From Nocardiopsis sp. NRRL B-16309 (lineage in GTDB: Bacteria; Actinomycetota; Actinomycetes; Streptosporangiales; Streptosporangiaceae): a stretch of 64,000 nt of DNA. This document shows, piece by piece, positions 1-64,000 of the stretch. The notes beneath the pieces are model-generated. The model had not been told where the DNA came from. It was given only the letters and a program-made list of their open reading frames with translations, and searched no databases. The first letter of the stretch is position 1. Each line of letters begins with the position of its first letter. The stretch lies in NCBI RefSeq assembly GCF_001279585.1, contig NZ_LGEC01000103.1, positions 22,925 to 86,924 of the forward strand. The letters are read 5' to 3'. Position numbers and translations under genes: made by a program.

Positions 1-219
1 CCGTCCTCGGACCCCGCCTACGCCAACCCCGAGAACGAGCTGTGGCTGGACTTCACCACCGACGCCGACGGCAACGCCGTCTCCACGGCCACGGTCGACT
101 GGACGTTCCGCGAGGGCGAGGCGCGCTCGCTGGTCCTGCACGAACAGCACACCAGCACCGAGCACGGCGAGGCGGGCACGGCGGGCGACCGCGTGGCGTG
201 CGTCACCGTCGAGTTCTGA
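1..219 (+). CDS. hypothetical protein, 5'-truncated at window edge (C-terminal 72 aa ...DWTFREGEARSLVLHEQHTSTEHGEAGTAGDRVACVTVEF)
   Basis: Open frame 1 from position 1 to TGA at 217-219, with high GC3 codon usage. It is absent from the ORF track only because it has no in-window start codon. Confidence 0.5.
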   Translation, partial: PSSDPAYANPENELWLDFTTDADGNAVSTATVDWTFREGEARSLVLHEQHTSTEHGEAGTAGDRVACVTVEF

Positions 220-250
220 TCCGGGACCGCTCCGCCGCCGCCCCCGGGAC

Positions 251-1111
251 TCAGTCGGGCAGGATCCGGCGCAGGACGAGCCGTTCACCCAGGGCCCAGG
301 CGGTCGAGGTCAGCAGGTACAGGACCGCGGCCAGCGGCACGAACACGGCCACCACGACCGTGGTGAACTGCAGGTAGGTCAGCACGTCCGGAACCGGCGG
401 CCGTCCCTCGGCGGCCGCCGCGTTGGCACGCGCCATCGGCAGCACGAGGTAGCGGCGGTGGGCCCACGCCACCAGCGCGATCAGTCCCACCAGCACCACG
501 AACACCGGTGCCACCAGGAATCCGTCGGCGCCGCCCAGCATCGTGGCGCCCAGTTCGACACCGGCGAAGGTGTGCGTCAGCAACGGCTCGTCGGCTCCCC
601 CGGCCCCGATGAACACCCCGTACAGCGCGATGACCACGGGCATCTGGAGCAGAGCGGGCATGCACCCGGCCAGGGGCGAGGTACCGGCCTCCTCGTAGGC
701 CCTGCGCTGTTCGGCGACCAGCCGCCGCGGGTCGTCGCGGTGCTCGGCGGTGAGTGCGGCCAGGCGCGGGGCGATCCGCGCCCGCGCCTTCTCGGCGCGC
801 ACCTGTGCCACGCCCAGCGGTACGAGCACGAGGCGCACGGCGACGGTCAGGAGGACCACCGCGAGCCCGAACGACAGGCCGGCGGTGAAGGGTGTGAGCC
901 AGGCGGCGAGGCCCGACAGGATCGTGGAGAGCAGGGAAACGGCGGCCGCGATCGGCCCGAAGCTGTACAAGGTGAGGCCCTTCGTCCGAGGTGGGAACAG
1001 ACGTCGGGCCGCCCGGACCGCGCGCGCACGAAGGCACGCGGGCACACACGGAGAAACGGAAGTGCGTTCGGTCGGCGGGCGGCCACGAGGGCGCGTTCGA
1101 TGGATACTCAC
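251..1111 (-). CDS. yidC: membrane protein insertase, YidC/Oxa1 family (short actinobacterial form)
   Basis: Translation is multi-TM and carries the YidC signature region CMPALLQMPVVIALYGV plus a coiled, charged loop (RAEKARARIAPRLAALTAEHRDDPRRLVAEQRRAYEEAG). Confidence 0.8.
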   Translation of the reverse strand: MSIHRTRPRGRPPTERTSVSPCVPACLRARAVRAARRLFPPRTKGLTLYSFGPIAAAVSLLSTILSGLAAWLTPFTAGLSFGLAVVLLTVAVRLVLVPLGVAQVRAEKARARIAPRLAALTAEHRDDPRRLVAEQRRAYEEAGTSPLAGCMPALLQMPVVIALYGVFIGAGGADEPLLTHTFAGVELGATMLGGADGFLVAPVFVVLVGLIALVAWAHRRYLVLPMARANAAAAEGRPPVPDVLTYLQFTTVVVAVFVPLAAVLYLLTSTAWALGERLVLRRILPD

Positions 1112-1249
1112 CCTGCTACGCGTCGCCGCAGGGGCGCTCTCGCAGCGTTCTCCTCAGCCGACGGGGGAACCACCCCGGTTCCTGCTTCGGCCTTGCGAGA
1201 GCACCACTGACTACACCGCTCGCGACGGGCGGCACCCACGGGACGCGCC

Positions 1250-1525
1250 CTAGGCCACACCTGGTGCCCGGGGGCGGGGTCGGCCCGCCGCGTCGGGGTC
1301 GCACAGGGTGAGGACGGGCAGCCGCCGGGACCTGCGGCGCATCGCGTGCGCCGTCCCGGTCGCGGTGTCGCCGGTGGGCAGGCCGCGGGCTCCGAAGAGC
1401 ACCGTCCAGGCCAGCGCCGCACCGATGGCGAGCACCAGCAGTCCGAGGGACGAGGGCGAGGCCACCAGTTCGGTGGGAAGGGTGCCCAGCAGGAGGAACT
1501 CGGCGAACGCCAGCAGCAGCGTCAC
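1250..1525 (-). CDS. small hydrophobic membrane protein upstream of yidC (hypothetical)
   Basis: GTG at 1525 is preceded by GAGAGGGGG. Translation VTLLLAFAEFLLLGTLPTELV...LLVLAIGAALAWTVLF has two TM helices. The longer ORF to 1639 is less likely. Confidence 0.45.
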   Translation of the reverse strand: MTLLLAFAEFLLLGTLPTELVASPSSLGLLVLAIGAALAWTVLFGARGLPTGDTATGTAHAMRRRSRRLPVLTLCDPDAAGRPRPRAPGVA

Positions 1526-1731
1526 GTCGGCCCCCTCTCGTCCCGTTCCGCCCGATCCTAGCCGCCGCTCCGGCGCCCGACAACGCACCCTCGTCCGGAG
1601 AAATCCGCCGACACTCCGTCGGCCCTCCTCACCTTTCACGCCGACCTGTAGCTAAATGACACAGAGTAATCAACTCCGTGCTCTCCGGGATCTGTCGTGT
1701 CCGGACGAGGACGGCGGAAGAGGGGAACCCC

Positions 1732-2049
1732 GTGCCGATTCGCCCTGCCAACCTCGCGACCATGTCCGCCACGATCGCCGGAGCGATCTCCGGCCTGTCG
1801 CGCAAGGGGGACGAGACCGCCACGGTTCGGGTCACCTTCGAGTCCGGCCACCAGCAGACGCTGAACAACGGCGGCTGCCGCCCGCTGGAGACCGGCCAGG
1901 GCGGCGTCACCGAGGTCGCCACCGAGGCCAGGATCAAGTTCGCGCTCTTCGCGGGCACCAGCTGCCAGGGCAGCCGCGCCCTCGCCTCGGGCCACGGGAC
2001 CGTGTCCTTCGCCGACCCGGTCCTGGCCGGAGCGATCGTCATCGGCTGA
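1732..2049 (+). CDS. hypothetical small protein
   Basis: GC3 is strongly biased from about 1760 onwards. GTG at 1732 follows GGAAGAGGGG; an alternative ATG lies at 1762. Confidence 0.45.
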   Translation: MPIRPANLATMSATIAGAISGLSRKGDETATVRVTFESGHQQTLNNGGCRPLETGQGGVTEVATEARIKFALFAGTSCQGSRALASGHGTVSFADPVLAGAIVIG

Positions 2050-2066
2050 CCGCCCGGGGGGCGGGG

Positions 2067-3683
2067 TCAGCGGCGGGTTCGGCGCAACCACCCGGCCGAA
2101 CGGACCGAGCGCCCGGGGAGGCGGTCGGTGCGCCGGCCGTCCCGGACGGTGAACTCGCCCGACACCAGGACGTGCTCGATGCCCACCGGGGCGCGGCGCG
2201 GTTCCTCGTAGGTGGCGCCCGCCGCGACCGTGTCGGGGTCGAAGACCACCAGGTCGGCGATCGCCCCGAGGTGGACGGCTCCGCGGTCGGTCAGTCCCAG
2301 GCGGCGCGCGGGCCGGGAGGTGAGGTGCCGCACGCACTCCTCCAGGGTCAGGACGCCCAGCTCGCGCACGTAGTGCCCGAGGTAGCGGGGGAACGTGCCC
2401 CAGCCGCGCGGGTGCGGCCGGTCGCCGACGAGGATGCCGTCGCTGCCCGCCGTGTGGGAGCTGTGCCGCATGATGGTGCGGATGTTCTCCTCGTTGCCGA
2501 CCTGGAGCAGGCACCCGCTGCGCAGCTCGTCCGCGACGAGCAGGTCGGCGTAGACCCGGCCGGGCTCCTCCCCGCGGCTCTTCGCGAGGTCGGCGATGGC
2601 CGACCCCACCGCCCAGGACAGCGACGGTTCCGCGACTCCGGTGACCACGATCGCCGACCAGTCCATCGGCACGCCGTGGTTGCCGTCGGTCCCCTCGACC
2701 TCGATCTCGTGCAGCACCCGCGCACGCGTGGGCCCGTCCCGCAGCCGCTCCAGCGTGGCGGCGGTACCGCCCGCCTGCGCCCAGCCGGGCAGCGGGGCGC
2801 CCAGATAGGTGGCGCTGGCCTGGTAGGGGTAGCTGTCCAGGGTGACGTCGAGGCCGTAGCGGACGGTGGCCTCGTCGATGGCGTCGAGCACCTCGGGAGC
2901 ACGGCCGCGGTTGATCGGGAAGTTGACGTGGCAGTGCGCGAGGTGGAGCGGGACGTGGGCGCGGCGTGCGACGTCCAGGCACTCCTGGTAGGACTCCACG
3001 ACCCGGGTGCCGTAGTTGCGGTGGTGGGGGCAGTAGTAGCCGCCCCCGGCGCGCACCGGCGCCAGGAGGTCGACGATCTCGTCGTCGGTCGCGTACATCC
3101 CGGGCGTGTAGGTGAGCCCCGTGGACAGCCCGTGCGCCCCGTCGGCCATGCCCTCGGCGACCATCGCCCGCATGCGGGCCGCCTCGTCCTCCGTGGGCGG
3201 CCGGTCCTGACCGCCCACGACCGCCATGCGCACGTTGCCGTGGGGCACGAGGCAGGCGGCGTTGACCGCGGCACCCCGGTCGACCCGGTCCAGGTACTCG
3301 CCGACGCCGCGCCAGGCGTGGTCGAGGTCGGGGGTGCCGTTCCAGCCCGCGATCCGGGTGCGGATCTCGTCCACCGTGTCGTCGGTGACCGGCGCGTAGC
3401 CGAGACCGTCCTGGCCGAGCACCTCCAGCGTGACGCCCTGGAGGGTCTTGGCCTCGTGCGCGGGGTCGGCGAGGATCGCGAGGTCGGAGTGGGCGTGCAT
3501 GTCGATGAAGCCGGGCGCGACGACCAGTCCGCCGACGTCCACGGACTCGCCCGTGCCGCGGGCGTGCCCGGGCGGTGCGATGTGGCTGACGCGGCCGTCC
3601 CGCAGGACGAGGTCGGCCCGGCGGGCGGGGCTCCCGGTGCCGTCCACCACGCGGCCGCCGGTGAGTACGGTCTCGGGCTGCAC
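2067..3683 (-). CDS. N-acyl-D-amino-acid deacylase (D-aminoacylase), amidohydrolase superfamily
   Basis: GTG at 3683 is preceded by GGAGGAAC. Translation begins VQPETVLTGGRVVDGTG...VVAPGFIDMHAHSD and carries the metal-binding motifs typical of D-aminoacylases. The ORF-track start at 3980 is an upstream over-extension. Confidence 0.85.
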   Translation of the reverse strand: MQPETVLTGGRVVDGTGSPARRADLVLRDGRVSHIAPPGHARGTGESVDVGGLVVAPGFIDMHAHSDLAILADPAHEAKTLQGVTLEVLGQDGLGYAPVTDDTVDEIRTRIAGWNGTPDLDHAWRGVGEYLDRVDRGAAVNAACLVPHGNVRMAVVGGQDRPPTEDEAARMRAMVAEGMADGAHGLSTGLTYTPGMYATDDEIVDLLAPVRAGGGYYCPHHRNYGTRVVESYQECLDVARRAHVPLHLAHCHVNFPINRGRAPEVLDAIDEATVRYGLDVTLDSYPYQASATYLGAPLPGWAQAGGTAATLERLRDGPTRARVLHEIEVEGTDGNHGVPMDWSAIVVTGVAEPSLSWAVGSAIADLAKSRGEEPGRVYADLLVADELRSGCLLQVGNEENIRTIMRHSSHTAGSDGILVGDRPHPRGWGTFPRYLGHYVRELGVLTLEECVRHLTSRPARRLGLTDRGAVHLGAIADLVVFDPDTVAAGATYEEPRRAPVGIEHVLVSGEFTVRDGRRTDRLPGRSVRSAGWLRRTRR

Positions 3684-3891
3684 GGTTCCTCCGTTCGGGC
3701 CGCGGCCGGCCGGATTCGGTGTGACCCAAGATACGCCGCGGACCGCTCGCCCACAGGGCTTCGTGAACGTCGGGCCCCGATTTCCCGCCCGTCGCCCGCC
3801 GACGCCCCCCGAGGGCCGCGCCCGGAGGAGGGCCGCCGCCCTCGGCCCAGAGCCTCCGGCACGTCCCCGGACCGGCCCGGACCGGCGGGTG

Positions 3892-4560
3892 TCAGGCCGG
3901 GTCGCGGCGGACGCGCAGCACCGTGTCGCGGACCTCGTGGACCGTGCCGTCGATGGTCTGTGAGTTCGCGCGCGCCTCACCGGTGACCACGGTCCAGCCC
4001 GTGTCCGGCAGCAGGGCGATCAGGTCCTCGGCGGTGTAGAACAACTCCCGGTGCGGCGGCCTCGGCACGTGGTTGTCCACGTCGGCCGGATGGTGGCCCA
4101 CGACCAGCAGGTGTCCGCCCGGCGCCACCGCGGCGGCGAGCGCGTCGAGCAGCCGGACCATGGGCTCCGGACGCAGGTGCATGAACTGCGCGGACACCAG
4201 GTCGAAGGCGGCCGCGGGCGGTGTCCAGTCGGTCAGGTCCGCCTGCCGCCAGGTGACGCGGTCGGCGACCGCGTCCCCCCGTTCGCGCGCGTGCGCCCCG
4301 GCCCGCTCCAGCGCCACGGTCGAGATGTCGACCGCGGTCACCCGCCATCCGCGCTCGGCCAGCCAGACGCTGTCGGCGCCCTCGCCGCATCCCACGTCCA
4401 GCGCACGGCCGGGCGGCAGGTCCGCCGCCTCCGCCACCAGCTGCCGGTTGGGCCTGCCGCTCCAGACCCGGTCCTTGGTCCGGTACAGCTCGTTCCAGAA
4501 GTCCGCGCCCATCTCCTCGGGCAGTGCGTGCGCGTCGGACCCGGTGTCCTCGTGGTTCAT
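3892..4560 (-). CDS. class I SAM-dependent methyltransferase
   Basis: Motif I LDVGCGEGADSVWLA is present. The internal ATG at 4560 is preceded by GGAGGTGG. The longer ORF to 4671 overlaps the TetR gene and is less likely. Confidence 0.8.
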   Translation of the reverse strand: MNHEDTGSDAHALPEEMGADFWNELYRTKDRVWSGRPNRQLVAEAADLPPGRALDVGCGEGADSVWLAERGWRVTAVDISTVALERAGAHARERGDAVADRVTWRQADLTDWTPPAAAFDLVSAQFMHLRPEPMVRLLDALAAAVAPGGHLLVVGHHPADVDNHVPRPPHRELFYTAEDLIALLPDTGWTVVTGEARANSQTIDGTVHEVRDTVLRVRRDPA

Positions 4561-4634
4561 CCCGACCACCTCCGCGCACCACTCTCCCCGCAGGGGCCCG
4601 ATCCGGCGAGCCGGCTTGCCGGAACGGCAAACGG

Positions 4635-5237
4635 TCAGCTCTCGCCGGGCGGGTCGAACTCGGCCAGGCACAGGTCGAGCATGGCCTCGATCCGGTCGGT
4701 GAGCTGCGACCGGTCATGGGCCCGCAGGGCCGTGCCGCCCTCGATGAGGCGGACCCTGGTCAGCCCCAGCAGGACCGCCGCCACCAGGGAGGCGTGGACC
4801 GACGCGTTCTCCCGCCCCAGGTAGACCGAGAGCGGGTCGAGCATGGCGGTCTTGAGGCGTCCCTGGTAGACGGCCTGGAGGTCGGGGTCCCCGGCGGAGT
4901 CGTCCAGCGCCCGCTGGAGCGGGGTCCCCTCGCCGTACAGGCGGCTCACGGCGTGCTCGGCGAGGCGGCGGCTGAGGGTCGCGGGGTCCCCCTCGATCAG
5001 GCCGGGGAACACGCCGTCCTCGCGCAGGATCTCGGCCAGCAGGCCGCTCTTGGCGCCGAAGTACCGGTTGATGAGCGCGACGTTGACGCCCGCGTGCGCG
5101 GCGATCTTGCGGGAGGAGACCGCGCCGTAGCCCTCGTCGGTGAACAGCTCCTTGGCGCTGGCCAGGATGCGGGCGCGCGTGACCGCACGGCCGCGCGTGG
5201 GCACCGCGCCGCCTCCGGTTTGCTCCGGACGGTCCAT
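4635..5237 (-). CDS. TetR/AcrR family transcriptional regulator
   Basis: N-terminal HTH TRARILASAKELFTDEGYGAVSSRKIAAHAGVNVALINRYFGAKSGLL. The gene is divergent from an MFS gene. Confidence 0.9.
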   Translation of the reverse strand: MDRPEQTGGGAVPTRGRAVTRARILASAKELFTDEGYGAVSSRKIAAHAGVNVALINRYFGAKSGLLAEILREDGVFPGLIEGDPATLSRRLAEHAVSRLYGEGTPLQRALDDSAGDPDLQAVYQGRLKTAMLDPLSVYLGRENASVHASLVAAVLLGLTRVRLIEGGTALRAHDRSQLTDRIEAMLDLCLAEFDPPGES

Positions 5238-5334
5238 CTGTACACCCCTCGGCGGCCGTGATCTGGCTTCCAGGATTCCAGGTTGACACCCGCGGGCACC
5301 GAACGCCTACCGAAACGGGCAGACAGATACCGAT

Positions 5335-5347
5335 TTGACAGAGTCAA
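5335..5347. promoter_or_regulatory. palindrome TTGAC-AGA-GTCAA in the TetR/MFS divergent intergenic region (candidate TetR operator overlapping a -35-like TTGACA)
   Basis: Perfect 5-3-5 inverted repeat seen directly in the locally AT-richer stretch gatttgacagagtcaacagcgtttacatatacc. Confidence 0.4.
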
Positions 5348-5432
5348 CAGCGTTTACATATACCTGTGTGAGGACGCCGCCCCCGGCCACGCGCCGCGGG
5401 GCTTTTCGCGCGTCCGGATCGGGGGACCAGCA

Positions 5433-7211
5433 GTGGATCAGTCGACGCACCGGAAGGAACCGGTCGGAGGGCCGGACGCCGCGTTCGCGTCCCCGACACC
5501 CGGCCGGGGCCAGGCGCCCCCGGCCGATCCGGCAGCCCCAGACACCCCCGCGAACGCCGAGTCCACCGCGCACGCCGGGCCCGCCGAGCCGACCGCGCAC
5601 GCCGGGCCCGCGGCGCCCTCCCGGCGCACCGTCCGCCGGATCATGGTCGGCCTGGTGCTGGCCATGCTCACCTCGATGCTGACCAACTCGATCATCGGCA
5701 CCGCCCTGCCGACGATCATGGGCGAGCTCGGCGGCCAGGACCGCCTGGCCTGGGTCGCCACCGCCGCGCTGCTCACGATGACCGCCTCCACTCCGGTGTG
5801 GGGCAAGCTCTCCGACATCTGGGGGCGCAAGCTCCTCTTCCAGATCGCCCTCGGCGTCTTCATCGTGGCCTCGCTCGCCGCGGGCTTCGCCCAGGACGTC
5901 AACACGCTCATCGCCGCGCGCGCCCTCCAGGGACTGGGCGTGGGCGGCCTGGCCACACTGCCGATGATCATCCTCGGCGACGTCGTGTCCCCGCGGGAGC
6001 GCGGCCGCTACGGCGGGCTCATCGGCATGGTCTTCGGTGTGTCCACCGTCCTCGGGCCGCTGGTCGGCGGCTTCCTCGTGGACAGCCCGCTCGGCTGGCG
6101 CTGGTGCTTCCTCATCACGGTGCCGCTGGCGGTCGTGGCCTTCGCCGTCATCCAGGTCATGCTCAACGTGCCCTTCGTCCCCCGCCGGGGCGTCCCCGTC
6201 GACTGGCTCGGCGCCGGTCTGATCTTCAGCGCGGCCAGCGCGGTGATCGTGCTGCTGAGCCTGGGCGGCACGCAGTTCGACTGGAACTCGGTCCCGTCCT
6301 ACGCCCTGGGCGCGGGTGCGCTCGCGCTGACCGTCGCGGCCGTCGCCGTGGAGCGGCGTGCAGCGGAGCCGATCATCCCCACGCGCCTGTTCCGGGACCG
6401 CACGTTCGTGCTCTCGTCGGTCGGATCGGTCGCCGTGGGCGTGATGATGTTCGGCCTCATCATCTACATGCCGCAGTACCTCCAGATGGTGCACGCCATG
6501 AGCCCCACGGTCTCCGGCATGATGACGCTGCCGCTGGTCGGGTGCTTTCTGCTCACCTCGATCGGCTCCGGGTTCGCCGTGAGCGGTTCGGGCCGGTGGC
6601 GGATCTACCCCGTGGTCGGCATGGCGCTGTGCGTCGTGGGCTTCTCGGCCCTGAGCCTGGCGCACCTGGACCCCGGACTGACGACGGTCGTCGCGGGGCA
6701 GGCGCTCGTGGGGCTCGGCTTCGGGCTGTCCATGCAGATCCTGCTGCTGGCCACGCAGAGCGCCCTGCCCAGCGCGGACCTGGCCTCGGGCACGGGCGCG
6801 ATCACCTTCTTCCGCAACCTCGGCGGCGCCACCGGTGTGGCCGCGTTCGGCGCGGTGATGGTGTCCCGCCTCAACGGCGAACTCGCGGCGGCGGCCGAGG
6901 CGGCCCGCGCCCGGGTGGCGGCCGCGAGCGCGGACGGGGGCGAGGGCGACGCGGGTGCGCAGGCGCTCTCGACCGGGCTGGCCGAGGCCGCGGAGTCGGC
7001 CACCGGGTCGCCCGAACTGGTCCACTCGCTGCCGGGTCCGGTGCGCGACGTCATCGTGGGCGCCTTCGACCACGCCATGCAGGGCGTGTTCGTCACCGGG
7101 ATCCCGGTCGCGGTGCTCGGCCTGGTCGCGGTGGCGTTCATGAAGGGCACACCGCTGCGCGGAGGCAGGGCCACGGCCGCCGAGAGCGCCGACGGGGCCG
7201 GTCAGAGGTAG
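5433..7211 (+). CDS. MFS transporter, DHA2 (EmrB/QacA-like, 14-TMS) drug:H+ antiporter family
   Basis: 14 predicted TM segments with MFS motifs LSDIWGRKLLF and GLGVGG. The start is set at GTG 5433, downstream of the putative operator. The Pro/Ala-rich N-terminus makes the exact start uncertain; ATG 5640 is an alternative. Confidence 0.85.
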   Translation: MDQSTHRKEPVGGPDAAFASPTPGRGQAPPADPAAPDTPANAESTAHAGPAEPTAHAGPAAPSRRTVRRIMVGLVLAMLTSMLTNSIIGTALPTIMGELGGQDRLAWVATAALLTMTASTPVWGKLSDIWGRKLLFQIALGVFIVASLAAGFAQDVNTLIAARALQGLGVGGLATLPMIILGDVVSPRERGRYGGLIGMVFGVSTVLGPLVGGFLVDSPLGWRWCFLITVPLAVVAFAVIQVMLNVPFVPRRGVPVDWLGAGLIFSAASAVIVLLSLGGTQFDWNSVPSYALGAGALALTVAAVAVERRAAEPIIPTRLFRDRTFVLSSVGSVAVGVMMFGLIIYMPQYLQMVHAMSPTVSGMMTLPLVGCFLLTSIGSGFAVSGSGRWRIYPVVGMALCVVGFSALSLAHLDPGLTTVVAGQALVGLGFGLSMQILLLATQSALPSADLASGTGAITFFRNLGGATGVAAFGAVMVSRLNGELAAAAEAARARVAAASADGGEGDAGAQALSTGLAEAAESATGSPELVHSLPGPVRDVIVGAFDHAMQGVFVTGIPVAVLGLVAVAFMKGTPLRGGRATAAESADGAGQR

Positions 7212-7651
7212 CGGCGAAAGCCCTCGGCCGAGTTCTCGAAGCCCAGGGCGGCGTAGAAGCGGTGGGCGCCGTGGCGGCTCTCGTGGGAGAGCAGTTCGAC
7301 CTTGTAGCACCCGGCGCGCGCCGCCCGGTCCACCGCGTCGTCCATGAGGGCCCGCCCGATGCCCCGGCCGCGGGTCAGAGGGTCGACCACCAGGTTGTCC
7401 ACCACGGCCCAGGGCTGGGCGTCGTGGGTCAGGTTCGCCACCACCATCAGGTCCAGCGTCCCGATGATCTGCCCGCGCTGCTCGGCGACGAGGACCGTGC
7501 GGTCGGGGTCGTTCTCCATACGCGTCCAGGCGCGCACGGCCGCGGACGACATGCGGACGTGCGCGCTCTGCGAGTGGTCGGCGTCGCCGAGCTCACGGAG
7601 GAGCCGCAGGATCGCGCCGAGGTCCGACCGGATGGCCGCGCGGATAATCAT
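7202..7651 (-). CDS. GNAT family N-acetyltransferase
   Basis: Acetyl-CoA binding motif VDPLTRGRGIGRALMD. ATG at 7651. The 3' end overlaps the MFS stop convergently. Confidence 0.85.
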   Translation of the reverse strand: MIIRAAIRSDLGAILRLLRELGDADHSQSAHVRMSSAAVRAWTRMENDPDRTVLVAEQRGQIIGTLDLMVVANLTHDAQPWAVVDNLVVDPLTRGRGIGRALMDDAVDRAARAGCYKVELLSHESRHGAHRFYAALGFENSAEGFRRYL

Positions 7652-7774
7652 GGCTGACGGCATCGTAGCCGACAGCCTGCGACAAGGCGGACGTCGGCCT
7701 ACAAGAGACCACAAACCACCGGGGGCGGGGACTGGGTCCCCGCCCCCGGTGGTTCGGCGCTCGCGCCGACCGCC

Positions 7775-9013
7775 CTACGGCTTGCGGATGACCCGCACGC
7801 CCTCGTCGCCCGTGGGCGGCTGGGCGGACTGGTCGCGGTCGCCCTCCGGGCGCCGGTAGACACCGGTGATCCCCGGGTCCCCGCCCTCGTCCTCGCCGCC
7901 GGGCGCCTGCCGGCCCTGCTGGCCCTGCGGCCCCTGCTGCGGCTTCTGGGACTGGTGCGGGGAGTGCGGCTGCTGCGGACCCGACGGGTGGCCGGACGGC
8001 TGCCGACCCGGCGCGGGACCGGCGACGCGCCCGCCCTGCGGCGGGGCGGCCTTGGCGTCGCCGCCCTGGGGCGCGTCCGACTTCGGTGCCTCCTGGCCGG
8101 ACGGCTCCGGCCGGGCCACCGGCTTGATGCGCACGGTGGCCTCGTCCGGCTCCTGCTGCGCCGGAGGCAGCTTGGTGGTGGCCTCCTCCTGCGACGCCGG
8201 CTCCGGCCTGGCCGCGGGCTTCCCGGGCTCGGGGGCCTTGGCGGGCTCGGCGGGCTTGGCCGGTTCCGCGGGCTTGGCGGCTCCCGGCCGGTGGGGACCG
8301 GCCGACGCGGGACCCAGGGCCGGAGCGGCCTTCGGGGTCTCGGTCGCGGCCTCCTCGCGGGACAGCCCGGTCTCCAGCGCGCCGGCCCTGTCCTCCGCGG
8401 AGACCAGGTCCGCCAGCGTGGAGTGCATGTCCTTGAGGCGGCGCAGCGCCTCGGCGTGCGTGGCCGTGAGCGTGGCGAGCCTGCGGTCCGCCGTGTCGTG
8501 GATCTTCTTGGCCCGCGCCTCGGCCTCGTTCAGCCGGCGGTCGCCCTCGGACTTGGCCTGCTCGCGGAGCTGGTCGGTCTCCTTCTTCGCGCTGGAGACC
8601 ATCTGGTTGGCCTCCTCGCGCGCGGAGGCCACGATCCGCTCGGCGTGCTGCTCGGCGTCCTTGCGGAGCTTGGCGATCTCCTCCTGGGCCTTCTGCTCCA
8701 TCTCCCTGACCTCGGCGGCGACCTTGGAGCGACGCTCCTGGGCCTCCTCCTCGGTGATCCGGAGGATCTCGGCCATGCGCTCGCTGATCTGCTCGTGCTC
8801 AGGCTTGACCTGGGCCTTCTCCTGAGCGATCGCCAGATCGCGCTTGTACTGCTCCCGCTCGTCGTCCATGCGCTGCAGGCGCTCGCGCATGTCCTTGAAC
8901 TGGTTGTCCATTCGGACGTAGTAGTCGTCGACGTGCGCCTTGTCGTAGCCGCCCTTGCGCACTGTCGGGAACCTGTCTTGCTGCAGTCCGCCGCCCGGCA
9001 ACATATCGCTCAT
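7775..9013 (-). CDS. DivIVA domain-containing protein with long Pro/Ala/Gln-rich low-complexity C-terminal tail
   Basis: The N-terminus carries the DivIVA motif FPTVRKGGYDKAHVDDYYVRM followed by a long coiled-coil region. ATG at 9013 is preceded by AAGGACAAGAAAGG. The tail contains PAEPAKPAEPAKAPEPGKP and QQPHSPHQSQKPQQGPQGQQG repeats. Confidence 0.85.
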   Translation of the reverse strand: MSDMLPGGGLQQDRFPTVRKGGYDKAHVDDYYVRMDNQFKDMRERLQRMDDEREQYKRDLAIAQEKAQVKPEHEQISERMAEILRITEEEAQERRSKVAAEVREMEQKAQEEIAKLRKDAEQHAERIVASAREEANQMVSSAKKETDQLREQAKSEGDRRLNEAEARAKKIHDTADRRLATLTATHAEALRRLKDMHSTLADLVSAEDRAGALETGLSREEAATETPKAAPALGPASAGPHRPGAAKPAEPAKPAEPAKAPEPGKPAARPEPASQEEATTKLPPAQQEPDEATVRIKPVARPEPSGQEAPKSDAPQGGDAKAAPPQGGRVAGPAPGRQPSGHPSGPQQPHSPHQSQKPQQGPQGQQGRQAPGGEDEGGDPGITGVYRRPEGDRDQSAQPPTGDEGVRVIRKP

Positions 9014-9386
9014 GTGCCTTTCTTGTCCTTTTAACACCGTTTGACTGCACGTCGCAGAAGGTGAGAATTGCCCCGTACCCGTTTGTCACAGGAACACCCA
9101 CGGGCTCCAGCGGAGCGTGGTGGCACGGGGGTGTCCTCTTCGCCGCTCGGCCGCGGTCAGCGGGGGTCCTGGTCGCGAGCGGAGCGTAGCGTCGTGACAC
9201 CGTCCGAACGACCAAGGTAGGCACGCACGGCGTCGCCGCGTCAAGAGGCCGTGAGGGTAGTTCGCCGTGCGGACCCTGGTCACGTACTTACTAAGGTATG
9301 CGCGATCATCCCCGTACGGGGGCGGACCGGTCAACTTCCCGTGAGTCTCACCGGCCCCGGGGACCACGAACACACGGAGGCGACGC

Positions 9387-9965
9387 ATGAACGACCACGA
9401 ATCGGGTACCGCGGCGGACGATTCGCGCGGCGGCGGACCGTGGGGACCGCGGATCGGCGGCGCGCCGTTCGGGCAGCCGGACATCCACTCCACCGCCTGG
9501 GTCGCGCCCGGGGCCGTCGTGGTCGGCCGCGTGCGGCTGGGCGCGCGGAGCAGTGTCTGGTACGGGTCGGTGCTGCGCGCCGACACCGAGGACATCGTCG
9601 TCGGTGAGCGCGTCAACATCCAGGACCAGTGCGGCATGCACGCCGACCCGGGGCAGCCCGCGATCCTGCACGACGGCGTGAGCCTGGGCCACAAGGCCAT
9701 GGTGCACGGCGCCGTCGTGGAGGAGGGCGCCCTCATCGGCATCGGCGCGATCGTCCTGGGCGGGGCGCGCGTGGGCAGGGGCGCGCTCGTCGCGGCGGGA
9801 TCGCTGGTGCCCCCGGGCAAGACCGTCCCGCCTGGCACGCTGTGGGCCGGTGTGCCCGGAAAGGTGATCCGGGACCTCAACGACGACGACCGCCTGGTCC
9901 TGGAGCACACGCCGACCCACTACGCCGACCTGGCGGGACGGCACCGGGACGTCGACTGGCGCTGA
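9387..9965 (+). CDS. gamma-class carbonic anhydrase family / hexapeptide-repeat (LbH) protein
   Basis: ATG at 9387 follows ACGGAGG. Left-handed beta-helix hexapeptide repeats are present (VWYGSVLRAD, VNIQDQCGMHAD, HGAVVEEGALIGIGAIV). Confidence 0.85.
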   Translation: MNDHESGTAADDSRGGGPWGPRIGGAPFGQPDIHSTAWVAPGAVVVGRVRLGARSSVWYGSVLRADTEDIVVGERVNIQDQCGMHADPGQPAILHDGVSLGHKAMVHGAVVEEGALIGIGAIVLGGARVGRGALVAAGSLVPPGKTVPPGTLWAGVPGKVIRDLNDDDRLVLEHTPTHYADLAGRHRDVDWR

Positions 9966-10228
9966 CGGCCGAGCCGTCGCCGAGGCGCCCCGCCCACGGA
10001 CCAGCGACGCGTTCCCGCCGCTCAGGGGCCCGAAAGCACCGGACCACGCGGTGGCGCGAGGACGCCTGGCTAACCCGGGTGGGGCGGGCACTGGTCCTCC
10101 TGGGTCATGCGGGCGCGCCGCACCGCCGCGTAGCCTGGACACCTGGCGCCCCGTGGACCGGTATCCGTCGCATCCGGCCCGTCCCCGCGTGTTCCGGGGC
10201 GCCGACCCGCTCACGCGACGCCGTTCCA

Positions 10229-10257
10229 CCGTTCGGTGAGCGCGGCTCACCGAACGG
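10229..10257. terminator. perfect 13-bp stem / 3-nt loop hairpin CCGTTCGGTGAGC-gcg-GCTCACCGAACGG
   Basis: Seen directly in the sequence, about 260 bp downstream of the gamma-CA stop. No U-tract follows, so it could be an actinobacterial-type terminator or another RNA structure. Confidence 0.4.
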
Positions 10258-10409
10258 CGCGGACGCTCCTGGCTCCCCCGCCCGGGCGGGCCAGGGACCT
10301 GACCCAGACATCAGGGGAGGTGAGACCAGGTGGCGCTGTCCGGTGAGCGGATCCGCCCCGCCCCACCCCTCCTCCAGCGTGCGTTCCGGAGTACCCCCGG
10401 GAGGGCCCG

Positions 10410-10901
10410 ATGACCCACGGCGTTCCCCCGTATCACCGGCGGTCCCTGCACGACCACGTCGCCCTGGACGAGATCGAGCTCTACGCGGAGGTCCTCATCG
10501 CCGTGGCCGACGCCGACCGTCCGCTGCGCCCGGCCGAGATCGACCGGGTGCTGGGCCTGGCGCCCGCGCCGCCGCCCGCGTGCGTGCCCGGGTCCGCCGC
10601 GGCGGCGGACCCCGCGCCCACGAGCCGTGGCGACGAGCCCACCAGACCGCCGGGGCCGAGCGGCCCGACCGGCCCGCCCTCGCGCGTGCCGGGCAGGGGC
10701 CCCGACCCGGCGCCGCCCCCGCCGGACGAGCGGGAGTCCGACACCAGCCCGGCGCCGGGTTCGGCCCTGGTGCCGGAACCGCGCCCGCTGCCCGCGCCCC
10801 TGCCGGTCCCCGGCCCGCTCTGGAGCGCGCACCCGCTCGCCTTCGAGGTCCCGCTGCCGTCGGCGCCGCCGCCACCGCCGACCGCCCTCTGGGCGCATTA
10901 G
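10410..10901 (+). CDS. hypothetical protein with Pro-rich C-terminal half
   Basis: The ORF has a structured-looking N-terminus (LHDHVALDEIELYAEVLIAVADADRPLRPAEIDRVLGL). The remainder is Pro/Ala low complexity, so coding status is uncertain. Confidence 0.35.
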   Translation: MTHGVPPYHRRSLHDHVALDEIELYAEVLIAVADADRPLRPAEIDRVLGLAPAPPPACVPGSAAAADPAPTSRGDEPTRPPGPSGPTGPPSRVPGRGPDPAPPPPDERESDTSPAPGSALVPEPRPLPAPLPVPGPLWSAHPLAFEVPLPSAPPPPPTALWAH

Positions 10902-11277
10902 CGGGTGTCCCCCTGAAGGCTCACGGGTGAGCGGGCGGTCGTCAGGCCCTCTCTCGCACGACGATGTGCGACGTTCAGCCTGGTCGCGCCGCACGAGCGC
11001 GGAGGCGCGGCGACAGGCGGCCTGGCGGCCGCGAGCCCGCGGCGCTGCACGAAGCAGGACCTGGAGCCCGGGCGAGGCGCCGTGCCGGTCGCGGCGAGGG
11101 TGGCGAGTTCGCCGGACGCCCTAGCAACCGGGGCGTGAGGACGGCGTCAGTTCCGCCCGGGTCCGGGCGTCCTCATCCGGCCACGGCGCGCACGCTGCAC
11201 GGCGGCTACCGCCGGGTAGCACTCCTGGGGGCGCCCACACGCGCCCCGCGAGACGATCGGCCTCCCAGGAGCGGTAC

Positions 11278-12027
11278 ATGGACGAGTCGGACACACGGGA
11301 GCGGCGAGAGGCCCCGGGCGGCGCGGTGCCGGGCGGCACGGTACGCGGCGTGGACGGGAGCGAACCCGCACGGCGGGTCACCCGGACGGTCGCGCTGGCG
11401 GTGACCCTCCTGTTCGTCCTGGTCACGGTGGTCGGCGTGGGCTGGTTCCTGTCCGACGGCGGTCCGCTGTCGGGCGCCGGGTCCGACGACGCGGACGCCG
11501 GGGCGGAGGCGGCCGGAACGGACGAGTCCTCGGACGGATCCGGCCAGGACGGCGGCGAGCGGCCGACCACACCCGTGGCCGTGGGCGGCGACCGCCTCGC
11601 CTACACCCTGCCGGGCCGGGGGTGGCACCAGCTCGATGGCGACGGGGTCCCCGAGGAGTACACCTCGTACGCGGTCCACGGCTCCGACGACGACCCCGAC
11701 GCGCTCATCGTCACGGGGACACGGGACCTCAACGCCGTCGAACCCCTGTCGGTGGCCGGCACGCGGCTGGCCCTGGAGGCCGCGGTCCCTCTGCTCACGA
11801 GCGGCGGAACCCCGTGGGCCGAGCCCTCCGGGGAACGCGAGGTGGACGGCGCTCCGGCGTTCGGGGTGTCCGTGGGCACCGAGGGGGACGAGGGCGTCTA
11901 CGGCCGCTTCCTGCTCGTGGAGGTGGACGACGGGACCGGGGCGTTCATGCTCGGCGTCAACACCGCCGGCGGCGACGAGGCGACCGCGCACATCGACGCC
12001 GCCTTCGCCTCGGTCGGAGTCCGCTGA
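11278..12027 (+). CDS. hypothetical membrane-anchored protein (single N-terminal TM, acidic extracytoplasmic domain)
   Basis: Single TM segment (TVALAVTLLFVLVTVVGVGWFL) followed by a Gly/Asp/Glu-rich domain. The gene is convergent with the histidine kinase. Confidence 0.5.
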   Translation: MDESDTRERREAPGGAVPGGTVRGVDGSEPARRVTRTVALAVTLLFVLVTVVGVGWFLSDGGPLSGAGSDDADAGAEAAGTDESSDGSGQDGGERPTTPVAVGGDRLAYTLPGRGWHQLDGDGVPEEYTSYAVHGSDDDPDALIVTGTRDLNAVEPLSVAGTRLALEAAVPLLTSGGTPWAEPSGEREVDGAPAFGVSVGTEGDEGVYGRFLLVEVDDGTGAFMLGVNTAGGDEATAHIDAAFASVGVR

Positions 12028-12060
12028 CCGCGCGGCGCCGCACGGCGCCGCGCAGCCCCG

Positions 12061-13371
12061 TCAGGCGGTCGTGTCCGGAGCCTCCCCGCGCTCCGGGCCG
12101 TCCGGGCCCCGCACGCCGCGGCCCCAGCCGCCGCCGGCCGACGGACCGGACACCCCGAGCGGGATGATGGCGCGCAGGAGGAAGCCGTTGTCCCCGGTGC
12201 GCGCCGCGGAGAGCGCTCCGCCGCCCATGGCCACCCGCTCGGAGAGTCCCGACAGGCCGTTGCCGGAGGACAGGCCGTTCGCCTTGCCCTGCCCCCTGAC
12301 CCGGTTGTTGAACACCTCCACCACCAGTGTCTCCGACCCGGGGAGCACGTCCTTCGTGACGGAGAAGCCGATCCGGCACTCCGTGGCGTCGCTGTGCCGC
12401 AGGACGTTCGTGCCGCCCTCACGCACCACCCACGCCGCGAGCGCGGCCCTGTCGGCCGGTACCTCCGCCAGGCCGTCCAGCCCGGTCACGGTGACCTCGG
12501 TGCCGTTGGCCCGCAGGACCTCGCGCACCGACGCCGCCTCGGCGGCCAGGTCCACCTCCCGGTACCCGTTGACCGCGGACCGCACCTGTTGGAGGGCCTG
12601 TCTGGCGAGGTCCTGCACCTCCGCCATCTCCGCGACCGCGCGCTCGGGAGCGCGTTCCACCAGCCGGCCGGCCAGTTCGGACTTGACCGCGAGGGCGGAC
12701 AGGCTGTGCCCCAGCAGGTCGTGCATGTCACGGGCGAAGCGCAGGCGCTCCTCACTGACCGCGAGCTGGGCCCGAGCCCGCTGGCCGTTGACGGCGTCGA
12801 CGGTCAGGTCCCACATCCAGATGGTGACGAGGAAGCCGAGCGACAGGAGCCCCGACCAGAGGATGGCTCCCAGCCACACCAGCGCGAAGGGGACCAGATG
12901 GAGTTCCACGGAGCTGACCGGCCACAGGAGCCAGGGCGTGGCCAGGAGGCCGACCGTGACCAGGGCGGCGCGCCCGCGCGACCCGGCGAACACTCCGATG
13001 CACCACCAGGTGCCCAGCATGAGCGCCATCGTCACCGGGCTCTGGAACAGCGCGGCGCAGAGCACGGTCAGGCCCAGCGATCCCCAGTACGTCCAGGGGG
13101 AGATCTCCCGGATGCCGCCGTCGATCCCGATCCGCTGGCGGATCAGCATGATGAGCAGTACCGCGAGCGGGACCGCGAGGACCGTGCCCGCGACCGAGCG
13201 CCAGAGCGGGAGGCCCTCGTTCACCGCGGCCAGGACGTCCATGACCGGCCAGTACAGCAGGGTCAGCGGCAGCAGGGCCATCGACACGATGATGAGCCGC
13301 CGCGTGATGCGGAGCTTGCGGCCGTTCCTCCCGGAGGGATCGGTGTCGGCCACCGCCTCGTCCTGGTGCAC
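12061..13371 (-). CDS. sensor histidine kinase, NarL/LuxR-partner type (HisKA_3 + HATPase_c), no adjacent response regulator
   Basis: N-terminal TM helices are followed by an H-box (FARDMHDLLGHSLSALAVKSELA) and an ATPase domain (GGTNVLRHSDA). A GTG start at 13371 is chosen; ATG 13281 is an alternative. Confidence 0.8.
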   Translation of the reverse strand: MHQDEAVADTDPSGRNGRKLRITRRLIIVSMALLPLTLLYWPVMDVLAAVNEGLPLWRSVAGTVLAVPLAVLLIMLIRQRIGIDGGIREISPWTYWGSLGLTVLCAALFQSPVTMALMLGTWWCIGVFAGSRGRAALVTVGLLATPWLLWPVSSVELHLVPFALVWLGAILWSGLLSLGFLVTIWMWDLTVDAVNGQRARAQLAVSEERLRFARDMHDLLGHSLSALAVKSELAGRLVERAPERAVAEMAEVQDLARQALQQVRSAVNGYREVDLAAEAASVREVLRANGTEVTVTGLDGLAEVPADRAALAAWVVREGGTNVLRHSDATECRIGFSVTKDVLPGSETLVVEVFNNRVRGQGKANGLSSGNGLSGLSERVAMGGGALSAARTGDNGFLLRAIIPLGVSGPSAGGGWGRGVRGPDGPERGEAPDTTA

Positions 13372-13508
13372 GCCCACTCCGTTCGTCGATCGGTTCGCGG
13401 CGGGCCCGGTGGGCCCTCGTACGGCCGCGGGCGGCTCCGCCCCGCGGAACCGCCCGACGAGCGTAGTCGAGAACCCGCGGCCCAGGTCGGGGCGTCCGAC
13501 GCGCCCGG

Positions 13509-14414
13509 TCACGGCTGGCGCGGGTCCCACCGGAAGAACCGCCGCACCGCGAGCGCCAGGACCGCGATCCAGGCCAGCATGATCCCGATCGACGGCAGTG
13601 CCGCGGCCCACAGGCCCAGGTAGCCCTTCGACTCGGCGCCCGCGGCGCCGCCGAACACGTCGTACCCGGTGTAGGCGGCCTGCACGAGCTCGCCCGGGGG
13701 CACCGACGGGATCAGGCTGAAGAGCTGTCGCGCGCCCTCGGGCAGGGCCTCCAGGGGGATGATGCCGCCGCTCGCGAAGATGAGGATCATCATCGGCACC
13801 ATGACCGCCAGCTGCGCGCTCTCGGCGTTGCGGGCCAGCGGGGTCACGAGCAGGCCCATGAGCGAGAACGCGACGCTGCCCAGGAGGATGGCCACGACCA
13901 GCATCAGCGGGTCGCGCGGCAGCATCCCGTCCGGCATGGCCGCGATGAACCCGCCGATGAGGAGCGCGATCACCAGGGAGAAGACCGCCACGACCCCGAT
14001 GACGCCGCCGAAGATCACCGGCTGGCCCACGCCGCTGACACGGAACCGCTTGAGCGCCAGCGACTCGCGCCGGGCGGTGAACACGTTGGAGGCGTGGCCC
14101 ATGCCCAGGATGAGGCTGATGGAGCCGATGGAGCTGAGCATGGCCATCTCGCCCATTCCGAAGCCCGGGACGACCTCGTCCGCCGGCAGTTGCAGGGCCA
14201 TGAAGCTGAAGAACACGGGCAGGGCCAGGAACATCCAGGCCGTCTTGTAGCGCACGAACAGGGTGAACTCCATGCGGGTCAGGCGCAGGAGCTGCTTCGC
14301 GGTGCGGGGCGCGCGCCGCCGGGGAGTCCCGGGGGCGGAGCCGGATCCAGGTCCGGAGGGCGCGGGCGAGGCCGCGGCGGCGGTGGGCGTGCTGGGTGGT
14401 GGCGTCGTGCTCAT
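13509..14414 (-). CDS. ABC-2 type transporter permease
   Basis: Six TM segments with the ABC-2 family layout. ATG at 14414 is preceded by GAGGAGAAC. An upstream extension to 14609 would translate the intergenic tandem repeat and is less likely. Confidence 0.8.
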   Translation of the reverse strand: MSTTPPPSTPTAAAASPAPSGPGSGSAPGTPRRRAPRTAKQLLRLTRMEFTLFVRYKTAWMFLALPVFFSFMALQLPADEVVPGFGMGEMAMLSSIGSISLILGMGHASNVFTARRESLALKRFRVSGVGQPVIFGGVIGVVAVFSLVIALLIGGFIAAMPDGMLPRDPLMLVVAILLGSVAFSLMGLLVTPLARNAESAQLAVMVPMMILIFASGGIIPLEALPEGARQLFSLIPSVPPGELVQAAYTGYDVFGGAAGAESKGYLGLWAAALPSIGIMLAWIAVLALAVRRFFRWDPRQP

Positions 14415-14460
14415 GGTGTTCTCCTCGAAGCTCGGCCGGGGCGTCGTCGCCCGGCGGGGC

Positions 14461-14580
14461 GCGGGCCCCGTGGGTCGGGGTGTCATGGGGCGCGAGCCCG
14501 TGGGTCGGGGCGTCGCGCGGCGCGAGCCCGTGGGTCGGGGCGTCGCGCGGCGGGGTGCCGTGGGGGTCGCGGGCGCCGGT
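14461..14580. repeat. tandem repeat, 30-bp unit CGCGAGCCCGTGGGTCGGGGCGTCGCGCGG, 2 perfect + 2 degenerate copies
   Basis: Identical copies sit at 14491-14520 and 14521-14550 with degenerate flanking copies. The repeat lies in the gap between the ABC ATPase stop (14587) and the permease start. Confidence 0.85.
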
Positions 14581-14586
14581 TCCGTG

Positions 14587-15585
14587 TCAGCCGACGAGGT
14601 CGGCGGCACCGTCGGCGACCCGGAGGAAGACGTCCTCCAGGGAGGCGCCGCGCACCTGGAGGCGGCGCAGCACCGTGCCGCGGTCGCCGGCCCAGGCCAT
14701 GAGCGCGGCGACGGCGTGGTGCGCGCGCTCCGCCATGTCGCCCTCGGTCACGGTGTAGGTCGCCCAGAGCTCCTGGTCGTGGGCCTCCACGACCGCCTCG
14801 GCCCCCAGGACGGCGGGCAGGTCGCCCGTGCTCACCTCGTCGGGGACCACGAAGCTCACCCGGTCGCCCCATCCGGCCAGGACGTCCTGGAGCACGCCCT
14901 CCACGCGGACCTCGCCCCGGTGCATGATCGCGAGCCGGTCGGCGAGCCGCTCGGCCTCCTCCAGGTAGTGGGTGGTGAGCAGGACGGCCGTCCCCTCCCG
15001 CTTGAGCCCCTGGATGATCCGCCAGGTCTCGATCCGGCCCTCGGCGTCCATCCCGGTGGTGGGCTCGTCCAGGTAGAGCACCTCGGGCCGGGTGAGGAGG
15101 GCCAGCGCCAGGTCCAGGCGGCGCTTCTGCCCGCCGGACAGCTGCCGGACCGCGACCCCGGACTTGTCGACGAGGCCGACCAGGTCCAGGACCTCGTCGA
15201 CGGGTCGCGGGTCGGCGGCCAGGTCGTGGGCCACGGACATGGTCTCCTGGACGCTGAGGTCCTCCAGCAGGCCGCTGCCCTGTAGGACGGCGTTGGTGCG
15301 CTCGCGCACGCCGGCGGGCTGGCCGTAGGGGTCCTGGCCGAAGACGCGGACCGTGCCCGAGCTGGGGCGGCGGAAGCCCTCCAGGGTCTCGATCGTGGTG
15401 GTCTTCCCGGCGCCGTTGGTCCCGAGGAGCGCGAACAGCTCGCCGGGCCGGATCTCGAAGGAGACACCCCTGACCGCTTCGAAGGCGCCGTAGCGCTGGT
15501 GCAGGTCGCGGACCACGACGGCCGCGCCGCCGTCGCCGCCGCGGGGGGTGTCCTGGGCCTGGCCTGTGTTCTCCGTCGTCGTCAT
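14587..15585 (-). CDS. ABC transporter ATP-binding protein (DrrA/CcmA-like)
   Basis: Walker A (GTNGAGKTT), ABC signature (LSGGQKRR) and Walker B (VLYLDEPT) are all present. Confidence 0.95.
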   Translation of the reverse strand: MTTTENTGQAQDTPRGGDGGAAVVVRDLHQRYGAFEAVRGVSFEIRPGELFALLGTNGAGKTTTIETLEGFRRPSSGTVRVFGQDPYGQPAGVRERTNAVLQGSGLLEDLSVQETMSVAHDLAADPRPVDEVLDLVGLVDKSGVAVRQLSGGQKRRLDLALALLTRPEVLYLDEPTTGMDAEGRIETWRIIQGLKREGTAVLLTTHYLEEAERLADRLAIMHRGEVRVEGVLQDVLAGWGDRVSFVVPDEVSTGDLPAVLGAEAVVEAHDQELWATYTVTEGDMAERAHHAVAALMAWAGDRGTVLRRLQVRGASLEDVFLRVADGAADLVG

Positions 15586-15866
15586 GCCCCCAGACTCCCG
15601 GACGCGGCGCCCGGCCGACAGAGACCGCTGTCACCGCCTTCACCAGCACGTGTACCGGACCGATAGCTGACAAATGTCATGGTGGCCCGATGCCGCGCCC
15701 CGGGCGCGGCGCCCGTGCCTCGCGTTCGGACCGGCGATCCGATATGCCTGGAGGGCCATCGACCGCGCCGCCGACCGGAGAGGGCTTCCCCGTGAAGACA
15801 CCGTCCGTGCCCGTCCGCCCACCCCGGGCCGCCCGCGATCGCGGCCCCGCCGCGGGGAGGCCGACG

Positions 15867-16234
15867 TGTTCGATCTGATCGTCACTGCCGTCGGCGTGGC
15901 CACGGGCCTGGCCCTGGCGGTCTCCGCCCGGCAGGGGTCCAAGGCGCGGGAGCGCGTCTCCGCGCGGCTCGCGCGCGGCGAGATCTCGCGGCCGGAGGCC
16001 GACCGCGCCCGACTGGGCCTGCACCTGCGGAGCCGCGCCCTCGGCCGCGCCGCCACGGGGATCGTCCTGGCGCTGCTGGCCGCCATCCTGGTGCACGCGG
16101 CGGTCACCGGCCGCTGGGACGGCCGCACGATGTACTACGTGGTCCTGCTGGGCGTGCTCACCGTGTGGTGCGTGGCCGGGCTGCGCCAGTCCGAACGGCT
16201 GGTCGACGAGGCCCGGCGCGAGGACGGGTCCTAG
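15867..16234 (+). CDS. hypothetical membrane protein
   Basis: GTG at 15867 follows GGGGAGG. There are 3-4 hydrophobic helices. The call is low confidence because an overlapping antisense ORF also exists. Confidence 0.4.
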
Positions 16235-16318
16235 GACCGGGCCCGGGACGCGCCCTGGACGGGGCCCGGGACCGCGCCTGGACCGGTCCGGCGCGAACAC
16301 CCGGGAACACGCGGCGGA

Positions 16319-16344
16319 GGCCGGGCCGACGGTGCGGCCCGGCC
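16319..16344. terminator. GC hairpin GGCCGGGCCG-acggtg-CGGCCCGGCC between convergent genes, preceded by a 22-bp x2 direct repeat (16237-16283)
   Basis: Seen directly in the sequence. It lies just downstream of the Fe-S reductase stop at 16358. Confidence 0.45.
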
Positions 16345-16357
16345 CCCGGTGTCCGGA

Positions 16358-18568
16358 TCAGGCCTCGGCCTTCTCCTTCGCCTCGCCCGGGGCCGGGTTC
16401 TCGCCCTTGACCGAGCGCAGGAGGAGCTGGGAGACGTCCACGACCTCCAGCGACTCCTTGGCCTCGCCCTGCGACTTCTTCTCGTTGATCGCGTCGCCGA
16501 GCATGACCTGGCAGAACGGGCACGCGGTGGAGACGGTGTCCGGGTTGGTGGTCAGCGCCTCGTCCACCCGCTCGGTGTTGATGCGCTTGCCGATCCGCTC
16601 CTCCATCCACATGCGCGCGCCGCCGGCGCCGCAGCAGAAGCCCCGCTCCTTGTGGCGGTGCATCTCCTGCGTCTTGACGCCGGGGACCTTGGCCATGATG
16701 TCGCGCGGCGGCGTGTACACCTTGTTGTGGCGGCCGAGGAAGCACGGGTCGTGGTAGGTGATGTTCTCGTCGATGTTCTCGACGGGGATCAGCTTGCCCT
16801 CGTCCACCAGCTTGGCCAGGAGCTGGCTGTGGTGGACGACCTCGTAGGTGCCGCCGAGCTGCGGGTACTCGTTGGCGAGCGTGTTGAAGCAGTGCGGGCA
16901 GCTCGCCACGATCTTGGTGACGCCGGCCTCGTTGAGGGTCTCCACGTTCTGCTGCGCGAGCATCTGGAAGACGTACTCCATGCCCAGGCGGCGCGCGGGG
17001 TCGCCCGTGCAGGCCTCCATGCCGCCCAGGACGGCGAACTTCACGCCCGCGATGTCCAGCAGCTCAGCGATGGCCTTCGTGGTCTTCTTGGCGCGGTCCT
17101 CCAGGGCTCCGGCGCAGCCGACCCAGAACAGGTACTCGGTCTCCGGCGACAGCTTGTCGTCGACGACCTCGACCTCGACCGGGTTCTCCTGCTCGGCGAG
17201 CTCCTGGATCCAGTCCATCCTCTTGTCCTCGGCCATGCCCCACGGGTTGGCCTTGTTCTCGAGGTTCTTGAGGAGGGTGTTGGCCTCGGACGGGAAGTTG
17301 GACTCGACCATGACCTGGTAGCGGCGCATGTCGAGGATGTGGTCGATGTGCTCGATGTCGACCGGGCACTGCTCGACGCAGGCACCGCAGTTGGTGCAGG
17401 CCCACAGCTCGTCCGGGTGGATGACACCGCCCTCTTCCTCGGTGCCCACGAGGGGCTTGTTGAGGAGGGCGAGGACGTCGACGCCCGCGTGGCTCTCGTC
17501 GGGCTTCTCGGCGAGGGTCTCCTCGGTGATGCCCTTGAGCAGGTACGGGGCCTTCTCGTAGGCGTGCTGCTGGAGGTCGAGGATGACCTTCTTCGGCGAG
17601 AGCGGCTTGCCGGTGTTCCACGCCGGGCACTGCGACTGGCAGCGGCCGCACTCGGTGCAGCTGCTGAAGTCGAGCAGGCCCTTCCAGGTGAAGTCCTCGA
17701 TCTTGCCGGCGCCGAACGGGTCCTCGTCCGGGTCGGCCTCCTCGAAGTCGAGGGGCTTGGTGCCGCTCTTGTCCATCATCTGCTTGGCCGCGCCGTGCGA
17801 CGGGGCGCCGTCGGCCTTGCGCTTGAAGTAGATGTTGACCGGCGCGATGAAGCGGTGCCAGCCCACGCCCATGGTGAGGTTGACCGACAGCACCATGAAG
17901 AACATGTAGCTGATGATCAGCTTGAAGGCGGCGATCAGGGCGATCGCGGGTTCGGCGGTCGCCGCCTCGCCCGGCAGGAACGAGCCGATCGCGTGCGAGA
18001 TCGGGGTGGCCCAGACCGGGAACGGGAAGTCGTCCAGGGCGACCTTGAAGCCGCGGATCGCGAAGATCGCGATCAGCAGGCCGATGATGTAGGCCTCGAC
18101 GTAGTACGCCGTCCAGTGCTTGGAGTGCATGAAGCGGGACGAGCGGCCGATCCGCTTCGGGCTGTTGATCAGCCGGTAGCCGGTCAGGCCGAGGATGCCG
18201 ACGAGGCTGGCGCCCGCGATGATCTCGATGGCCAGGCCGTAGACCGTCCAGTCGTAGATGATCGGCAGGTGGAAGTGCGGGTCGAAGACCTCGCCCTGGG
18301 CCTCGATGACGGTGAAGACCAGCAGGGGGAAGGACACCATCACGAACCAGTGGGCCACACCGATCCACGGGCGCTTGAGCATCCGGCCGTGACCGATGAT
18401 CTCGATGAGCGTCATCGTGAGCCGCTGGCCGAACGGCCCCTTGCGTTCCGGCTCCACCGGACGGCCGATGCCCACTGTCCGCACGATCTGGCGAATGGCC
18501 AGACCGAACATGGTGAACGCGACCACGGCGAAGACCGAGGTGATGATGCCCAGTGTCAGGTACAGCAT
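16358..18568 (-). CDS. membrane-anchored iron-sulfur-binding reductase (heterodisulfide reductase-like, 2x4Fe-4S ferredoxin + CCG domains; Rv0338c-like)
   Basis: N-terminal TM bundle, then CxxCxxCxxxCP ferredoxin motifs (CTECGRCQSQCP, CTNCGACVEQCP) and Cys-rich CCG domains (CPHCF, CPFCQ, FCCGAGG). ATG at 18568 follows GGGAGG. The gene sits next to dnaK, as Rv0338c does in mycobacteria. Confidence 0.85.
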   Translation of the reverse strand: MLYLTLGIITSVFAVVAFTMFGLAIRQIVRTVGIGRPVEPERKGPFGQRLTMTLIEIIGHGRMLKRPWIGVAHWFVMVSFPLLVFTVIEAQGEVFDPHFHLPIIYDWTVYGLAIEIIAGASLVGILGLTGYRLINSPKRIGRSSRFMHSKHWTAYYVEAYIIGLLIAIFAIRGFKVALDDFPFPVWATPISHAIGSFLPGEAATAEPAIALIAAFKLIISYMFFMVLSVNLTMGVGWHRFIAPVNIYFKRKADGAPSHGAAKQMMDKSGTKPLDFEEADPDEDPFGAGKIEDFTWKGLLDFSSCTECGRCQSQCPAWNTGKPLSPKKVILDLQQHAYEKAPYLLKGITEETLAEKPDESHAGVDVLALLNKPLVGTEEEGGVIHPDELWACTNCGACVEQCPVDIEHIDHILDMRRYQVMVESNFPSEANTLLKNLENKANPWGMAEDKRMDWIQELAEQENPVEVEVVDDKLSPETEYLFWVGCAGALEDRAKKTTKAIAELLDIAGVKFAVLGGMEACTGDPARRLGMEYVFQMLAQQNVETLNEAGVTKIVASCPHCFNTLANEYPQLGGTYEVVHHSQLLAKLVDEGKLIPVENIDENITYHDPCFLGRHNKVYTPPRDIMAKVPGVKTQEMHRHKERGFCCGAGGARMWMEERIGKRINTERVDEALTTNPDTVSTACPFCQVMLGDAINEKKSQGEAKESLEVVDVSQLLLRSVKGENPAPGEAKEKAEA

Positions 18569-18954
18569 CGTCCGTGGCCTCCCATCCTGCTTCGTCGTCC
18601 GGTGCGCCACACACCGGCGGTCGAGACATATGTTACTAGCGAGTAATGGTGCGGCCGTCATCGGCCATCGCATGCGGGCCCCAACGCTAGCCAGCGCCAT
18701 CGCTACGAAATCACGCGGGTACACCCGAGTTGACTCCGAACACACCCCACACACCTATGTGTAGCGGACGCCCGGGGCGAAACGGCGCACGCGGGCATCG
18801 GTGATGCCACCGGTCGGGGCACCCTGACCCGCCCCTGAGGCGCCCCTGGTCTTCGGGTCAAGGATCTCCCTGGCTTCTCCCATCTTCCCGGTGAAGGACC
18901 CGCAGGCCGGGAACATCCCCGCCCGGCCGTCCGTTGTCAGGACGTAGGAACCAA

Positions 18955-19027
18955 CTTGAGTCTGGTCGACTCAATTGACTTGACAGCTTCCGTCGGGCGA
19001 AGCAAACTTGTGCCCGAACGACTCAAC
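18955..19027. promoter_or_regulatory. two HspR-associated inverted repeats (HAIR) and an overlapping -35 (TTGACT/TTGACA) upstream of dnaK
   Basis: CTTGAGT-ctggtcg-ACTCAAT lies at 18955-18975 and CTTGTGC-ccgaacg-ACTCAAC at 19007-19027. Both match the consensus CTTGAGT-N7-ACTCAAG. Confidence 0.85.
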
Positions 19028-19046
19028 TTTGACGGAGGTAGCAACC

Positions 19047-20894
19047 ATGGCACGTGCGGTCGGAATCGACCTCGGTACGACGAACTCGTGTGTCGCGGTC
19101 CTGGAAGGCGGCGAGCCCACGGTCATCGCCAACGCCGAGGGCGCCCGCACCACCCCGTCCGTCGTGGCCTTCGCGAAGAACGGTGAGGTCCTGGTAGGCG
19201 AGGTGGCCAAGCGCCAGGCCGTCACCAACGTCGACCGGACCATCCGCTCGGTCAAGCGCCACATCGGCACCGACTGGAAGCAGAGGATCGACGACAAGGA
19301 CTTCAACTCCCAGCAGATCAGCGCCTTCGTCCTGCAGAAGCTCAAGCGCGACGCCGAGGCCTACCTCGGTGAGGACGTGACCGACGCGGTCATCACCGTC
19401 CCCGCCTACTTCAGCGACTCCCAGCGCCAGGCCACCAAGGAGGCCGGCACGATCGCGGGCCTCAACGTCCTGCGCATCATCAACGAGCCGACCTCGGCCG
19501 CGCTGGCCTACCACCTGGAGAAGGAGGACGAGGCCACCATCCTGGTCTACGACCTCGGTGGCGGCACCTTCGACGTCTCCCTCCTGGAGGTCGGCGACGG
19601 CGTCGTGGAGGTCAAGGCGACCAACGGCGACAACCACCTGGGCGGCGACGACTGGGACCAGGCGATCGTCGACTGGCTCGTCGAGCGCTTCAAGAACGCC
19701 AACGGCGTGGACCTGTCCAAGGACAAGATGGCCCTCCAGCGCCTGCGCGAGGCCGCGGAGAAGACCAAGATCGAGCTGTCCAGCTCCAGCGAGTCGAGCA
19801 TCAACCTGCCCTACATCACGGCCTCGGCCGAGGGCCCGCTGCACATGGACGAGAAGCTCACCCGCGCCGAGTTCCAGCGCCTGACCTCCGACCTGGTCGA
19901 GCGCACCAAGACGCCGTTCCAGCAGGTCATGAAGGACGCCGGGATCAGCCTCGACCAGATCGACCACGTGGTCCTGGTCGGCGGTTCGACCCGCATGCCC
20001 GCCATCGCCGACCTGGTCAAGGAGATGACCGGCGGCAAGGAGCCCAACAAGGGCGTCAACCCGGACGAGGTCGTGGCCATCGGCGCCGCGCTCCAGGCCG
20101 GTGTGCTCAAGGGCGAGGTCAAGGACGTCCTGCTGCTGGACGTCACCCCGCTCTCGCTGGGCATCGAGACCAAGGGCGGCGTGTTCACCAAGCTCATCGA
20201 GCGGAACACGACCATCCCGACCAAGCGCTCGGAGATCTTCACCACGGCCGACGACAACCAGCCGTCCGTGCAGATCCAGGTGTACCAGGGTGAGCGCGAC
20301 ATCGCCCAGTACAACAAGAAGCTGGGCGTCTTCGACCTGACCGGTCTGCCCCCGGCGCCGCGCGGCGTCCCGCAGATCGAGGTCGCCTTCGACATCGACG
20401 CCAACGGCATCGTCAGCGTCACCGCGAAGGACCTGGGCACCGGCAAGGAGCAGTCCGTCACCATCTCCGGCGGTTCGGCGATGTCCAAGGAGGACATCGA
20501 CAAGATGGTCCGGGACGCCGAGCAGTACGCCGAGGAGGACCGCAAGCGCCGCGAGGAGGCCGAGGTCCGCAACAACGCCGAGTCCCTCGTCTACCAGACC
20601 GAGAAGGTCATCAAGGACAACGAGGACAAGATCCCGGCGGAGGCGCGCACCGAGACCGAGTCGGCCCTCGCCGAGCTGAAGACGGCGCTGGAGGGCACCG
20701 ACGTCGAGGCCATCCGCACCGCGAGCGAGAAGGTCGCGCTGGCCAGCCAGAAGATCGGTTCCGCGATCTACAGCCAGGGCCAGCAGGGCGCCGAGGGCGA
20801 CGCGGCCCCGGGCCCGGAGGGCGCCCAGGCCGACGACGCCGACGTCGTGGACGCCGAGATCGTCGACGAGGACAACGGCAAGCAGCAGTCCTAG
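19047..20894 (+). CDS. dnaK: molecular chaperone DnaK (Hsp70)
   Basis: Begins [22 protein letters not shown]. Hsp70 signatures are present throughout. RBS GGAGG. Confidence 0.99.
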
Positions 20895-20936
20895 GCCGCT
20901 GTCCGCTGGGAGACGAGGAAGGAGGAAGCGTCGGAC

Positions 20937-21659
20937 ATGGCGCCGTCGGACAAGACGAACAACTCCGGCACCGGCGACGGTGAGGAGCACCAGGGACCGG
21001 TGATCCGCGACAACCGCAGGATCGACCCGGACACCGGTGAGGTCCGCACTCCGGGAGCCGACACCGCCGAGGAGGCGGTGGAGGCCGAGGAGGTGGACGT
21101 CTCCGAGGTCCCTGACACGCCCGAGTCGGTGATGGATGCCGTCAACGCGGACGAGCGGGTGGTCGAGCTCACCAACGACATCAAGCGGGTGCAGGCGGAG
21201 TACGCCAACTACCGCAAGCGTGTCGAGCGCGACCGCGTGGCGGTCCGCGAGATGGCCACCGCACAGGTGGTGAGCGACCTGCTGCCGATCCTGGACGACG
21301 TGGGGCGCGCCCGTGAGCACGACGAGCTCACCGGCGGGTTCAAGGCGGTCGGGGAGTCGCTGGAGGCCCTGGTCACCAAGCTGGGGCTGGAGAGGTACGG
21401 CGAGAAGGACGACGAGTTCGATCCGAACCTCCACGAGGCGCTCACCCTGGTGCCGGTCCCGGGTATCACCGCGCAGACGGTGATCGAGGTGTTCCAGCCC
21501 GGATACCGCATCGGTGAGCGGATCCTGCGCCCGGCCCGCGTGGTCGTGGGCGATCCGCTGGAGGACGGCGGCGAGGCCGCGGCGGACACCGCCGAACCGG
21601 CCGCCGAGGCCGACGACTCCTCCTCGGACGAGGGCGACGAGTCGGGCAACGACAAGTAG
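20937..21659 (+). CDS. grpE: nucleotide exchange factor GrpE
   Basis: GrpE fold motifs (ANYRKRVERD; FDPNLHEA) are present, and the gene follows dnaK. Confidence 0.95.
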   Translation: MAPSDKTNNSGTGDGEEHQGPVIRDNRRIDPDTGEVRTPGADTAEEAVEAEEVDVSEVPDTPESVMDAVNADERVVELTNDIKRVQAEYANYRKRVERDRVAVREMATAQVVSDLLPILDDVGRAREHDELTGGFKAVGESLEALVTKLGLERYGEKDDEFDPNLHEALTLVPVPGITAQTVIEVFQPGYRIGERILRPARVVVGDPLEDGGEAAADTAEPAAEADDSSSDEGDESGNDK

Positions 21660-21830
21660 GGGCCGCGTCCCCGCGCCGCTCCCGGGCGGTGCGGGGAGGC
21701 ACGCACCGCCCGGCCGCGGCCGCCGCTTCCGTGGCGGCCGCGGCCGGAGGGCGACCCCGGCCCGCGGTGGCCCGGGGACACGTGGAAGCATCGGACGCAA
21801 CCGGCACCAGCGGGGAGAAGGCACCAGTCG

Positions 21831-22988
21831 ATGAGCACCAAGGACTACCTGGAGAAGGACTACTACAAGGTCCTCGGAGTCTCAAAGACCGCCTCGAAGG
21901 ACGAGATCCGGCAGGCCTACCGGAAGCTGGCCCGGCAGAACCACCCCGACGCCAACACCGACGACCCCGGGGCCGAGGGCCGCTTCAAGGAGATCTCCGA
22001 GGCCTACAACGTCCTCTCCGACGAGAAGCGGCGCAAGGAGTACGACGAGGCGCGCTCGCTGTTCGGCGGCTCCTACCGCCCCGGCGGCGGCTCGGGTCCC
22101 GGCGGCTTCGACATGGGCGACATCTTCGGCCAGGGGACCGGGGGCGCGCCGGGGGGCGAGCGTCTGAGCGACCTGTTCGGCGGGCTGTTCGGCGGCCGGG
22201 GGCGCGGCGGGACGGCGACCCGCAGCCGGCGCGGCGCCGACGTCGAGACCGAGACCACACTGAACTTCCGCGAGGCCGCGGAGGGAGTCACGCGCTCCTT
22301 CCAGCTGGCCAGCGAGGCACCGTGTCCCACCTGCAAGGGCACGGGCGCCAAGGCGGGCACCGCCCCGCGGATGTGCCCCAAGTGCACCGGCACGGGGCAC
22401 GAGAACACCAACCTGGGCGGCTTCTCGCTGTCCGAGCCGTGCAGCGAGTGCAAGGGGCGCGGCCTGGTCGTCGACGACCCCTGCATCACCTGCCACGGCA
22501 GCGGGCGCGGCCGGAGCACCCGCACGATCCAGACCCGCATCCCCGGTGGCGTCTCCGACGGCCAGCGGATCAGGATCAAGGGCAAGGGCGCGCCGGGAGA
22601 GCACGGCGGGCCGGCCGGGGACCTGTACGTCGTCGTCCATGTGAAGGAACACCCGGTGTTCGGAAGAAGCGGCGACAACATCACCATCACCGTGCCCGTG
22701 ACGTTCCCCGAGGCCGTGCTCGGCTCGGAGGTGCGCATTCCCACCCTCACCGGCTTCCCGGTGACGGTGAAGATCCCGCCGGGCACGCAGAACGGGCACA
22801 AGCTGCGGGTGCGCGGCAAGGGCGCCACCCGCAAGGACGGCACCACCGGCGACATGCTCGTCACGGTGGAGGTCGCGGTTCCCAAGACACTCAACGAGGG
22901 CGCCCGCGAGGCGCTGGAGAAGTTCCGCGCCGCCACGGCCGACCACGATCCGCGTGCCGGGCTAGAGGCGCGGGCGAAGGGTGCGTGA
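21831..22988 (+). CDS. dnaJ: molecular chaperone DnaJ
   Basis: J-domain (YYKVLGVSKTASKDEIRQAYRKLARQNHPD), G/F region, and four CxxCxGxG zinc-finger repeats. Confidence 0.97.
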   Translation: MSTKDYLEKDYYKVLGVSKTASKDEIRQAYRKLARQNHPDANTDDPGAEGRFKEISEAYNVLSDEKRRKEYDEARSLFGGSYRPGGGSGPGGFDMGDIFGQGTGGAPGGERLSDLFGGLFGGRGRGGTATRSRRGADVETETTLNFREAAEGVTRSFQLASEAPCPTCKGTGAKAGTAPRMCPKCTGTGHENTNLGGFSLSEPCSECKGRGLVVDDPCITCHGSGRGRSTRTIQTRIPGGVSDGQRIRIKGKGAPGEHGGPAGDLYVVVHVKEHPVFGRSGDNITITVPVTFPEAVLGSEVRIPTLTGFPVTVKIPPGTQNGHKLRVRGKGATRKDGTTGDMLVTVEVAVPKTLNEGAREALEKFRAATADHDPRAGLEARAKGA

Positions 22989-22993
22989 TCGAT

Positions 22994-23491
22994 GTGAACG
23001 ACTCCTTCGGCGCTGACGCCCCGGTCTACGTCATCTCGGTGGCCGCCGAGCTGGCCGGGATGCACCCGCAGACACTGCGTCAGTACGACCGACTGGGGAT
23101 CGTGTCGCCCGGCCGTGCGTCCGGCCGGGGCCGCCGCTACTCCATGCGGGACGTCCAGACGCTGCGCGAGGTGCAGCGCCTGTCCCAGGAGGAGGGCATC
23201 AACCTCGCCGGGATCAAGCGGATCCTGGAGCTGGGGCACGAGGTGGAGCAGCTGCGCGAGCAGGTGTTCCACCTGGCCAACGAGCTGGAGGCGGCGCGCC
23301 GGGCCGTGGCGCGGCGCGGTCGCCCGACCGGCTCCGGCGGCGGGGCCGTCCGCGGCGAGCTGGTGCGCCGCACACGCGTCACGATCTTCAACACCGCCGA
23401 GACGCCCGAGGACGACACTCGGCGCACCGGCCAGGACCGTCCCGTCGCCGAGGGCCCCGAGGCGGGCGACGGGACCGACGACCAGGGCTGA
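22994..23491 (+). CDS. hspR: MerR-family heat shock repressor HspR
   Basis: MerR HTH (VYVISVAAELAGMHPQTLRQYDRLGIVSP) with a coiled-coil C-terminus. GTG at 22994 lies 3 bp after the dnaJ stop. Confidence 0.9.
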   Translation: MNDSFGADAPVYVISVAAELAGMHPQTLRQYDRLGIVSPGRASGRGRRYSMRDVQTLREVQRLSQEEGINLAGIKRILELGHEVEQLREQVFHLANELEAARRAVARRGRPTGSGGGAVRGELVRRTRVTIFNTAETPEDDTRRTGQDRPVAEGPEAGDGTDDQG

Positions 23492-23578
23492 CGGAGCTCC
23501 GCGTGGACGAGGAGCGCGGGGGCGCGACCGGCCATCGTTCATCACTGTGCGTGACATGACTTGTGAAAGGAGTCACCG

Positions 23579-26194
<2,616 letters not shown>

Positions 26195-26204
26195 GCCGGG
26201 CCCC

Positions 26205-26229
26205 GGGGCCGCCCCGCCGGGGCGGCCCC
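26205..26229 (+). terminator. intrinsic terminator-like hairpin GGGGCCGCCCC-gcc-GGGGCGGCCCC followed by ACCCTTTCCC
   Basis: Perfect 11-bp stem lying 11 bp after the clpB stop. Confidence 0.6.
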
Positions 26230-26339
26230 ACCCTTTCCCACGCCGGCTCCAGGGACCAAGCGGGGTTCTACCAGTAACCTGGTCCCAGGAGTCCGCGATG
26301 CCTCCTGGGTCCTGAATCCACGGCAGAAGGGGCCGCACC

Positions 26340-26936
26340 ATGACCGTGATCGAAGACCACTCGCCGAGATCCCCTGCCGAGAAGCTGAGCGTCGAACAGT
26401 TCGAGATCATCGCCCAGGCCGCAGCCCGTGAGGATGTCACCCTCGAATACCTCAACGGCCAAATGGAGATCCGAACCGTGCCCGACAGCGACCACAACGC
26501 GATTCTCATGTGGTTGATGCGCCAGTTCATGACCCAGCGGGCGGACCTGGATCTGAACGTCACAGGCCAGGGCCTGAAGGTGGACTCCTACCGCAAGGGC
26601 CGCGCGCGCCCGGACGGCATCCTCGCACCTGTCGACCATTTCGCCGGCCAGGGAGAGTGGGCCGACCCCCACGGGGTCCTGGCGGTCGTGGAGGTCACCT
26701 CGTGGGACTCCGACACCAACGCCCGTGACCGGGTCGAGAAGGCACATGCCTACGCCGCCTGCTCCATCGGCGTGTACGTGCTCGTCGACCGCGACGACGA
26801 CAGTGTCACCGTCCACAGCGAGCCCGTCGGCGGCCGGTACCGCAGCATCACCAAGCTCGGCTACGGACACACGGTCGAGGTACCCGGGGTCGGGGTCACG
26901 TTGAACACCGACGGCCTCAAGCGGTACGGCCGCTAG
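26340..26936 (+). CDS. Uma2 family endonuclease (DUF820, PD-(D/E)XK-like)
   Basis: ATG follows GAAGGGG. Uma2-like core motifs are present (EYLNGQMEI; VLAVVEVTSWDSD; EKAHAYAACSIGVYVLVD). Confidence 0.75.
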   Translation: MTVIEDHSPRSPAEKLSVEQFEIIAQAAAREDVTLEYLNGQMEIRTVPDSDHNAILMWLMRQFMTQRADLDLNVTGQGLKVDSYRKGRARPDGILAPVDHFAGQGEWADPHGVLAVVEVTSWDSDTNARDRVEKAHAYAACSIGVYVLVDRDDDSVTVHSEPVGGRYRSITKLGYGHTVEVPGVGVTLNTDGLKRYGR

Positions 26937-26979
26937 CCAGGCGTCTTCGTCCGCGCGTGAGGCTCCGCACCGCGAGGGC

Positions 26980-27963
26980 TCAGGCGCCCAGGACGGCGGC
27001 TTCGACCGTGCGGTCCAGGCCGAGCCGGGGGCGGTCGGGGCGCTGGGGGACGGGGCCGTCCAGGGAGCGCATCCAGGCCCAGGTGTCGGCGACGGTCGCG
27101 GCGACCGGGCGGCAGCGCAGCCCGGCGGCGACCGCTCTGGACACGTCGCCCTGGTGCATGGCCGCGTGGGTCTCGCCCGGCGGCAGCCAGACCGGCAGGT
27201 CCGTCCACGGTTCGACGCCCGCGGCCAGGATGGTGTCGGGGTCGGTCCAGCGCAGGTCGGCGCCGGACCCCGTGGCCCGGACGCACGCCTCCAGGAGGCC
27301 GCCCATGGTCGCGTGGCCGGGCGGGCTCACCAGGTTGTAGGGGCCTCCGAGGCCGCGCTCGACCGCGTCCAGGGTCCACACCGCCAGGTCGCGGACGTCG
27401 ACGTACTGGATCGGCAGGTCGCGCGGGCCCGGGGCGAGGACCGGCCCGCCCTCGGCGATCCGGCCCAACCACCAGGGCAGGCGCCCGACGTCCTCGTGCG
27501 GGCCGAGGATGAGCCCCGCGCGCACGTGCAGCGCCCTGTCGCCGAACACGGCCTCCGCCGCCAGTTCGCCCCCGCGCTTGTCGCCCGCGTAGTCGGTCGC
27601 GTCCGCCTCGGGGTCGCCGGAGACCAGCGGCCCGTCCTCGTCCAGGCCGGCGGCCGCGGGGCGGGCGTAGACGGACCTACTGGAGACGTAGGCGTGGTGC
27701 CCCACCCGGCCGGACAGCAGGCGGGCGGCGCGCAGCACCGCCGAGGGCGCGCCCGACCAGGTGTCGACGACGGCGTCCCACTCCCCCGTGGCCAGCGCCG
27801 ACAGCCCGTCCTCGGCGGTGCGGTCGCCCCGGCGCGCGGCGGCGCCCTCCGGCGCGGGACGGGTGCCCCGGTGGAAGACCGTCACGTCCCAGCCGCGGTC
27901 CAGCGCTTCGGCGACCACGGCCCGTCCGACGAACGCGGTCCCGCCCAACATCAGAAGTCTCAT
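26980..27963 (-). CDS. NAD(P)-dependent epimerase/dehydratase family oxidoreductase
   Basis: N-terminal Rossmann motif MRLLMLGGTAFVGRAVV. ATG at 27963. Confidence 0.8.
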   Translation of the reverse strand: MRLLMLGGTAFVGRAVVAEALDRGWDVTVFHRGTRPAPEGAAARRGDRTAEDGLSALATGEWDAVVDTWSGAPSAVLRAARLLSGRVGHHAYVSSRSVYARPAAAGLDEDGPLVSGDPEADATDYAGDKRGGELAAEAVFGDRALHVRAGLILGPHEDVGRLPWWLGRIAEGGPVLAPGPRDLPIQYVDVRDLAVWTLDAVERGLGGPYNLVSPPGHATMGGLLEACVRATGSGADLRWTDPDTILAAGVEPWTDLPVWLPPGETHAAMHQGDVSRAVAAGLRCRPVAATVADTWAWMRSLDGPVPQRPDRPRLGLDRTVEAAVLGA

Positions 27964-28064
27964 GTGCGGCAGTCTGGCGCGGTGCCGCCGCGCGCGCCAG
28001 TCCGGCCTGCCCACAGCAGAAGGCGCCGGGCGCTCCTACCGAAGGCGACCGACGTCGTCGCCGG

Positions 28065-29321
<1,257 letters not shown>

Positions 29322-29365
29322 GGAGCCATCACAGCACCGTGAGCCACCTCACCGCAAGCTGAGGA

Positions 29366-29800
29366 TCAGTACCCCTGGCCGCGCAGCTCGCGCTCGCGCT
29401 CCTTGAGGTCCTCGGGCATCTGTTCCATGTCCTCCAGCTCCCCGATCCGGCGCAGCTGGAGCTTCATCTCGGTGTCGTCGCCCGCCGGCGGGTGCGGGCA
29501 GCGCTTGGCCCACTCCACGGCCTCCTCGTGCGAGGACACCTGGATGACCCAGTAGCCGGCGATGAACTCCTTGGCCTCGGTGAAGGGGCCGTCCGTGACG
29601 GTCACCTCGCCGTCGCGGAAGACGATCTCCGCGCCCTGGGCCGTGGGGGCGAGGCCCTCACCGGTCAGCAGCACGCCGGCCTTGACCATCTCCTCGTTGT
29701 ACGCGGCCATCGCCTCGTAGACCTCGGGGCCCACCTCGTAGTCGGCGGCCTCGGACTCGGGGCTGGACATGATCGACATCAGGTAGCGCATGGTGTTCAC
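29366..29800 (-). CDS. YciI/DGPF family protein
   Basis: YciI-like fold motifs (EEMVKAGVLLTGEGL; DGPFTEAKEFIAGYWVIQVSSHEEAVEWAKRCP). Confidence 0.8.
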   Translation of the reverse strand: MNTMRYLMSIMSSPESEAADYEVGPEVYEAMAAYNEEMVKAGVLLTGEGLAPTAQGAEIVFRDGEVTVTDGPFTEAKEFIAGYWVIQVSSHEEAVEWAKRCPHPPAGDDTEMKLQLRRIGELEDMEQMPEDLKERERELRGQGY

Positions 29801-30064
29801 CTCTCGTGGTGTGGGGGGGCTCGTTCTCCCCCGCTCTCACCCACACGTCGAACGGGCCCCGTCCGGATCGACACCCTCCCGGATTTTTTCTCGGAGTTTT
29901 TTCGACCGGGTCCCCGGCCGGCCCGGGACCGGTCCCTCCCGTGGCCACGCCTGGCCACAACCGGTCAACCGGACCGCCCGCCACCGAGCTGAGCTGGGGC
30001 GTTCGGTAGAGTTCCTGGGCGTTCGCCGTCGACGGCGCGGATCACAGCACGGAGGAGTACGAGG

Positions 30065-30706
30065 GTGGAGCTGTTCCTGGGTACGACCTTCGGCTTCCCC
30101 GCGGTCCTGTTCACACCCCTGCTCCTCGTGGTGGCCGTCTACTGGGTCCTCGTGCTCGTGGGCGCCACCGACAGCGAACTCCTGGACGCCGTGGACGCCG
30201 ACGGCGCCGCGTCCGGGCTGAGCGCGGTCATGCACAGGGCTCGTCTGGGCGACGTGCCGGTCACCGTCGCGCTCTCGATGCTGATCTGCTCCGCCTGGTT
30301 CGTGAGCATGATGGGAGGCATCATGACCAGTCTCCTCGACACCACCTCCACCCCCCTGCTGCTGGCCCTCGGCGCCGTCGTGCTGCTCATCGCGGTCGTC
30401 GCCGCCTGGGCGGTCACCAGCGGCCTGGTGATGGCCGTCGCCCGGTTCCTGCCGCGCCGCGGCGGCGACTCCAAGCACGAACTCGTCGGTCGCACCTGCG
30501 TGATCCGGATCGGCGAGGCCGGCGAGGACTTCGGCCAGGCCGAGATCACCACCTCCGGCGGTGCCGCGATCACCATCCCCGTGCGCACCACCGGCGGCGA
30601 GGTCCTCCCGCTGGGCAGCACCGCCCTGATCTTCGACCACCGGGCCGAGGGCGACGTCTTCCTGGTGACCCACTTCGACGCGGCCCTGGATCCCGGCCAG
30701 GGCTGA
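30065..30706 (+). CDS. NfeD-like membrane protein (YuaF-type: N-terminal TM helices + C-terminal OB-fold)
   Basis: GTG start follows GGAGGAG. Three TM helices are followed by a beta-rich C-terminus (CVIRIGEAGEDFGQAEIT...GEVLPLGSTALIFD). Lies upstream of a flotillin gene, as yuaF-floT does. Confidence 0.7.
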   Translation: MELFLGTTFGFPAVLFTPLLLVVAVYWVLVLVGATDSELLDAVDADGAASGLSAVMHRARLGDVPVTVALSMLICSAWFVSMMGGIMTSLLDTTSTPLLLALGAVVLLIAVVAAWAVTSGLVMAVARFLPRRGGDSKHELVGRTCVIRIGEAGEDFGQAEITTSGGAAITIPVRTTGGEVLPLGSTALIFDHRAEGDVFLVTHFDAALDPGQG

Positions 30707-30728
30707 CCGGACCCGCCGCCCCGCCCAG

Positions 30729-30840
30729 CGGCCCGACCCGCCCCCACCGCCCGAACCGGCGCCACTTCCCGACCCGCCCCAGCGTCCCGAGCCGGTACCA
30801 CCCGCCCGACCACTCCCACCTGCCCGAACCGGACCGTCGG
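30729..30840. repeat. about 36-bp x3 degenerate tandem repeat (CCCGACCCGCCCC...CCGAACCGG...) in the nfeD-floT intergenic region
   Basis: Three consecutive related units are seen directly: ...cccgacccgcccccaccgcccgaaccggcgccactt / cccgacccgccccagcgtcccgagccggtaccacccg / cccgaccactcccacctgcccgaaccggaccg. Confidence 0.6.
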
Positions 30841-30968
30841 CCGCGCGGAACCGTTGCGCGCCCGACGGCGTCTCATCTCCGGACGAGCCCGAAGCGGCAC
30901 CCCACCGCCCCAGCCCCGGCGCTCGCCCCCGCACCCGCACGTCCCATCTCCCAGAAAGCGACCCCTAC

Positions 30969-33032
30969 GTGTTCCTGAGTGCAACCACCACCGGGCAGGA
31001 GGCGGCGGACGCCACCTTCCTCACCTTCGGTGTCGCCCTGGCCGTCGGCCTCATCGTCCTCGTCGCGCTGGTCGTCATGATCATGCGGCTGTTCAAGAAG
31101 GTCGAGCAGGGCAAGGCCCTGATCATCTCCAAGACCCGTGACGTCCACGTCACCTTCACGGGCGCCGTCGTCCTCCCGGTCCTGCACAAGGCCGAGGTCA
31201 TGGACATCTCGCTCAAGACCCTCACCCTGGAGCGCAGCGGCCGCGAGGGCCTCACCTGCAAGGACAACATCCGCGCGGACATCCGCGTGTACTTCTACGT
31301 CCGCGTCAACGAGACCGCCGAGGACGTCAAGAAGGTCGCCAAGTCCATTGGCACCGAGCGCGCCAGCGACCGGGAGACCCTCCAGGAGCTCTTCAACTCG
31401 AAGTTCTCCGAGGCGCTGAAGACGGTCGGCAAGCAGTTCGACTTCGAGGAGCTGTTCACCCAGCGCGAGCAGTTCCGCCACGCGATCGTCTCGCTCATCG
31501 GTACCGACCTCAACGGCTACAGCCTGGAGGACGTGGCCATCGACGAGCTGGAGCAGACCCCGCTGCACCAGCACGACTCGAACAACATCCTCGACGCGCA
31601 GGGCATCAGCAAGATCACCGAGCGCACGGCGATCGAGCACAAGCGCACCAACGAGTTCGAGAACGACCGCAAGAAGGAACTCGACCGGCAGAACACCGAG
31701 ACCGCCGAGACCCTCGCCGAGCTGGAGAAGCGCCGCGAGGAGGCCGCCGCCAAGGCCAAGCGCGAGATCGAGATCATCCGCGCCCGCGAGGAGTCCGAGA
31801 CCGCCCGCGTGCAGGCCGAGGAGCGCCTCAAGGCCGAGACCGCCAACCTGCGCACCAACGAGGCCCTGGGCGTCCAGCAGCAGAACCAGCAGCGTGAGAT
31901 CGCGGTCGCCGAGAAGAACCGCGAGCGCGTCATCGCCATCGAGACCGAGCGCATCGAGAAGGACCGGATGCTGGAGGTCATCGGCCGCGAGCGAGAGACC
32001 GAGCTGAGCAGCATCGCCAAGGACAAGGAGGTCGAGGCCGAGAAGCGCGAGGTCGCCGACGTCGTCCGCGAGCGCATCGCCGTCGACCGCACCGTCGCCG
32101 AGCAGGAAGAGGCGATCAAGAGGCTGCGCGCGGTCGAGGAGGCCGAGCGCACCCGTCAGGCCATCATCATCCAGGCCGAGGCCGAGGCCCAGGAGAACCT
32201 GGTCAAGGACATCAAGGCCGCCGAGGCCGCCGAGGCCGCGGCCAAGCACCGCGCTGCCGAGGAGATGACCCTCGCCGAGGCCCGCCAGCAGGCCGCCGAA
32301 CTCGACACCCGCGCCAAGATCCGCCTGGCCGAGGGCCTGCAGGCCGAGGCCGCCGCCGCGGGCCTGGCCGAGGTCCAGGTCCGTCAGCAGGACGCCGAGG
32401 CGCTGGAGAAGATCGGCCGCGCCGAGGCCGTCGTGTCCCGCGAGAAGGCCCAGGCCGAGGCCGAGGGCATCGAGCAGAAGCTGCGCGCCGAGGCCGCCGG
32501 CCTCACCGACAAGGCGTCCGCCATGGCCGCCCTGGACCAGGTCAGCCGCGAGCACGAGGAGTACCGCCTGCGCCTGGACGCCGAGAAGGAGGTCCGCCTG
32601 GCCGGGATCGACGTGCACCGCCAGGTCGCCGAGGCCCAGGCCACCGCGATGGCCGCGGGCCTGGAGAGCGCCGACATCAGCATCGTCGGCGGCGACGGCG
32701 CCTTCTTCGACCGCATGGTCAACTCCATCGGCATGGGCAAGGCGATCGACGGCTTCGTCGGCAACTCCGACACCGTCCAGACCCTGGGCGGCAACTGGCT
32801 CAACGGCGACGCCGGTGCCAACGGCGGCGGCAACTTCACCGAGGACATCAGGCGCATCCTGGCCGACGCCGACACCGAGGACATCAAGAACCTCACGGTC
32901 TCGGCCCTGCTGCTCAAGCTGATCGCCGCGGGCGGCCAGAACAGCGGCAAGCTGGACTCGCTGCTCTCCACGGCCCGCTCCCTGGGCCTGGACCAGCTCC
33001 CCGTGACCGCCATCGCCCCCGTCAAGCAGTGA
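30969..33032 (+). CDS. flotillin family protein (SPFH/band-7 domain + long coiled-coil, FloT-like)
   Basis: N-terminal TM, then SPFH domain, then an extended E/A/R-rich heptad region. GTG start. Confidence 0.9.
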   Translation: MFLSATTTGQEAADATFLTFGVALAVGLIVLVALVVMIMRLFKKVEQGKALIISKTRDVHVTFTGAVVLPVLHKAEVMDISLKTLTLERSGREGLTCKDNIRADIRVYFYVRVNETAEDVKKVAKSIGTERASDRETLQELFNSKFSEALKTVGKQFDFEELFTQREQFRHAIVSLIGTDLNGYSLEDVAIDELEQTPLHQHDSNNILDAQGISKITERTAIEHKRTNEFENDRKKELDRQNTETAETLAELEKRREEAAAKAKREIEIIRAREESETARVQAEERLKAETANLRTNEALGVQQQNQQREIAVAEKNRERVIAIETERIEKDRMLEVIGRERETELSSIAKDKEVEAEKREVADVVRERIAVDRTVAEQEEAIKRLRAVEEAERTRQAIIIQAEAEAQENLVKDIKAAEAAEAAAKHRAAEEMTLAEARQQAAELDTRAKIRLAEGLQAEAAAAGLAEVQVRQQDAEALEKIGRAEAVVSREKAQAEAEGIEQKLRAEAAGLTDKASAMAALDQVSREHEEYRLRLDAEKEVRLAGIDVHRQVAEAQATAMAAGLESADISIVGGDGAFFDRMVNSIGMGKAIDGFVGNSDTVQTLGGNWLNGDAGANGGGNFTEDIRRILADADTEDIKNLTVSALLLKLIAAGGQNSGKLDSLLSTARSLGLDQLPVTAIAPVKQ

Positions 33033-33043
33033 GGTAGTCCCAC

Positions 33044-36000
33044 GTGACCGAGGCCCTGGAGACCGAAGCCGGGTCGGACGCCGTGGACGCGCGGTCGCTG
33101 GACGCGGGCACCTACGAGGTGCTCCGCGCCCGGCTGCGCGACCAGACCGGCGAACTGGCCCGGCGGACCGAGGCGCTCAACGACCGGCGGCTGGAGGTGT
33201 TCGGCGGGACCGAACTGGCGCTGCTCGGCACCGAGCGCATCCGCACCGAGCACAACTGCGTCCCGCGGGACATCGTGAGCGTGGGGCGGGCCGTCGGCGC
33301 CGGCGCCGACGGCGCCATGATCCTGTTCGGCTACAACGTCTTCATCGGTATGAAGCGGGAGACCCACGTCCCCGACGTGTTCTCCCTGCACCGGTACGAA
33401 CGGGACGGTGAGGGCTTCACCTTCGCCGACGCCCCCGGCGACGCCGCCCCCGGCCTGCTGGACGACGAGCGCTTCCGGCAGGACTTCGGTCAGCTCTACC
33501 GCTACTACCGCGACGCCCACCTGCTCCAGCTGCGGAAGGTGGAGGACCGGCTGCTCGCGGTGTTCCAGACCGGCCCGCGCACCGAGGACGTGCGGGTGCT
33601 GCGCTGGTCGGTCTCGCCCGCCGGCGAGGTCGCCTACCTCGACGCGCGGGGCGAGCGCGACCACGTGTTCCCACCCTCGCACGACTTCGCGTGGGTGGAG
33701 ACCACCCGCGAGGACCACGTCGCCGGGCGGCACCCGCACATCTCGATCCTCGACGAACTGTTCGTCGAGACGCTCAACGGCGACCTCACCATCAAGGTGG
33801 AGAACAACACCGAGGTCGGCGAGGGCATCTACGCCGAGCCCGTCGACGAGCCGCTGCAGAGCCTGGCCGACGCCCAGGTGCACTACGCCAGGGTGGGCGC
33901 GCTCATCCTGATGAAGGTGCTGCCCTACAACGAGACCACGTGGCGGTACCTGGTCTTCAACACGCGTACCAAGGAGGTCGAGCGGCTCGACGGCATCGGC
34001 CAGTCCTGCCAGCGCCTGCCCGACGACCAGGGGCTCATCTTCCCCGGCGGCTACTACCTGGCCACCGGCACGGCCCGGACGTTCGACACCGACGTCACCG
34101 ACCTGGAGTTCGAGCGTGTGGTGCGCTCCCCCAACGGGGAGGACGTGCTCTACGTCTTCCACTCCCGGGAGGACGGCCGCAGCCTGCTGCTGTCGTACAA
34201 CACCATCCGCAAGGAGGTCGCCAACCCGATCGTCTGCCACGGCTACTCGCTGTTCGACGACGGCACGATGACGGTGTTCCGCGACGGAACCGGCGAGCCC
34301 ACCCGGGTGCACCCGATGCAGGTGTGGCGGACCCCGTTCGTGTCCGACGTGTACGCGGCCGCGCAGCCCGCGGGAACCGGTCCGCTGGAGCGGATCGGCA
34401 ACGCCGACCTGGTGCGCGGTGTGTCGGAGTGCCTGTCCGTGGCGCGCATCGCGAGCGACATGCGGCCCTCGACCGAGGTGTTCGAGGCGCTCATCGCCTC
34501 GTGCCGCCGGGTGTCGGACCAGTTCCACTGGCTGGGCGATCCGGAACTGGGCGACCTGGCCGAGCCGCTGTCGCAGGTGCGGGCGACCGCGGAGAAGGTC
34601 CTGGAGGAGTTCGAGACCGTCCAGGCCCTGACCCGCCAGGCCGCCGAGGCCCTGGCCGAGGCCGAGTCCCGGGCGGCCTCGCTCATCCGCACCTCGCGCG
34701 GCGAGGCGCCCCGCTCGGCGGAGGGCTGGGTGGCGCGGCTGACCGAGCTGCGCCGCGCCCAGGGGCAGGCGGCCACGCTGCGCGAGATGCGCTACGTGGA
34801 CGCCGACCGGCTGGCGGACCTCGACCACCGGATGGGCGAGGAGATCGCCGCGGCGGGCCGCCGGACGGTGGCCTTCCTCGAACAGGACGACGCGTTCGCC
34901 GGATACCACTCCGAGGTCGACCGGCTGGTGGCGGACGCCGAGGCGATCGACGCGGTCACGGCCGCGACGGCCGTCGGCGAGCGCATCGCCGAGCAGACCG
35001 AGGGCCTGCAGGTGGTCACCGAGGTCATCGGGTCGCTCGACATCGGCGACGCCCAGGTGCGCACGCGCATCCTGGAGCGGATCAGCGAGGTGATGGGCGG
35101 GATCAACCGGGCCCGCGCCACGCTGGAGTCGCGGCGCAAGGAGCTGCTGGCCCTGGAGGGCCGGGCCGAGTTCGCCGCCGAGTTCTCCCTGCTCGGGCAG
35201 GCCATCACGGGGGCGCTGGCCGCCGCCGACTCCCCGGACCGGTGCGACGAGCAGCTCGGCCGGATCATGCTCCAGCTGGAGAACCTGGAGTCGCGCTTCG
35301 CCGAGTTCGACGACTTCCTCGGGGAGCTGTCGGACAAGCGGGAGGACGTCTACGAGGCGTTCTCCACCCGCAAGCAGTCGCTGGTCGACGAGCGGTCCCG
35401 GCGGGCCGACCGGCTGGCGTCGTCGGCCGCGCGGGTGCTGGAGGGCGTGCACCGGCGGGTGTCGACGCTGTCGACGCTGGAGGACATCAACACCTACTTC
35501 GCCTCCGACGCGATGGTCACCCGGCTGCGCCGCACCGTCGAGGAGATGCGCGCGCTCGGCGACACCGTGCGCGCCGAGGAGCTGGACGGGCAGATCCTGG
35601 CCGCCCGGCAGGAGGCGGGCCGGGCGCTGCGGGACCGCGCCGACCTGTTCGAGGGCGGTGCGGGCGGGGAGACCATCCGCCTCGGTCGGCACCGGTTCGC
35701 GGTCAACACCCAGCCCGTCGACCTCACGCTCACCCCGCACCAGGGGGAGATGTCGGTGGCCGTCACCGGCACCGACTTCCGGGCGCCGGTCACCGACGAG
35801 GCGTTCCAGGAGACCCGGTACCTGTGGGACCGGATGCTGGTGTCGGAGAGCGAGCGGGTGTACCGGGCCGAGTACCTGGCCACCTCGATCCTGGCCGCCG
35901 CCGAGGAGGGCGCGGACGGTTCGAGCCTGCGGGCGCTGGTCGAGGCGGACGTGCAGTCCGAGAACGGGTCGCTCCTGGACATCGTGCGCGGGGTCGCCGA

Positions 36001-38068
36001 GACCCGGTACGACGAGGGCTACGAGCGGGGCGTGCACGACCACGACGCCGCCCGGATCCTGTCCGCGCTGCTGCGGCTGCGGACCGGTGCCGGACTGCTG
36101 CGCTATCCCGGGCCCGTGCGCGCGGTGGCCCAGCTGTTCTGGGCCTACGGGACCGACGAGGACCAGCGGGCGGCCTGGCGCACCCGCGCCGGGTCGCTGG
36201 CCCGCGCGCGTGAGGTGTTCGGGGCGCGCCGGTCGGCGGCCATCGACGGCCTGCGCGGGGAGCTGGCCCGGGGCGTGGACGCGTTCCTCACCGAGACCGG
36301 GCTGTACCAGGACACCGAACTGGACCTGGTGGGCGAGTACCTCTTCGAGGAGCTGGCCGCGGACGGCCCCTCCGAGCGCGGATTCGTGTCCGGCGCGGGG
36401 GCCAGGCTGCTCCTGGACCGGTTCCACCGGGCGCTGGGCAGCGCCCAGGAGACCACGCGCCGGGCCTTCGCCGAGGACCTGCGCCGGCTCGACGGCGACG
36501 TCGCGGCGCGGCACCAGCTGGTGTCGGCGTGGCTGGAGGCGTTCGCGAGCACCCTGGAGGAGGGCTCGTTCGACGCCGGGGACCTGCCCGAGGCGGCCGT
36601 GATCGAGCTGACCGGGCCCGAGGTGGAGCGGTACGAGTCCTCGGCGGCGGTGCACGAGAGGGTGACCGGGCTGCTGGGCTCGCACCCGCGGGTGCGCGAG
36701 CGGTCGCTGGACGTGCGCCTGGACGAGATCCTGCCGCGTACCCGCGCGTTCCGGCAGCGGGACGTGCCCGCCTACCGGGACTTCCAGCGGCGGCGCAACG
36801 AGCTGGTGGCCGCCGAGCGCGAACGGCTGCGGCTGGAGGAGTACAAGCCGAAGGTGATGAGCGGGTTCGTCCGCAACCGGCTGCTGGACGAGTCGTACCT
36901 GCCGCTGATCGGCGACAACCTGGCCAAGCAGCTGGGCGCGGCCGGCGACGACAAGCGCACGGACCAGAGCGGTCTGCTGCTGCTCATCTCCCCGCCCGGG
37001 TACGGCAAGACCACGCTGATGGAGTACGTGGCGAGCCGCCTGGGCCTGGTGTTCGTGAAGGTGAACGGACCGGCGCTGGGGCACGCGGTGACCTCGCTCG
37101 ACCCGGCGGAGGCGCCGGACGCCACGTCGCGCCAGGAGGTCGAGAAGATCTCCTTCGCGCTGGAGATGGGCAGCAACACGATGCTGTACCTGGACGACAT
37201 CCAGCACACCAACCCGGAGCTGCTGCAGAAGTTCATCTCGCTCTGTGACGGCCAGCGCCGGATGGAGGGCGTGTGGGAGGGCCGCACCCGCACCTACGAC
37301 CTGCGGGGCAAGCGGTTCGCTGTGTGCATGGCCGGCAACCCCTACACCGAGCAGGGCAAGAAGTTCCGGATCCCGGACATGCTGGCCAACCGCGCCGACG
37401 TGTACAACCTGGGCGACGTGCTCTCCGGCAAGGAGGAGCTGTTCGCGCTCAGCTACATCGAGAACGCGCTCACCTCCAACCCGACCCTGTCGCCGCTGTC
37501 GTCGCGCGACCGCGAGGACGTGTACACGTTCGTGCGGATGGCGCGGGGCGACGACTCGGTCGGCACGGACGAGCTGAAGCACCCGTACTCGGCGACCGAG
37601 GTGGAGCGGATCCTGTCCGTCCTGCGCAAGCTGCTGCGGGTCCAGGAGGTGGTGCTGGCCAACAACCAGGCCTACATCGCCTCGGCCGCGCAGTCCGAGG
37701 ACGCGCGCTCGGAGCCGCCGTTCCAGCTGCAGGGGTCGTACCGGAACATGAACCGGCTGGCGGAGAAGATCGTTCCGGTGATGAACGACGCCGAGGTGGA
37801 GGCCGCGATCGACGACCACTACCTGGGCGAGGCGCAGACCCTGACCTCGGGCGCGGAGGCCAACCTGCTCAAGCTCGCCGAGCTGCGCGGGGTGATGACG
37901 CCGGAGCAGAAGACCCGGTGGGAGGAGGTCAAGGCGGGCTTCCTGCGCGGACGCGCGCTGGGCGGCTCCGAGGACGACCCGATGACCCGGGCGATCGGGG
38001 CGATGGGCCTGCTCGCCGACCGGGTCGGCTCCATCGGCTCCGCCATCGACCGCGCCGCCGAACGGTAG
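33044..38068 (+). CDS. 1674-aa multidomain protein: beta-rich N-terminal domain, about 800-aa helical middle, C-terminal MoxR/dynein-type (AAA_5-like) AAA+ ATPase
   Basis: GTG start lies 11 bp after the flotillin stop and follows GTGAGGTAG. Walker A is LLLISPPGYGKTTLMEY and Walker B is MLYLDDIQHTNPELLQKFISL. Sensor and arginine-finger regions (FAVCMAGNPYTE ... FRIPDMLANRADVYNL) match the MoxR/dynein DEINRA...NP...LPEALLDRF pattern. Confidence 0.85.
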   Translation: MTEALETEAGSDAVDARSLDAGTYEVLRARLRDQTGELARRTEALNDRRLEVFGGTELALLGTERIRTEHNCVPRDIVSVGRAVGAGADGAMILFGYNVFIGMKRETHVPDVFSLHRYERDGEGFTFADAPGDAAPGLLDDERFRQDFGQLYRYYRDAHLLQLRKVEDRLLAVFQTGPRTEDVRVLRWSVSPAGEVAYLDARGERDHVFPPSHDFAWVETTREDHVAGRHPHISILDELFVETLNGDLTIKVENNTEVGEGIYAEPVDEPLQSLADAQVHYARVGALILMKVLPYNETTWRYLVFNTRTKEVERLDGIGQSCQRLPDDQGLIFPGGYYLATGTARTFDTDVTDLEFERVVRSPNGEDVLYVFHSREDGRSLLLSYNTIRKEVANPIVCHGYSLFDDGTMTVFRDGTGEPTRVHPMQVWRTPFVSDVYAAAQPAGTGPLERIGNADLVRGVSECLSVARIASDMRPSTEVFEALIASCRRVSDQFHWLGDPELGDLAEPLSQVRATAEKVLEEFETVQALTRQAAEALAEAESRAASLIRTSRGEAPRSAEGWVARLTELRRAQGQAATLREMRYVDADRLADLDHRMGEEIAAAGRRTVAFLEQDDAFAGYHSEVDRLVADAEAIDAVTAATAVGERIAEQTEGLQVVTEVIGSLDIGDAQVRTRILERISEVMGGINRARATLESRRKELLALEGRAEFAAEFSLLGQAITGALAAADSPDRCDEQLGRIMLQLENLESRFAEFDDFLGELSDKREDVYEAFSTRKQSLVDERSRRADRLASSAARVLEGVHRRVSTLSTLEDINTYFASDAMVTRLRRTVEEMRALGDTVRAEELDGQILAARQEAGRALRDRADLFEGGAGGETIRLGRHRFAVNTQPVDLTLTPHQGEMSVAVTGTDFRAPVTDEAFQETRYLWDRMLVSESERVYRAEYLATSILAAAEEGADGSSLRALVEADVQSENGSLLDIVRGVAETRYDEGYERGVHDHDAARILSALLRLRTGAGLLRYPGPVRAVAQLFWAYGTDEDQRAAWRTRAGSLARAREVFGARRSAAIDGLRGELARGVDAFLTETGLYQDTELDLVGEYLFEELAADGPSERGFVSGAGARLLLDRFHRALGSAQETTRRAFAEDLRRLDGDVAARHQLVSAWLEAFASTLEEGSFDAGDLPEAAVIELTGPEVERYESSAAVHERVTGLLGSHPRVRERSLDVRLDEILPRTRAFRQRDVPAYRDFQRRRNELVAAERERLRLEEYKPKVMSGFVRNRLLDESYLPLIGDNLAKQLGAAGDDKRTDQSGLLLLISPPGYGKTTLMEYVASRLGLVFVKVNGPALGHAVTSLDPAEAPDATSRQEVEKISFALEMGSNTMLYLDDIQHTNPELLQKFISLCDGQRRMEGVWEGRTRTYDLRGKRFAVCMAGNPYTEQGKKFRIPDMLANRADVYNLGDVLSGKEELFALSYIENALTSNPTLSPLSSRDREDVYTFVRMARGDDSVGTDELKHPYSATEVERILSVLRKLLRVQEVVLANNQAYIASAAQSEDARSEPPFQLQGSYRNMNRLAEKIVPVMNDAEVEAAIDDHYLGEAQTLTSGAEANLLKLAELRGVMTPEQKTRWEEVKAGFLRGRALGGSEDDPMTRAIGAMGLLADRVGSIGSAIDRAAER

Positions 38069-38151
38069 CCGGACCGGGAGTCCGGGCCTCGGGGCCCGGG
38101 GGAACCGGTGGCCCCGGGGCTGCGAGAGTCCGGGGCCGGGCCCCGGACGTC

Positions 38152-38177
38152 GTGGGGCCGCCGTCCGGCGGCCCCAC
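38152..38177. terminator. bidirectional terminator hairpin GTGGGGCCGCCG-tc-CGGCGGCCCCAC between convergent genes
   Basis: Perfect 12-bp stem located between the giant ATPase stop (38068) and the SUFU gene stop (38180). Confidence 0.6.
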
Positions 38178-38179
38178 GC

Positions 38180-38782
38180 TCAGAGGCGGACGGGCTCGCG
38201 CCGGGGGTCCGTGACCATCTTCGGGTCGCGGTCGCGCAGGAGCGCCATGAGGGGGGCGACGGTGTCGGCCCGCTGGGCCTCCTCGCCCTCCTCCGCCAGG
38301 AGCCCGACGATCTGGAAGAACAGCACGAGCCCGTTGTCGGTGTCCAGGAACCGCAGGTCGACGTCGGGGACGATCGCGAGCGAGGTCATGTCGCCGTTGG
38401 CCGGGTCGCCGCCCAGCGGCGAGGGGGTGACGATCCAGTGGCCGACGTCCAGGTCGACTCCGTCGAGGAAGCGGTCGGCCAGGGCGTGCAGGACGCGCAG
38501 GATCCACGCCGGAACCGACCTGTCGTCGGCCTCCCGCGGGATCCGGCAGGTGAACTCGAAGCCGGCGCCGGAGACGGCGGCCTGCTCGCTGGTCTTCTCC
38601 CCCAGCTCGGTCAGGCCGAAGGTGACCAGCAGCCAGTGCCCGTCCAGCGGGTAGGCGAGGACACCGTCGAGGCCGCCCTTCTCGCCGTCCGCGGCGAACT
38701 GGACGGTCAGCGGTTCGACGCCGGGGTAGCGCTCGGCCCACCCCTCATAGATCCGGACGAGCCCGGGCAGCATCTCCAGCAT
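38180..38782 (-). CDS. suppressor-of-fused (SUFU) domain protein
   Basis: Bacterial Sufu-like domain residues (LVRIYEGWAERYP...LAYPLDGHWLLVTFGLTELGEK...GFEFTCRIP). ATG at 38782 chosen; ATG 38827 is an alternative. Confidence 0.65.
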   Translation of the reverse strand: MLEMLPGLVRIYEGWAERYPGVEPLTVQFAADGEKGGLDGVLAYPLDGHWLLVTFGLTELGEKTSEQAAVSGAGFEFTCRIPREADDRSVPAWILRVLHALADRFLDGVDLDVGHWIVTPSPLGGDPANGDMTSLAIVPDVDLRFLDTDNGLVLFFQIVGLLAEEGEEAQRADTVAPLMALLRDRDPKMVTDPRREPVRL

Positions 38783-38881
38783 GGTGTCGTGGCCCCCCAC
38801 ATCAGGTGTTCGTGCACGTCCGAGCATAGGAGCGCGCGGCGGGCGCCGGGGACGCCGATCCGCCCGGCGGCGCCGACGGCC

Positions 38882-39580
38882 TCAGATCTCGCAGGCCAGC
38901 CGCCATCCGCCCTCGTCGTAGACCCAGTACTCGCCCCCGCCGTCCAGTGACTCGTACTCGGCTCCGACCGGCAGTCCGGTCACCTCCCCCGCCGCCTCGG
39001 CCGCACGGAGCAGGTCCGCGGCCAGCCAGTACGCGTGGTGCGCCGCCTCGGACTCCCACCGCACGGGTTCGAGCGCGGTCCAGTAGTGGCCGTCGGGGTC
39101 GAACCGCGACGACCAGGCGTCCTCCCCGGGACACGCCCAGTCCAGCGGCCGGTGCACCGCCCCAGGGCCCAGACCCGCGTCGGCGAACTCACGCCGCCTG
39201 CCGCACACGGGGCAGGGGCCCGGGTCCAGGGGCGCGAAGCGGAACATCAGCCAGTGCAGGTCGATGATGCTGTGCTCCCGGACCCGGGGAAAGCCGGGAC
39301 CGGCCTCCTCTCCCGGGTGGCCGCAGTCGGGGCAGCGGGGCTCCGGCGGCCGGCGCCCCGTCCCCGGGGTCCGGGCCCCGGGCCAGCCCGAGGGCCACAG
39401 GCCCGCGCAGCGCGGGCACAGGTACTGGCGGCGGCGCGGACCGGTGCGGCCGGGGACGGGCCGGGGCGCGGGTTCGCGCGGCGCCCGTTCGTGCTCGGCA
39501 CGCCGGCGCTCGTCCTCCGCCTCCCGGGGGCCGCCGCGGTAGGGACCGGCGGCGGCGTCCCCCGGCACCCGCCTGACCAT
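38882..39580 (-). CDS. hypothetical protein with two CxxC...CxxC zinc-ribbon motifs
   Basis: CPRC...CPDC and CPVC...C motifs with an acidic C-terminal domain. ATG at 39580. The N-terminal extension in the 346-aa ORF is Arg/Pro low complexity and is presumed noncoding. Confidence 0.5.
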   Translation of the reverse strand: MVRRVPGDAAAGPYRGGPREAEDERRRAEHERAPREPAPRPVPGRTGPRRRQYLCPRCAGLWPSGWPGARTPGTGRRPPEPRCPDCGHPGEEAGPGFPRVREHSIIDLHWLMFRFAPLDPGPCPVCGRRREFADAGLGPGAVHRPLDWACPGEDAWSSRFDPDGHYWTALEPVRWESEAAHHAYWLAADLLRAAEAAGEVTGLPVGAEYESLDGGGEYWVYDEGGWRLACEI

Positions 39581-39842
39581 GGCTCCATCATCTCTCGCCG
39601 CCCCCGCGCAGGCCAGACCGCCAGGCCGCCGCCCCGGTGACCGGCCCCGGCCACGCGGGTCGTCCGAGGGTGCGCCCGGCCCGACCGCGGTGGGTGACCG
39701 GCGACGCCGGGTCGCGGAAACCGGGAGCGTTCCCACCCGCGGCCGGGGAAGTCCGATATACCTACACAGCAGGCTTTTTGTCTCTCCTGCGTGAGTTTGT
39801 GGACACAAGTCGCTCCCAGTGCTGGCGTCTCCTACTACTGGG

Positions 39843-39864
39843 TAGTAACATTGACTTGTTACTA
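39843..39864. promoter_or_regulatory. 22-bp palindrome TAGTAACA-TTGAC-TTGTTACTA in the AT-richer region 57 bp upstream of fadE
   Basis: Inverted repeat seen directly; a candidate operator for a TetR/FadR-type fatty-acid regulator. Confidence 0.45.
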
Positions 39865-39920
39865 GTCGGTAGATCCGCGTGTACAGACACCGCGGCCAGG
39901 GACACACAGCGGAGCTGTCC

Positions 39921-41738
39921 ATGACGCATTACAAGAGCAACCTGCGCGACATCGAGTTCAACCTCTTCGAACTCTTCAACCGCCAGGACGTACTGGGCAA
40001 GGGCCCCTTCCAGGAGCTCGACGAGGAGACGGCACGGACCATCCTCGGCGAGGTCAACCGCCTGGCCACGGGCGTCGTCGCCGAGTCCTTCGAGGACGCC
40101 GACCGCAACCCGCCGGTCTTCGACCCCAAGACCAACACCGTCACCGTCCCCGAGAGCCTGAAGAAGTCCTACCAGGCCTACATGGACGCCGGCTGGTACA
40201 ACCTCGACCTCCCCCCCGAGCTGGACGGCCTGGGCGCCCCCCGCTCCCTGGTGTGGTCCGCCGCCGAGCTCGTCCTCGGCTCGAACCCCGCCGTCCACAT
40301 GTACTCCGCCGGCCCGGGCTTCGCGAGCATCCTGTACTCCGAGGGCAACGAGAAGCAGAAGGAGTTCGCCAAGCTCGCCATCGAGCGCGGCTGGGGCGCC
40401 ACCATGGTCCTGACCGAGCCGGACGCCGGCTCGGACGTCGGCGCGGGCCGCACCAAGGCCACCGACCAGGGCGACGGCACCTGGCACATCGAGGGCGTGA
40501 AGCGCTTCATCACCTCGGCCGAGCACGACATGAGCGAGAACATCTTCCACCTGGTGCTGGCGCGCCCCGAGGGCGCCGGCCCCGGTACCAAGGGCCTCTC
40601 GCTCTACCTGGTCCCCAAGTACCTGGTCAACGAGGACGGTTCGCTCGGTGAGCGCAACGGCGCCTACGTGACCAACGTCGAGCACAAGATGGGCCTCAAG
40701 GCCTCCACCACGTGCGAGCTGACCTTCGGCGACAAGCACCCCGCCATCGGCTACCTCGTCGGCGACAAGCACGACGGCATCCGCCAGATGTTCCTCATCA
40801 TCGAGTACGCGCGGATGATGGTCGGGACGAAGGCGATCGCCACCCTCTCCACCGGCTACCTCAACGCGCTGGAGTACGCCAAGGAGCGGGTCCAGGGCAA
40901 CGACCTGGCCGGGGAGAAGGACTCCCCCAAGGTCACCATCACCCACCACCCGGACGTGCGCCGCAGCCTCATGACGCAGAAGGCCTACGTCGAGGCCATG
41001 CGCTCGCTGGTGCTCTACACCGCCACCCAGCAGGACGCGATCCAGATCGCCAAGGACGCCGGTGAGGACGTCACCGAGCTGGAGGCCATGAACGACCTCC
41101 TGCTGCCGATCGTCAAGGGCGTGGGCTCCGAGCGCTCCTACGCGCTGCTCGCCGAGTCCCTCCAGACCCTGGGCGGCTCCGGGTTCCTGCAGGAGTACCC
41201 GATCGAGCAGTACATCCGCGACGCCAAGATCGACACCCTCTACGAGGGCACCACCGCGATCCAGGCCCAGGACTTCTTCTTCCGCAAGATCGTCCGCAAC
41301 GGCGGCGTGGCCCTGGGCAAGCTCGCCGGCGAGATCAAGGACTTCGCGCGCAGCGAGGCCGGCAACGGCCAGCTCAAGGAGGAGCGCGCGCTGCTCCTGG
41401 AGGCGGCCGAGAACGTCGAGGAGATGGTGGGCCTCATGGTCAACCACGCGATGGCCGCCGCCGAGGACAAGCGCGAGCTGTACAAGGTGGGCCTGAACTC
41501 CACGCGTCTGCTCTTCGCCTTCGGCGACGTCGTCCTCGCCTGGCTGCTGCTGCGCCAGGCCGAGGTCGCGCTGACCAAGGTCGACGGCGCCGACGCCGCG
41601 GACCGGGACTTCTACACCGGCAAGATCGCCGCCGCGCGCTTCTTCGCCGACCAGTTCCTGCCGCGCCTGGCCGCCGAGCTCAAGATCGCCCAGGGCGTGA
41701 ACCTGGACATCATGGACGTCCCCGAGTCCGCCTTCTAG
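39921..41738 (+). CDS. fadE: acyl-CoA dehydrogenase, long FadE5/AidB-like type (about 605 aa)
   Basis: ACAD N-terminal, middle and C-terminal domains are present ([20 protein letters not shown]; [12 protein letters not shown]) plus a C-terminal extension. ATG follows GGAG. Confidence 0.92.
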
Positions 41739-41774
41739 GGCCCACGCCCCAGAAGGACGACAGAGCGACGTGAC

Positions 41775-41803
41775 GGGCGGGACGGCCTCCGGGCCGCCCG
41801 CCC
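41775..41803 (+). terminator. terminator-like hairpin GGGCGGGACGGCC-tcc-GGGCCGCCCGCCC followed by GTTCGTG
   Basis: Lies 37 bp after the fadE stop. Confidence 0.55.
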
Positions 41804-41932
41804 GTTCGTGCTGCCCGGCTCACGCGGTACGCAGTCGCTCGACCGGCTGCCCGGGCACTCCCGGACCCGGCCCATGAGGTCGGGGTCAGGACTCGCCCTG
41901 TTCGGCGGACACCCGGACCCCCGTCAGGACTC

Positions 41933-42346
41933 CTAGGGGCCATCGCCCGCGGACAGCTGACGCATCATGCCCGCGGCGTCCGAGACGACCCAGTACTCCG
42001 CGAAGCGGCCGTCGACGGCCCGGAAGACGTCGCTGCCCACGAGCGAGGCCGGTGTACCGGGCGGGGCGTCCGCACCGGGGATCCCGCCCCGGTAGGAGCC
42101 GTGGAAGGTCCAGTAGGCGGCGACCATGCCGTCCCCGACCACCGGGCCCACGTCCAGGGTGGTGCGGACGTCGTCGAAGTACTCGTGCGAGCGCCGGACC
42201 TGTTCCACGGCCCCGGCGGGACCGTGGACGTCGAATCCCGGCCAGTGCCCGACGAAGTCCGGGGCGAGGATGTGGTCGGCGACGGCGAAGTCGCCCGCCC
42301 ACACCTCGAAGAGCCAGCGGCGGTAGAGGGCCTCGATCTCGTGCAT
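41933..42346 (-). CDS. SnoaL-like / NTF2-like ester cyclase family protein
   Basis: NTF2-fold pattern EALYRRWLFEVWAGDFAVADHILAPDFVGH. Confidence 0.7.
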   Translation of the reverse strand: MHEIEALYRRWLFEVWAGDFAVADHILAPDFVGHWPGFDVHGPAGAVEQVRRSHEYFDDVRTTLDVGPVVGDGMVAAYWTFHGSYRGGIPGADAPPGTPASLVGSDVFRAVDGRFAEYWVVSDAAGMMRQLSAGDGP

Positions 42347-42447
42347 GTCCCCCGCCTACCCACTCCCCGGCGGACGGCACCCGTGCCGGTCCGCGCGGGC
42401 GGCGCGGGCGGCACAGGACGAACGGGACGGCCGCCTGCCGGGGCGGC

Positions 42448-43752
42448 TCAGGACGAAGGGGACCGCTGTCCGCGCGGGCGGCGCAGGATGAAGACGTACA
42501 GCACGGTGGTCGCGCACACCGTCGTCGCGCAGATGGGCACGAACGCGAGCTGGAACGCGGTCGGTCCCTCCGGGAGCGCTTGGAGGACGGCTCCGGCCAG
42601 CACCGTGCAGACCACGGCGGTCGTGAAGCCGGACATGTTGACCAGTCCGGAGGCCACGCCGGTACGGCTGGCCGGAATGCCGTCGCGCGCGAAGTCGAAG
42701 GACACGGTGGGCGCGAGGGTCTGGCCGATCGCGCTCGCCGCGAGCACCGCGACGCCCACCGCCAGGGGCGCGCCGCCCGGCCAGACCACCAGCAGCAGCC
42801 ATCCCGCGCTCAGCGTGGTCCCCAGCGTGAGCGCGAGGCCGCCGCGCACGTTCGGGTTGCGGCCGATCAGCACACCGACGAACGGCGCCACCCACAGCCC
42901 GCCCGCGGCCAGCGCGGTCAGGGTCACCGCGGCCGTGCTCTCGGGCAGCCCCAGGCCGCCCACGAGGAAGGGGAAGCCCCACAGCACCATCATCATCGTG
43001 AAGGGCGCCATGACGGCGGCGTGGTGCGCCATGCCGATCCGCGGTCCGCGGGCCGCCAGGGCCTCTCTGAGCGCCGCCCACAAGGAGATGGGCGCGGCGA
43101 TGGTGGCGTGCCCGGCGGCCCCGGCCGGGCGGTCGCGGACGACCAAGAGCACGAGCAGCGCCATCAGAGCGGTCACACCGGCCGTGGCCAGGAACGCCGC
43201 CTCCCAGCCGAACCCGCCCAGGGCCCACGCCAGCGGCGCCGCGCTGGCCACCTGTCCGGTGCCGCCGACCACGCCGGTGAGCCCGCTGATCAGGGCGTAG
43301 CGCGAGCGCGGGAACCACAGGGCGGCGAGGCGGATGACGTTGAGGAACACCAGGGCGTCGCCGAGACCGATGAGGAACCGTCCGGCGACCGCCAGTTCGA
43401 CGACCGGCGCGAGGGCGAACATCCCGGCGCCGAGCGTCATCGCGGCCATGCCGATGCCGAGCGTGAAACGCGGGCCCAGGCGGTCGGCGAGCAGCCCCGC
43501 GGGCACCTGGAGGATCACGTAGACGAGGAGCTGGAGCATCGGCAGCAGGGAGAGCAGTGCCGGACCGACGTCGAAACGGGCCTGGGCCTCCAGCGCCGCG
43601 ACACCGAGACCGTTGCGGTGCAGCATGGCCAGGAAGTAGCCGGCCACCGCCACGGCCCAGACGATCCAGGCGCGCGCTCCCCCGGTGGGTTCGGCGGTCC
43701 TCGCCCCCACCCTTGTCCTGTCACCGGATGTCTCGGGCTGCGTCTGCGTCAC
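42448..43752 (-). CDS. MFS transporter (12-TMS)
   Basis: 12 TM segments with MFS motifs (LLADRLGPRF; GLGDALVF). GTG at 43752 follows GAGGAGAG. Confidence 0.85.
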   Translation of the reverse strand: MTQTQPETSGDRTRVGARTAEPTGGARAWIVWAVAVAGYFLAMLHRNGLGVAALEAQARFDVGPALLSLLPMLQLLVYVILQVPAGLLADRLGPRFTLGIGMAAMTLGAGMFALAPVVELAVAGRFLIGLGDALVFLNVIRLAALWFPRSRYALISGLTGVVGGTGQVASAAPLAWALGGFGWEAAFLATAGVTALMALLVLLVVRDRPAGAAGHATIAAPISLWAALREALAARGPRIGMAHHAAVMAPFTMMMVLWGFPFLVGGLGLPESTAAVTLTALAAGGLWVAPFVGVLIGRNPNVRGGLALTLGTTLSAGWLLLVVWPGGAPLAVGVAVLAASAIGQTLAPTVSFDFARDGIPASRTGVASGLVNMSGFTTAVVCTVLAGAVLQALPEGPTAFQLAFVPICATTVCATTVLYVFILRRPRGQRSPSS

Positions 43753-44112
43753 GCGCTGCTTCTCTCCTCGGGGGATGTCTCGTGGTGCTCCGTCCCCAAG
43801 TGTCCCCCAGTCGGACGAATGCCCCTTACACCGGGGTGAACGGCAGCGCAAAATCGCCCCGCGACCTCGGCCCTGGCAGAGGTCTGGACCATGCAAAGAC
43901 CTCGTCGTTCCAGGTCAAGCGTTCGCAAGCTGCGCAAAGTCACCGTAAGTGACACCGGGCATGCCAAGGGTTCGCAAAACGGGTGATGCTGATGACAGCC
44001 CCCGGTGATCCAGAGACTGATTTTCCGTCGGAAATCCATCGAACGCGTGACCGAAAAGTATCCTCTGAGCTGGTGGTTCACGGTCCAACCCGATCGATAC
44101 CCTTTCGTTAAT

Positions 44113-44128
44113 TGTGATATGCGTCACA
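44113..44128. promoter_or_regulatory. CRP/FNR-type site TGTGA-tatgcg-TCACA in a 330-bp low-GC intergenic region
   Basis: Exact match to the TGTGA-N6-TCACA consensus. A second palindrome, GTCAC-cgtaa-GTGAC, lies at 43939-43953. Confidence 0.5.
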
Positions 44129-44347
44129 TCTTCAAGTCTCGACTGCGAGGGGTGAGTTACTGCTAGCATCCGGAGCGCAAAGGATAACTACGAGGTAACG
44201 ACATCGTTCGCGCCTCACCAATCTTTGCCGAGGACCCGCCTCCGGACCGCTCCGGCCGGGGGAGCCCCCTCGCACCGCGGCGTCGTGGCCGCAACAAGCG
44301 CACACGGTCAGTACCGCGGAAACCCTAGAGACCCACTGGAGACGACC

Positions 44348-44731
44348 TTGAGTCACTGGCGCCTGAACAACCCCCGGGCCACCCGGGCGAAGTCGGCTCT
44401 CGCCAGGCGAATCAAGCACAAGCCCCGCCACGCCTTCTGCGCGGAGCGTGCGATCACCGCCCTGCTGGGTGAGCTCGCCTCTCTCACACCCCGCCAGCTC
44501 TACTGGTCCGGGACCTCGGAGATGGCCGTGATGTCGGTTCGCCGTGACGTCAACGTCTGGTGCCGCGACGGACGCTTCTTCTGGAACGACCTCGTCCGCG
44601 GCGGGCAGACCGTCTCCCACCCGGCCAGCGACCCGGTCGGCGCGGCCGCCCTCCTCAACCCGTGCACGCGGGTGCCGGACCCGGTCTTCCAGCACCACCA
44701 CCGCCCCATGGCGGGTCTCACCGCGGCCTGA
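44348..44731 (+). CDS. hypothetical small protein (about 127 aa) upstream of the kinase array
   Basis: Strong GC3 bias. TTG at 44348 follows GGAGACGA. ORF-track ATG 44225 is an alternative start. Confidence 0.45.
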   Translation: MSHWRLNNPRATRAKSALARRIKHKPRHAFCAERAITALLGELASLTPRQLYWSGTSEMAVMSVRRDVNVWCRDGRFFWNDLVRGGQTVSHPASDPVGAAALLNPCTRVPDPVFQHHHRPMAGLTAA

Positions 44732-45358
44732 GCGCACGGGCCCGCGCCGGGCCCGACCTCATCCCACACTCTTCTCCGCCCGGGTCCGACCTCCTGGTCG
44801 GATCCCACGCGCCACCGCCTGCCCCGTGCGTCCCTCCGGGACGCCGTCTTCCCGCGCCAGGCCCGCGCCCGCCTGTCGCACCTCGTCCGGCCGCCCCGAC
44901 GGCCGACGCCCTCGCGGGAGCGGCATCGGCGGCGGGCACCCGCCCGCCCGGCGACACGCCGCCCTCCTCGCGCGGCACAGGGCCAGGGCGTCTTCGTACC
45001 CCCTCCCGCGCACACCACACCCCACGGGAGCCACGCCCCGGGGTGCGACACACCACATCCCCGCGTCTCGGCACGCGACACCGCACGGAGCCGACCACCA
45101 CGGGCACGGCTCCGCGCCCCGGGCCCCGGCGCGTCACACCCTCGCGCGGGCAACGGCTCCGGGCGCGGCTCCGCGCCCCCGCCTCAGACGGTTTCCGCCG
45201 CCGCGGTATCGGACCAACACCTGCAGAGCCACGGATAACATCCGAAATCGTTCCCCAAGGGCGACCTTCAGGGGTTACGGTGAATTTTCGGATGCCCCGG
45301 CACCCCCCGCTCGTCGATGGGCTCCACGTCCTCATCCATCCCTGGCCGCAGAGGACCC

Positions 45359-47533
45359 ATGCGCCCCTTGACTCCGGACGATCCCACACACCTCGGCGGG
45401 TTTCGGCTCACAGCCCACCTGGGTTCCGGTGCCCTGGGGCCGGTCTTCGCCGGTGTGCGCGAGGACGGCGTCGCGGCAGCCGTCCGGGCCGTCCGGGCGG
45501 AGGACGCGGCCGACCCCGCCTTCCACTCCCTCCTGGGCCGCGAGGCGGAGATCATCGCGCGGATCCGGAACCGCTTCGTCGTCCCCCTGCTCGGCCACGA
45601 CCTGACCGCCGCGCACCCCTGGACGGCGAGCGCGTACGTCAGCGGCCCCTCCCTGCTCGACCTCGTGCACCGGACCGGGCCCCTGCCCGCCGGCGCCCTC
45701 GCCCACATCGCGCGCGGAATGGCCGAGGCCTTGGACCACGTCCACGCCGCGGGAACGATCCACCTCGGCCTCACCCCCGCGCACGTGCTCGTCGACGCGG
45801 CCGGGCCCGTACTCGTCGACACCGGCGTCCGGCGCGCGGCCGACGGCGCCCGGATCACCTCCCCCGGGGACTCCGTGTACTGGGCGCCCGAGCACCTGCC
45901 CGGCGACCGGTCCTCCACCGCCGACGACCTCTACTCCCTGGGCGCGGTACTGGCGTTCGCCGCGACCGGGCGCGCGCCGGCCGGCACCGGGCCCGCCGCC
46001 ATCGTCGACGCGCTGCGCGCAGGGTTGGACGGGACCGCGTCCGCCCTCGCCGACGCCGTCGCCGCCTGCCTGGAGGTACGCCCCGAGCGGCGCCCCTCGG
46101 CGGCCGAACTCCTGCGGGCCCTCGGCGGCCCGCTCCCCCAGGACCCGGAGCCGTGGCTGCCGTCCCGCGCCCGCGCCCTGGTCGCACGGTTCGAGGAGGA
46201 CTCCGCCGCGGCTCTGCGGACCGCCCGTTCCGGGCAGGGGCCCGGTCGGGGACCCGCCGACGACGCCGCCGCGGGCCCGTTCGAGCCCGCCTCGCCCGGC
46301 CCCCGCCCCGAGGGCCGCCGCGCCGACCGCTCCGGGGCCACCGCCGCCTCCGGTTGCCGGGAGCATCCCGGAATCGGCGTCGGGGCCGCGAACGGCTCCG
46401 CGACCCTGTCCCCGTCCCCCGCCAGGGCTGCCGCAGCGGCCCGGCGACGGCGTGTGGCGGTGCGGATCGCGGCCGCCGCCGGAGCCGCCGCCCTGTTCGT
46501 GACCACGGGCGTGGCCCTCACCGTCACCCTGTCCTCCGAGGACGTCCTGCCCGCGGACGTCCAGGCCCCCGACTGCTCCTCCCCCGTCGGCATCGACCCG
46601 GCGCTCGTCCCCGCCGAGGAGCCCCGGACCCGCTTCAGCCCCGACGTCCCCTTCCGGCTCTCCTTCTCCCCCAACGGCTCGGTGCTGGCCGTCTCCCAGG
46701 TCGGCGGGGTCGACCTCTGGGACTGGGACCGCTCCAGCCCGCTCGCCGCGATCCCCACCGACGGCTCCGTCGTGCCGCCCAGCCCCGTCACCTTCAGTCC
46801 CAACGGCTGCGTGCTCGTCCACGGCGGGCCCGAGGGCGCCGCCGTGACCGACCTGCCCACCGGCGAGGGGACCCTCGTGGGCGGCGGGTCGGTGCACTCG
46901 GTCGCGTTCAGCCCCGACGGCGGCACCCTCGCGGTCGGGGTCGAGGGCGACCCGGACCACCGCCTCCTCCACCTGATCGACCCCGACACCGGCGAGACCG
47001 TGTCCGCGCTGGCCGGTTCGGCGCGGCTCGGCGCCCTGCGCTACTCCGCCGACGGCGGCACCCTGGTCGGCAGCGAGGACAACGCCGGGTTCGCCGTCTG
47101 GCGGCTGGACCGCCCGGGCGAGGTGTCGCTGATCGGGGACGGCTCCGGCAACGAGGCGTTCGCCGTCCTGCCCGACGGCTCCGGCGTCCTGCTCGTCCAG
47201 TCCGACCGCGTGGTCCTGGTCGACCCGGAGACGGGCGGCGTCGAGCGCGAGTTCGTTCCGCCGTCCGGGGAGGGCGTCCTGGTGGACGTGGCCTACAGCC
47301 GCTCGACCGGCCGCGTGGTGGCCGCCCGGCTGGACGCCGCGATGGGCGCCGAATCCGTGGTCGCGTGGGATCTGCGCACCGCGGAACGGATAAGCCTCGC
47401 AGGCGAGCCGCCCGCCGTGTATCCGATGGCGGTCTCGCCGTCCGGCAACCACCTGGCCGGGCTCCGCGCGGGCTCCCACGACATCGCCGTCTACGACATG
47501 GACTTCTCCCTGGTCGGCGTCCTGGCGCAGTGA
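45359..47533 (+). CDS. Ser/Thr pseudokinase fused to C-terminal WD40-like beta-propeller (paralog 1 of 4)
   Basis: Gly-loop LGSGALGPV is retained. The beta3 Lys is replaced (AAAVRAV). The catalytic loop is HLGLTPAHV (no HRD Asp) and DFG is DTG. Propeller repeats include VTFSPNGCVLV, VAFSPDGGTLAV and LRYSADGGTLVG. Confidence 0.85.
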   Translation: MRPLTPDDPTHLGGFRLTAHLGSGALGPVFAGVREDGVAAAVRAVRAEDAADPAFHSLLGREAEIIARIRNRFVVPLLGHDLTAAHPWTASAYVSGPSLLDLVHRTGPLPAGALAHIARGMAEALDHVHAAGTIHLGLTPAHVLVDAAGPVLVDTGVRRAADGARITSPGDSVYWAPEHLPGDRSSTADDLYSLGAVLAFAATGRAPAGTGPAAIVDALRAGLDGTASALADAVAACLEVRPERRPSAAELLRALGGPLPQDPEPWLPSRARALVARFEEDSAAALRTARSGQGPGRGPADDAAAGPFEPASPGPRPEGRRADRSGATAASGCREHPGIGVGAANGSATLSPSPARAAAAARRRRVAVRIAAAAGAAALFVTTGVALTVTLSSEDVLPADVQAPDCSSPVGIDPALVPAEEPRTRFSPDVPFRLSFSPNGSVLAVSQVGGVDLWDWDRSSPLAAIPTDGSVVPPSPVTFSPNGCVLVHGGPEGAAVTDLPTGEGTLVGGGSVHSVAFSPDGGTLAVGVEGDPDHRLLHLIDPDTGETVSALAGSARLGALRYSADGGTLVGSEDNAGFAVWRLDRPGEVSLIGDGSGNEAFAVLPDGSGVLLVQSDRVVLVDPETGGVEREFVPPSGEGVLVDVAYSRSTGRVVAARLDAAMGAESVVAWDLRTAERISLAGEPPAVYPMAVSPSGNHLAGLRAGSHDIAVYDMDFSLVGVLAQ

Positions 47534-47539
47534 CCGCGC

Positions 47540-47745
47540 CCGGGCCTCCAGGTCCGCCGGACCACCCACCGGTCGGGCCTCCGGGCAACCTCCAACCGAC
47601 CGGGAGCCGGGCTCGGAGGTCGGAGCGGCGGGCCTCGGGACGGCCGGGCCTCCGGGGCTCCGCTCCTCGGGACGGCCGGGCCACCCACCGGTCAGGCCCC
47701 TGATCAGCCGGGCCTCCGGGCGCCCGGGCCTCCAGGGCGGCCGAT
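47540..47745. repeat. dispersed short repeats (CCGGGCCTCC[G/A]GG x5; GCCACCCACCGGTC[G/A]GGCC x2; CGGGACGGCCGGGCC x2)
   Basis: Motif recurrences seen directly across the 320-bp gap between kinase paralogs 1 and 2. Confidence 0.7.
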
Positions 47746-47854
47746 TCGGGCCACGCTCTGGGGCCCGCGCGCGCGGACGGCTACATTTGGCGGGGGACGG
47801 ATCCCCCTCTGCCCGCCGCCCCGCGCCCCGCCGAGTAAGGAACGCGTAGCAGCC

Positions 47855-50137
47855 GTGCAGCCACTCGCCTCCGACGACCCCCAGAGCATCGGCCCGCACC
47901 GCCTCCTGGCCCGCCTGGGCGCGGGAGGCATGGGCAAGGTCTACCTCGGGCGCACCCCCGACGGGCACCTGTGCGCTCTCAAGGTGGTCAAGGAGGACCT
48001 GGCCCACGACGCCCAGTTCCGGGCCCGCTTCGCCCGCGAGATCCGTGCCGCCCGGCGCGTGCGCGGCCCCTTCACCCCCGCCGTCGTGGACGCCGGCCCC
48101 GAGGCGCCCGCGCCGTGGATGGCCACCGAGTACGTGCCCGGACCCACCCTCAAGGAGGCCGTCCGGAACGGCGGCCCCTTCCCCGAGCCGTCCCTGCTCG
48201 TCCTCACGCTCGGCCTCGCCCGCGCCCTGGCCACCATCCACGCCGCCGGCCTCATGCACCGCGACCTCAAGCCGAGCAACATCCTGCTCTCGCCGCGCGG
48301 ACCCCAGGTCATCGACTTCGGGATCGCCCGCGCCGTCGAGGGCACCGTGCTCACCCGCACGGGACAGACCTTCGGCACCCCCGCCTACAGCTCCCCGGAA
48401 CAGGTCGTCGGGCAGAACGTCTCCCCGCGCAGCGACTTGTTCTCGATGGCGGGCGCCGTGGTGTTCGCGGCCGGCGGGGAGCCCCCGTTCGGATCCGGAC
48501 CGCCCGTGCGGGTCCTCCGACGCGTGATGTCCGAACAGCCCGGCCTGGACGCGGTCCCCGAGGGCACGCTGCGCGACCTCCTCGCCCGCTGCTTCGCCAA
48601 GGACCCCGCCCACCGGCCCGAGGCCGAGGAGGTGCGTGCCGCGCTGGCCGGTCTGCCGCTGCCCTCGGCGGAGCACGGGTGGCTTCCCGCGCCCGTCACC
48701 GAACAGATCGACCGCCACGCGGGCCGCAGCCGCCGCGCGCAGGAGTCCGACCTCACGACCGCCGACATGAGCGCACCGGATGGTTTCGGCACCGGCTCGA
48801 CCCCGCTGTGGTCGGGCGCGACCGTGCCGGGCGAGTCGACCGTGCCGGGCGGCTCCCCCGTGCCCGGTGAGGACACCGGGGCAGGCCAGGACACCGTGTC
48901 GGGCGGCTCCCCTGTCCCGGGCCGGGGCACCGGACCGAGCGAGACCCGCACCGCCCCCGGCGACGGAACCGGACCGAACGGGACCTCCACCGCCCCCGGC
49001 GCGGCCCCGCCCCGCCCGTGGTGGCGCCGCCGCGCCGCCGTCGTGACCGCGGCCGCCGCGGCCGCGCTGGTCATCGCGGGCGGCGGCGCCCTCCTCCTCA
49101 CCGCCCTCCCCCTCGGCTCACCCGAGGCGCCGGGTACCGGGACCAGCCCCTCCCCCGACCCGTCCGACGGCACCGCCGCGGACGGGGAGGCCCTGTCCGT
49201 CGACCTCAGCGGATTCACCTTCGACCTGGGCTTCTCCGCCGACGGCGAGACCCTGTACGTGTACGGCACGGAGCTCTCGGCCTGGGACTGGCAGGAGGGC
49301 GTGCCGGTCGACGTCTTCGAGCCCTCCCCCCTCGGCGGCGCGATCGGACGGGACGGCCGCATCGTCGCCTCCTACGTCGACCACATCCGTGTCTGGGACG
49401 GCGACAGCGACGACGTCACCGCGCACTTCGGCTCCGCCCACGAGAACGGCGACCGCGGCTACTACCAGACATCCGCCATCACCGGCGACGGCACGAAGGT
49501 GGCCGCCACCGCGGCGGAGGACGGGCAGCCCGGCAACGACCACGTCGTCCAGGTGTGGGACGTGGAGCGCGGGGTCCCGGAGGTCGAGATCCCGCTGGAG
49601 GGCATCCTGTACGCGCTGGAGTTCTCCGCCGACGGCTCCCTGCTCGTGGGCCGCGAGGAGGCCTCCGACGGCTCGGAGCCGCTGGGCGTGTCGGTGTGGG
49701 ACGCCCGGACCGGCGAGCGGCTCCACCACTTCACCGGCGGCTACGGCCGCCAGTTCGCCCTGGCCCCCGAGGGGCGGACGATGGCCGTGAGCGTGCCGGA
49801 CGGCGACGGCGAGGGCCCCGCCGGATACGAGCTGGTCGACCTCGACACCGGCGAGGTGACCGTCCCCCTGGCGGACCTGGACGAGGACCACGCCGGTGTC
49901 ATGGGGATCCGCTTCTCCGCCGACGGCCGCCGGGTCTACGCGCTCACCGGCGGCGGCGCCACCGAATTCGGCAGCGTGTGGGACGCGCGGACGGGCGCTC
50001 TCGTCGACGAGTCCGGCCCGCCGCTCTACGAACCGCTCGCCGAGCAGGACGACGGCGGGCACATCGCCACGATGACCTCGGACGCGCGCGTCCTGATCCT
50101 CGACGCCGACTTCGGCGTCGTCACCGAACTGCACTGA
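47855..50137 (+). CDS. Ser/Thr protein kinase (catalytically intact) - TM - WD40-like beta-propeller (paralog 2)
   Basis: Catalytic motifs are intact (LGAGGMGKVY, ALKVVK, HRDLKPSNIL, DFG, SSPE). A TM segment (AAVVTAAAAAALVIAGGGALLL) precedes the propeller (LGFSADGETLYVYG; LEFSADGSLLVG; IRFSADGRRVYA). Confidence 0.9.
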   Translation: MQPLASDDPQSIGPHRLLARLGAGGMGKVYLGRTPDGHLCALKVVKEDLAHDAQFRARFAREIRAARRVRGPFTPAVVDAGPEAPAPWMATEYVPGPTLKEAVRNGGPFPEPSLLVLTLGLARALATIHAAGLMHRDLKPSNILLSPRGPQVIDFGIARAVEGTVLTRTGQTFGTPAYSSPEQVVGQNVSPRSDLFSMAGAVVFAAGGEPPFGSGPPVRVLRRVMSEQPGLDAVPEGTLRDLLARCFAKDPAHRPEAEEVRAALAGLPLPSAEHGWLPAPVTEQIDRHAGRSRRAQESDLTTADMSAPDGFGTGSTPLWSGATVPGESTVPGGSPVPGEDTGAGQDTVSGGSPVPGRGTGPSETRTAPGDGTGPNGTSTAPGAAPPRPWWRRRAAVVTAAAAAALVIAGGGALLLTALPLGSPEAPGTGTSPSPDPSDGTAADGEALSVDLSGFTFDLGFSADGETLYVYGTELSAWDWQEGVPVDVFEPSPLGGAIGRDGRIVASYVDHIRVWDGDSDDVTAHFGSAHENGDRGYYQTSAITGDGTKVAATAAEDGQPGNDHVVQVWDVERGVPEVEIPLEGILYALEFSADGSLLVGREEASDGSEPLGVSVWDARTGERLHHFTGGYGRQFALAPEGRTMAVSVPDGDGEGPAGYELVDLDTGEVTVPLADLDEDHAGVMGIRFSADGRRVYALTGGGATEFGSVWDARTGALVDESGPPLYEPLAEQDDGGHIATMTSDARVLILDADFGVVTELH

Positions 50138-50151
50138 ACGGGAGACGCCCC

Positions 50152-52290
50152 ATGCAGCCTCTCGACCCCCGCGACCCGCGCCAGGCGGGTCCGTACCGGA
50201 TCGTCGCCCTCCTCGGCGCCGGCGGCATGGGCCGCGTCTACCTCGGCCTGGACCCGGATGGGGCGCCCGCCGCCGTCAAGGTCGTGCGCGCCGAGTACGC
50301 CTACGACCCCGACTTCCGCGCGCGCTTCGCCGGCGAACTCGACCTGCTCTCGCGCGTCCACGGCGCCTACACCCCCCGCGTCCTGGGCGCGGACCCCTCC
50401 GGCCAGATGCCGTGGATGGCCACCGAGTACGTCATGGGGCCGTCCCTGCACGACCTCGTCCTGCGCACGGGGCCGCTCCCCGAGCAGGCCGTCCGGCATC
50501 TGGCGCGCGGTGTGGCCCAGGCGCTGGCGCACGTCCACTCCCTGGGCATGGTCCACCTCGACCTCAAGCCCGGCAACGTCATGGTGTCCGCGGCCGGCCC
50601 CCAGGTCATCGACTTCGGCATCGCCCGCGCCATGGAGGACGCCCAGCGCGGCGGCGAGGGCGCGCAGGACCCAGAGGACACGGACGGCACGGCGAGGGCG
50701 GTCATCGGTACGCCGGGGTACATGTCCCCCGAGCACGTGCGCCAGGAGGAGTGCGGACCGCCGAGCGACGTCTTCGCACTGGGCGGCGTCCTGGTGCACG
50801 CCCTCACCGGCGCCGGTCCGTTCGGCGACGGCCACCCCTCTGCGGTCATGTTCCGCATCACCACACAGGACCCGGTCCTGACCGGCGTTCCCGAGCCCCT
50901 GGTCGGCCTCGTCCGCGCCTGCCTGGACAAGGACCCCGGCCGCCGCCCCACCGCCGCCCAGGTCCTCCAGGCGCTCGGCGGCCCCGCCGCCCCCGCGCCC
51001 GCGGCCTCCGCCTGGCTGCCGCCGCCCGCCGCACGGGCGGTCGACGCCGCCGCCCGCGAGTACCAGGAGGCCATCGCCCAGGCGCCCGCCGCGCACGCGT
51101 CTCCCGGAAGACCCGGCGTACCCGTGACGCCGGGGGCCGCCGGAAGCAGGGGAACCCGGCGGCGCCTGCTGCTCGTCGGCGGCGCCGCCACCGCCCTGCT
51201 CCTGCTCGCCGGAGCGGGCACCTGGACGGCGGTCGCCCTGCGCGGCGGCCCGGGCGGCGGCGCCTCCGGAGCCGAGGCCTCGCCGGAGCCGGACGCCGCG
51301 TGCGACATCACCGCGGACATCGCACCCGAGCTGGCCGAGACCGCCCGGGACCGGCCGACACTGCCCTCGACCTCCGTCAACGCGCCGGAGTTCTCCGCCG
51401 ACGGCCGGGTCCTGGCCGTGGCCGCCACCGAGGCCGTGGTGCTGTGGGACTGGGCGGAGGAGACCGAGCTCGCCCGCGTCGAGGTGGACTCGGAGGAGTT
51501 CATGGTCGCCCCCGCCCTGAGCCCGGACGGCTGCCGCCTGGGCTACCCCGACACCGACGGCGCGCACGTGTACCACCTGCCGACGGGCGAGCACACGGTC
51601 TACCGCGAGGGCTCCGACATCGAGGACATGGCCTTCTCCCCCGACGGCCGGTCCGTGGCCGTGTCCGGCGCCGCCGCCGGCCAGTCCGGAGAAATCCTGC
51701 TCCTGGACCTGGAGTCGGGCGAGATCATCCGGACCTACGAGGAGGTGACCGCGGCCCAGACCATCGCGTTGACCCCGGACGGCGAGCACCTGGCCGCCAT
51801 CAACTTCGAGGGCCTGACGCGGGTCTGGGACGCGGAGAGCGGCGAGGTGCTGTTCGCGGCCGACGACGGCCACTACGGGTTCGGCGACAACCTGTTCCTG
51901 CCCACCGACGACGGGGACCTGCTGTACATGGCGGACGAGGGCCGCCGCATCGTCCACACGAACTACCTGACCGGGGAGGACGTACGCGTGCTCACCACGG
52001 AGGACGACCTGGAGGAGGGGTTCTCGGAGTTCGCGGTGAGCATGGCCGACGACCGGGTCTTCGCGCCCTACACCCCGGGCGAGTTCATCGTGACCGACGA
52101 GGACGCCTACGGCATGAAGGTGTTCGAGCTCTCCAGCGGAGAGGAGCTCACCGCCGACGGGGACGAGGGGTACATGAGCCTGGTCACCGCCCGCCCCGGC
52201 GGCGGGATGCTCGCCGGCTTCCCCTTGGACAACACCCCGCTCTGGCTGGTCGAGCCCGACCCCGTCCGGCTCACCGCGACCCTGGGCTGA
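50152..52290 (+). CDS. Ser/Thr protein kinase, non-RD type - TM - WD40-like beta-propeller (paralog 3)
   Basis: ATG lies 14 bp after paralog 2. Motifs are LGAGGMGRVY, AAVKVVR, HLDLKPGNVM (Arg of HRD lost, Asp kept), DFG and MSPE. Propeller repeats include EFSADGRVLAVAA and MAFSPDGRSVAVSG. Confidence 0.9.
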   Translation: MQPLDPRDPRQAGPYRIVALLGAGGMGRVYLGLDPDGAPAAVKVVRAEYAYDPDFRARFAGELDLLSRVHGAYTPRVLGADPSGQMPWMATEYVMGPSLHDLVLRTGPLPEQAVRHLARGVAQALAHVHSLGMVHLDLKPGNVMVSAAGPQVIDFGIARAMEDAQRGGEGAQDPEDTDGTARAVIGTPGYMSPEHVRQEECGPPSDVFALGGVLVHALTGAGPFGDGHPSAVMFRITTQDPVLTGVPEPLVGLVRACLDKDPGRRPTAAQVLQALGGPAAPAPAASAWLPPPAARAVDAAAREYQEAIAQAPAAHASPGRPGVPVTPGAAGSRGTRRRLLLVGGAATALLLLAGAGTWTAVALRGGPGGGASGAEASPEPDAACDITADIAPELAETARDRPTLPSTSVNAPEFSADGRVLAVAATEAVVLWDWAEETELARVEVDSEEFMVAPALSPDGCRLGYPDTDGAHVYHLPTGEHTVYREGSDIEDMAFSPDGRSVAVSGAAAGQSGEILLLDLESGEIIRTYEEVTAAQTIALTPDGEHLAAINFEGLTRVWDAESGEVLFAADDGHYGFGDNLFLPTDDGDLLYMADEGRRIVHTNYLTGEDVRVLTTEDDLEEGFSEFAVSMADDRVFAPYTPGEFIVTDEDAYGMKVFELSSGEELTADGDEGYMSLVTARPGGGMLAGFPLDNTPLWLVEPDPVRLTATLG

Positions 52291-52323
52291 CCCCCGCCCG
52301 CCCCACACCACCCACCGAGGCCC

Positions 52324-54408
52324 ATGTTCCCCCTGCACCCGCACGATCCGCCGTCCGTCGGCCCCTACCGCCTGCGCGCCCGGCTGGGCGAGGACGCCTG
52401 CGCGCGCGTCTACCTCGGCTCGGCCGCCGACCGGGATCCGGTGGCGGTCCGGGTCGTGCGGCCGGAGTACGCCACCGACCCCGACTTCCGCGCGGCCTTC
52501 GCGCACCTGGTCCAGGGCGCGAACGCGTCGGGCAGCGCGTACGTGTGCCGGGTGCGGGACGCCGACCTGCGCGGCGCGGTCCCCTGGGCGGCCGTGTCCC
52601 GTCCCCTCGGACCGACCCTGTCCGGCCTGATCGGTGCGCACGGCCCGCTGCCCGCGGACGCCCTGCACACGCTCGCCCTGGCCCTCGCCCAGGCGCTGGC
52701 CGACCTGCACGCCGCGCGTCGGGTGCACGGATCGCTGTGGCCGGACGGGGTCCTGGTGACGCGGGAGGGCGCTCTGCTCGCCGACGCCGGGCTGGACCGA
52801 GCGGCGGGCGGAGTCGAGGAGCGGGCGCCGCACCCGTCGTTCGCCGCGCCCGAGGGCGGCGCGTCCGCCGCCACGGACGTGTTCTCGTGGGCGGCGACCC
52901 TGTCGCAGGCGGCCGGCGGCGTCGAGGGGCCCGCCGGGCTTCCCCGCGTGCCGCTCCAGCTGCGCGGACTGGTCGACACCTGCCTCAAGCGCAGCCCCTC
53001 GCTGCGTCCCAGCGCGGCCGACCTGGTCCGCATGCTCGGCGGACCCGTCGAACCGCCGCCCTGGCCGCCCGCCGTGCCGCCCGCCGTGGAGGCGGTCGCC
53101 GCGGAGCAGCGGCGAATCCTGGAGTCGGCCGCCACCGACGGCGCTTCCACCGCTGACGGCGCGTCGGACACCGACGACGCGTCCGCCACCGAAGGGGAGG
53201 CGGGCGGGCGGCGGAGCCCGCGCGGGACGCGCGGCCTGCGGCTCCTGCCGCTGGCCGCCGGAGGGCTGGCGCTCGTGCTCGTCGCGGGGGCCGGGGCCTA
53301 CTGGGCGTCCGCCCGCTCGGGTACGGACGGTTCCGAGGAGCCCGCCGGGCCGGACGGGATGATCACCGACGCGGGCTGCCTGGAGGACCGCGGCTACCCG
53401 GTCCCGGACGGGGAGGTGGACGGGGCGGCGGCCGAGGCCTCCGCGACGGCCTTCAGCCCCGACGGGGACGTCCTCGCGGTCGCCACCGACGAGTACGGGC
53501 TCATGGTGTGGGACTGGCGCACCGGCGAGGAGGTGGCGCGCCCGGCGGCACGGACCGACGCCCTGGTGCCTCCGGTGTTCGCGCCGATCGGGTGCATGGT
53601 CGCGGCTCCGGCCCCGGTCGAGTACCCCGGCGAGGAGGTCCCGGTCCAGGTCGCGCACACCTACGACCTGCCGTCGGGGACCACGACCGAGCACCTGGGC
53701 CCGCAGCGGGGGCCGGACACGCCCGAGGGCGGCTGGTCGACCGAGCCGCGAGCGGTGCGGGGCCTGGCGTTCAGCCCGGACGGGTCGCTGCTCGCGATCG
53801 GGCTGGAGGGGCCGCTCGGGGCGATCGAGGCGGACAACGTGGGCCTGCTCGACACCACCGGCGGCGGGGAGGAGGCCTCGATCACCGGCTCCGGAGCGTA
53901 CGGCATGGCGTTCCCCGACGACGGCCGCCTCGTCAGCGCGACCTCCGACACGGTGACCGTGTGGGACGTCGGGACGGGCGAGGAGCTGCACCGGGTGCGC
54001 GGCACCACGAGGGCGTCCTTCGCGGCGATCCCCGGCACCGACGAGATCGTCTACGCCGCCGGCGACCGCCTCGTGCGGTGGGACTACGCCGAGCGGGAGC
54101 CGCTGGGCGAGTTCCCGATGCCCGAGCTCGCCGACGCCGGGCCCTCGACCGGGGTCGTCGCCGTGGACCCCGGGCGGTCCCGGCTCTTCGTCAGCGCGCG
54201 GGTGGTCGAGGACGACGAGTACGTCGACGCGAGCCGGGTGTGGGACCTGGACACGGGCGAGGAGGCCGTCGGCGGGGACGGGGAGCGGGTGCGGTTCAGG
54301 CACGTGTCCTTCCATCCCGACGGGGAGGTCCTGGCGATGGTCACCTCGGAGGGCAGGGTGGTCATCGCCGACGCGGAGACGCTGGAGGCCGGGGACCCGC
54401 TGTTCTGA
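52324..54408 (+). CDS. Ser/Thr pseudokinase - TM - WD40-like beta-propeller (paralog 4)
   Basis: The Gly-loop is degenerate (LGEDACARV), beta3 Lys is Arg (VAVRVVR), no HRD motif (RVHGSLWPDG) and DFG is DAG. Propeller repeats include TAFSPDGDVLAVAT and LAFSPDGSLLAIG. Confidence 0.85.
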   Translation: MFPLHPHDPPSVGPYRLRARLGEDACARVYLGSAADRDPVAVRVVRPEYATDPDFRAAFAHLVQGANASGSAYVCRVRDADLRGAVPWAAVSRPLGPTLSGLIGAHGPLPADALHTLALALAQALADLHAARRVHGSLWPDGVLVTREGALLADAGLDRAAGGVEERAPHPSFAAPEGGASAATDVFSWAATLSQAAGGVEGPAGLPRVPLQLRGLVDTCLKRSPSLRPSAADLVRMLGGPVEPPPWPPAVPPAVEAVAAEQRRILESAATDGASTADGASDTDDASATEGEAGGRRSPRGTRGLRLLPLAAGGLALVLVAGAGAYWASARSGTDGSEEPAGPDGMITDAGCLEDRGYPVPDGEVDGAAAEASATAFSPDGDVLAVATDEYGLMVWDWRTGEEVARPAARTDALVPPVFAPIGCMVAAPAPVEYPGEEVPVQVAHTYDLPSGTTTEHLGPQRGPDTPEGGWSTEPRAVRGLAFSPDGSLLAIGLEGPLGAIEADNVGLLDTTGGGEEASITGSGAYGMAFPDDGRLVSATSDTVTVWDVGTGEELHRVRGTTRASFAAIPGTDEIVYAAGDRLVRWDYAEREPLGEFPMPELADAGPSTGVVAVDPGRSRLFVSARVVEDDEYVDASRVWDLDTGEEAVGGDGERVRFRHVSFHPDGEVLAMVTSEGRVVIADAETLEAGDPLF

Positions 54409-54439
54409 GCACGGTTCCTCCCACGGGCGGGAGCGGCCG

Positions 54440-54725
54440 GGCACGCCCGGTGATCGGGAGTGGTGGGGAGCGGCCAGAGGACCCGGCGCGGGACCCGATC
54501 GGTGAACAGCCGGACCGGCCGGTGGCCGGTGGCCTGTGGCCTGTGGCCGGAAAGCGGCAGCGGGACCCGGTCGGCGAACGGCCGGGGCCTCCGTGCGGGG
54601 CCACGGCGGATGGTCGGGAGTGCTGGGGAACGGCCGGAGGACAGGGGTGCGGAACCCGGTCGGCGAACGGCTTCGGCCACCGGACCGCTCATGGCCGGTC
54701 GTGGCCGATCGTGGCCGGGCCCGCC
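54440..54725. repeat. repeat-rich intergenic DNA: two copies of an about 70-bp unit (about 80% identical) and (GGCCGGT/GGCCTGT)n microsatellite
   Basis: Copy A sits at 54450-54520 (gtgatcgggagtggtggggagcggccagaggacccggcgcgggacccgatcggtgaacagccgg) and copy B at 54609-54680. A partial copy lies at 54551-54590, and ggccggtggccggtggcctgtggcctgtggccgg at 54517-54550. Confidence 0.7.
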
Positions 54726-54790
54726 GGGGACGGGATCGCGGCCGATAGCGTAGGGCGACCGAGCCACGTCTGACGAGGAGACCCGGGACC

Positions 54791-55315
54791 ATGCTGAACT
54801 CCGTCACCCGACACGTCGGCGGGACGGGCGAGCCCGACCGCGCCCTCCGCAGCCCGGCGCTGGCCGCGCTCACCCGCCTGATCGAGACCGCGGGCGCGTC
54901 GGCCGGTTCCGCGTCCGCCTTCGGACCACCCGTCCGGTCCGGCGAGACCACGGTGATCCCGGTGGCGCGGGTCAGCCTCCTGGCCAGCATGGGCGGGGGG
55001 TCGAGCCGCGTCCCGCGCGGCGACGGGGCCGGCGGACTGGGCCTGGCCCGCGTCCGCCCCTCGGGGTACATCGTCCTCGACGGCTCGGGGACCTCCTTCC
55101 GCCCCATCCGCCAGCCCGCGGCGATGCTCGCCATCCCCCTCGCGGCGATCGCGGCCGTCGCGGCGACACGGATCGTCGGCGTGTCGGTGCGGGAGGCGCG
55201 CCGCCGCCGGAAGGTCGCGGCCCGCCAGGCCGCCGCCACCGCCGCCGTGACCGCCGCCGCGCCCGCTCACGCGGCCGGCTGTGCCGCGGAAGCGGTCACA
55301 GAGCCCGCGACGTAG
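54791..55315 (+). CDS. GerW/YtfJ family spore-associated protein
   Basis: Motifs GETTVIPVARVSLLASMGGG...GGLG...PSGYIVLDG match the YtfJ/GerW family pattern. Confidence 0.7.
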   Translation: MLNSVTRHVGGTGEPDRALRSPALAALTRLIETAGASAGSASAFGPPVRSGETTVIPVARVSLLASMGGGSSRVPRGDGAGGLGLARVRPSGYIVLDGSGTSFRPIRQPAAMLAIPLAAIAAVAATRIVGVSVREARRRRKVAARQAAATAAVTAAAPAHAAGCAAEAVTEPAT

Positions 55316-55988
55316 CGCTGGGCTCGGGTCCGGCCGCCGCGGGCGTTGGCCGGGCGGGGCCCCGGCGGGGACGCCGCCGGATGATCCACTCGGCCACGAC
55401 GATGTTGACCACCCAGCCCGCGCCCATGGCCAGCGCCCGGGTGGTCTCGGTGAACTCCCCGCCCAGCAGCATCAGCGGCAGGTGCGTGAACACCTGGGTC
55501 CCCGCGCCCTGACCGATGGCGTAGCCGCGGATGACCCAGGCGCGGTGCCGGGCGATGTCGCTGCGCCGCACCTCGACGTAGGCGAGGACCAGGGCCACGG
55601 CCATGGCCGAGCCGAACAGGATGCGCTGGGCGTACACGACGACGCCGTCCGGCGCGGGAACGTCGTAGGCGAACGTCATCCACAGGCCCGTCAGCGCCGA
55701 GACGATCCCGAGCGGGAGCATGATCCGGCCCGAGGCGCGGTGCCATCCGAGGTGGCGGCGGCGCAGGCCGGGCGAGAACTGGAAGGCGCCCACCACGCAG
55801 AAGACGGTCGCGCTGACGATGTGCAGCACCAGGGGAACGGGGTCGGTGAGGAACCGGGTGTTCTCGGGGGTGGGCGTCGCCCCGCCCGCGATCTCACCGA
55901 GGCGGACGGTTCCGGCGAGCGCCGGGACCGCGCTGAGCAGGATCAACGAGACCGGCACGAGCCAGTCCGCCCTGGAGGAGGACGTCAC
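55296..55988 (-). CDS. DUF2306-like integral membrane protein
   Basis: Five or six TM helices. GTG at 55988 chosen; the N-terminal Arg/Pro-rich part of the 336-aa ORF is probably noncoding. The 3' end overlaps the gerW-like gene convergently. Confidence 0.5.
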   Translation of the reverse strand: MTSSSRADWLVPVSLILLSAVPALAGTVRLGEIAGGATPTPENTRFLTDPVPLVLHIVSATVFCVVGAFQFSPGLRRRHLGWHRASGRIMLPLGIVSALTGLWMTFAYDVPAPDGVVVYAQRILFGSAMAVALVLAYVEVRRSDIARHRAWVIRGYAIGQGAGTQVFTHLPLMLLGGEFTETTRALAMGAGWVVNIVVAEWIIRRRPRRGPARPTPAAAGPEPSATSRAL

Positions 55989-56330
55989 GGAAGGGCCCCT
56001 TCGTCGCTTCGACCGACCGCGGAGCGGCCGCTGGGGCGGGGTCACCGTGTCGTGCTCCCGCCGTCGTCTCCGATCGTGGCGGTGGAGGCGGGTCCGGTTC
56101 ATCGGTCGACGGGCCCGAGCCGAATCGGCCGAAAGTACGGTACGCGGGCCGTCCCCGCGGTCGGCCGGTGGCCGAGTGCCCTCGTACCCGACGACGCGCG
56201 CCGGGCGCGGAGGCGGGTCCGGGGGCCGCTCCGCGTGCGACCGGCGGGCGCTCATCGGGGGCGGATCGGGCGCTCGCCGCCCGGCGGGGGCGGACCGGAG
56301 GCGCACGGGCGGGAGGAGCAGGGGCAGGGG

Positions 56331-56381
56331 CAGGTCCGCAGGTCCGCAGGGCCGCAGGTCCGCAGGTCCGCTCGGCGACAG
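56331..56381. repeat. 8-bp tandem repeat (CGCAGGTC)x5-6 just downstream of the response-regulator stop
   Basis: caggtccgcaggtccgcagggccgcaggtccgcaggtccgctc, seen directly. Confidence 0.8.
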
Positions 56382-56393
56382 CGCGGGGGCGGC

Positions 56394-57119
56394 TCAGCGT
56401 GCGGCGGAACCGCCGGGCCCGTTCCCGGGACCACGCCCGCTCCCACGCCCGTTCTCCCGCCCGTTCCCGGCCCGGACCCGGCGGGTCTCGTAGGCCCACA
56501 TCGCGATCTCGACGCGGTTGCGGGCACCGAGCTTGGCCATGAGGCTGGCGATGTGCGTCTTGACCGTGCTGAGCGTGATGTGGAAGTCGTCGGAGATCTC
56601 GCGGTTGGTCCGGCCCCGGGCCACGGCGGCCAGCACCTGTTCCTCGCGGTCCGTGAGCGCCTCGACCGGTTGCACGGGTGCGGCCGGCGCCGAGTCGGCG
56701 AACGCCCCGAGCAGGCGCACGGTGACGTTCGGGGCGATGAGCGCGTCGCCGTCGGCGGCGGCGCGGACGGCCTGCGCGAGCAGCGCCGGTCCCGCGTCCT
56801 TGAGCAGGAACCCCCGCGCTCCCGCCCCCAGCGCCGCGTACACGTACTCGTCGAGGTCGAAGACCGTGATGACGACGACCGCCATCGGATCCGCCACGCC
56901 GGGTCCCGCCAGCTCCCGGGTGGCCTCGATGCCGTCCAGCACGGGCATCCGGATGTCGAACAGGCACACGTCGGGCCGCAAGCGCCGCGCTAGCTCCACC
57001 GCCCGCCGCCCGTCCGCGGCCTGCCCGACGACCTCGATGCCCGGCTGGGCGTCGAGGATCATCGTCAGCCCGGTACGGACGATCTCCTGGTCGTCGGCCA
57101 CCACCACCCGGACGGTCAC
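56394..57119 (-). CDS. two-component response regulator, NarL/LuxR family
   Basis: REC domain (VVVADDQEIVRTGL...DVCLFDIRMP) plus LuxR HTH (LTDREEQVLAAVARGRTNREISDDFHITLSTVKTHIASLMAKLG). GTG at 57119 overlaps the kinase stop as GTGA. Confidence 0.9.
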   Translation of the reverse strand: MTVRVVVADDQEIVRTGLTMILDAQPGIEVVGQAADGRRAVELARRLRPDVCLFDIRMPVLDGIEATRELAGPGVADPMAVVVITVFDLDEYVYAALGAGARGFLLKDAGPALLAQAVRAAADGDALIAPNVTVRLLGAFADSAPAAPVQPVEALTDREEQVLAAVARGRTNREISDDFHITLSTVKTHIASLMAKLGARNRVEIAMWAYETRRVRAGNGRENGRGSGRGPGNGPGGSAAR

Positions 57120-58255
57120 TCCCGGGCCCCGTTCCTGGGCAGCACGGCCGTCACCGTCCAGCCCCGGCCGGGGTCCGGAGCGGCCGTGCACGTGCCGCCG
57201 AGCAGGTCGGCGCGCTCGGCCATCCCGATCAGCCCGTAGCCCGGAGCCGACGTCGGCCGCAGCGGCCCCGTGTCGCCGTCGTCGCGCACGCACAGGCGCA
57301 CCGACGTGTCGTCCGCTTCGACGCGCACGTCGATCCGGGTCGCGTCGCGGGCGTGCCGCCGGGCGTTGGTGACCGCCTCCTGGGCGAGCCGGTAGACCGC
57401 CGTCCCGAGCGACGGGGCCAGCCCGTCGACGTCGCCGGTGACCGCCACGTCCACCGCCGGACCGGGCCCCGCCGTCGCGGCGAGCGCGGCCAGGTCACCG
57501 ATCCCGGGACTGGGCTCCAGGTCCGCCGGACGGCCCCTGCGCAGCACGCGGACCATGGCGCGCATCTCGGCGAGGGCGCGCGAGGCCTCGGACTCGACCA
57601 CCGTGAGCGCCTCCACCGCCGCGCCCGGCCGCGACTCCGCCGTCGCCAGGCCCGCCTGTGCCCGGATCGCCACCGCTGACACGTGGTGGGCGACCGTGTC
57701 GTGCAGGTCGCGGGCCACGCTCTCCCGCTCCAGCATCCGGGCCTGTTCGAGTTCCCGGGCCCGGGACCCGGCCCGGTACCGCAGCGCCGTCCCCAGCGCC
57801 CCGGCCGCGCAGAGCACCGCCAGGCTCGGCGGCACGTCCGCGGCGGCGGTGTACCCCAGGGCGCTCCAGAGCACGGCCTTGCCCACGACCACCAGGGCCC
57901 CGGCCACGATCTCCCGCCCGGACGCCCAGCGGAACAGGGAGTACACCAGCACCAGCATGTACGCGATCGTGTACGTCTCGGTGGCCTCGCCGCCGGTGGC
58001 CAGCGGCACCAGGGCCGACACGGCGAACCCGGCCACGAGCACGGCCAGCGGGTGGGAGCGCCGCCACAGCAGCAGCGGCGCGAGCCCGGCGGTGACGGCC
58101 ACCCCGAGCACCCGCCAGGGCATGTCCGGCCGCAGGACCCCCTCCAGCAGGGCCGCCGCCACGAGCACCGCCACGAGCGCCCAGTCCCACCATCCGCGCG
58201 CGGGCGGACGGGGCGGGCGCGGCTCGTCCCACACCGATCGAAGGAGGTCGTGCAC
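57116..58255 (-). CDS. sensor histidine kinase (HisKA_3/HATPase_c), partner of the LuxR-type regulator
   Basis: Four N-terminal TM segments, H-box VARDLHDTVAHHVSAVAIRAQAG and ATP-lid GYGLIGMAERADLLGG. GTG start follows GAGGGGG. Confidence 0.9.
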   Translation of the reverse strand: MHDLLRSVWDEPRPPRPPARGWWDWALVAVLVAAALLEGVLRPDMPWRVLGVAVTAGLAPLLLWRRSHPLAVLVAGFAVSALVPLATGGEATETYTIAYMLVLVYSLFRWASGREIVAGALVVVGKAVLWSALGYTAAADVPPSLAVLCAAGALGTALRYRAGSRARELEQARMLERESVARDLHDTVAHHVSAVAIRAQAGLATAESRPGAAVEALTVVESEASRALAEMRAMVRVLRRGRPADLEPSPGIGDLAALAATAGPGPAVDVAVTGDVDGLAPSLGTAVYRLAQEAVTNARRHARDATRIDVRVEADDTSVRLCVRDDGDTGPLRPTSAPGYGLIGMAERADLLGGTCTAAPDPGRGWTVTAVLPRNGARE

Positions 58256-58332
58256 CCCCTCAGCCTACGAGGCCGCGCCCCGCCCCGGATCGGCCCAAAG
58301 TACGAGAGCCCGGAGAGCCGGGAGAGCCGGCC

Positions 58333-59673
58333 TCAGCTCGCACCGGTCATCCTGGCCACGAAGTCGAACAGGCCCATCGCCCAGGCGAAGACCGCGCACA
58401 TGGCGATGATGACGACGACCTCGGTCCAGTTGAGGACCCGCCGCAGGGACGCGCGGGGCACGTCGGCCAGGCGCACCCAGCTCAGGATCCCCGTCACCAT
58501 CCCCGCGAGCAGGGCCGCCACCGGCAGCCACGGTGACAGGAACCCGTACTCGCCGATGACCGCCACACCCGCCGCGCCCAGACCGAGCACGCCCGCCAGA
58601 CGCAGGGGGAGCACGTGCCGGATACGGTCGAAGAGGCGCGAGCGCAGCACGAGGAGAACGGCGAGCAGTCCGCACAGGATCAGGTCGGGAAGCCCCTGGG
58701 CCATGAACGCCAGCATCGCGGTCACCGCTCCGCCGCTCACCGCCACACCCATGACGATGCCCAGCAGCAACCGGTCGCTGTTGGAGTAGGTGTCCTCGAA
58801 CCTGTCCGTGGAGACCTGGCCGGAACGGCCCACCTCGTAGTCCAGCCCGGACAGCCCGCCCATCACCATCGCCACGCGCGGGAGCGCGCCGACGCACAGT
58901 GTCAGCGCGATCCCCATGGCCCGGACGCCCTGGGTCGGCTCGACGAAGAGCCCGACCAGCACCAGCACACCGGCGGCCACGGCGACCACGCCGAGACCGG
59001 CGATGTAGGCCAGCCCGGTCTCGTGCATCGCCCAGCCGATGACGGCCACCAGCAGTGCTCCCGACATCGCGAACGCGCCGACGACGAGCGGGGCCGCACT
59101 GGTCACGAGGCCGGCCGCGAGCACCGCGGTCAGCCCGCCCCACACACAGGCCGTCGCGAACAGGACGTGGGCGACCGCGGGCAGCGGCCTGCGGGCCGCC
59201 AGCAGCATGACCGCGACGGTGAACATGGTGCCCACGGCGGCCACACCGAGGTGGCCCACGGACGGGCTGAGCCACATCATCAGCCCGAGCATGAGAAGGG
59301 GGCCGATTCCGGCCACGAGAAGTCCGAAGGAGAGCGTGGTGGTGTGGTTCCACGTCCACGTCGTCTCGTCGACCCGGTCCTCGACCGCGCCACGGACGTC
59401 GTCCACGAACTCGGGGCGGCTCGGGGCGGTGCGACGGTTCAGGAGCAGGACGTCGCCGTCGTAGATCCCGGCGCTCTCCAGCGGCTCCTCCGGAGGCACG
59501 GGTCCGCCGTCGACGGTGCTGAGCGTCCAGGCCGCGGGCTCGCTGCTCGCCTCCTCCGGCGCGCAGACCTCGATGATGCGGGGCATCAGGGCCGCCACCG
59601 GCACCGTGCCCGGCAGGGCCAGATCCGCCCAGCGCTGCGGCCCTGTGACGGTGACCCGGCAGTATCCACTCAC
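58333..59673 (-). CDS. eccD: type VII secretion system integral membrane protein EccD
   Basis: N-terminal ubiquitin-like domain (CRVTVTGPQRWADLALPGTVPVAALMPRIIEVC...GIYDGDVLLL) followed by 11 TM helices. GTG start follows AAAGGAAC. Confidence 0.85.
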   Translation of the reverse strand: MSGYCRVTVTGPQRWADLALPGTVPVAALMPRIIEVCAPEEASSEPAAWTLSTVDGGPVPPEEPLESAGIYDGDVLLLNRRTAPSRPEFVDDVRGAVEDRVDETTWTWNHTTTLSFGLLVAGIGPLLMLGLMMWLSPSVGHLGVAAVGTMFTVAVMLLAARRPLPAVAHVLFATACVWGGLTAVLAAGLVTSAAPLVVGAFAMSGALLVAVIGWAMHETGLAYIAGLGVVAVAAGVLVLVGLFVEPTQGVRAMGIALTLCVGALPRVAMVMGGLSGLDYEVGRSGQVSTDRFEDTYSNSDRLLLGIVMGVAVSGGAVTAMLAFMAQGLPDLILCGLLAVLLVLRSRLFDRIRHVLPLRLAGVLGLGAAGVAVIGEYGFLSPWLPVAALLAGMVTGILSWVRLADVPRASLRRVLNWTEVVVIIAMCAVFAWAMGLFDFVARMTGAS

Positions 59674-59980
59674 GCCAATGGTTCCTTTGTCGTCGTTCGG
59701 GGGTTACGACCGCCCCGGCCTGCGGTCGCCGAGAATCAGGCGATGCGCCGTGTCCGCGAGGCTATCGCTACCGTGACAGGACGGGTACTGGCAGCCGTGG
59801 GCGAGCGGACCGCCCCGGGATCGCACTCATCGGGTTCCTCCGACCACTGCGTGGTGATGTGCGCCCCGAAGGCCGACTTCGACACCGATCACATGTTTCA
59901 CGGTGGTTGCGAGGCTACCCTTGGTGTAGCCCAGCACCCAGACACCAGCCCCCCACCAGGTGGACCGGAAAGAGAGCACC

Positions 59981-62900
59981 GTGGCGACGAGAGCGGTTCC
60001 CCGACCAGCTCGGAGCACACCCCCATCACCAGGCGACAAACCCCTGGTGATCGCGACCCCGCCGCAGATGCCGGAGAACGCTCCCGCGGGCAGCTCCGGC
60101 GCGATGATCATCATGCCGATCATCACCGGCTCGGGCTCCCTCCTCATGTCCATCACGATGGGGCACCGGCCGCTCATGATGGTGGCGGGAGTGATGATCA
60201 TGGCGGCGAGCGTGATCGTCGGCATCATCATGTTCGTCGCGCAGCACAACGGCCCCCGCAAGCGCATCCGCGAACAGCGGGAGCGCTACGTCGACTACCT
60301 CGACCAGCTGCGGGAGATCGTCCGCGAGGTCGCCGCCACCCAGCGCGCCGACAGCGCCTTCCGGCACCCCGCCCCGGACCTGCTCACGGAGCCGGCCCGG
60401 TCCCCGGCGCGCAGGTGGGAGCGCCGCGCCTCCGACCCCGACTTCCTCGACGTCCGCGTGGGATCGGGCGTCCGCCCCCTGGCCAGGCGCCTGGTGCTCA
60501 AGGTGGACACCTCCTCCCCCCTGATCGTCTACGACCCCGTCTGCCAGGGATCGGCCGACCAGCTCATCGAGCTGTACGCGGACGTGCCCGAGATGCCGTT
60601 GGTCGTCCCGTTGACCCGGCACAGCGTGATCTCGATCGTCGGCGACCGCGACGCCGGCCGCGGACTGGTGCGCGCGATGATCGCGCAGCTGGCGGTCTTC
60701 CACTCCCCGCACGACCTGCGCATCGGTGTGGTCCGCGACCACAAGGTCCGCACGCTGTGGGAGTGGCTCAAATGGCTCCCCCACAACGGCTTCGAGGACG
60801 CCAAGGACGGGCCGATGCCCGCCCGTTTCGTCTCGGGCAACACTGTCCAGGTCGCCGAACTGCTCGCCGACGAGATCGAACGGCGCACGGTCGACCTGCA
60901 GCGCCGCCGGGGCAAGCCCCCCGGCCCGGGAACGCAGCGGCTCGTCGTGGTCCTGGACGGCGAGCACCAGTCGACCCTGTCGGGTCTGCACGCCGAGCCG
61001 CCCGTCACCGACCTGGCGAGCCTCGGCATCCACGTCATCACACTGGTCGCGGACCGGCGTGAGGAGCCCGAGTCCGTGAGCCTGCGGCTCATGGTCCAGG
61101 CCGACGGAACGCTCACCGAGGACACGGAGAACCCCGGAGCCCGTGAGGACGCCGCCCACGCGCCCCTGTCCGGCACCGCGGACCGGGCGGGTGTCGCCCA
61201 TCTGACGATGCTCGCGCGCCTGCTCGCCCCGTACGGCATCTCGGTCACCGACGGCGACGGCGCCATGCACGAGACCGTCGGTCTTCCGGAGATCCTGGGC
61301 GTGCCCGACGTCGCCGAACTGGACACACGCCGGACCTGGCGCAGGCGCAGCACGGGCGACTACCTGCGGGTGCCCATCGGTGTGGGCCCCAGCGGCAACA
61401 CGGTGCTGCTGGACCTGAAGGAGTCGGCGTTCGGCGGCATGGGACCGCACGGCCTGGTGGTCGGAGCGACGGGTTCCGGCAAGTCGGAGATGCTGCGCAC
61501 CATGGTGGCGTCCCTGGTGATCAACCACTCCCCCGAGCACCTGGCCCTGCTCCTGGTGGACTTCAAGGGCGGAGCGACCTTCGCCGACACCGACCGGCTC
61601 CCGCACAGCGCCGGGCTGATCACCAACCTGGCCGACGACGACTCGCTGGTCGTCCGGTTCCGCGAGGCGACCTTCGGCGAGCTGGTCCGGCGCCAGCAGC
61701 TCCTCAAGGAGGCGGGCAACCTGCCCAACCTGCACGCCTACGAGGCGGCGCGGGAGAGCAACCCCGCGCTGGAGCCGCTGCCGCACCTGCTCATCATCAT
61801 CGACGAGTTCTCCGAACTGCTGACCGCCCACCCGGACTTCGCGGAGCTGTTCGTGGCGATCGGCCGCATCGGCCGGTCGATCGGTGTGCACCTGCTGCTG
61901 GCGACCCAGCGCCTGGAGTCGGGCAAGATCAAGGGCCTGGAGTCCCACCTGTCCTACCGGGTGGGTCTGCGCACGTTCTCCGAGGCCGAGAGCCGGGAGG
62001 CGATCGGCGTCGGCGACGCCTACCACCTGCCCCCCGAACCGGGTTCCGGCTACCTCAAGGTGGACACGTCCGTCTTCGAGCGCTTCAAGGCCGCCATGGT
62101 CTCCCAGCCCTACGTCCCGCCCGCCAAGGAGGAGAAGGAGGAGCACGAGCCGGTTCTGCCGCTGCTCTCCTTCAACGGCCTGGCCAAGGTGACGGGCGCG
62201 GACTCGCTCGCCGAGTCCCTCATGGGGGCGATCAAGGACAAGTCGCAGGAGAAGCAGAAGACGGAGAAGCGCACCACCCTCCAGGTCACCGTGGACCGGC
62301 TGGTGGCCTCGGGAGCCGACCCGGTGCGCCCGGTCTGGCTCCCCCCGCTCCCGGAGGCGCTGACCTTCGACTCCGTCCTGAACGATCTCGGGGAGGGCGG
62401 CGACGCCCTGGAGGGCCGGGGGACGGAGCCGCACCCGGCCGAGGCCAAGGCCGTCTTCGGACTCACCGACATCCCCCGCGAACAGCGCGTGGTACCCGCC
62501 GAGATGGACTTCACCGGCGGCGAGGGCAACGTCGTCATCCTGGGCGGCCCCCAGTCCGGCAAGTCCACCCTGCTGCGGACGATGATCACGAGCCTGGCGT
62601 GGCGGTACCCGCCCGGACGGGTCGCGGTGTACGCGATCGACTTCGGCGGCGGCGCGCTCCAGGCGATGGACGAACTCCCGCACGTGGCCGGCGTCGCCGG
62701 CCGGGCGGACCCGGAGCGCGTCCAGCGGATCCTCACCGACGTGGCGGGGCACCTGGACCGGCGCCAGCGCGTGTTCAGGAAGCACAAGCTGGACTCCCCG
62801 GCGGCACTGCGCCAGGCCCGGGCGGACGGCAGGGTGCCGTCCAGCGTCGTGGGCGACCTGTTCCTGATGATCGACGGGTGGTCGGCGGTCCGCGACGCCT

Positions 62901-64000
62901 TCGACGCGGCCGACGACTTCCTGATGGACATCGCGACGCGCGGGCCGTCCCTGGGCGTGCACACCATCCTCACCGGCGCGGCGTCGTCGCAGGTGAGATC
63001 CAGGTTGCAGGCCCTGTTCGGCGGCCGTTTCGAGCTGAGGCTGAGCGACCCGATGGACTCGGGCATCGGCCGCAAGATCGCCGAGGAAATCCCCAAGGAC
63101 ACCCCGGGCCGCGGTCTGTCCTCCAGCGAGAACCACACTCACGTGGCCCTGCCCAGGGTGGACGGCATCGCCGACGACGAGGACCTCACCAGCGGCATCC
63201 ACGACCTCATCGCCCGGGTCAAGGAGCGCTGGCCGCAGGAGGCCGTCCAGGGCGTTCGGACCCTCCCGCTCAAGGTGGAGCTGGACGACCTCCTCAAGGG
63301 ACGCAAGGGCGCCAAGGGCAGGTCCCGGGAGCTGGTCCTGGGCATGGGCGAGAGCTCGCTCGCCCCGGTCACCACCAACCTGTCGCGGGACCCGCACCTG
63401 GTGGTCTTCGGCGACCCGCAGTCCGGCAAGTCCACGCTGCTGCGCGGGCTGGTCAAGCAGATCGTCCAGCGCCCCGCCAAGGAGCTGGGGATCGTCATGG
63501 TCGACTTCCGGCGCTCCCACCTGGAGCTGGTACCGGAGGACCACCTGCTGGCCTACTGCACGACGGCGGAACAGACCAAGGCTGTCGCGGACAACCTGGC
63601 GGGTTCGCTCAAGCAGCGCCTTCCGGGGCCGGACGTGACGCCGAAGCAACTGCGGGAGCGCAGCTGGTGGCAGGGCCTGGACCTGTACATCGTCGTGGAC
63701 GACATGGACATGATCGCCTCGCGCACCAACCCGCTCGCGCCGCTGGCCCCCTTCATTCCGCAGGGCGCCGACCTGGGGCTGCACGTCATCGCCGCGCGCC
63801 GCACGGGCGGTACCGCGCGGGCGATGTTCGAGCCGGTGCTCCAGTCGCTGAGCGACATGGCCACGCCGGGCATGCTGTTCTCCGGTGACCGCATGGAGGG
63901 GCGGCTGGCCAACGGGACGGCCTCCAAACCGCTCCCGCAGGGCCGCGCACAGCTGGCTCTGCGGGGCAAGCGCCCGGACCTGGTACAGGTCGGCTGGAGC
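59981..64000 (+). CDS. eccC: type VII secretion system ATPase EccC (FtsK/SpoIIIE family, three P-loop domains), 3'-truncated by window end
   Basis: Frame 2 is open from 59930 to the window end. N-terminal PPQMPENAPAGS motif and two TM segments, then three Walker A motifs (GATGSGKSEMLRTMV, GGPQSGKSTLLRTMI, GDPQSGKSTLLRGLV). The start is estimated at GTG 59981; GTG 59960 and ATG 60068 are alternatives. It is absent from the ORF track because no stop occurs in the window. Confidence 0.9.
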   Translation, partial: MATRAVPRPARSTPPSPGDKPLVIATPPQMPENAPAGSSGAMIIMPIITGSGSLLMSITMGHRPLMMVAGVMIMAASVIVGIIMFVAQHNGPRKRIREQRERYVDYLDQLREIVREVAATQRADSAFRHPAPDLLTEPARSPARRWERRASDPDFLDVRVGSGVRPLARRLVLKVDTSSPLIVYDPVCQGSADQLIELYADVPEMPLVVPLTRHSVISIVGDRDAGRGLVRAMIAQLAVFHSPHDLRIGVVRDHKVRTLWEWLKWLPHNGFEDAKDGPMPARFVSGNTVQVAELLADEIERRTVDLQRRRGKPPGPGTQRLVVVLDGEHQSTLSGLHAEPPVTDLASLGIHVITLVADRREEPESVSLRLMVQADGTLTEDTENPGAREDAAHAPLSGTADRAGVAHLTMLARLLAPYGISVTDGDGAMHETVGLPEILGVPDVAELDTRRTWRRRSTGDYLRVPIGVGPSGNTVLLDLKESAFGGMGPHGLVVGATGSGKSEMLRTMVASLVINHSPEHLALLLVDFKGGATFADTDRLPHSAGLITNLADDDSLVVRFREATFGELVRRQQLLKEAGNLPNLHAYEAARESNPALEPLPHLLIIIDEFSELLTAHPDFAELFVAIGRIGRSIGVHLLLATQRLESGKIKGLESHLSYRVGLRTFSEAESREAIGVGDAYHLPPEPGSGYLKVDTSVFERFKAAMVSQPYVPPAKEEKEEHEPVLPLLSFNGLAKVTGADSLAESLMGAIKDKSQEKQKTEKRTTLQVTVDRLVASGADPVRPVWLPPLPEALTFDSVLNDLGEGGDALEGRGTEPHPAEAKAVFGLTDIPREQRVVPAEMDFTGGEGNVVILGGPQSGKSTLLRTMITSLAWRYPPGRVAVYAIDFGGGALQAMDELPHVAGVAGRADPERVQRILTDVAGHLDRRQRVFRKHKLDSPAALRQARADGRVPSSVVGDLFLMIDGWSAVRDAFDAADDFLMDIATRGPSLGVHTILTGAASSQVRSRLQALFGGRFELRLSDPMDSGIGRKIAEEIPKDTPGRGLSSSENHTHVALPRVDGIADDEDLTSGIHDLIARVKERWPQEAVQGVRTLPLKVELDDLLKGRKGAKGRSRELVLGMGESSLAPVTTNLSRDPHLVVFGDPQSGKSTLLRGLVKQIVQRPAKELGIVMVDFRRSHLELVPEDHLLAYCTTAEQTKAVADNLAGSLKQRLPGPDVTPKQLRERSWWQGLDLYIVVDDMDMIASRTNPLAPLAPFIPQGADLGLHVIAARRTGGTARAMFEPVLQSLSDMATPGMLFSGDRMEGRLANGTASKPLPQGRAQLALRGKRPDLVQVGWS

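Follow-up and report, generated by a model that had tools for sequence, protein, structure and literature searches.

A widely conserved flotillin operon with a large DUF3686-family AAA+ ATPase in Nocardiopsis: a possible membrane-stress module

Three adjacent genes in a 64-kb stretch of DNA from Nocardiopsis sp. NRRL B-16309 (64,000 nucleotides, hereafter the window) form what sequence comparison identifies as a real and very widely conserved operon, whose members always travel together: a small membrane protein, a flotillin and a soluble 1674-aa protein ending in an AAA+ module. The trio probably helps bacteria to cope with membrane damage, and the best overall explanation, which we hold with middling confidence, is that the operon is one membrane-stress module in which the AAA+ ATPase would act on flotillin/PspA oligomers. 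We know of no energy source for the building, opening and recycling of bacterial SPFH/flotillin assemblies, and the obvious candidate would be a soluble AAA+ ATPase that at least 600 species, including antibiotic-producing actinomycetes and probably Pseudomonas aeruginosa, keep genetically locked to a flotillin. The architecture is already catalogued, in Pfam as DUF3686/DUF7902 and by Ravi et al. (mSystems 2024). To this entry our analysis adds a high-confidence model of the family-defining head (a helical bundle with a divergent beta-propeller), a tally showing how strictly the genes are linked, and a probable link to the P. aeruginosa bac/psp operon, which is already under experimental study.

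Layout of the operon

The three + strand reading frames (Table 1) lie exactly at the coordinates first annotated, and their third-position GC of 0.91–0.98 is as expected of real genes in a 72% GC genome. The frame of gene 3 is intact, and its product is 100% identical to a database “DNA repair ATPase” of the same strain, the record of which begins four codons later, at a CTG. The spacer between genes 1 and 2 contains three tandem copies of ~36 nt (at 30732, 30768 and 30805) and a 13-bp hairpin (30834–30846/30856–30868); most other genera have a short spacer here or none at all (−4 to ~25 nt in many). The flotillin–ATPase junction reads cag-TGA-ggtagtcccac-GTG, an 11-nt gap with a Shine–Dalgarno-like GAGG overlapping the stop codon. 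Junction lengths were compared in 78 relatives, where junctions within the trio often overlap; that between flotillin and ATPase is an overlap (−4, −8 or −1) or 4–11 nt in many genera and 40–260 nt, up to 494, in Streptomyces. As these lengths differ among relatives, translational coupling is plausible here and not universal. GC-rich inverted repeats downstream of gene 3 are a possible end of transcription; a scan for consensus terminators found nothing.

Table 1 Features of the operon, with positions counted from the first nucleotide of the window
Feature	Position	Strand	Basis
Gene 1, 213-aa membrane protein	30065..30706	+	ORF and translation, hydropathy, homologue position, names, hhalign
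Intra-operon spacer	30707..30968	+	C-rich; tandem copies and hairpin
Gene 2, 687-aa flotillin-family protein	30969..33032	+	Pfam Band_7, BLASTP to YqiK, composition, TM
Flotillin–ATPase junction	33030..33043	+	TGA 33030–33032, GAGG 33031–33034, then GTG 33044
Gene 3, 1674-aa cytosolic DUF3686-family protein (“DNA repair ATPase” in NCBI)	33044..38068	+	ORF, Pfam, database match
N-terminal module, aa 14–519	33083..34600	+	AlphaFold; Pfam DUF3686 aa 37–495
DUF7902, aa 616–700	34889..35143	+	Pfam E 2e-30; inside helical middle region
Single AAA+ core, aa ~1300–1460	36941..37423	+	Pfam AAA_5, AAA; invariant motifs
Walker A SPPGYGKTT, aa 1316–1324	36989–37015	+	Motif
Walker B LYLDDIQH, aa 1381–1388	37184–37207	+	Motif
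Sensor-1/Arg-finger region MAGNPYTEQGKKFRIPDMLANRAD	37328–37399	+	NP...RAD, aa 1432–1452
C-terminal ~215 aa, presumed lid and family-specific tail	37424..38065	+	Invariant motifs
GC-rich inverted repeats between convergent genes	38086..38178	.	Repeats I1, I4, I5

The two membrane proteins

On sequence grounds, the product of gene 2 is a flotillin (SPFH) scaffold with a single N-terminal transmembrane helix as its membrane anchor, in line with the initial annotation. The single hydrophobic segment (aa 12–47) leads into an SPFH/Band_7 domain (aa 44–195; Pfam E 5e-7, 30.3 bits against a gathering score of 23.6), a long charged helical region (aa ~216–565, with 63% Ala/Arg/Glu/Lys/Gln in aa 216–565, as in the Glu/Ala-rich helices of YqiK/FloT-type flotillins) and a conserved C-terminal region (aa 566–687) which contains GGDGAFFDR. 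BLASTP aligns it to E. coli YqiK (6e-32, 27% over 427 aa). Identity is 62–69% across actinomycete orders and 42–46% to the Flavobacterium and Agaribacterium copies. Assignment to the FloT equivalog was rejected (24.7 bits against a cut-off of 700).

Gene 1, earlier described as NfeD-like, appears to encode a YqiJ/DUF1449-like flotillin partner of the “short NfeD” type, an assignment that is weakly supported. Hydropathy gives three hydrophobic stretches (aa 3–40, 61–91 and 90–129), with an acidic loop and a beta-rich soluble C-terminal domain, and this layout and the position directly upstream of an SPFH gene fit NfeD/YqiJ partners. Homologues precede the flotillin gene at 63 loci and were named “DUF1449/YqiJ family/OB-fold-containing protein” by their annotators. 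The resemblance to E. coli YqiJ is weak but colinear (hhalign probability 28%, E 6e-4), and neither the protein nor any of 30 homologues gave a Pfam match of any kind, NfeD and YqiJ included. A single-sequence AlphaFold model is too low in confidence to show the fold (pLDDT 51.7).

Architecture of the 1674-aa protein

The product of gene 3 is a soluble protein in which a bundle/propeller head is followed by a long helical middle region and one AAA+ module, which bears out the three-part division originally proposed. It belongs to the DUF3686/DUF7902 “DNA repair ATPase” family: DUF3686 (PF12458) covers aa 37–495 (E 3.4e-218, profile positions 1–448 of 448) and DUF7902 (PF25472) is matched in full (positions 1–85 of 85), and the same Pfam set is common to >6600 homologues. 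The AlphaFold model of aa 1–520 (pLDDT 91.9) combines a helical bundle with a divergent beta-propeller. The beta-rich part (aa 59–429) is the propeller-like domain, as had been suspected from the sequence, and the bundle around it is built from a long helix (aa 14–53) and C-terminal helices (aa 435–519). The middle region (aa ~430–1260, ~830 aa) is helical and, as previously noted, rich in Ala/Arg/Glu/Leu (48%). Hydropathy revealed no hydrophobic segment in this protein.

Profile matches place an AAA+ module at the C-terminus, as annotated, with AAA_5 the best Pfam match (aa 1312–1438, E 7e-8 to 8e-8, 32.8 bits against a gathering score of 22, 127 of 139 profile positions) alongside AAA (E 2e-6, 26.9 bits against 21.2). 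The motifs initially listed are present, and the AAA+ signature consists of PPGYGKTT (Walker A), LYLDD (Walker B, with DD rather than DE), N1432 (sensor 1) and R1450 (Arg finger). Both Walker motifs and the NP...RAD stretch do not vary among 20 homologues with identities as low as 32%, hence the ATPase is probably active. The C-terminal ~215 aa, presumed to form the lid and sensor 2, carry the invariant motifs EPPFxLQGSYRNM (with the sensor-2-like Arg1567, 37730–37750) and DHYxGEAQTL; Arg-finger and sensor-2 residues were assigned by position only. Conservation peaks in the C-terminal 430 aa, at 50–56% identity in homologues that show 27–29% over the N-terminal 700 aa. No aromatic pore-loop motif was visible on reading the sequence between Walker A and B, and this, together with the DD in Walker B, means that a Vps4-like threading mechanism is not indicated.

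The earlier “MoxR/dynein-type” label agrees with AAA_5 as best Pfam match but is too specific. Dynein and midasin types need six concatenated AAA modules and only one is present here; aa 501–1300 scanned alone gave DUF7902 and no second P-loop module. A PDB profile search matched only the P-loop region, to classical AAA proteins (Rix7, NVL, p97) and to RuvB, and no VWA partner gene was noted beside the operon. MoxR proteins are compact, ~300–350 residues, and are usually accompanied by a VWA-domain partner gene. Membership of that family was rejected because the protein is 1674 aa long, carries large additional domains and has no Pfam AAA_3 match, and because no fourth partner gene is conserved across genera.

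Conservation and inheritance of the trio

In all 77 loci for which upstream DNA is available (from Actinomycetota and Myxococcota, and from one Deltaproteobacteria and one Clostridia MAG), the gene immediately before that of the ATPase encodes a flotillin, and the trio is kept in homologues at 27–29% identity. Chance adjacency in this genome can be discarded given this linkage across several phyla and down to 27% identity, and the association originally noted is thus real. Beyond the trio, no neighbour is conserved across genera. Flotillin and ATPase identities fall together (69/68, 55/55 and 48/53%; r = 0.89 over 77 loci), although this similar divergence may simply be shared phylogeny. Identities of the trio fall in step with taxonomy and no mobile-element neighbours were found, a pattern resembling that of a housekeeping stress module passed on vertically.

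Link to PspA and to described operons

PspA, which belongs to the ESCRT-III superfamily, acts in membrane repair. Two Bacteroidota, Flavobacterium litorale and Sphingobacterium deserti, share the gene order CesT_Tir, PspA, small protein, flotillin, DUF3686 ATPase, and in the gammaproteobacterium Agaribacterium a divergent DUF2170–PspA pair lies beside the trio; the ATPases of all three genera combine DUF3686, DUF7902 and AAA. By tblastn, no PspA was detected in the window or within 7 kb at the 80 closest loci, so the PspA link is indirect for this locus. A PspA-centred Psp operon was rejected as a description of the window locus, since its operon lacks a PspA/IM30 gene.

Ravi et al. (PMC11237479) described an operon of YqiJ/YuaF, Band-7/flotillin and a “beta-propeller + coiled-coil + AAA-ATPase” protein, with a prototype in Dokdonia donghaensis adjoining CesT/Tir-PspA, and also mentioned an “abbreviated” operon which lacks CesT/Tir and PspA. 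They infer ATP-dependent membrane dynamics for the operon they describe; together with the PspA link, this agrees with the energy-driven membrane machine envisaged in the initial annotation. Our equation of their operon with DUF3686 rests on Bacteroidota loci other than Dokdonia.

In P. aeruginosa, the bacABCDEF genes (PA3732–PA3727) form the “biofilm-associated cluster” or Psp-like operon, encoding BacA (DUF2170, CesT-like), BacB (PspA-type), BacC (short NfeD), BacD (SPFH, PaFlo3) and, next after BacD, BacE (PA3728), annotated “ATPase”. The genes are co-transcribed across every junction, including flotillin–BacE, their products accumulate together in a bacA mutant, and the operon is reported to be sigma-54 dependent. 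Translations of the published RT-PCR primers (EGDFFN, PKNNCI, IKVMDR) agree with family motifs and are spaced as expected, and these sequences and the annotation word make BacE a probable DUF3686 protein. Published bac phenotypes concern bacA and bacB, and our literature search found no experiment on the ATPase for any organism.

Proposed function and alternatives

The cytosolic ATPase, we infer, is likely to act under envelope stress by remodelling or disassembling assemblies of flotillin (and PspA). The distribution of hydrophobic segments (none in the ATPase, one in the flotillin and three in the small protein) counts towards a cytosolic ATPase serving a membrane scaffold. The propeller head would dock on the flotillin assembly, which faces the cytoplasm, or on any PspA present, and the AAA+ module, probably as a ring, would spend ATP to assemble, open or dismantle oligomers at the damaged membrane, akin to the recycling of ESCRT-III polymers by Vps4. 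The PspA-less form in the window might act on flotillin itself, or with PspA encoded elsewhere. More tentatively, the DUF3686 protein could be the first example of an ATPase dedicated to remodelling a bacterial flotillin/SPFH assembly, a non-threading functional counterpart of Vps4/ESCRT-III in which recognition of the flotillin cage or PspA polymer falls to the propeller, and its opening or recycling to the AAA+ ring.

Alternatively, the ATPase could be a MoxR-like chaperone or cargo handler, using the flotillin microdomain as a platform on which another client is matured, inserted or extracted, with the scaffold itself not remodelled. Ravi et al. (PMC11237479) discuss Band-7 proteins and their partners as chaperone-like. 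AAA_5 as best Pfam match, a NP..E.G..F.IP..L.NR stretch following the MoxR-type pattern and the missing aromatic pore loop also point this way, and beta-propellers typically serve as platforms for binding clients or partners. No fourth gene encoding a client or VWA-type adaptor is conserved across genera, however, and the 1674 residues with family-specific domains contrast with the compact MoxR proteins, hence we consider this unlikely. An anti-phage system of the abortive-infection type, sensing infection at the membrane, is a good deal less probable. A large NTPase that has a propeller sensor domain and membrane proteins as neighbours would suit such a role; PA3728–PA3732 rise in phage-infected P. 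aeruginosa cells, and Psp systems were originally seen as “phage shock” responses. PADLOC, though, gave only two P-loop-level IetA matches (E 0.003–0.009, ~30 residues), Pfam found no nuclease, protease or toxin-type effector domain in the trio, and the taxonomy-tracking identities and lack of mobile-element neighbours also speak against it.

The database name would make the protein a DNA-repair ATPase, which is scarcely credible. NCBI, UniProt and Pfam all carry the name and there are weak matches to RuvB_N and RuvB (E 2e-4 to 7e-4), but the similarity spans ~45 residues around the P-loop and scores 20 bits against family cut-offs of 282–299, no DNA-binding, nuclease or helicase domain was found with Pfam, and the invariable partners are membrane proteins. 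The initial doubt about this name was fair, and the name is misleading.

Comparison with known systems

The closest described system is the operon of Ravi et al. (PMC11237479), with the same three proteins, order and domain architecture; the prototype differs in having CesT/Tir-PspA, the window holding the PspA-less “abbreviated” form. The bacABCDEF operon shares the succession of short-NfeD BacC, SPFH BacD and “ATPase” BacE, but numbers six genes, a PspA gene and an additional sixth one among them. A small multi-TM protein bearing a C-terminal OB-type domain is likewise followed by a flotillin with an N-terminal TM segment in E. coli yqiJK and B. subtilis yuaFG(floT); E. coli yqiJK, however, has no AAA+ gene downstream, and YqiK is 553 aa against 687 aa for the window flotillin and only 27% identical. 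The MoxR/AAA_5 group resembles the ATPase in the AAA_5 match and a fitting sensor-1 pattern (NP..E.G..[FY].[IL]P...L.[DN]R), whereas the single module in 1674 aa, with neither VWA partner nor six-fold concatenation, sets it apart from MoxR, dynein and midasin. Vps4/ESCRT-III and the AAA+ partners of bacterial PspA/Vipp1 offer a further likeness in the genomic coupling of an AAA+ ATPase with a polymer that remodels membranes, and the trio is operonic with PspA in some lineages. Unlike Vps4, the window ATPase has no MIT domain and no aromatic pore loop, carries DD in Walker B and matches AAA_5 best rather than the classical clade, hence the comparison serves as a working analogy, with no homology implied beyond AAA+.

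Gene content and junctions of the operon

The three forward-strand ORFs lie exactly where the initial annotation had placed them, and their third-position GC of 0.91–0.98 marks them as real genes (window GC, 72%). The gene 3 product is 100% identical to a "DNA repair ATPase" of Nocardiopsis sp. NRRL B-16309, and that of gene 1 is identical to an "OB-fold-containing protein" of the same strain. The NCBI record of the gene 3 product has 1670 aa and starts at CTG (33056), four codons after GTG 33044; from the sequence context, the GTG seems the more convincing start, having GAGG 9 nt ahead of it. The reported 11-bp gap between genes 2 and 3 was borne out, the junction reading TGA-ggtagtcccac-GTG (11 nt) with GAGG overlapping the stop.

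Genes 1 and 2 are separated by a strongly C-rich spacer of 262 bp; this junction measures −4 to ~25 nt in most other genera. An open flotillin frame extends back to 30669, with no ATG, GTG or TTG before 30969. With its tandem copies and hairpin, the spacer may serve as an attenuator or a processing site inside the operon. Ahead of gene 1, a T-rich tract (GGATTTTTTCTCGGAGTTTTTTCG), unusual for a 72% GC genome, and a direct repeat (GGGCGTTCG) may be promoter or operator elements; a consensus scan of the high-GC window DNA for promoters and terminators gave nothing useful. The flanking genes are unrelated to the trio. Upstream lie genes for ClpB, Uma2 and an epimerase, together with the divergent ECF sigma/YCII pair; downstream are an acyl-CoA dehydrogenase gene and a SUFU-like gene that is convergent. 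Other genera do not have the ClpB/Uma2 neighbourhood.

Features of the window, with positions in nucleotides
Feature	Position	Strand	Remarks
ClpB disaggregase gene	23579-26194		4–6 kb upstream of operon, with Uma2 gene
Uma2-family endonuclease-like gene	26340-26936		4–6 kb upstream of operon, with ClpB gene
ECF sigma (DUF6596)/YCII pair	28065-29800		divergent; upstream of gene 1
T-rich tract	29873-29900		divergent intergenic region ahead of gene 1
Direct repeat, two copies	29997, 30017		just ahead of gene 1 start
Gene 1	30065-30706	+	213 aa, ORF
Spacer	30707-30968		between gene 1 and flotillin gene
Tandem copies, three, ~36 nt each	30732, 30768, 30805		within spacer
Hairpin, 13 bp	30834-30868		within spacer
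Gene 2, flotillin family	30969-33032	+	687 aa, ORF
Gene 3, DUF3686 ATPase	33044-38068	+	1674 aa, ORF
Ser/Thr protein kinase gene	45317-47533		fused to WD40 beta-propeller repeats; no relation to operon
Long open frame	59930-64000	+	≥1357 codons, high third-position GC; continues past window end

The flotillin and the small membrane protein

Gene 2 encodes a flotillin-family protein, as first annotated. The assignment rests on a Pfam Band_7 match exceeding the gathering score and on similarity to Escherichia coli YqiK (27% identity over 427 residues, E 6e-32). The protein is not the FloT equivalog; it has a single N-terminal transmembrane helix and a 350-residue stretch in which Ala, Arg, Glu, Lys and Gln make up 63% of residues. 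This biased helical region is probably why PDB sequence and profile searches returned no match.

The gene 1 protein combines three hydrophobic stretches and an acidic loop with a C-terminal domain that is beta-rich and conserved. Its initial label, NfeD, is loose: neither the protein nor any of 30 homologues matched Pfam NfeD or YqiJ, and a PDB profile search found nothing. Alignment with E. coli YqiJ using hhalign was colinear and weak (probability 28%, E 6e-4), and other annotators name the homologues DUF1449, YqiJ family or OB-fold. On these grounds "NfeD-like" is plausible in the YqiJ sense. A single-sequence AlphaFold model (pLDDT 51.7) was too poor to read an OB-fold.

Domains of the giant ATPase

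The gene 3 protein has no hydrophobic segment and is therefore cytosolic. Pfam assigns DUF3686 to residues 37–495 (E 3e-218) and DUF7902 to residues 616–700 (E 2e-30). The Pfam search proposed in the initial annotation also recovered the single C-terminal AAA+ module, with AAA_5 as the best match (residues 1312–1438, E 8e-8) and PF00004 second, both above gathering scores. Across 20 homologues with identity down to 32%, SPPGYGKTT (Walker A), LYLDDIQH (Walker B), MAGNPYTE..F.IPDMLANRAD and a later QGSYRNM are invariant. Conservation is highest in the C-terminal 430 residues, which are 50–56% identical in distant homologues, compared with merely 27–29% for the N-terminal 700. The MoxR/dynein label given to the module agrees with the AAA_5 match and is otherwise loose, as a PDB profile search of the C-terminal region matched only classical AAA proteins (Rix7, NVL, p97) and RuvB, in each case confined to the P-loop surroundings.

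We modelled residues 1–520 with AlphaFold2 from an alignment of 52 diverse homologues, giving a confident structure (pLDDT 91.9, pTM 0.90). A long helix (residues 14–53) and helices past residue 435 form a bundle, while residues 59–429 form an all-beta domain of ~28 strands. Foldseek against the PDB returned only beta-propellers (Ski8, LRRK2 WD40, DCAF1, paraoxonase, tricorn), at E near 1e-6 and with low TM-scores of 0.2–0.37, hence the modelled head is propeller-like yet far from every solved structure. The beta-rich, propeller-like N-terminus first read from the sequence is thus supported.

Conservation of the trio

Scanning one genome per species, relatives were found in at least 600 species, and the best 80 of these loci were inspected. 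They are mostly from Actinomycetota, joined by Myxococcus, Corallococcus and three MAGs, one deltaproteobacterial, one proteobacterial and one from Clostridia. A flotillin homologue lies directly upstream of the ATPase gene on the same strand in all 77 loci with upstream DNA, confirming the neighbourhood first proposed, and in 63 loci a homologue of the small protein was detected ahead of the flotillin gene. Metagenome homologues at 27–29% identity retain the trio (212/647/1627 aa and 206/651/1649 aa). Clustered at 50%, the family comprises 895 clusters, with full-length members of 1600–1900 aa. Flotillin and ATPase identities correlate (r = 0.89); shared phylogeny explains this, so we rejected it as proof of co-evolution.

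In many genera the flotillin and ATPase genes overlap (−4, −8 or −1) or are 4–11 nt apart. The co-translation deduced from the 11-nt gap and GAGG is accordingly likely in the window but not a family-wide rule, since the junction spans 40–260 nt in Streptomyces.

Outside the trio, no neighbour was conserved across genera among the best 80 loci (of at least 600). The only recurring one is a PucR-type regulator (GGDEF_2 + HTH_30; 29 loci, mostly Streptomyces, e.g. L035 2939-4156), which lies upstream, on the opposite strand in 25 of the 29, and is a candidate local regulator of the operon; in the window, the ECF sigma/YCII pair is present instead. One locus (L082 13001-15009) has two further genes behind the ATPase gene, TelA and one of 257 aa. 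ATPases from non-Actinomycetota (L046, L062, L068, L069 and L074, from Myxococcus, Corallococcus, delta/proteobacterial MAGs and the Clostridia MAG) carry an extra 130–220 residues past the window-aligned region. One exception to the architecture was seen, a stand-alone 1040-aa DUF3686 + DUF7902 protein without AAA+ module or flotillin neighbour (L087 8001-11123), surrounded by Por-secretion-tail proteins and an adjoining integrase; it is perhaps a paralogue that has decayed or been repurposed.

Proposed function and alternatives

The trio is a self-contained operon that encodes a membrane-anchored flotillin, the small membrane protein that partners it and a cytosolic, propeller-headed AAA+ protein, and it almost certainly acts as a functional unit. 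We consider membrane-stress handling its probable, though far from assured, role. The propeller head would bind the flotillin (or PspA) assembly facing the cytoplasm; the AAA+ module would use ATP to assemble, open or recycle that assembly during envelope stress, in a manner comparable to Vps4 acting on ESCRT-III. Direct remodelling of the flotillin scaffold by the ATPase is a tentative proposal, which we put forward with less confidence than the stress role. Walker B reads DD rather than DE and no aromatic pore-loop motif was seen between Walker A and Walker B, which argues against a threading unfoldase and points to a conformational mechanism like that of MoxR or RuvB. What the ATPase does biochemically is the attractive question about the trio; in the literature library searched, no paper dealt with the action of a DUF3686 or flotillin-linked ATPase, and nothing relevant turned up on flotillin with MoxR.

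Chance adjacency of flotillin and ATPase genes is refuted by the 77 loci. That the ATPase is a chaperone handling clients on a flotillin platform seems unlikely, and an anti-phage module is more improbable still: PADLOC gave no match and the distribution looks vertical, so defence was rejected as the main explanation. A role in DNA repair is barely credible and was likewise rejected. The weak resemblance to RuvB, limited to the P-loop, is probably the origin of the database name, nothing else backs it, and the doubt cast on it at the outset was warranted.

Comparison with PspA-containing and bac operons

The initial observation is confirmed and its reading largely sound. Pfam already catalogues the architecture, and so does a comparative-genomics paper (Ravi et al., mSystems 2024, PMC11237479), which describes this operon and reports that abbreviated operons without PspA have the wider distribution. 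The operon is widespread, and the copy in the window is an unremarkable orthologue of the abbreviated, PspA-less form: PspA was found neither in the 64-kb window nor in the 80 closest loci (of at least 600). Linkage within the trio is strict, and some phyla add PspA to the operon. Flavobacterium litorale and Sphingobacterium deserti have the order CesT_Tir, PspA, small protein, flotillin, DUF3686 ATPase, and in the gammaproteobacterium Agaribacterium a divergent DUF2170-PspA pair adjoins the trio; aligned over their full length, the flotillins of all three share 42–46% identity with that of the window. Flavobacterium additionally places a coiled-coil protein of 586 aa between the flotillin and the ATPase (L085 7228-8988), and Sphingobacterium a DUF4177 gene after PspA (L088 4863-5057).

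The same system seems to be present in Pseudomonas aeruginosa as the bacABCDEF operon (PA3732-PA3727). Its BacA is a DUF2170 protein, BacB is PspA-like, BacC is a short NfeD and BacD is the SPFH protein PaFlo3; BacE (PA3728) is annotated "ATPase". Published RT-PCR connects every junction, BacD-BacE included, all bac products rise together in a bacA mutant, and expression of PA3728-PA3732 goes up in cells infected by phage. In translation, the published RT-PCR primers read EGDFFN, PKNNCI and IKVMDR, corresponding to the family motifs GGDGAFFDR (flotillin residue 575), RTENNC (ATPase residue ~70; RTENNCIARD in Agaribacterium) and IVPVMND (ATPase residue 1577), and the product sizes agree with those positions. 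Given these matches and the parallel gene content, BacE is probably a DUF3686 protein.

Follow-up and report, generated by a model that had tools for sequence, protein, structure and literature searches.

The window, a 64,000-nucleotide stretch of DNA from Nocardiopsis sp. NRRL B-16309, contains four consecutive called ORFs on the forward strand: G1 (45359–47533, 724 aa), G2 (47855–50137, 760 aa, with a GTG start), G3 (50152–52290, 712 aa) and G4 (52324–54408, 694 aa). Each has an SD-like motif upstream and a GC3 of 0.95–0.96 in the called frame, and they are separated by gaps of 321 bp (G1–G2), 14 bp (G2–G3) and 33 bp (G3–G4). An initial reading of these letters without database searches (the ‘sequence-only reading’) had described four same-strand paralogs, each with a kinase domain, a linker with a transmembrane (TM) helix and a propeller; this description was borne out by Pfam matches, TM prediction and domain identities of 25–47%. 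The kinase domains are 29–47% identical to one another and the propellers 25–30% identical, and the paralogy is real, but old.

The four proteins share an architecture comprising a Hanks-type kinase domain, a disordered juxtamembrane linker rich in Pro, Gly and Thr, one TM helix, and an extracytoplasmic propeller of the WD40 class. The respective kinase, TM and propeller segments are located at approximately 45359–46144, 46466–46531 and 46631–47530 in G1; at 47855–48664, ∼49034–49108 and ∼49217–50134 in G2; at 50152–50991, ∼51166–51240 and ∼51364–52287 in G3; and at 52324–53157, ∼53242–53319 and ∼53401–54405 in G4. The kinase domains of G1, G2 and G3 exceeded the Pfam Pkinase cut-off of 31.7 bits (77.5, 124.1 and 143.9 bits, respectively), while that of G4 fell below it (18.0 bits). 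The C-terminal third of each protein gave weak Pfam matches to WD40 or other beta-propeller families, with the G4 propeller scoring better as WD40-like than as PQQ, and no NHL match was found in any of the four. The single hydrophobic helix is preceded in each protein by a run of arginines, which predicts that the kinase domain is positioned inside the cell and the propeller outside; in keeping with that location, the ectodomains of G1, G3 and G4 share a conserved cysteine pair. AlphaFold2 (AF2) models, proposed earlier as a means of counting propeller blades, contained seven in both proteins for which blades were modelled: the G2 ectodomain (pLDDT 89.9, 28 strands) and G4 (pLDDT 84.9), the latter also displaying a kinase fold and a TM helix. 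The G2 ectodomain model corresponds to a WD40-class fold and was matched by Foldseek to WD40 proteins.

Catalytic motifs were assigned by alignment to Mycobacterium tuberculosis PknB and by HMM-based alignment. G2 (GAGGMG / ALK / E / HRDLKPSN / DFG, for the Gly-loop, β3, αC, catalytic-loop and DFG positions) is an RD kinase with a Thr-rich activation loop and every catalytic motif intact, and G3 (GAGGMG / AVK / E / HLDLKPGN / DFG) is catalytically complete yet non-RD in this strain; both are predicted to be active kinases with full catalytic machinery. G1 (GSGALG / AVR / E / HLGLTPAH / DTG) retains a normal Gly-loop and αC Glu and has changed at β3 (K to R), at HRD (HLG), at the catalytic-loop Lys (K to T) and Asn (N to H), and at DFG (DTG). 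In G4 (GEDACA / AVR / HGSLWPDG / DAG) the αC Glu is absent, approximately 20 residues of the αG helix are missing and the activation loop is short. By these alignments G1 and G4 are predicted pseudokinases that lack residues needed for phosphotransfer, and none of the missing residues was found at a shifted position in any of the four domains. The sequence-only reading had classified G1, G2 and G3 in the same way, the first as having lost its β3 Lys and catalytic Asp. For G4 it had listed the loss of the Gly-loop, β3 Lys, HRD and DFG, of which the first three stand; the Asp of the DFG position is kept in G4, as it is in G1, and the Phe alone is lost.

The array recurs across the genus. The order A (G2 type), B (G3 type) and Psi (G4 type) is found in ∼36 Nocardiopsis species at a syntenic locus, with array size ranging from 3 to 8 genes. 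Psi directly follows a B gene in 40 of 42 cases, and the remaining two follow frameshifted B genes; conserved adjacency inside one genus can, however, reflect inherited gene order. The close spacing of G2, G3 and G4, from which an operon had been proposed, is likewise retained, with short spacers in more than 30 species (median 16 bp for A to B and 43 bp for B to Psi). All type A genes are intact (44/44), and the 42 type B genes carry either HRD (37) or HLD (5), so that the HLD of G3 appears to be a sporadic R-to-L change. Full-length, intact pseudokinase ORFs are present in ∼35 species, and the degenerate motifs of Psi are themselves conserved (GEDAYA, HGSLWPDG, DPG and the αG-helix deletion). 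The Gly-loop, HRD Asp and catalytic Asn are missing from all 35 Psi genes compared and the catalytic-loop Lys is replaced by Trp in 31 of them; the DxG Asp is kept in 35/35 and the β3 Lys in 22/35. Invariant or near-invariant positions are spread along the G4 kinase-like domain in an alignment of 40 orthologs. G1 orthologs were found only in N. aegyptia, N. dassonvillei, N. flavescens and N. tropica, and different residues are lost in different species, a mosaic pattern seen only within this type.

We estimated ω by the NG86 method; given a GC3 of ∼0.95 in these genes, the values that follow are trustworthy as relative values only. The kinase domains gave ω of 0.25–0.28 for Psi and 0.18–0.22 for types A and B, as compared to 0.10–0.32 for neighboring genes; the Psi kinase-like domain, like that of G1, is under purifying selection. 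Ectodomain ω was approximately threefold higher than that of the kinase domains (0.58–0.64), and exceeded it in all of the 52–68 species pairs; for G1 the values were 0.36 (kinase domain) and 0.19 (ectodomain). In a rough neighbor-joining tree, computed without support values, all Psi sequences form one clade and G1 groups with type B. The G4 and G1 types thus appear to represent two independent pseudokinase lineages, the latter lineage-restricted, and the four genes do not form a single stepwise series of catalytic loss as had been suggested. Because orthologs of each type are present in most species, the duplications are older than the radiation of the genus.

The 321 bp spacer between G1 and G2 (47534–47854, forward strand) contains five local copies of a ∼10 nucleotide motif resembling CGGGCCTCC, all of them inside this gap. 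The sequence-only reading had taken these repeats to flank the array and to indicate local duplication. They do not flank it, are confined to a single gap in this strain and have no sequence in common with the four genes; they are local and unrelated to gene duplication. Spacers following G1-type genes in other species are 104–199 bp in length. The spacer presumably holds the promoter for G2, G3 and G4; searches within it returned no consensus promoter or terminator match and no Rfam match, and its fold z-score was −1.7.

Two small ORFs bound the array. Upstream, a 127-residue ORF (44348–44731, forward strand; 73–96% identity by tblastn across 30 loci) marks its boundary in nearly all species and is without a match in Pfam, NCBIfam or PADLOC. 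Downstream, an ORF whose product weakly resembles YtfJ and has a hydrophobic segment at its C-terminus (54791–55315, forward strand) follows the last array gene at any array length. Farther downstream lie eccD (58333–59673, reverse strand; Pfam YukD and EccD) and eccC (running from 59930 to position 64000, where the window ends; forward strand; three Pfam FtsK_SpoIIIE matches) of an ESX (type VII) secretion system. These are the usual downstream neighbors in Nocardiopsis, adjoining the array in 25 of 32 informative loci and also at locus L049. A scan of ORFs in the window revealed neither an FHA protein nor a PP2C phosphatase, and no gene that stood out as encoding a substrate. The ESX adjacency, the A–B–Psi order, the copy-number range (from the array count in related genomes that had been called for), the rapid ectodomain evolution and the αG deletion of G4 were all absent from the sequence-only reading.

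Several known systems resemble the array in part. PknD of M. tuberculosis is a receptor Ser/Thr kinase with the same bitopic arrangement, in which a TM helix joins the kinase to a sensory beta-propeller outside the cell; its propeller is of the NHL type with six blades rather than WD40-like with seven, and it is a single gene without a pseudokinase partner. AfsK of Streptomyces, which also has a C-terminal PQQ propeller and which we take to lack a TM helix, is the best NCBIfam match for all four kinase domains, but scores of 88–271 bits against a cut-off of 1300 indicate that the array proteins are not AfsK orthologs. The array kinase domains resemble mycobacterial Pkn structures, as judged by Foldseek with G4: the top PDB match to its kinase-like domain was PknI of M. 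tuberculosis (5m06, deposited as ‘PknI kinase domain’; E 4e-12, TMt 0.73), followed by PknA and PknB. PknI is also a bitopic membrane protein, but is only 23% identical, has another extracellular domain and lies outside any kinase array.

PkwA of Thermomonospora curvata, an actinomycete that belongs to the same order as Nocardiopsis, contains a Ser/Thr kinase domain and seven WD40 repeats (PMC6113231), with an N-terminal Hanks kinase and a C-terminal seven-bladed propeller of the WD40 class, as in the array. The likeness to PkwA noted earlier extends to the predicted structure: PkwA was among the Foldseek matches of the G2 ectodomain model, which superimposes on its WD40 structure (5yzv) with a TM-score of 0.75 at 20% identity. 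PkwA is nonetheless one active kinase, and its canonical WD repeats are almost identical to one another, whereas the array blades are highly divergent and GH/WD dipeptides do not recur regularly in them, a TM helix separates the propeller from the kinase, and a conserved set of genes that includes pseudokinases is present. ActPs1 is an actinobacterial pseudokinase family derived from the active Act1 family, in which ∼60% of members lack the αG helix and a C-terminal beta-propeller (PQQ_2) is frequent (atlas of O'Boyle et al., bioRxiv 10.1101/2025.01.12.632604; review PMC12599244). G4 is likewise actinobacterial, αG-deleted and propeller-bearing; however, its propeller is more WD40-like than PQQ, and, as compared by description, ActPs1 lacks the VAIK Lys, HRD Asp and DFG Asp in 99–100% of members, unlike Psi with its retained DxG Asp and frequent β3 Lys. 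ActPs1 descriptions give no operon context, whereas Psi sits in a conserved array. Finally, the Esx-linked threat-sensing pathway Esr, reported mainly in Actinomycetales and Propionibacteriales, comprises a secreted filamentous sensor, MoxR, vWA, a paired kinase and phosphatase, and an FHA protein as its output (preprint PMC13622651). It shares with the array a fast-diversifying surface propeller of the WD40 class, Ser/Thr kinase signaling and a position beside esx loci; in the array, kinase and propeller are parts of one protein, and none of the listed Esr components was found among the window ORFs scanned.

We regard it as modestly probable, taking the reading as a whole, that the array encodes hetero-oligomeric receptor kinases in which Psi is a non-catalytic partner. 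The genes would be co-transcribed and their bitopic products would assemble in the membrane as hetero-oligomeric complexes, such that ligand binding by the propellers would alter the pairing of the cytoplasmic domains. Psi, encoded straight after the B kinase, would partner B and perhaps A, and might activate or restrain its partner allosterically, act as a co-receptor or provide a phospho-scaffold, in a manner resembling the dimerization-driven activation of PknB and PknD and eukaryotic kinase/pseudokinase pairs. G1 would be a later, lineage-specific additional partner that arose from a B-like gene. The output would be Ser/Thr phosphorylation of target proteins, for which the frequently adjacent ESX system is a candidate. 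The earlier proposal that the pseudokinases are functional partners and not relics is supported by the genus-wide conservation of their degenerate motifs and by ω below 1. Conserved and expandable across the genus, and usually located by a type VII locus, the array is a promising candidate for kinase/pseudokinase receptor signaling in bacteria.

The four ectodomains are sufficiently divergent from one another that they probably bind different ligands, and this divergence, together with their rapid evolution and variable copy number, might instead point to parallel sensors that each homodimerize on their own ligand. The pseudokinase receptors would then soak up ligand as decoys, or form dead heterodimers, and so tune signaling in a dominant-negative manner rather than activate it. 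We consider this unlikely, since a ligand sink requires neither a kinase-like domain held at ω of ∼0.28 with fixed replacements of the HGSLWPDG type nor a strict position after B.

Still less probable is that G1, G4 or both remain enzymes, acting by a non-canonical mechanism or performing other chemistry as some eukaryotic ‘pseudokinases’ do. The invariant DxG Asp of Psi and the β3 Lys in many of its orthologs would be compatible with a degree of binding to nucleotide or metal, and even with atypical catalysis, the Gly-loop and αC Glu of G1 are normal, and a review notes possible nucleotide binding by K-to-R bacterial pseudokinases (PMC12599244). The Gly-loop, αC Glu, catalytic Asp, catalytic-loop Lys and Asn are, however, jointly absent from 34–35 of 35 Psi genes, the αG helix is lacking as well, and the species-varying losses in the G1 type point to relaxed constraint on its active site. 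That G1 and G4 are functionless duplicates becoming pseudogenes, as their degraded motifs and the frameshifted or fragmented members in a few arrays of other species (L031, L034 and L036) might suggest, is very improbable and already contradicted by the intact ORFs, conserved replacement motifs, confident AF2 folds and ω of 0.25–0.36, in the range of neighboring genes.

Related metagenomic receptors contain two kinase domains per chain, the second of which is degenerate in two of four (HLGLKPSN/GFG; K to T); these represent a fused counterpart of the kinase/pseudokinase pair and favor the reading of Psi as a partner.

The array (window 45359–54408) comprises four open reading frames on the plus strand, G1 (45359–47533), G2 (47855–50137, with a GTG start), G3 (50152–52290) and G4 (52324–54408), each preceded by an SD-like motif and separated by gaps of 321, 14 and 33 bp. 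GC3 in the called frames is 0.95–0.96, in a window whose GC content is 72–77%; the long open reading frames on the opposite strand are the usual artefacts of high-GC DNA. Database entries for proteins of Nocardiopsis sp. NRRL B-16309 match G2 and G4 at 100% identity, which identifies the source strain. The start of G2 at 47855 is supported by an N-terminal motif (M-x-P-L-x-x-D-D-P-x-x-I-G-P-H-R-L) that is kept in 34 G2 orthologues, and the deposited model begins 17 codons downstream of it. A consensus scan of positions 44000–55400 gave no promoter or terminator match (as expected for a 75% GC actinomycete), an Rfam scan gave no match anywhere in the whole window, and the 321-bp spacer between G1 and G2 folds no better than shuffled versions of itself (z −1.7).

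The Pfam Pkinase model (PF00069, curated cut-off 31.7 bits) matched G1, G2 and G3 with scores of 77.5, 124.1 and 143.9 bits; G4 scored 18.0 bits, under the cut-off, but nonetheless displays a kinase fold in its structural model. Motifs were read from an alignment to PknB and from an HMM-anchored alignment. G2 (Gly-loop GAGGMG, beta3 ALK, HRDLKPSN, DFG) and G3 (GAGGMG, AVK, HLDLKPGN, DFG) both carry the full catalytic set, consisting of the Gly-loop, beta3 Lys, alphaC Glu, HRD Asp, catalytic-loop Lys/Asn and DFG Asp; G3 is a non-RD kinase (HLD) that retains the catalytic Asp. The catalytically competent residue set is incomplete in G1 (GSGALG, AVR, alphaC Glu present, HLGLTPAH, DTG) and in G4 (GEDACA, AVR, alphaC Glu absent, HGSLWPDG, DAG). 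Both alignments bore out the motif table of an earlier sequence-only reading, which had described an STPK-WD40 array with stepwise loss of catalytic motifs, and none of the missing residues reappeared at a shifted position, the finding that it had named as telling against itself. Its account of the losses in G1 and G4 stands overall, except that the Asp of 'DFG' is retained in both.

If a pseudokinase is defined as a kinase fold that has lost at least one of the VAIK Lys, HRD Asp and DFG Asp, then both G4 (K to R and D to S; the Gly-loop, the alphaC Glu and the catalytic Asn are gone as well) and G1 (K to R, D to G) are pseudokinases, presumably inactive. The activation loop of G4 is short, and where PknB and G1–G3 have an alphaG helix, G4 shows a gap of ~20 alignment columns from alphaF to alphaH. 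Identity among the paralogues is 29–47% in the kinase domains and 25–30% in the propellers, so the duplications are old.

In each of G1–G4 a single hydrophobic helix follows a run of Arg residues, which places the kinase or kinase-like domain inside the cell and the propeller outside. Weak WD40/beta-propeller matches were found with Pfam in the C-terminal third of all four proteins; for the WD40 model itself (PF00400) G4 scored 37.6 bits (above the cut-off of 27, but with no single stretch that passes), G1 21.0 and G3 18.5 bits, and G2 gave no match. An AF2 model of G4 built from a 40-orthologue alignment (pLDDT 84.9) contains a kinase fold (residues 1–278), a transmembrane helix (310–332) and a seven-bladed propeller. 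The corresponding model of the G2 ectodomain (pLDDT 89.9, pTM 0.87) contains 28 strands that form seven four-stranded blades, so that the blade number, a question raised by the earlier reading, is seven in both models. In Foldseek searches, the nearest structures to the G4 domain were M. tuberculosis PknI, PknA and PknB, and those matching the G2 ectodomain were WD40 propellers (the designed seven-bladed WRAP-T, G-beta, WDR5 and PkwA, 5yzv). The ectodomains of G1 and G3 are equally long (330–348 aa), and a conserved Cys pair is common to G1, G3 and G4. Within the juxtamembrane-linker coding regions of G2 and G4, 18-bp tandem repeats (48821–48946 and 53129–53192) encode hexapeptide repeats rich in Thr, Ser, Pro, Gly and Asp.

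STPK-WD40 fusions have been on record since PkwA, and the G2 and G4 models have the PkwA-type layout of an N-terminal kinase and a C-terminal seven-bladed WD40 propeller; the comparison with PkwA that had been drawn from sequence holds at the level of the fold (TM 0.75 between the G2 ectodomain and the PkwA WD40 domain 5yzv). Receptor kinases with an extracellular propeller are known from PknD. The propeller of that protein is of the six-bladed NHL type, whereas the G2 and G4 models have seven WD40-like blades; Pfam gave no NHL match in G1–G4, and the NCBIfam PknD model scored 54–68 bits against a cut-off of 839. Assignment to AfsK (NCBIfam equivalog NF053615) was rejected at 87.7–271 bits against the required 1300. 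Many PADLOC models of the anti-phage defence kinases PD-T4-6 and mad6 also matched, in the kinase domain alone and with no partner genes present; we read these matches as probably generic kinase homology. Full-text literature searches turned up no publication that deals with these Nocardiopsis genes.

N. aegyptia carries all four genes as well, again with gaps of 14 and 33 bp; N. dassonvillei has four array genes and N. ganjiahuensis at least six. A genus survey, in which one genome per species was scanned with an alignment of G4 orthologues, yielded 36 Nocardiopsis loci, and beyond Nocardiopsis the same scan returned only single active kinases. All loci were searched with a kinase-domain HMM, their motifs were extracted and the domains clustered, and three types recurred in a set order: A (active, like G2), B (active, like G3) and Psi (pseudokinase, like G4). 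Most species have A-B-Psi, with A-B-Psi-A-A-B-Psi2 in N. terrae and N. ganjiahuensis, an eight-gene A-B-Psi-A-A-A-B-Psi2 in N. metallicus, and B-Psi-A in a halophile group. A B gene directly precedes the pseudokinase gene in 40 of the 42 cases with an upstream neighbour (the other two follow frameshifted B genes), and median spacers are 16 bp from A to B and 43 bp from B to Psi. Array size varies from 3 to 8 genes and the flanking genes are constant whatever the array length, so tandem duplication has made the array longer or shorter while its borders stayed fixed. The G1 type was limited, in this locus survey, to the present strain, N. aegyptia, N. dassonvillei, N. flavescens and N. tropica.

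Split or frameshifted array members occur in three surveyed loci (L031, from N. eucommiae, L034 and L036) and could represent real pseudogenisation or assembly error. A further locus, L033 (NYMS01000048.1, labelled Glycomyces fuscus TRM 49117), is 91–96% identical in DNA sequence over many kb to the N. alborubida and N. synnemataformans loci; that record is probably a misnamed Nocardiopsis genome, or contaminated.

A motif census across the genus found all motifs intact in 44 of 44 type A genes and 42 of 42 type B genes, the latter including HLD in place of HRD in 5 and DLG or DYG in place of DFG in 4. The Gly-loop glycines, HRD Asp and catalytic Asn are missing from every one of the 35 Psi genes, in which the HRD-Asp position reads HGS, HGA or HAA; the alphaC Glu is missing in 34/35 and the catalytic-loop Lys is replaced by Trp in 31/35. 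The DxG Asp is retained in all 35 (as DAG, DPG or DLG) and the beta3 Lys in 22. Given this census, the HGSLWPDG replacement constitutes a conserved motif in its own right, and invariant positions are numerous elsewhere in the kinase-like domain among 40 G4 orthologues. In the G1 type, none of the five genes has a beta3 Lys or the Lys and Asn of the catalytic loop, and the HRD Asp survives in two and the DFG Asp in three, a mosaic decay of the active site.

All Psi types form one clade, and the G1 type lies beside B, in a rough neighbour-joining tree without support values. We therefore do not regard G1–G4 as four steps in a single series of stepwise loss, as had been proposed; the sequences instead suggest two independent pseudokinase lineages, together with a sporadic R-to-L change in B. 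Beyond Nocardiopsis, the sequences closest to the G4 domain are those of active kinases (~40% identity) in which the alphaG region is present and the alphaF–alphaH stretch is ~25 residues longer than in G4, which argues that Psi arose from an active kinase within the Nocardiopsis lineage. Repeats resembling CGGGCCTCC had earlier been taken as a sign of local duplication. They are essentially confined to the 321-bp spacer between G1 and G2 and are missing from the shorter spacers of other species, and so are uninformative on the origin of the array; we rejected them as a duplication scar.

Between this strain and N. aegyptia, omega values (Nei-Gojobori) for the kinase domains were 0.11 (G2), 0.20 (G3), 0.25 (G4) and 0.36 (G1), and for the ectodomains 0.54, 0.52, 0.64 and 0.19, respectively; the linkers gave 0.4–0.9 and six neighbouring genes 0.10–0.32. 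The juxtamembrane linkers of G2 and G4 evolve nearly neutrally. Across the genus, where only close species pairs were used (52–68 pairs), the kinase domains had a median omega of 0.18 in A, 0.22 in B and 0.28 in Psi, against 0.58, 0.59 and 0.64 in the corresponding ectodomains, and the ectodomain value was the higher in every pair; this contrast is robust, and absolute values of omega are unreliable at a GC3 of ~0.95. These comparisons indicate that the pseudokinase domains are kept by selection and that the propellers are the fast-evolving part of the receptors.

Bacterial pseudokinases were not catalogued until recently, and almost none has a known role; actinobacterial families, ActPs1 included, were catalogued in 2025 (O'Boyle et al. 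2025). Members of ActPs1 (WP_093894422.1 is an example representative sequence) have all lost the VAIK Lys, 99–100% the HRD Asp and 100% the DFG Asp, and a ~20-residue deletion removes the alphaG helix in ~60% of them (O'Boyle et al. 2025). The alphaG deletion and a C-terminal propeller are common to ActPs1 and G4, as is the loss of the HRD Asp (35/35 in the G4 type). At the VAIK Lys, absent from ActPs1, the G4 type is mixed: G4 of the window has Arg and 22/35 orthologues have Lys. The two differ at the DFG Asp, absent from ActPs1 but retained throughout the G4 type. Because the DxG Asp is kept, we have provisionally not filed G4 under ActPs1, with which it was compared by the description of that family; no operon context is described for ActPs1 in the literature.

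Four related metagenomic receptors (database proteins P0050, P0242, P0082 and P0243) carry two tandem kinase domains, a transmembrane helix and a PQQ propeller in one chain, and in two of the four (P0082 and P0243) the second kinase domain is degenerate. The existence of this fused analogue makes a kinase–pseudokinase partnership more plausible. A-B-Psi would be co-transcribed and its products would assemble into hetero-oligomeric receptors, with Psi as a non-catalytic partner of B and perhaps also of A; in that capacity Psi might regulate its partner allosterically, or serve as co-receptor or scaffold, and a ligand on the propeller would control the pairing of the cytoplasmic domains. The original observation of the array was confirmed, and its interpretation as a signalling scaffold of active kinase and pseudokinase partners is supported in part. 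Instead of partners, the incomplete members might be decoy receptors. They might also be enzymes with atypical catalysis, and the retained DxG Asp and, often, Lys of the Psi type speak for that possibility; the loss of alphaG in G4 fits a non-enzymatic role, because this helix is a substrate-docking element in kinases. Functionless decay is contradicted by the conservation data.

With a pseudokinase in a set place after an active paralogue, in an operon-like array that is conserved genus-wide and composed entirely of receptors with fast-evolving propellers, the locus provides a concrete and genetically tractable test of eukaryote-like kinase/pseudokinase receptor pairs in bacteria. If such pairs are real, what the receptors sense, and whether type VII secretion is controlled, would become visible. 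New here is the A-B-Psi grammar, conserved and expandable, by which receptor kinases and receptor pseudokinases are ordered, along with their fast-evolving ectodomains and their frequent place beside ESX.

Upstream of the array, across the genus, are an MFS transporter gene (minus strand) and a conserved 127-aa open reading frame (44348–44731, plus strand). The latter is found in ~30 Nocardiopsis loci at 73–96% identity and is better conserved than any array gene; it has no Pfam, NCBIfam or PADLOC match and could encode a regulator. A small YtfJ-like reading frame with a C-terminal hydrophobic stretch (54791–55315, plus strand; 23 bits, just below the cut-off) follows the last array gene in many species, independent of array length. 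The stretch from the array to eccD holds a gene for a DUF2306 membrane protein and a two-component pair, with a HisKA_3 histidine kinase and a GerE-type response regulator (55296–58255, minus strand). No species in the survey but N. aegyptia shares this arrangement with the present strain, so it looks like a lineage-specific insertion; we considered a link between these genes and the array and dropped it on account of this narrow distribution.

The ESX (type VII secretion) genes eccD (minus strand) and eccC (plus strand) occupy 58333–64000. Across the survey, eccD/eccC begin 13 bp to 5.9 kb past the array in 25 of the 32 loci whose flanks were long enough, and also after a seven-gene array in one more genome (L049); EspA-like TPR_23 proteins are encoded after eccC in two loci (L010 and L019). 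As synteny within one genus, this adjacency hints at a functional connection but does not prove it. No FHA, PP2C, MoxR or vWA gene was found among the window reading frames scanned (about 16–64 kb).

A broader reading, which we consider rather improbable, is that the array supplies a diversifying repertoire of surface receptors for variable biotic signals (for example from competitors, epibionts, phage or neighbouring hyphae), which acts on the adjacent type VII secretion system and in which Psi would be the obligatory co-receptor of the B kinase. The omega contrast (~0.6 for ectodomains vs ~0.2 for kinase domains), the copy number of 3 to 8 between fixed flanks, and the proximity of eccD/eccC in the informative loci fit such a repertoire and leave it unproven. 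If true, bacteria would have an equivalent of kinase/pseudokinase immune-receptor pairs, and the array would offer, in one polypeptide, an alternative to the Esr-Esx threat-sensing pathway, which was described only recently (PMC13622651). Esr resembles the array in its logic, in which a surface propeller that diversifies is combined with Ser/Thr kinase signalling next to esx genes, but it employs other proteins: a MoxR ATPase, a vWA protein, an FHA output protein and a secreted filament with a propeller at its tip, all encoded together; none of this set is present among the window reading frames scanned (~16–64 kb).

Many orthologues of G4 are named 'acyl-ACP thioesterase' in NCBI and UniRef (for example P0127, P0131, P0133, P0136 and P0138), and 'hypothetical protein' is also widely used; the former looks like an annotation error for a receptor pseudokinase that has spread from record to record, and both names are corrected here. 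In one locus (L050), a tandem-kinase receptor gene adjoins a TNT-domain toxin gene and a 2059-aa reading frame. Elsewhere in the window, a gene for an SPFH/Band_7 protein (~787 aa) is followed by one whose 1676-aa product contains DUF3686 ('ATPase involved in DNA repair'), DUF7902 and AAA_5 domains (30669–38068, plus strand), a pair with no PADLOC match. The window also holds dnaK-grpE-dnaJ and clpB (18984–26194, plus strand), so the array resides in a core chromosomal region and not on an obvious mobile island. In N. aegyptia (locus L001, 1–4587) the MFS gene is immediately preceded by an AfsA-family (butyrolactone synthase-like) gene with fatty-acid-synthase-like genes; their place is taken in the window by genes for an acyl-CoA dehydrogenase and a SnoaL-like protein.

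Follow-up and report, generated by a model that had tools for sequence, protein, structure and literature searches.

A divergent eccD-eccC pair at a compact, non-canonical type VII secretion locus of Nocardiopsis sp. NRRL B-16309

The type VII secretion systems (T7SSs) of the Bacillota (T7SSb, with EssC/YukB) and types T7SSc-j share a universal core made up of an FtsK-like ATPase and a ubiquitin-like module (PMC11217815). Among the actinobacterial systems (T7SSa), ESX-4 represents the ancestral mycobacterial/actinobacterial form (PMC4791881). The closest solved relative of the EccC protein described here is that of Thermomonospora curvata (PDB 4NH0 and 4N1A), whose structures are credited to Rosenberg et al. 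2015 in PMC6954902 and PMC11154593. The two genes analyzed here lie at the right end of a 64,000-nucleotide stretch of DNA (the window) from Nocardiopsis sp. NRRL B-16309, a host from a different genus than T. curvata, and encode both parts of the universal core. We consider it likely, with a probability of roughly 80%, that they specify two membrane proteins from the core of an actinobacterial T7SSa that belongs to the ESX-4-related lineage typified by T. curvata EccC and is encoded at a compact locus.

The first gene, eccD, occupies positions 58333-59673 of the minus strand (446 aa, stop codon included) and encodes a type VII secretion integral membrane protein. It begins with a GTG codon preceded by AAAGGAAC, and its reading frame has a GC3 of 0.93 and a GC2 of 0.50. 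The protein matches the NCBIfam model TIGR03920 with 115.7 bits (cut-off: 94.95) over profile positions 1-453 of 455, while Pfam identifies a YukD domain at residues 4-78 (PF08817, E-value: 7e-21) and an EccD transmembrane domain at residues 117-440 (PF19053, E-value: 1.6e-17). Pfam, the AlphaFold model and fold matches together delimit a ubiquitin-like cytoplasmic domain of the YukD/EsaB type at the N-terminus (residues 4-80; positions 59434-59664, minus strand). In the model this domain has beta-grasp strands at residues 4-10, 15-21, 49-53 and 75-80 and a helix at residues 26-37, and its fold matches include the ubiquitin-like domains of EccD5 and EccD1 as well as SUMO/ubiquitin. This arrangement differs from that of T7SSb, in which the ubiquitin-like protein is free-standing rather than fused to a polytopic EccD.

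The remainder of EccD is a membrane domain (residues ~110-432; positions 58378-59346, minus strand) in which both hydropathy and the AlphaFold model place 11 transmembrane helices. In the model, helices 1-6 span residues 110-135, 140-161, 165-188, 195-216, 220-243 and 246-272, and helices 7-11 span residues 289-323, 328-347, 351-375, 377-399 and 408-432. The initial annotation had described EccD as a leftward-transcribed protein with a ubiquitin-like N-terminal domain and 11 transmembrane helices, and Pfam, TIGR03920, hydropathy and the model all bear this out. A search of the PDB with the EccD sequence alone gave no EccD match, but a fold search with the AF2 model (pLDDT 87.3) did: every one of the 13 best PDB matches is an EccD chain from ESX-3 or ESX-5, with E-values from 5.5e-15 to 2.9e-11. 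The model superposes at full length on EccD from the ESX-3/ESX-5 complexes (PDB 6SGW, 6UMM, 7NP7 and 7B9S) with TM scores of 0.66-0.72.

The second gene, eccC, encodes fused EccCa and EccCb and occupies positions 59981-64000 of the plus strand, a span that covers residues 1-1340 of approximately 1344. No stop codon interrupts its frame between 59930 and 64000, and the likeliest start is the GTG at 59981, which follows GGAAAGAGAG; other possible starts are found at 60047, 60068 and 60104. The 1340 codons inside the window have a GC3 of 0.94. Position 64000 aligns to position 13954 of a related locus (L007) in which the eccC stop ends at 13969, and EccC proteins of relatives end in DLVQVGWSEPPA followed by the stop codon, so the gene runs past the window by only about four codons and a stop. 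The open reading frame list supplied with the sequence omits frames that run off an end, which accounts, as had been proposed, for the absence of eccC from it. Frame-specific GC3 led us to reject as high-GC artefacts both an antisense reading frame at 60026-63784 (1252 aa) and several small reading frames in the spacer between the two genes.

EccC has two N-terminal transmembrane helices, followed by a degenerate DUF/ATPase-like domain and then a series of three P-loop domains of the FtsK/SpoIIIE type; FHA domains are absent. The helix pair lies at residues ~40-91 (positions 60098-60253, plus strand), with hydropathy peaking at residues 40-60 and again at 62-91. By motif scan, the core of ATPase domain 1 extends from Walker A GATGSGKS (residues 495-502) to Walker B LLIIIDEF (residues 603-610), that is, positions 61463-61810 of the plus strand. 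The Walker A motif of domain 2 is GGPQSGKS (residues 855-862; 62543-62566, plus strand) and that of domain 3 is GDPQSGKS (residues 1144-1151; 63410-63433, plus strand). The Walker B sequences of these two domains are a degenerate LFLMIDGW and IVVDD, respectively, and only that of domain 1 contains the catalytic Asp-Glu pair. EccC scores 809.4 bits against the EccCa model TIGR03924 (cut-off: 509.15) and 728.4 bits against the EccCb model TIGR03925 (cut-off: 346.55), the latter match reaching profile position 564 of 564. The curated NCBIfam cut-offs are therefore passed for EccD, EccCa and EccCb, and with E-values as low as 1e-243 the matches of the pair are far past chance. These data agree with the initial identification of EccC as a rightward-transcribed, three-P-loop FtsK/SpoIIIE ATPase.

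All three ATPase domains align to T. curvata EccC, with a score of 854 bits over residues 190-1337 against 4NH0. In each protein a DUF domain and three ATPase domains are fused in a single polypeptide, and domain 1 alone combines a canonical Walker A with a 'DE' Walker B; domain 1 of the Nocardiopsis protein aligns to the T. curvata D1 domain as described in PMC11154593. EccC5 of ESX-5 also matches, at 454 bits. The T7SSb EssC model TIGR03928 gives 577.7 bits, which is under its cut-off of 778.4. As the FtsK_SpoIIIE Pfam domain (matched three times, E-value: 1.5e-82) is also present in DNA translocases, we considered whether EccC might act on DNA, either in cell division or in conjugation in the manner of Streptomyces TraB, instead of serving as a protein secretion ATPase. 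This reading is effectively refuted by the score of 44.5 bits against the FtsK model NF007615 (cut-off: 1566), far from the values for EccCa and EccCb, and is at odds with the three tandem ATPase domains and the EccD partner.

The two genes diverge from a spacer of 307 bp (positions 59674-59980), which agrees with the initial estimate of about 300 bp. The spacer is presumed to contain both promoters and both ribosome-binding sites, and the control function that had been ascribed to it is inferred. Across Nocardiopsis, approximately 110 bp beside eccC and 30 bp beside eccD are conserved, while a middle piece of approximately 150 bp (59700-59870) is common to N. aegyptia only; no repeat copies of this insertion were found. 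No sigma-70 consensus promoter, credible terminator or Rfam match was identified in 59674-59980. Divergence of eccC and eccD from a short spacer is also seen for eccC4 and eccD4 of ESX-4, as in the ESX-4-like locus of Pseudonocardia (L012), and the two loci are further alike in that EccC is fused and eccA, espG and pe/ppe genes are absent.

Beyond the pair itself the two loci differ. In ESX-4, mycP and eccB directly follow eccD, whereas the window has in that position a two-component system: the genes to the left of eccD encode a histidine kinase, a LuxR-type response regulator, a DUF2306 protein and a kinase-WD40 array. None of these neighbours is a T7SS gene, and on its left side the secretion locus does begin with eccD. 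On the other side, eccC of ESX-4 is followed by rv3446c and two Pfam-positive WXG100 genes, while the stretch downstream of eccC in relatives of the window encodes beta-propeller (lipo)proteins, proteins of ~108 aa and EspA-like TPR proteins of ~860 aa.

The content of the region downstream of 64000 was inferred using N. aegyptia (GCA_013410755.1) as a proxy, which has 94% DNA identity to the window, 98% EccC identity and conserved left-hand synteny. The initial annotation had taken the pair as the start of an ESX locus, with eccB, mycP, esxAB and eccE presumably lying beyond the window. The looser claim of a type VII secretion locus holds, but no recognizable EccB, mycosin, EccE or Pfam WXG100 protein is encoded in the 10 kb past eccC in N. 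aegyptia, nor in the 5.7 kb past eccC in four other Nocardiopsis genomes. Loci L001-L005 similarly lack EccB, mycosin and EccE, and tblastn searches of all fetched loci with Pseudonocardia EccB, MycP and Rv3446c gave no match. Among the window genes scanned or inspected (58 kb upstream of the pair) no eccB was found. For mycP, whose product mycosin is a subtilisin-like protease that has a C-terminal TM helix, neither Peptidase_S8 nor TIGR03921 matched in the scanned window genes or the flanks of relatives, neither PF11203 nor TIGR03923 (eccE) matched any protein scanned, and neither PF06013 nor TIGR03930 (WXG100) matched near eccC in relatives or anywhere in the window. The same scans of the Pseudonocardia locus, used as a positive control, recovered EccB (209.9 bits) and a mycosin (290 bits). 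Our literature search found no paper that ties Nocardiopsis, Thermobifida or Streptosporangiales to EccB or mycosin.

It follows that the strict reading, in which a canonical contiguous ESX locus has the pair at its left end and eccB, mycP, eccE and esxAB directly after 64000, is very unlikely. In its favour, EccC and EccD are genuine, mycP and eccB are close by in ESX-4-like loci, and a fragment of an EsxB-like gene lies ~5.6 kb past eccC in Nocardiopsis sp. FR4 (L005 267..4, E-value: 6e-14). In N. aegyptia the downstream sequence nevertheless lacks other recognizable ESX components, which by the rule set in the initial annotation itself defeats this strict version, and the position of the two-component system beside eccD is not that of an ESX-4 locus. 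The locus is compact and non-canonical: genes for EccB, mycosin and EccE are missing from the 58 kb on its upstream side and, in close relatives, from the 5.7-10 kb that come after eccC. While the pair itself is routine, the main point of this analysis is a correction: no textbook ESX cluster continues from this locus. One candidate for a 'mini-EccB' was tried and rejected. This is a single-TM protein of 116-138 aa in the paralogous loci L008-L010 (it is missing from the window's type of locus) that by eye resembles the EccB N-terminus; hhalign aligned the right stretch but with an E-value of 0.037 and a probability of 1.4%, and a PDB profile search did not return EccB.

Since other machine genes are not seen nearby, the pair could be viewed as an orphan, a decaying ESX remnant that has lost the ability to assemble a secretion machine. 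We regard this as highly improbable. Both reading frames run to full length and the Walker motifs are intact, dN/dS is 0.10 for eccD (compared with N. aegyptia) and 0.06 for eccC, and the pair is kept in dozens of species of Nocardiopsis; Actinomadura, Actinoplanes and Mumia have pairs of the same architecture. eccD and eccC are intact genes that retain all family-defining domains, and strong purifying selection acts on both.

Related pairs in four other genera are also without EccB and MycP nearby, whereas the ESX-4-like locus of Pseudonocardia has both. Window EccC is only ~38% identical to the EccC of that ESX-4-like locus, compared with 50-67% for the proteins of these 'EccB-less' loci. 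A tentative extension of our preferred reading is that EccC and EccD alone build a minimal T7SSa membrane machine, with no EccB, EccE or mycosin, that exports EspC/EspA-like hairpin-plus-TPR pairs instead of classical Esx dimers. Such a lineage would be widespread in actinobacteria, taking in Nocardiopsis (which carries two paralogous eccD-eccC loci), Actinomadura, Actinoplanes and Mumia, with the mutual EccC identities of 50-67% given above. We think this possible but doubtful. The ESX-3/ESX-5 complexes hold EccB, EccE and a MycP cap, none of which was seen near the window pair. To our knowledge, every solved T7SSa complex contains EccB, and a working machine may therefore need it. eccE is missing from some ESX-4 variants and so is not strictly defining. 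If the minimal machine exists, it would be an intermediate between the WXG-FtsK systems of Bacillota and ESX-4. Were EccB, MycP and EccE truly absent genome-wide, these soil actinomycetes would have a T7SSa stripped of those parts, which would bear on which mycobacterial components are needed for passage through the cytoplasmic membrane and which have their role at the mycomembrane, would give structural biologists a simpler target than ESX-1 to ESX-5, and would make the adjoining hairpin-plus-TPR pairs new candidate substrates.

These hairpin-plus-TPR pairs lie outside the window. For the ~108-aa protein, a structural model (pLDDT 78.7) predicts a helix at residues 8-42, a turn and a second helix at residues 46-94. 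The top PDB matches in a fold search are EsxA/EsxB/WXG100 proteins, with TM scores up to 0.83 and Foldseek E-values of 0.35 or worse; weak Foldseek E-values are usual for simple hairpins. No Pfam (PF10824 and PF06013 included in the search), NCBIfam or PDB sequence-profile match was obtained for the family, so its putative link to WXG100 proteins is by predicted fold alone. Some members are labelled 'ESX-1 secretion-associated' or 'EspC' in UniRef. The family has a conserved tail, PW...(I/V)NF, with an invariant Asn106, and the T. curvata EsxB signal VQALLNG is not found in it. The window strain has its own copy (P0121), for which the longest listed contig is 235,062 bp, equal to one listed for its EccC (P0001), which adds support to the downstream content read from N. 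aegyptia.

The ~860-aa proteins match the EspA-like TPR_23 domain of Pfam at 55.7 bits (cut-off: 27), and in Actinomadura the small protein is likewise paired with a TPR_23 protein of ~840 aa. This pairing of a hairpin protein of ~100 aa with a larger TPR_23 'EspA-like' protein resembles the EspA/EspC and EspE/EspF pairs of ESX-1. It differs in the size of the large partner (~860 aa in Nocardiopsis relatives, ~400 aa in the ESX-1 pairs) and in gene order, which is small-then-large in the Nocardiopsis relatives, unlike EspA/EspC. We predict that the ~108-aa and ~860-aa proteins are probably substrates.

For the T7SSa that we favour, a mechanism can be proposed from the structures solved for ESX-3/ESX-5 and T. 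curvata. A membrane scaffold would be formed by EccD dimers, their ubiquitin-like domains would close as clamps on EccC at its cytoplasmic stalk/DUF region, and EccC would provide the central hexameric pore and motor. ATP hydrolysis would be carried out by ATPase domain 1, with its 'DE' Walker B; domains 2 and 3, which are degenerate, may bind ATP and regulate. In relatives of EccC, ATPase domain 3 binds the C-terminal signal of the substrate (PMC6954902). Here, the C-terminal tail of the small helical-hairpin substrate may dock on domain 3 and bring about multimerization and activation, the candidate signal being the 108-aa family tail with Asn106, and the hairpin protein would then leave the cell in a folded complex with its large partner.

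The eccD-eccC pair is an ordinary one that is already auto-annotated, with homologues named EccD and with EccCa as the NCBI name for the second product; P0001, the protein of Nocardiopsis sp. NRRL B-16309 with 100% identity to window EccC, bears that name. One source gives a Nocardiopsis homologue the name 'EccD4'.

The eccD gene (58333-59673, minus strand) has a GTG start preceded by AAAGGAAC and encodes a 446 aa protein with a YukD ubiquitin-like domain at residues 4-78 and the EccD membrane domain at residues 117-440. The protein scores 115.7 bits, above the curated EccD cut-off of 94.95, and hydropathy and an AlphaFold model (pLDDT 87.3) agree on a beta-grasp domain, a linker helix and 11 TM helices. 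The top 13 PDB matches to this model are all EccD chains of ESX-3 and ESX-5 cryo-EM structures (E-values to 5.5e-15, TM-score 0.72), with the Ubl domains of EccD5 and EccD1 and SUMO/ubiquitin ranked below them.

The only frame that stays open to the window end is that of eccC (plus strand, from 59981; 1340 in-window residues). Its start was placed at the GTG at 59981, behind GGAAAGAGAG; relatives keep the N-terminal peptide from there, and alignment to the EccCa profile begins as early as residue 25. In public annotations the start is instead at residue 23 or 42. The in-window protein has two TM helices and three FtsK/SpoIIIE stretches with Walker A motifs at residues 495, 855 and 1144, and only domain 1 has the "DE" catalytic Walker B. 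It scores well over the cut-offs of the EccCa (809 bits) and EccCb (728 bits) models and under those of the EssC and FtsK models; among solved structures, its nearest relative is that of T. curvata EccC (4NH0, 854 bits, residues 190-1337). Only approximately four codons are missing: window base 64000 corresponds to a position 15 nt ahead of the N. aegyptia eccC stop, and the C-terminus in relatives is ...VQVGWSEPPA*. Two long minus-strand ORFs lying opposite real genes, at 60026-63784 (1252 aa) and 50026-55239 (1737 aa), were rejected as high-GC artefacts based on frame-specific GC3, which gives the true coding strand. GC content ranges from 66 to 77% along the window and is 71-72% at the eccD-eccC locus.

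These results bear out the initial annotation of a leftward EccD with a ubiquitin-like N-domain and 11 TM helices and a rightward, three-P-loop FtsK/SpoIIIE EccC that runs off the window end; HMM searches with the T7SS EccC and EccD models, which it had suggested, all pass the curated cut-offs. The pair is an ordinary T7SSa member that has already been annotated automatically, as NCBI gives a protein with 100% identity to the window EccC (P0001) the name [quoted passage not shown].

The closest genome compared was that of N. aegyptia, which served as the reference for downstream content. Its EccC and EccD are 98% and 96% identical to those of the window, its DNA is 94% identical over window positions 56460-64000 and its left-hand gene order matches. 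Relative to N. aegyptia, eccC has a dN/dS of 0.06 and eccD one of 0.10, indicating that selection maintains both genes. The spacer between the two genes, described in the initial annotation as a shared 300-bp control region, measures 307 bp; spacers in other Nocardiopsis genomes are 149-187 bp. An insertion of approximately 150 bp (59700-59870) is common only to the window and N. aegyptia, between which it is 82.6% identical, below the 94% of the surrounding aligned stretch. No repeat copy, Rfam match or obvious ORF was found for this insertion.

Directly downstream of eccD, after a 77-bp gap and on the same strand, is a HisKA_3 histidine kinase gene (57116-58255, minus strand), whose stop is overlapped by the GTG of a NarL/LuxR response regulator gene (56394-57119, minus strand). 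This pair, which may be co-transcribed with eccD, adjoins it only in the window and N. aegyptia and is absent from five other Nocardiopsis loci. Further left are genes for a DUF2306 membrane protein, a YtfJ-like protein and four tandem paralogous Ser/Thr-kinase-WD40 beta-propeller proteins (45317-47533, 47855-50137, ~50152-52290 and 52324-54408, plus strand). As kinases are common in T7SS clusters (PMC11217815), this array may be functionally linked to the T7SS pair. It also adjoins the eccD side in the Nocardiopsis loci L001, L004 (N. tropica) and L007 (N. aegyptia), and Ser/Thr kinases flank the pair in the paralogous-type loci L008 and L009. The remaining window genes, identified mostly by reading translations (with Pfam scans of ten unclear proteins), are housekeeping or unrelated: dnaK-grpE-dnaJ, clpB, transporters and a flotillin/DUF3686 cluster. 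In the last (30065-38068, plus strand), a membrane protein gene is accompanied by genes for a SPFH/Band-7 (flotillin-like) protein of 687 aa and a DUF3686 + DUF7902 + AAA_5 ATPase of 1674 aa. Because no EccB, mycosin, EccE or WXG100 match was found among the window proteins scanned, eccD is taken to bound the secretion locus on the left.

Content beyond 64000 was judged from the 10 kb following eccC in N. aegyptia and from five other Nocardiopsis genomes. In N. aegyptia, eccC is followed by a 386-aa lipoprotein (without a family match, beta-propeller-like by eye), 92-aa and 108-aa small proteins, a membrane protein of 574 aa bearing a PQQ/BamB-type propeller, and an 862-aa protein matching Pfam TPR_23 ("EspA-like"). 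The series ends with a lipoprotein of 173 aa, a further propeller protein and a second protein with TPR_23. Four other Nocardiopsis genomes begin alike, with a lipoprotein, a small protein and a TPR_23 protein of approximately 885 aa; in a fifth, that of N. tropica, the small protein immediately follows eccC. The initial annotation had presumed that eccB, mycP, esxAB and eccE lie here, but no Pfam/NCBIfam match to EccB, mycosin, EccE, Rv3446c or WXG100 was found among the downstream proteins of N. aegyptia and the five other genomes, and tblastn with genuine EccB, MycP and Rv3446c found no match in any locus examined. This negative result is meaningful because in a control, an ESX-4-like Pseudonocardia locus, the same scans detect Rv3446c as well as EccB (209.9 bits) and mycosin (290 bits). 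The initial interpretation is partly supported. The identities of EccD and EccC stand; as a useful correction, the locus is compact and non-canonical and does not open a textbook ESX cluster.

Related eccD-eccC loci were examined in Actinomadura, Actinoplanes, Mumia and a second, paralogous Nocardiopsis locus. Their EccC proteins are 50-67% identical to that of the window, in contrast to only ~38% for the ESX-4-like EccC of Pseudonocardia. EccB, mycosin and EccE are absent within ±10 kb in all of them, based on precomputed Pfam hits and direct scans of unassigned large proteins. These loci carry Esx-like pairs of ~100 aa and a small single-TM protein, often with ParA/MinD-like ATPase or MoxR/DUF58/transglutaminase genes. 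The single-TM protein (116-138 aa), which loci of the window's type lack, is conserved beside eccD or the esx pair at L008 6539-6955, L009 ~4230-4457 and L010 6731-7081 (all minus strand). Its motif is ERYxLxADxLRRRQLxAALL…W..R..WP followed by the TM segment; by eye it is like the EccB N-terminal helix and TM, a stretch that hhalign aligns at an E-value of only 0.037.

A literature search found no paper describing this Nocardiopsis system. Beyond gene identity, domain integrity and selection, the mechanism proposed here is drawn from solved structures of relatives. By analogy, EccD dimers would scaffold the membrane complex, with their Ubl domains holding EccC (PMC11217815); EccC would assemble into a hexameric pore and motor whose active ATPase is domain 1 (PMC11154593); and the substrate C-terminal signal would bind EccC domain 3 (PMC6954902). 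It is rather unlikely, in our estimation, that this is a minimal T7SSa independent of EccB and MycP.

The 108-aa protein belongs to a family of 71 members, nearly all from Nocardiopsaceae, including one from NRRL B-16309 itself (P0121); the longest contig listed for P0121 is 235,062 bp, equal to that listed for EccC P0001. In its AlphaFold model (pLDDT 78.7), helices 8-42 and 46-94 form a helix-turn-helix hairpin, and the tail is disordered. WXG100 proteins dominate overwhelmingly among its best PDB fold matches (TM-score up to 0.83, rmsd ~2.3 Å, with weak Foldseek E-values), among them G. thermodenitrificans EsxA, B. anthracis EsxB, S. agalactiae and S. aureus EsxA and M. abscessus EsxEF. The family tail has a conserved PW…(I/V)NF motif with an invariant Asn, resembling the …SRx(I/V)N(V/A) ends of Esx-like proteins in the related loci, and UniRef labels some members "ESX-1 secretion-associated" or "EspC". 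An Actinomadura locus likewise pairs a small protein with a TPR_23 protein of ~840 aa, the large partner being 26-28% identical over ~690 aa. We interpret the small hairpin and TPR_23 proteins as probable substrate pairs analogous to EspC/EspA.

In Nocardiopsis sp. FR4, an EsxB-like gene fragment (L005 4-267, minus strand) lies ~5.6 kb downstream of eccC, truncated by the locus end; it is 36% identical to the EsxB-like protein of L008 (E-value: 6e-14). In some genomes of the genus, classical Esx genes may therefore come after the TPR_23 gene. The Nocardiopsis T7SS neighbourhood also abounds in small lipoproteins and in beta-propeller (PQQ_2/BamB-like) proteins that are secreted or lipid-anchored. 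These may serve in immunity, as targets or as partners at the cell wall, and their genes interleave with the hairpin/TPR_23 pairs (L007 14149-23969, L001 11614-12990 and L004 2-1216).
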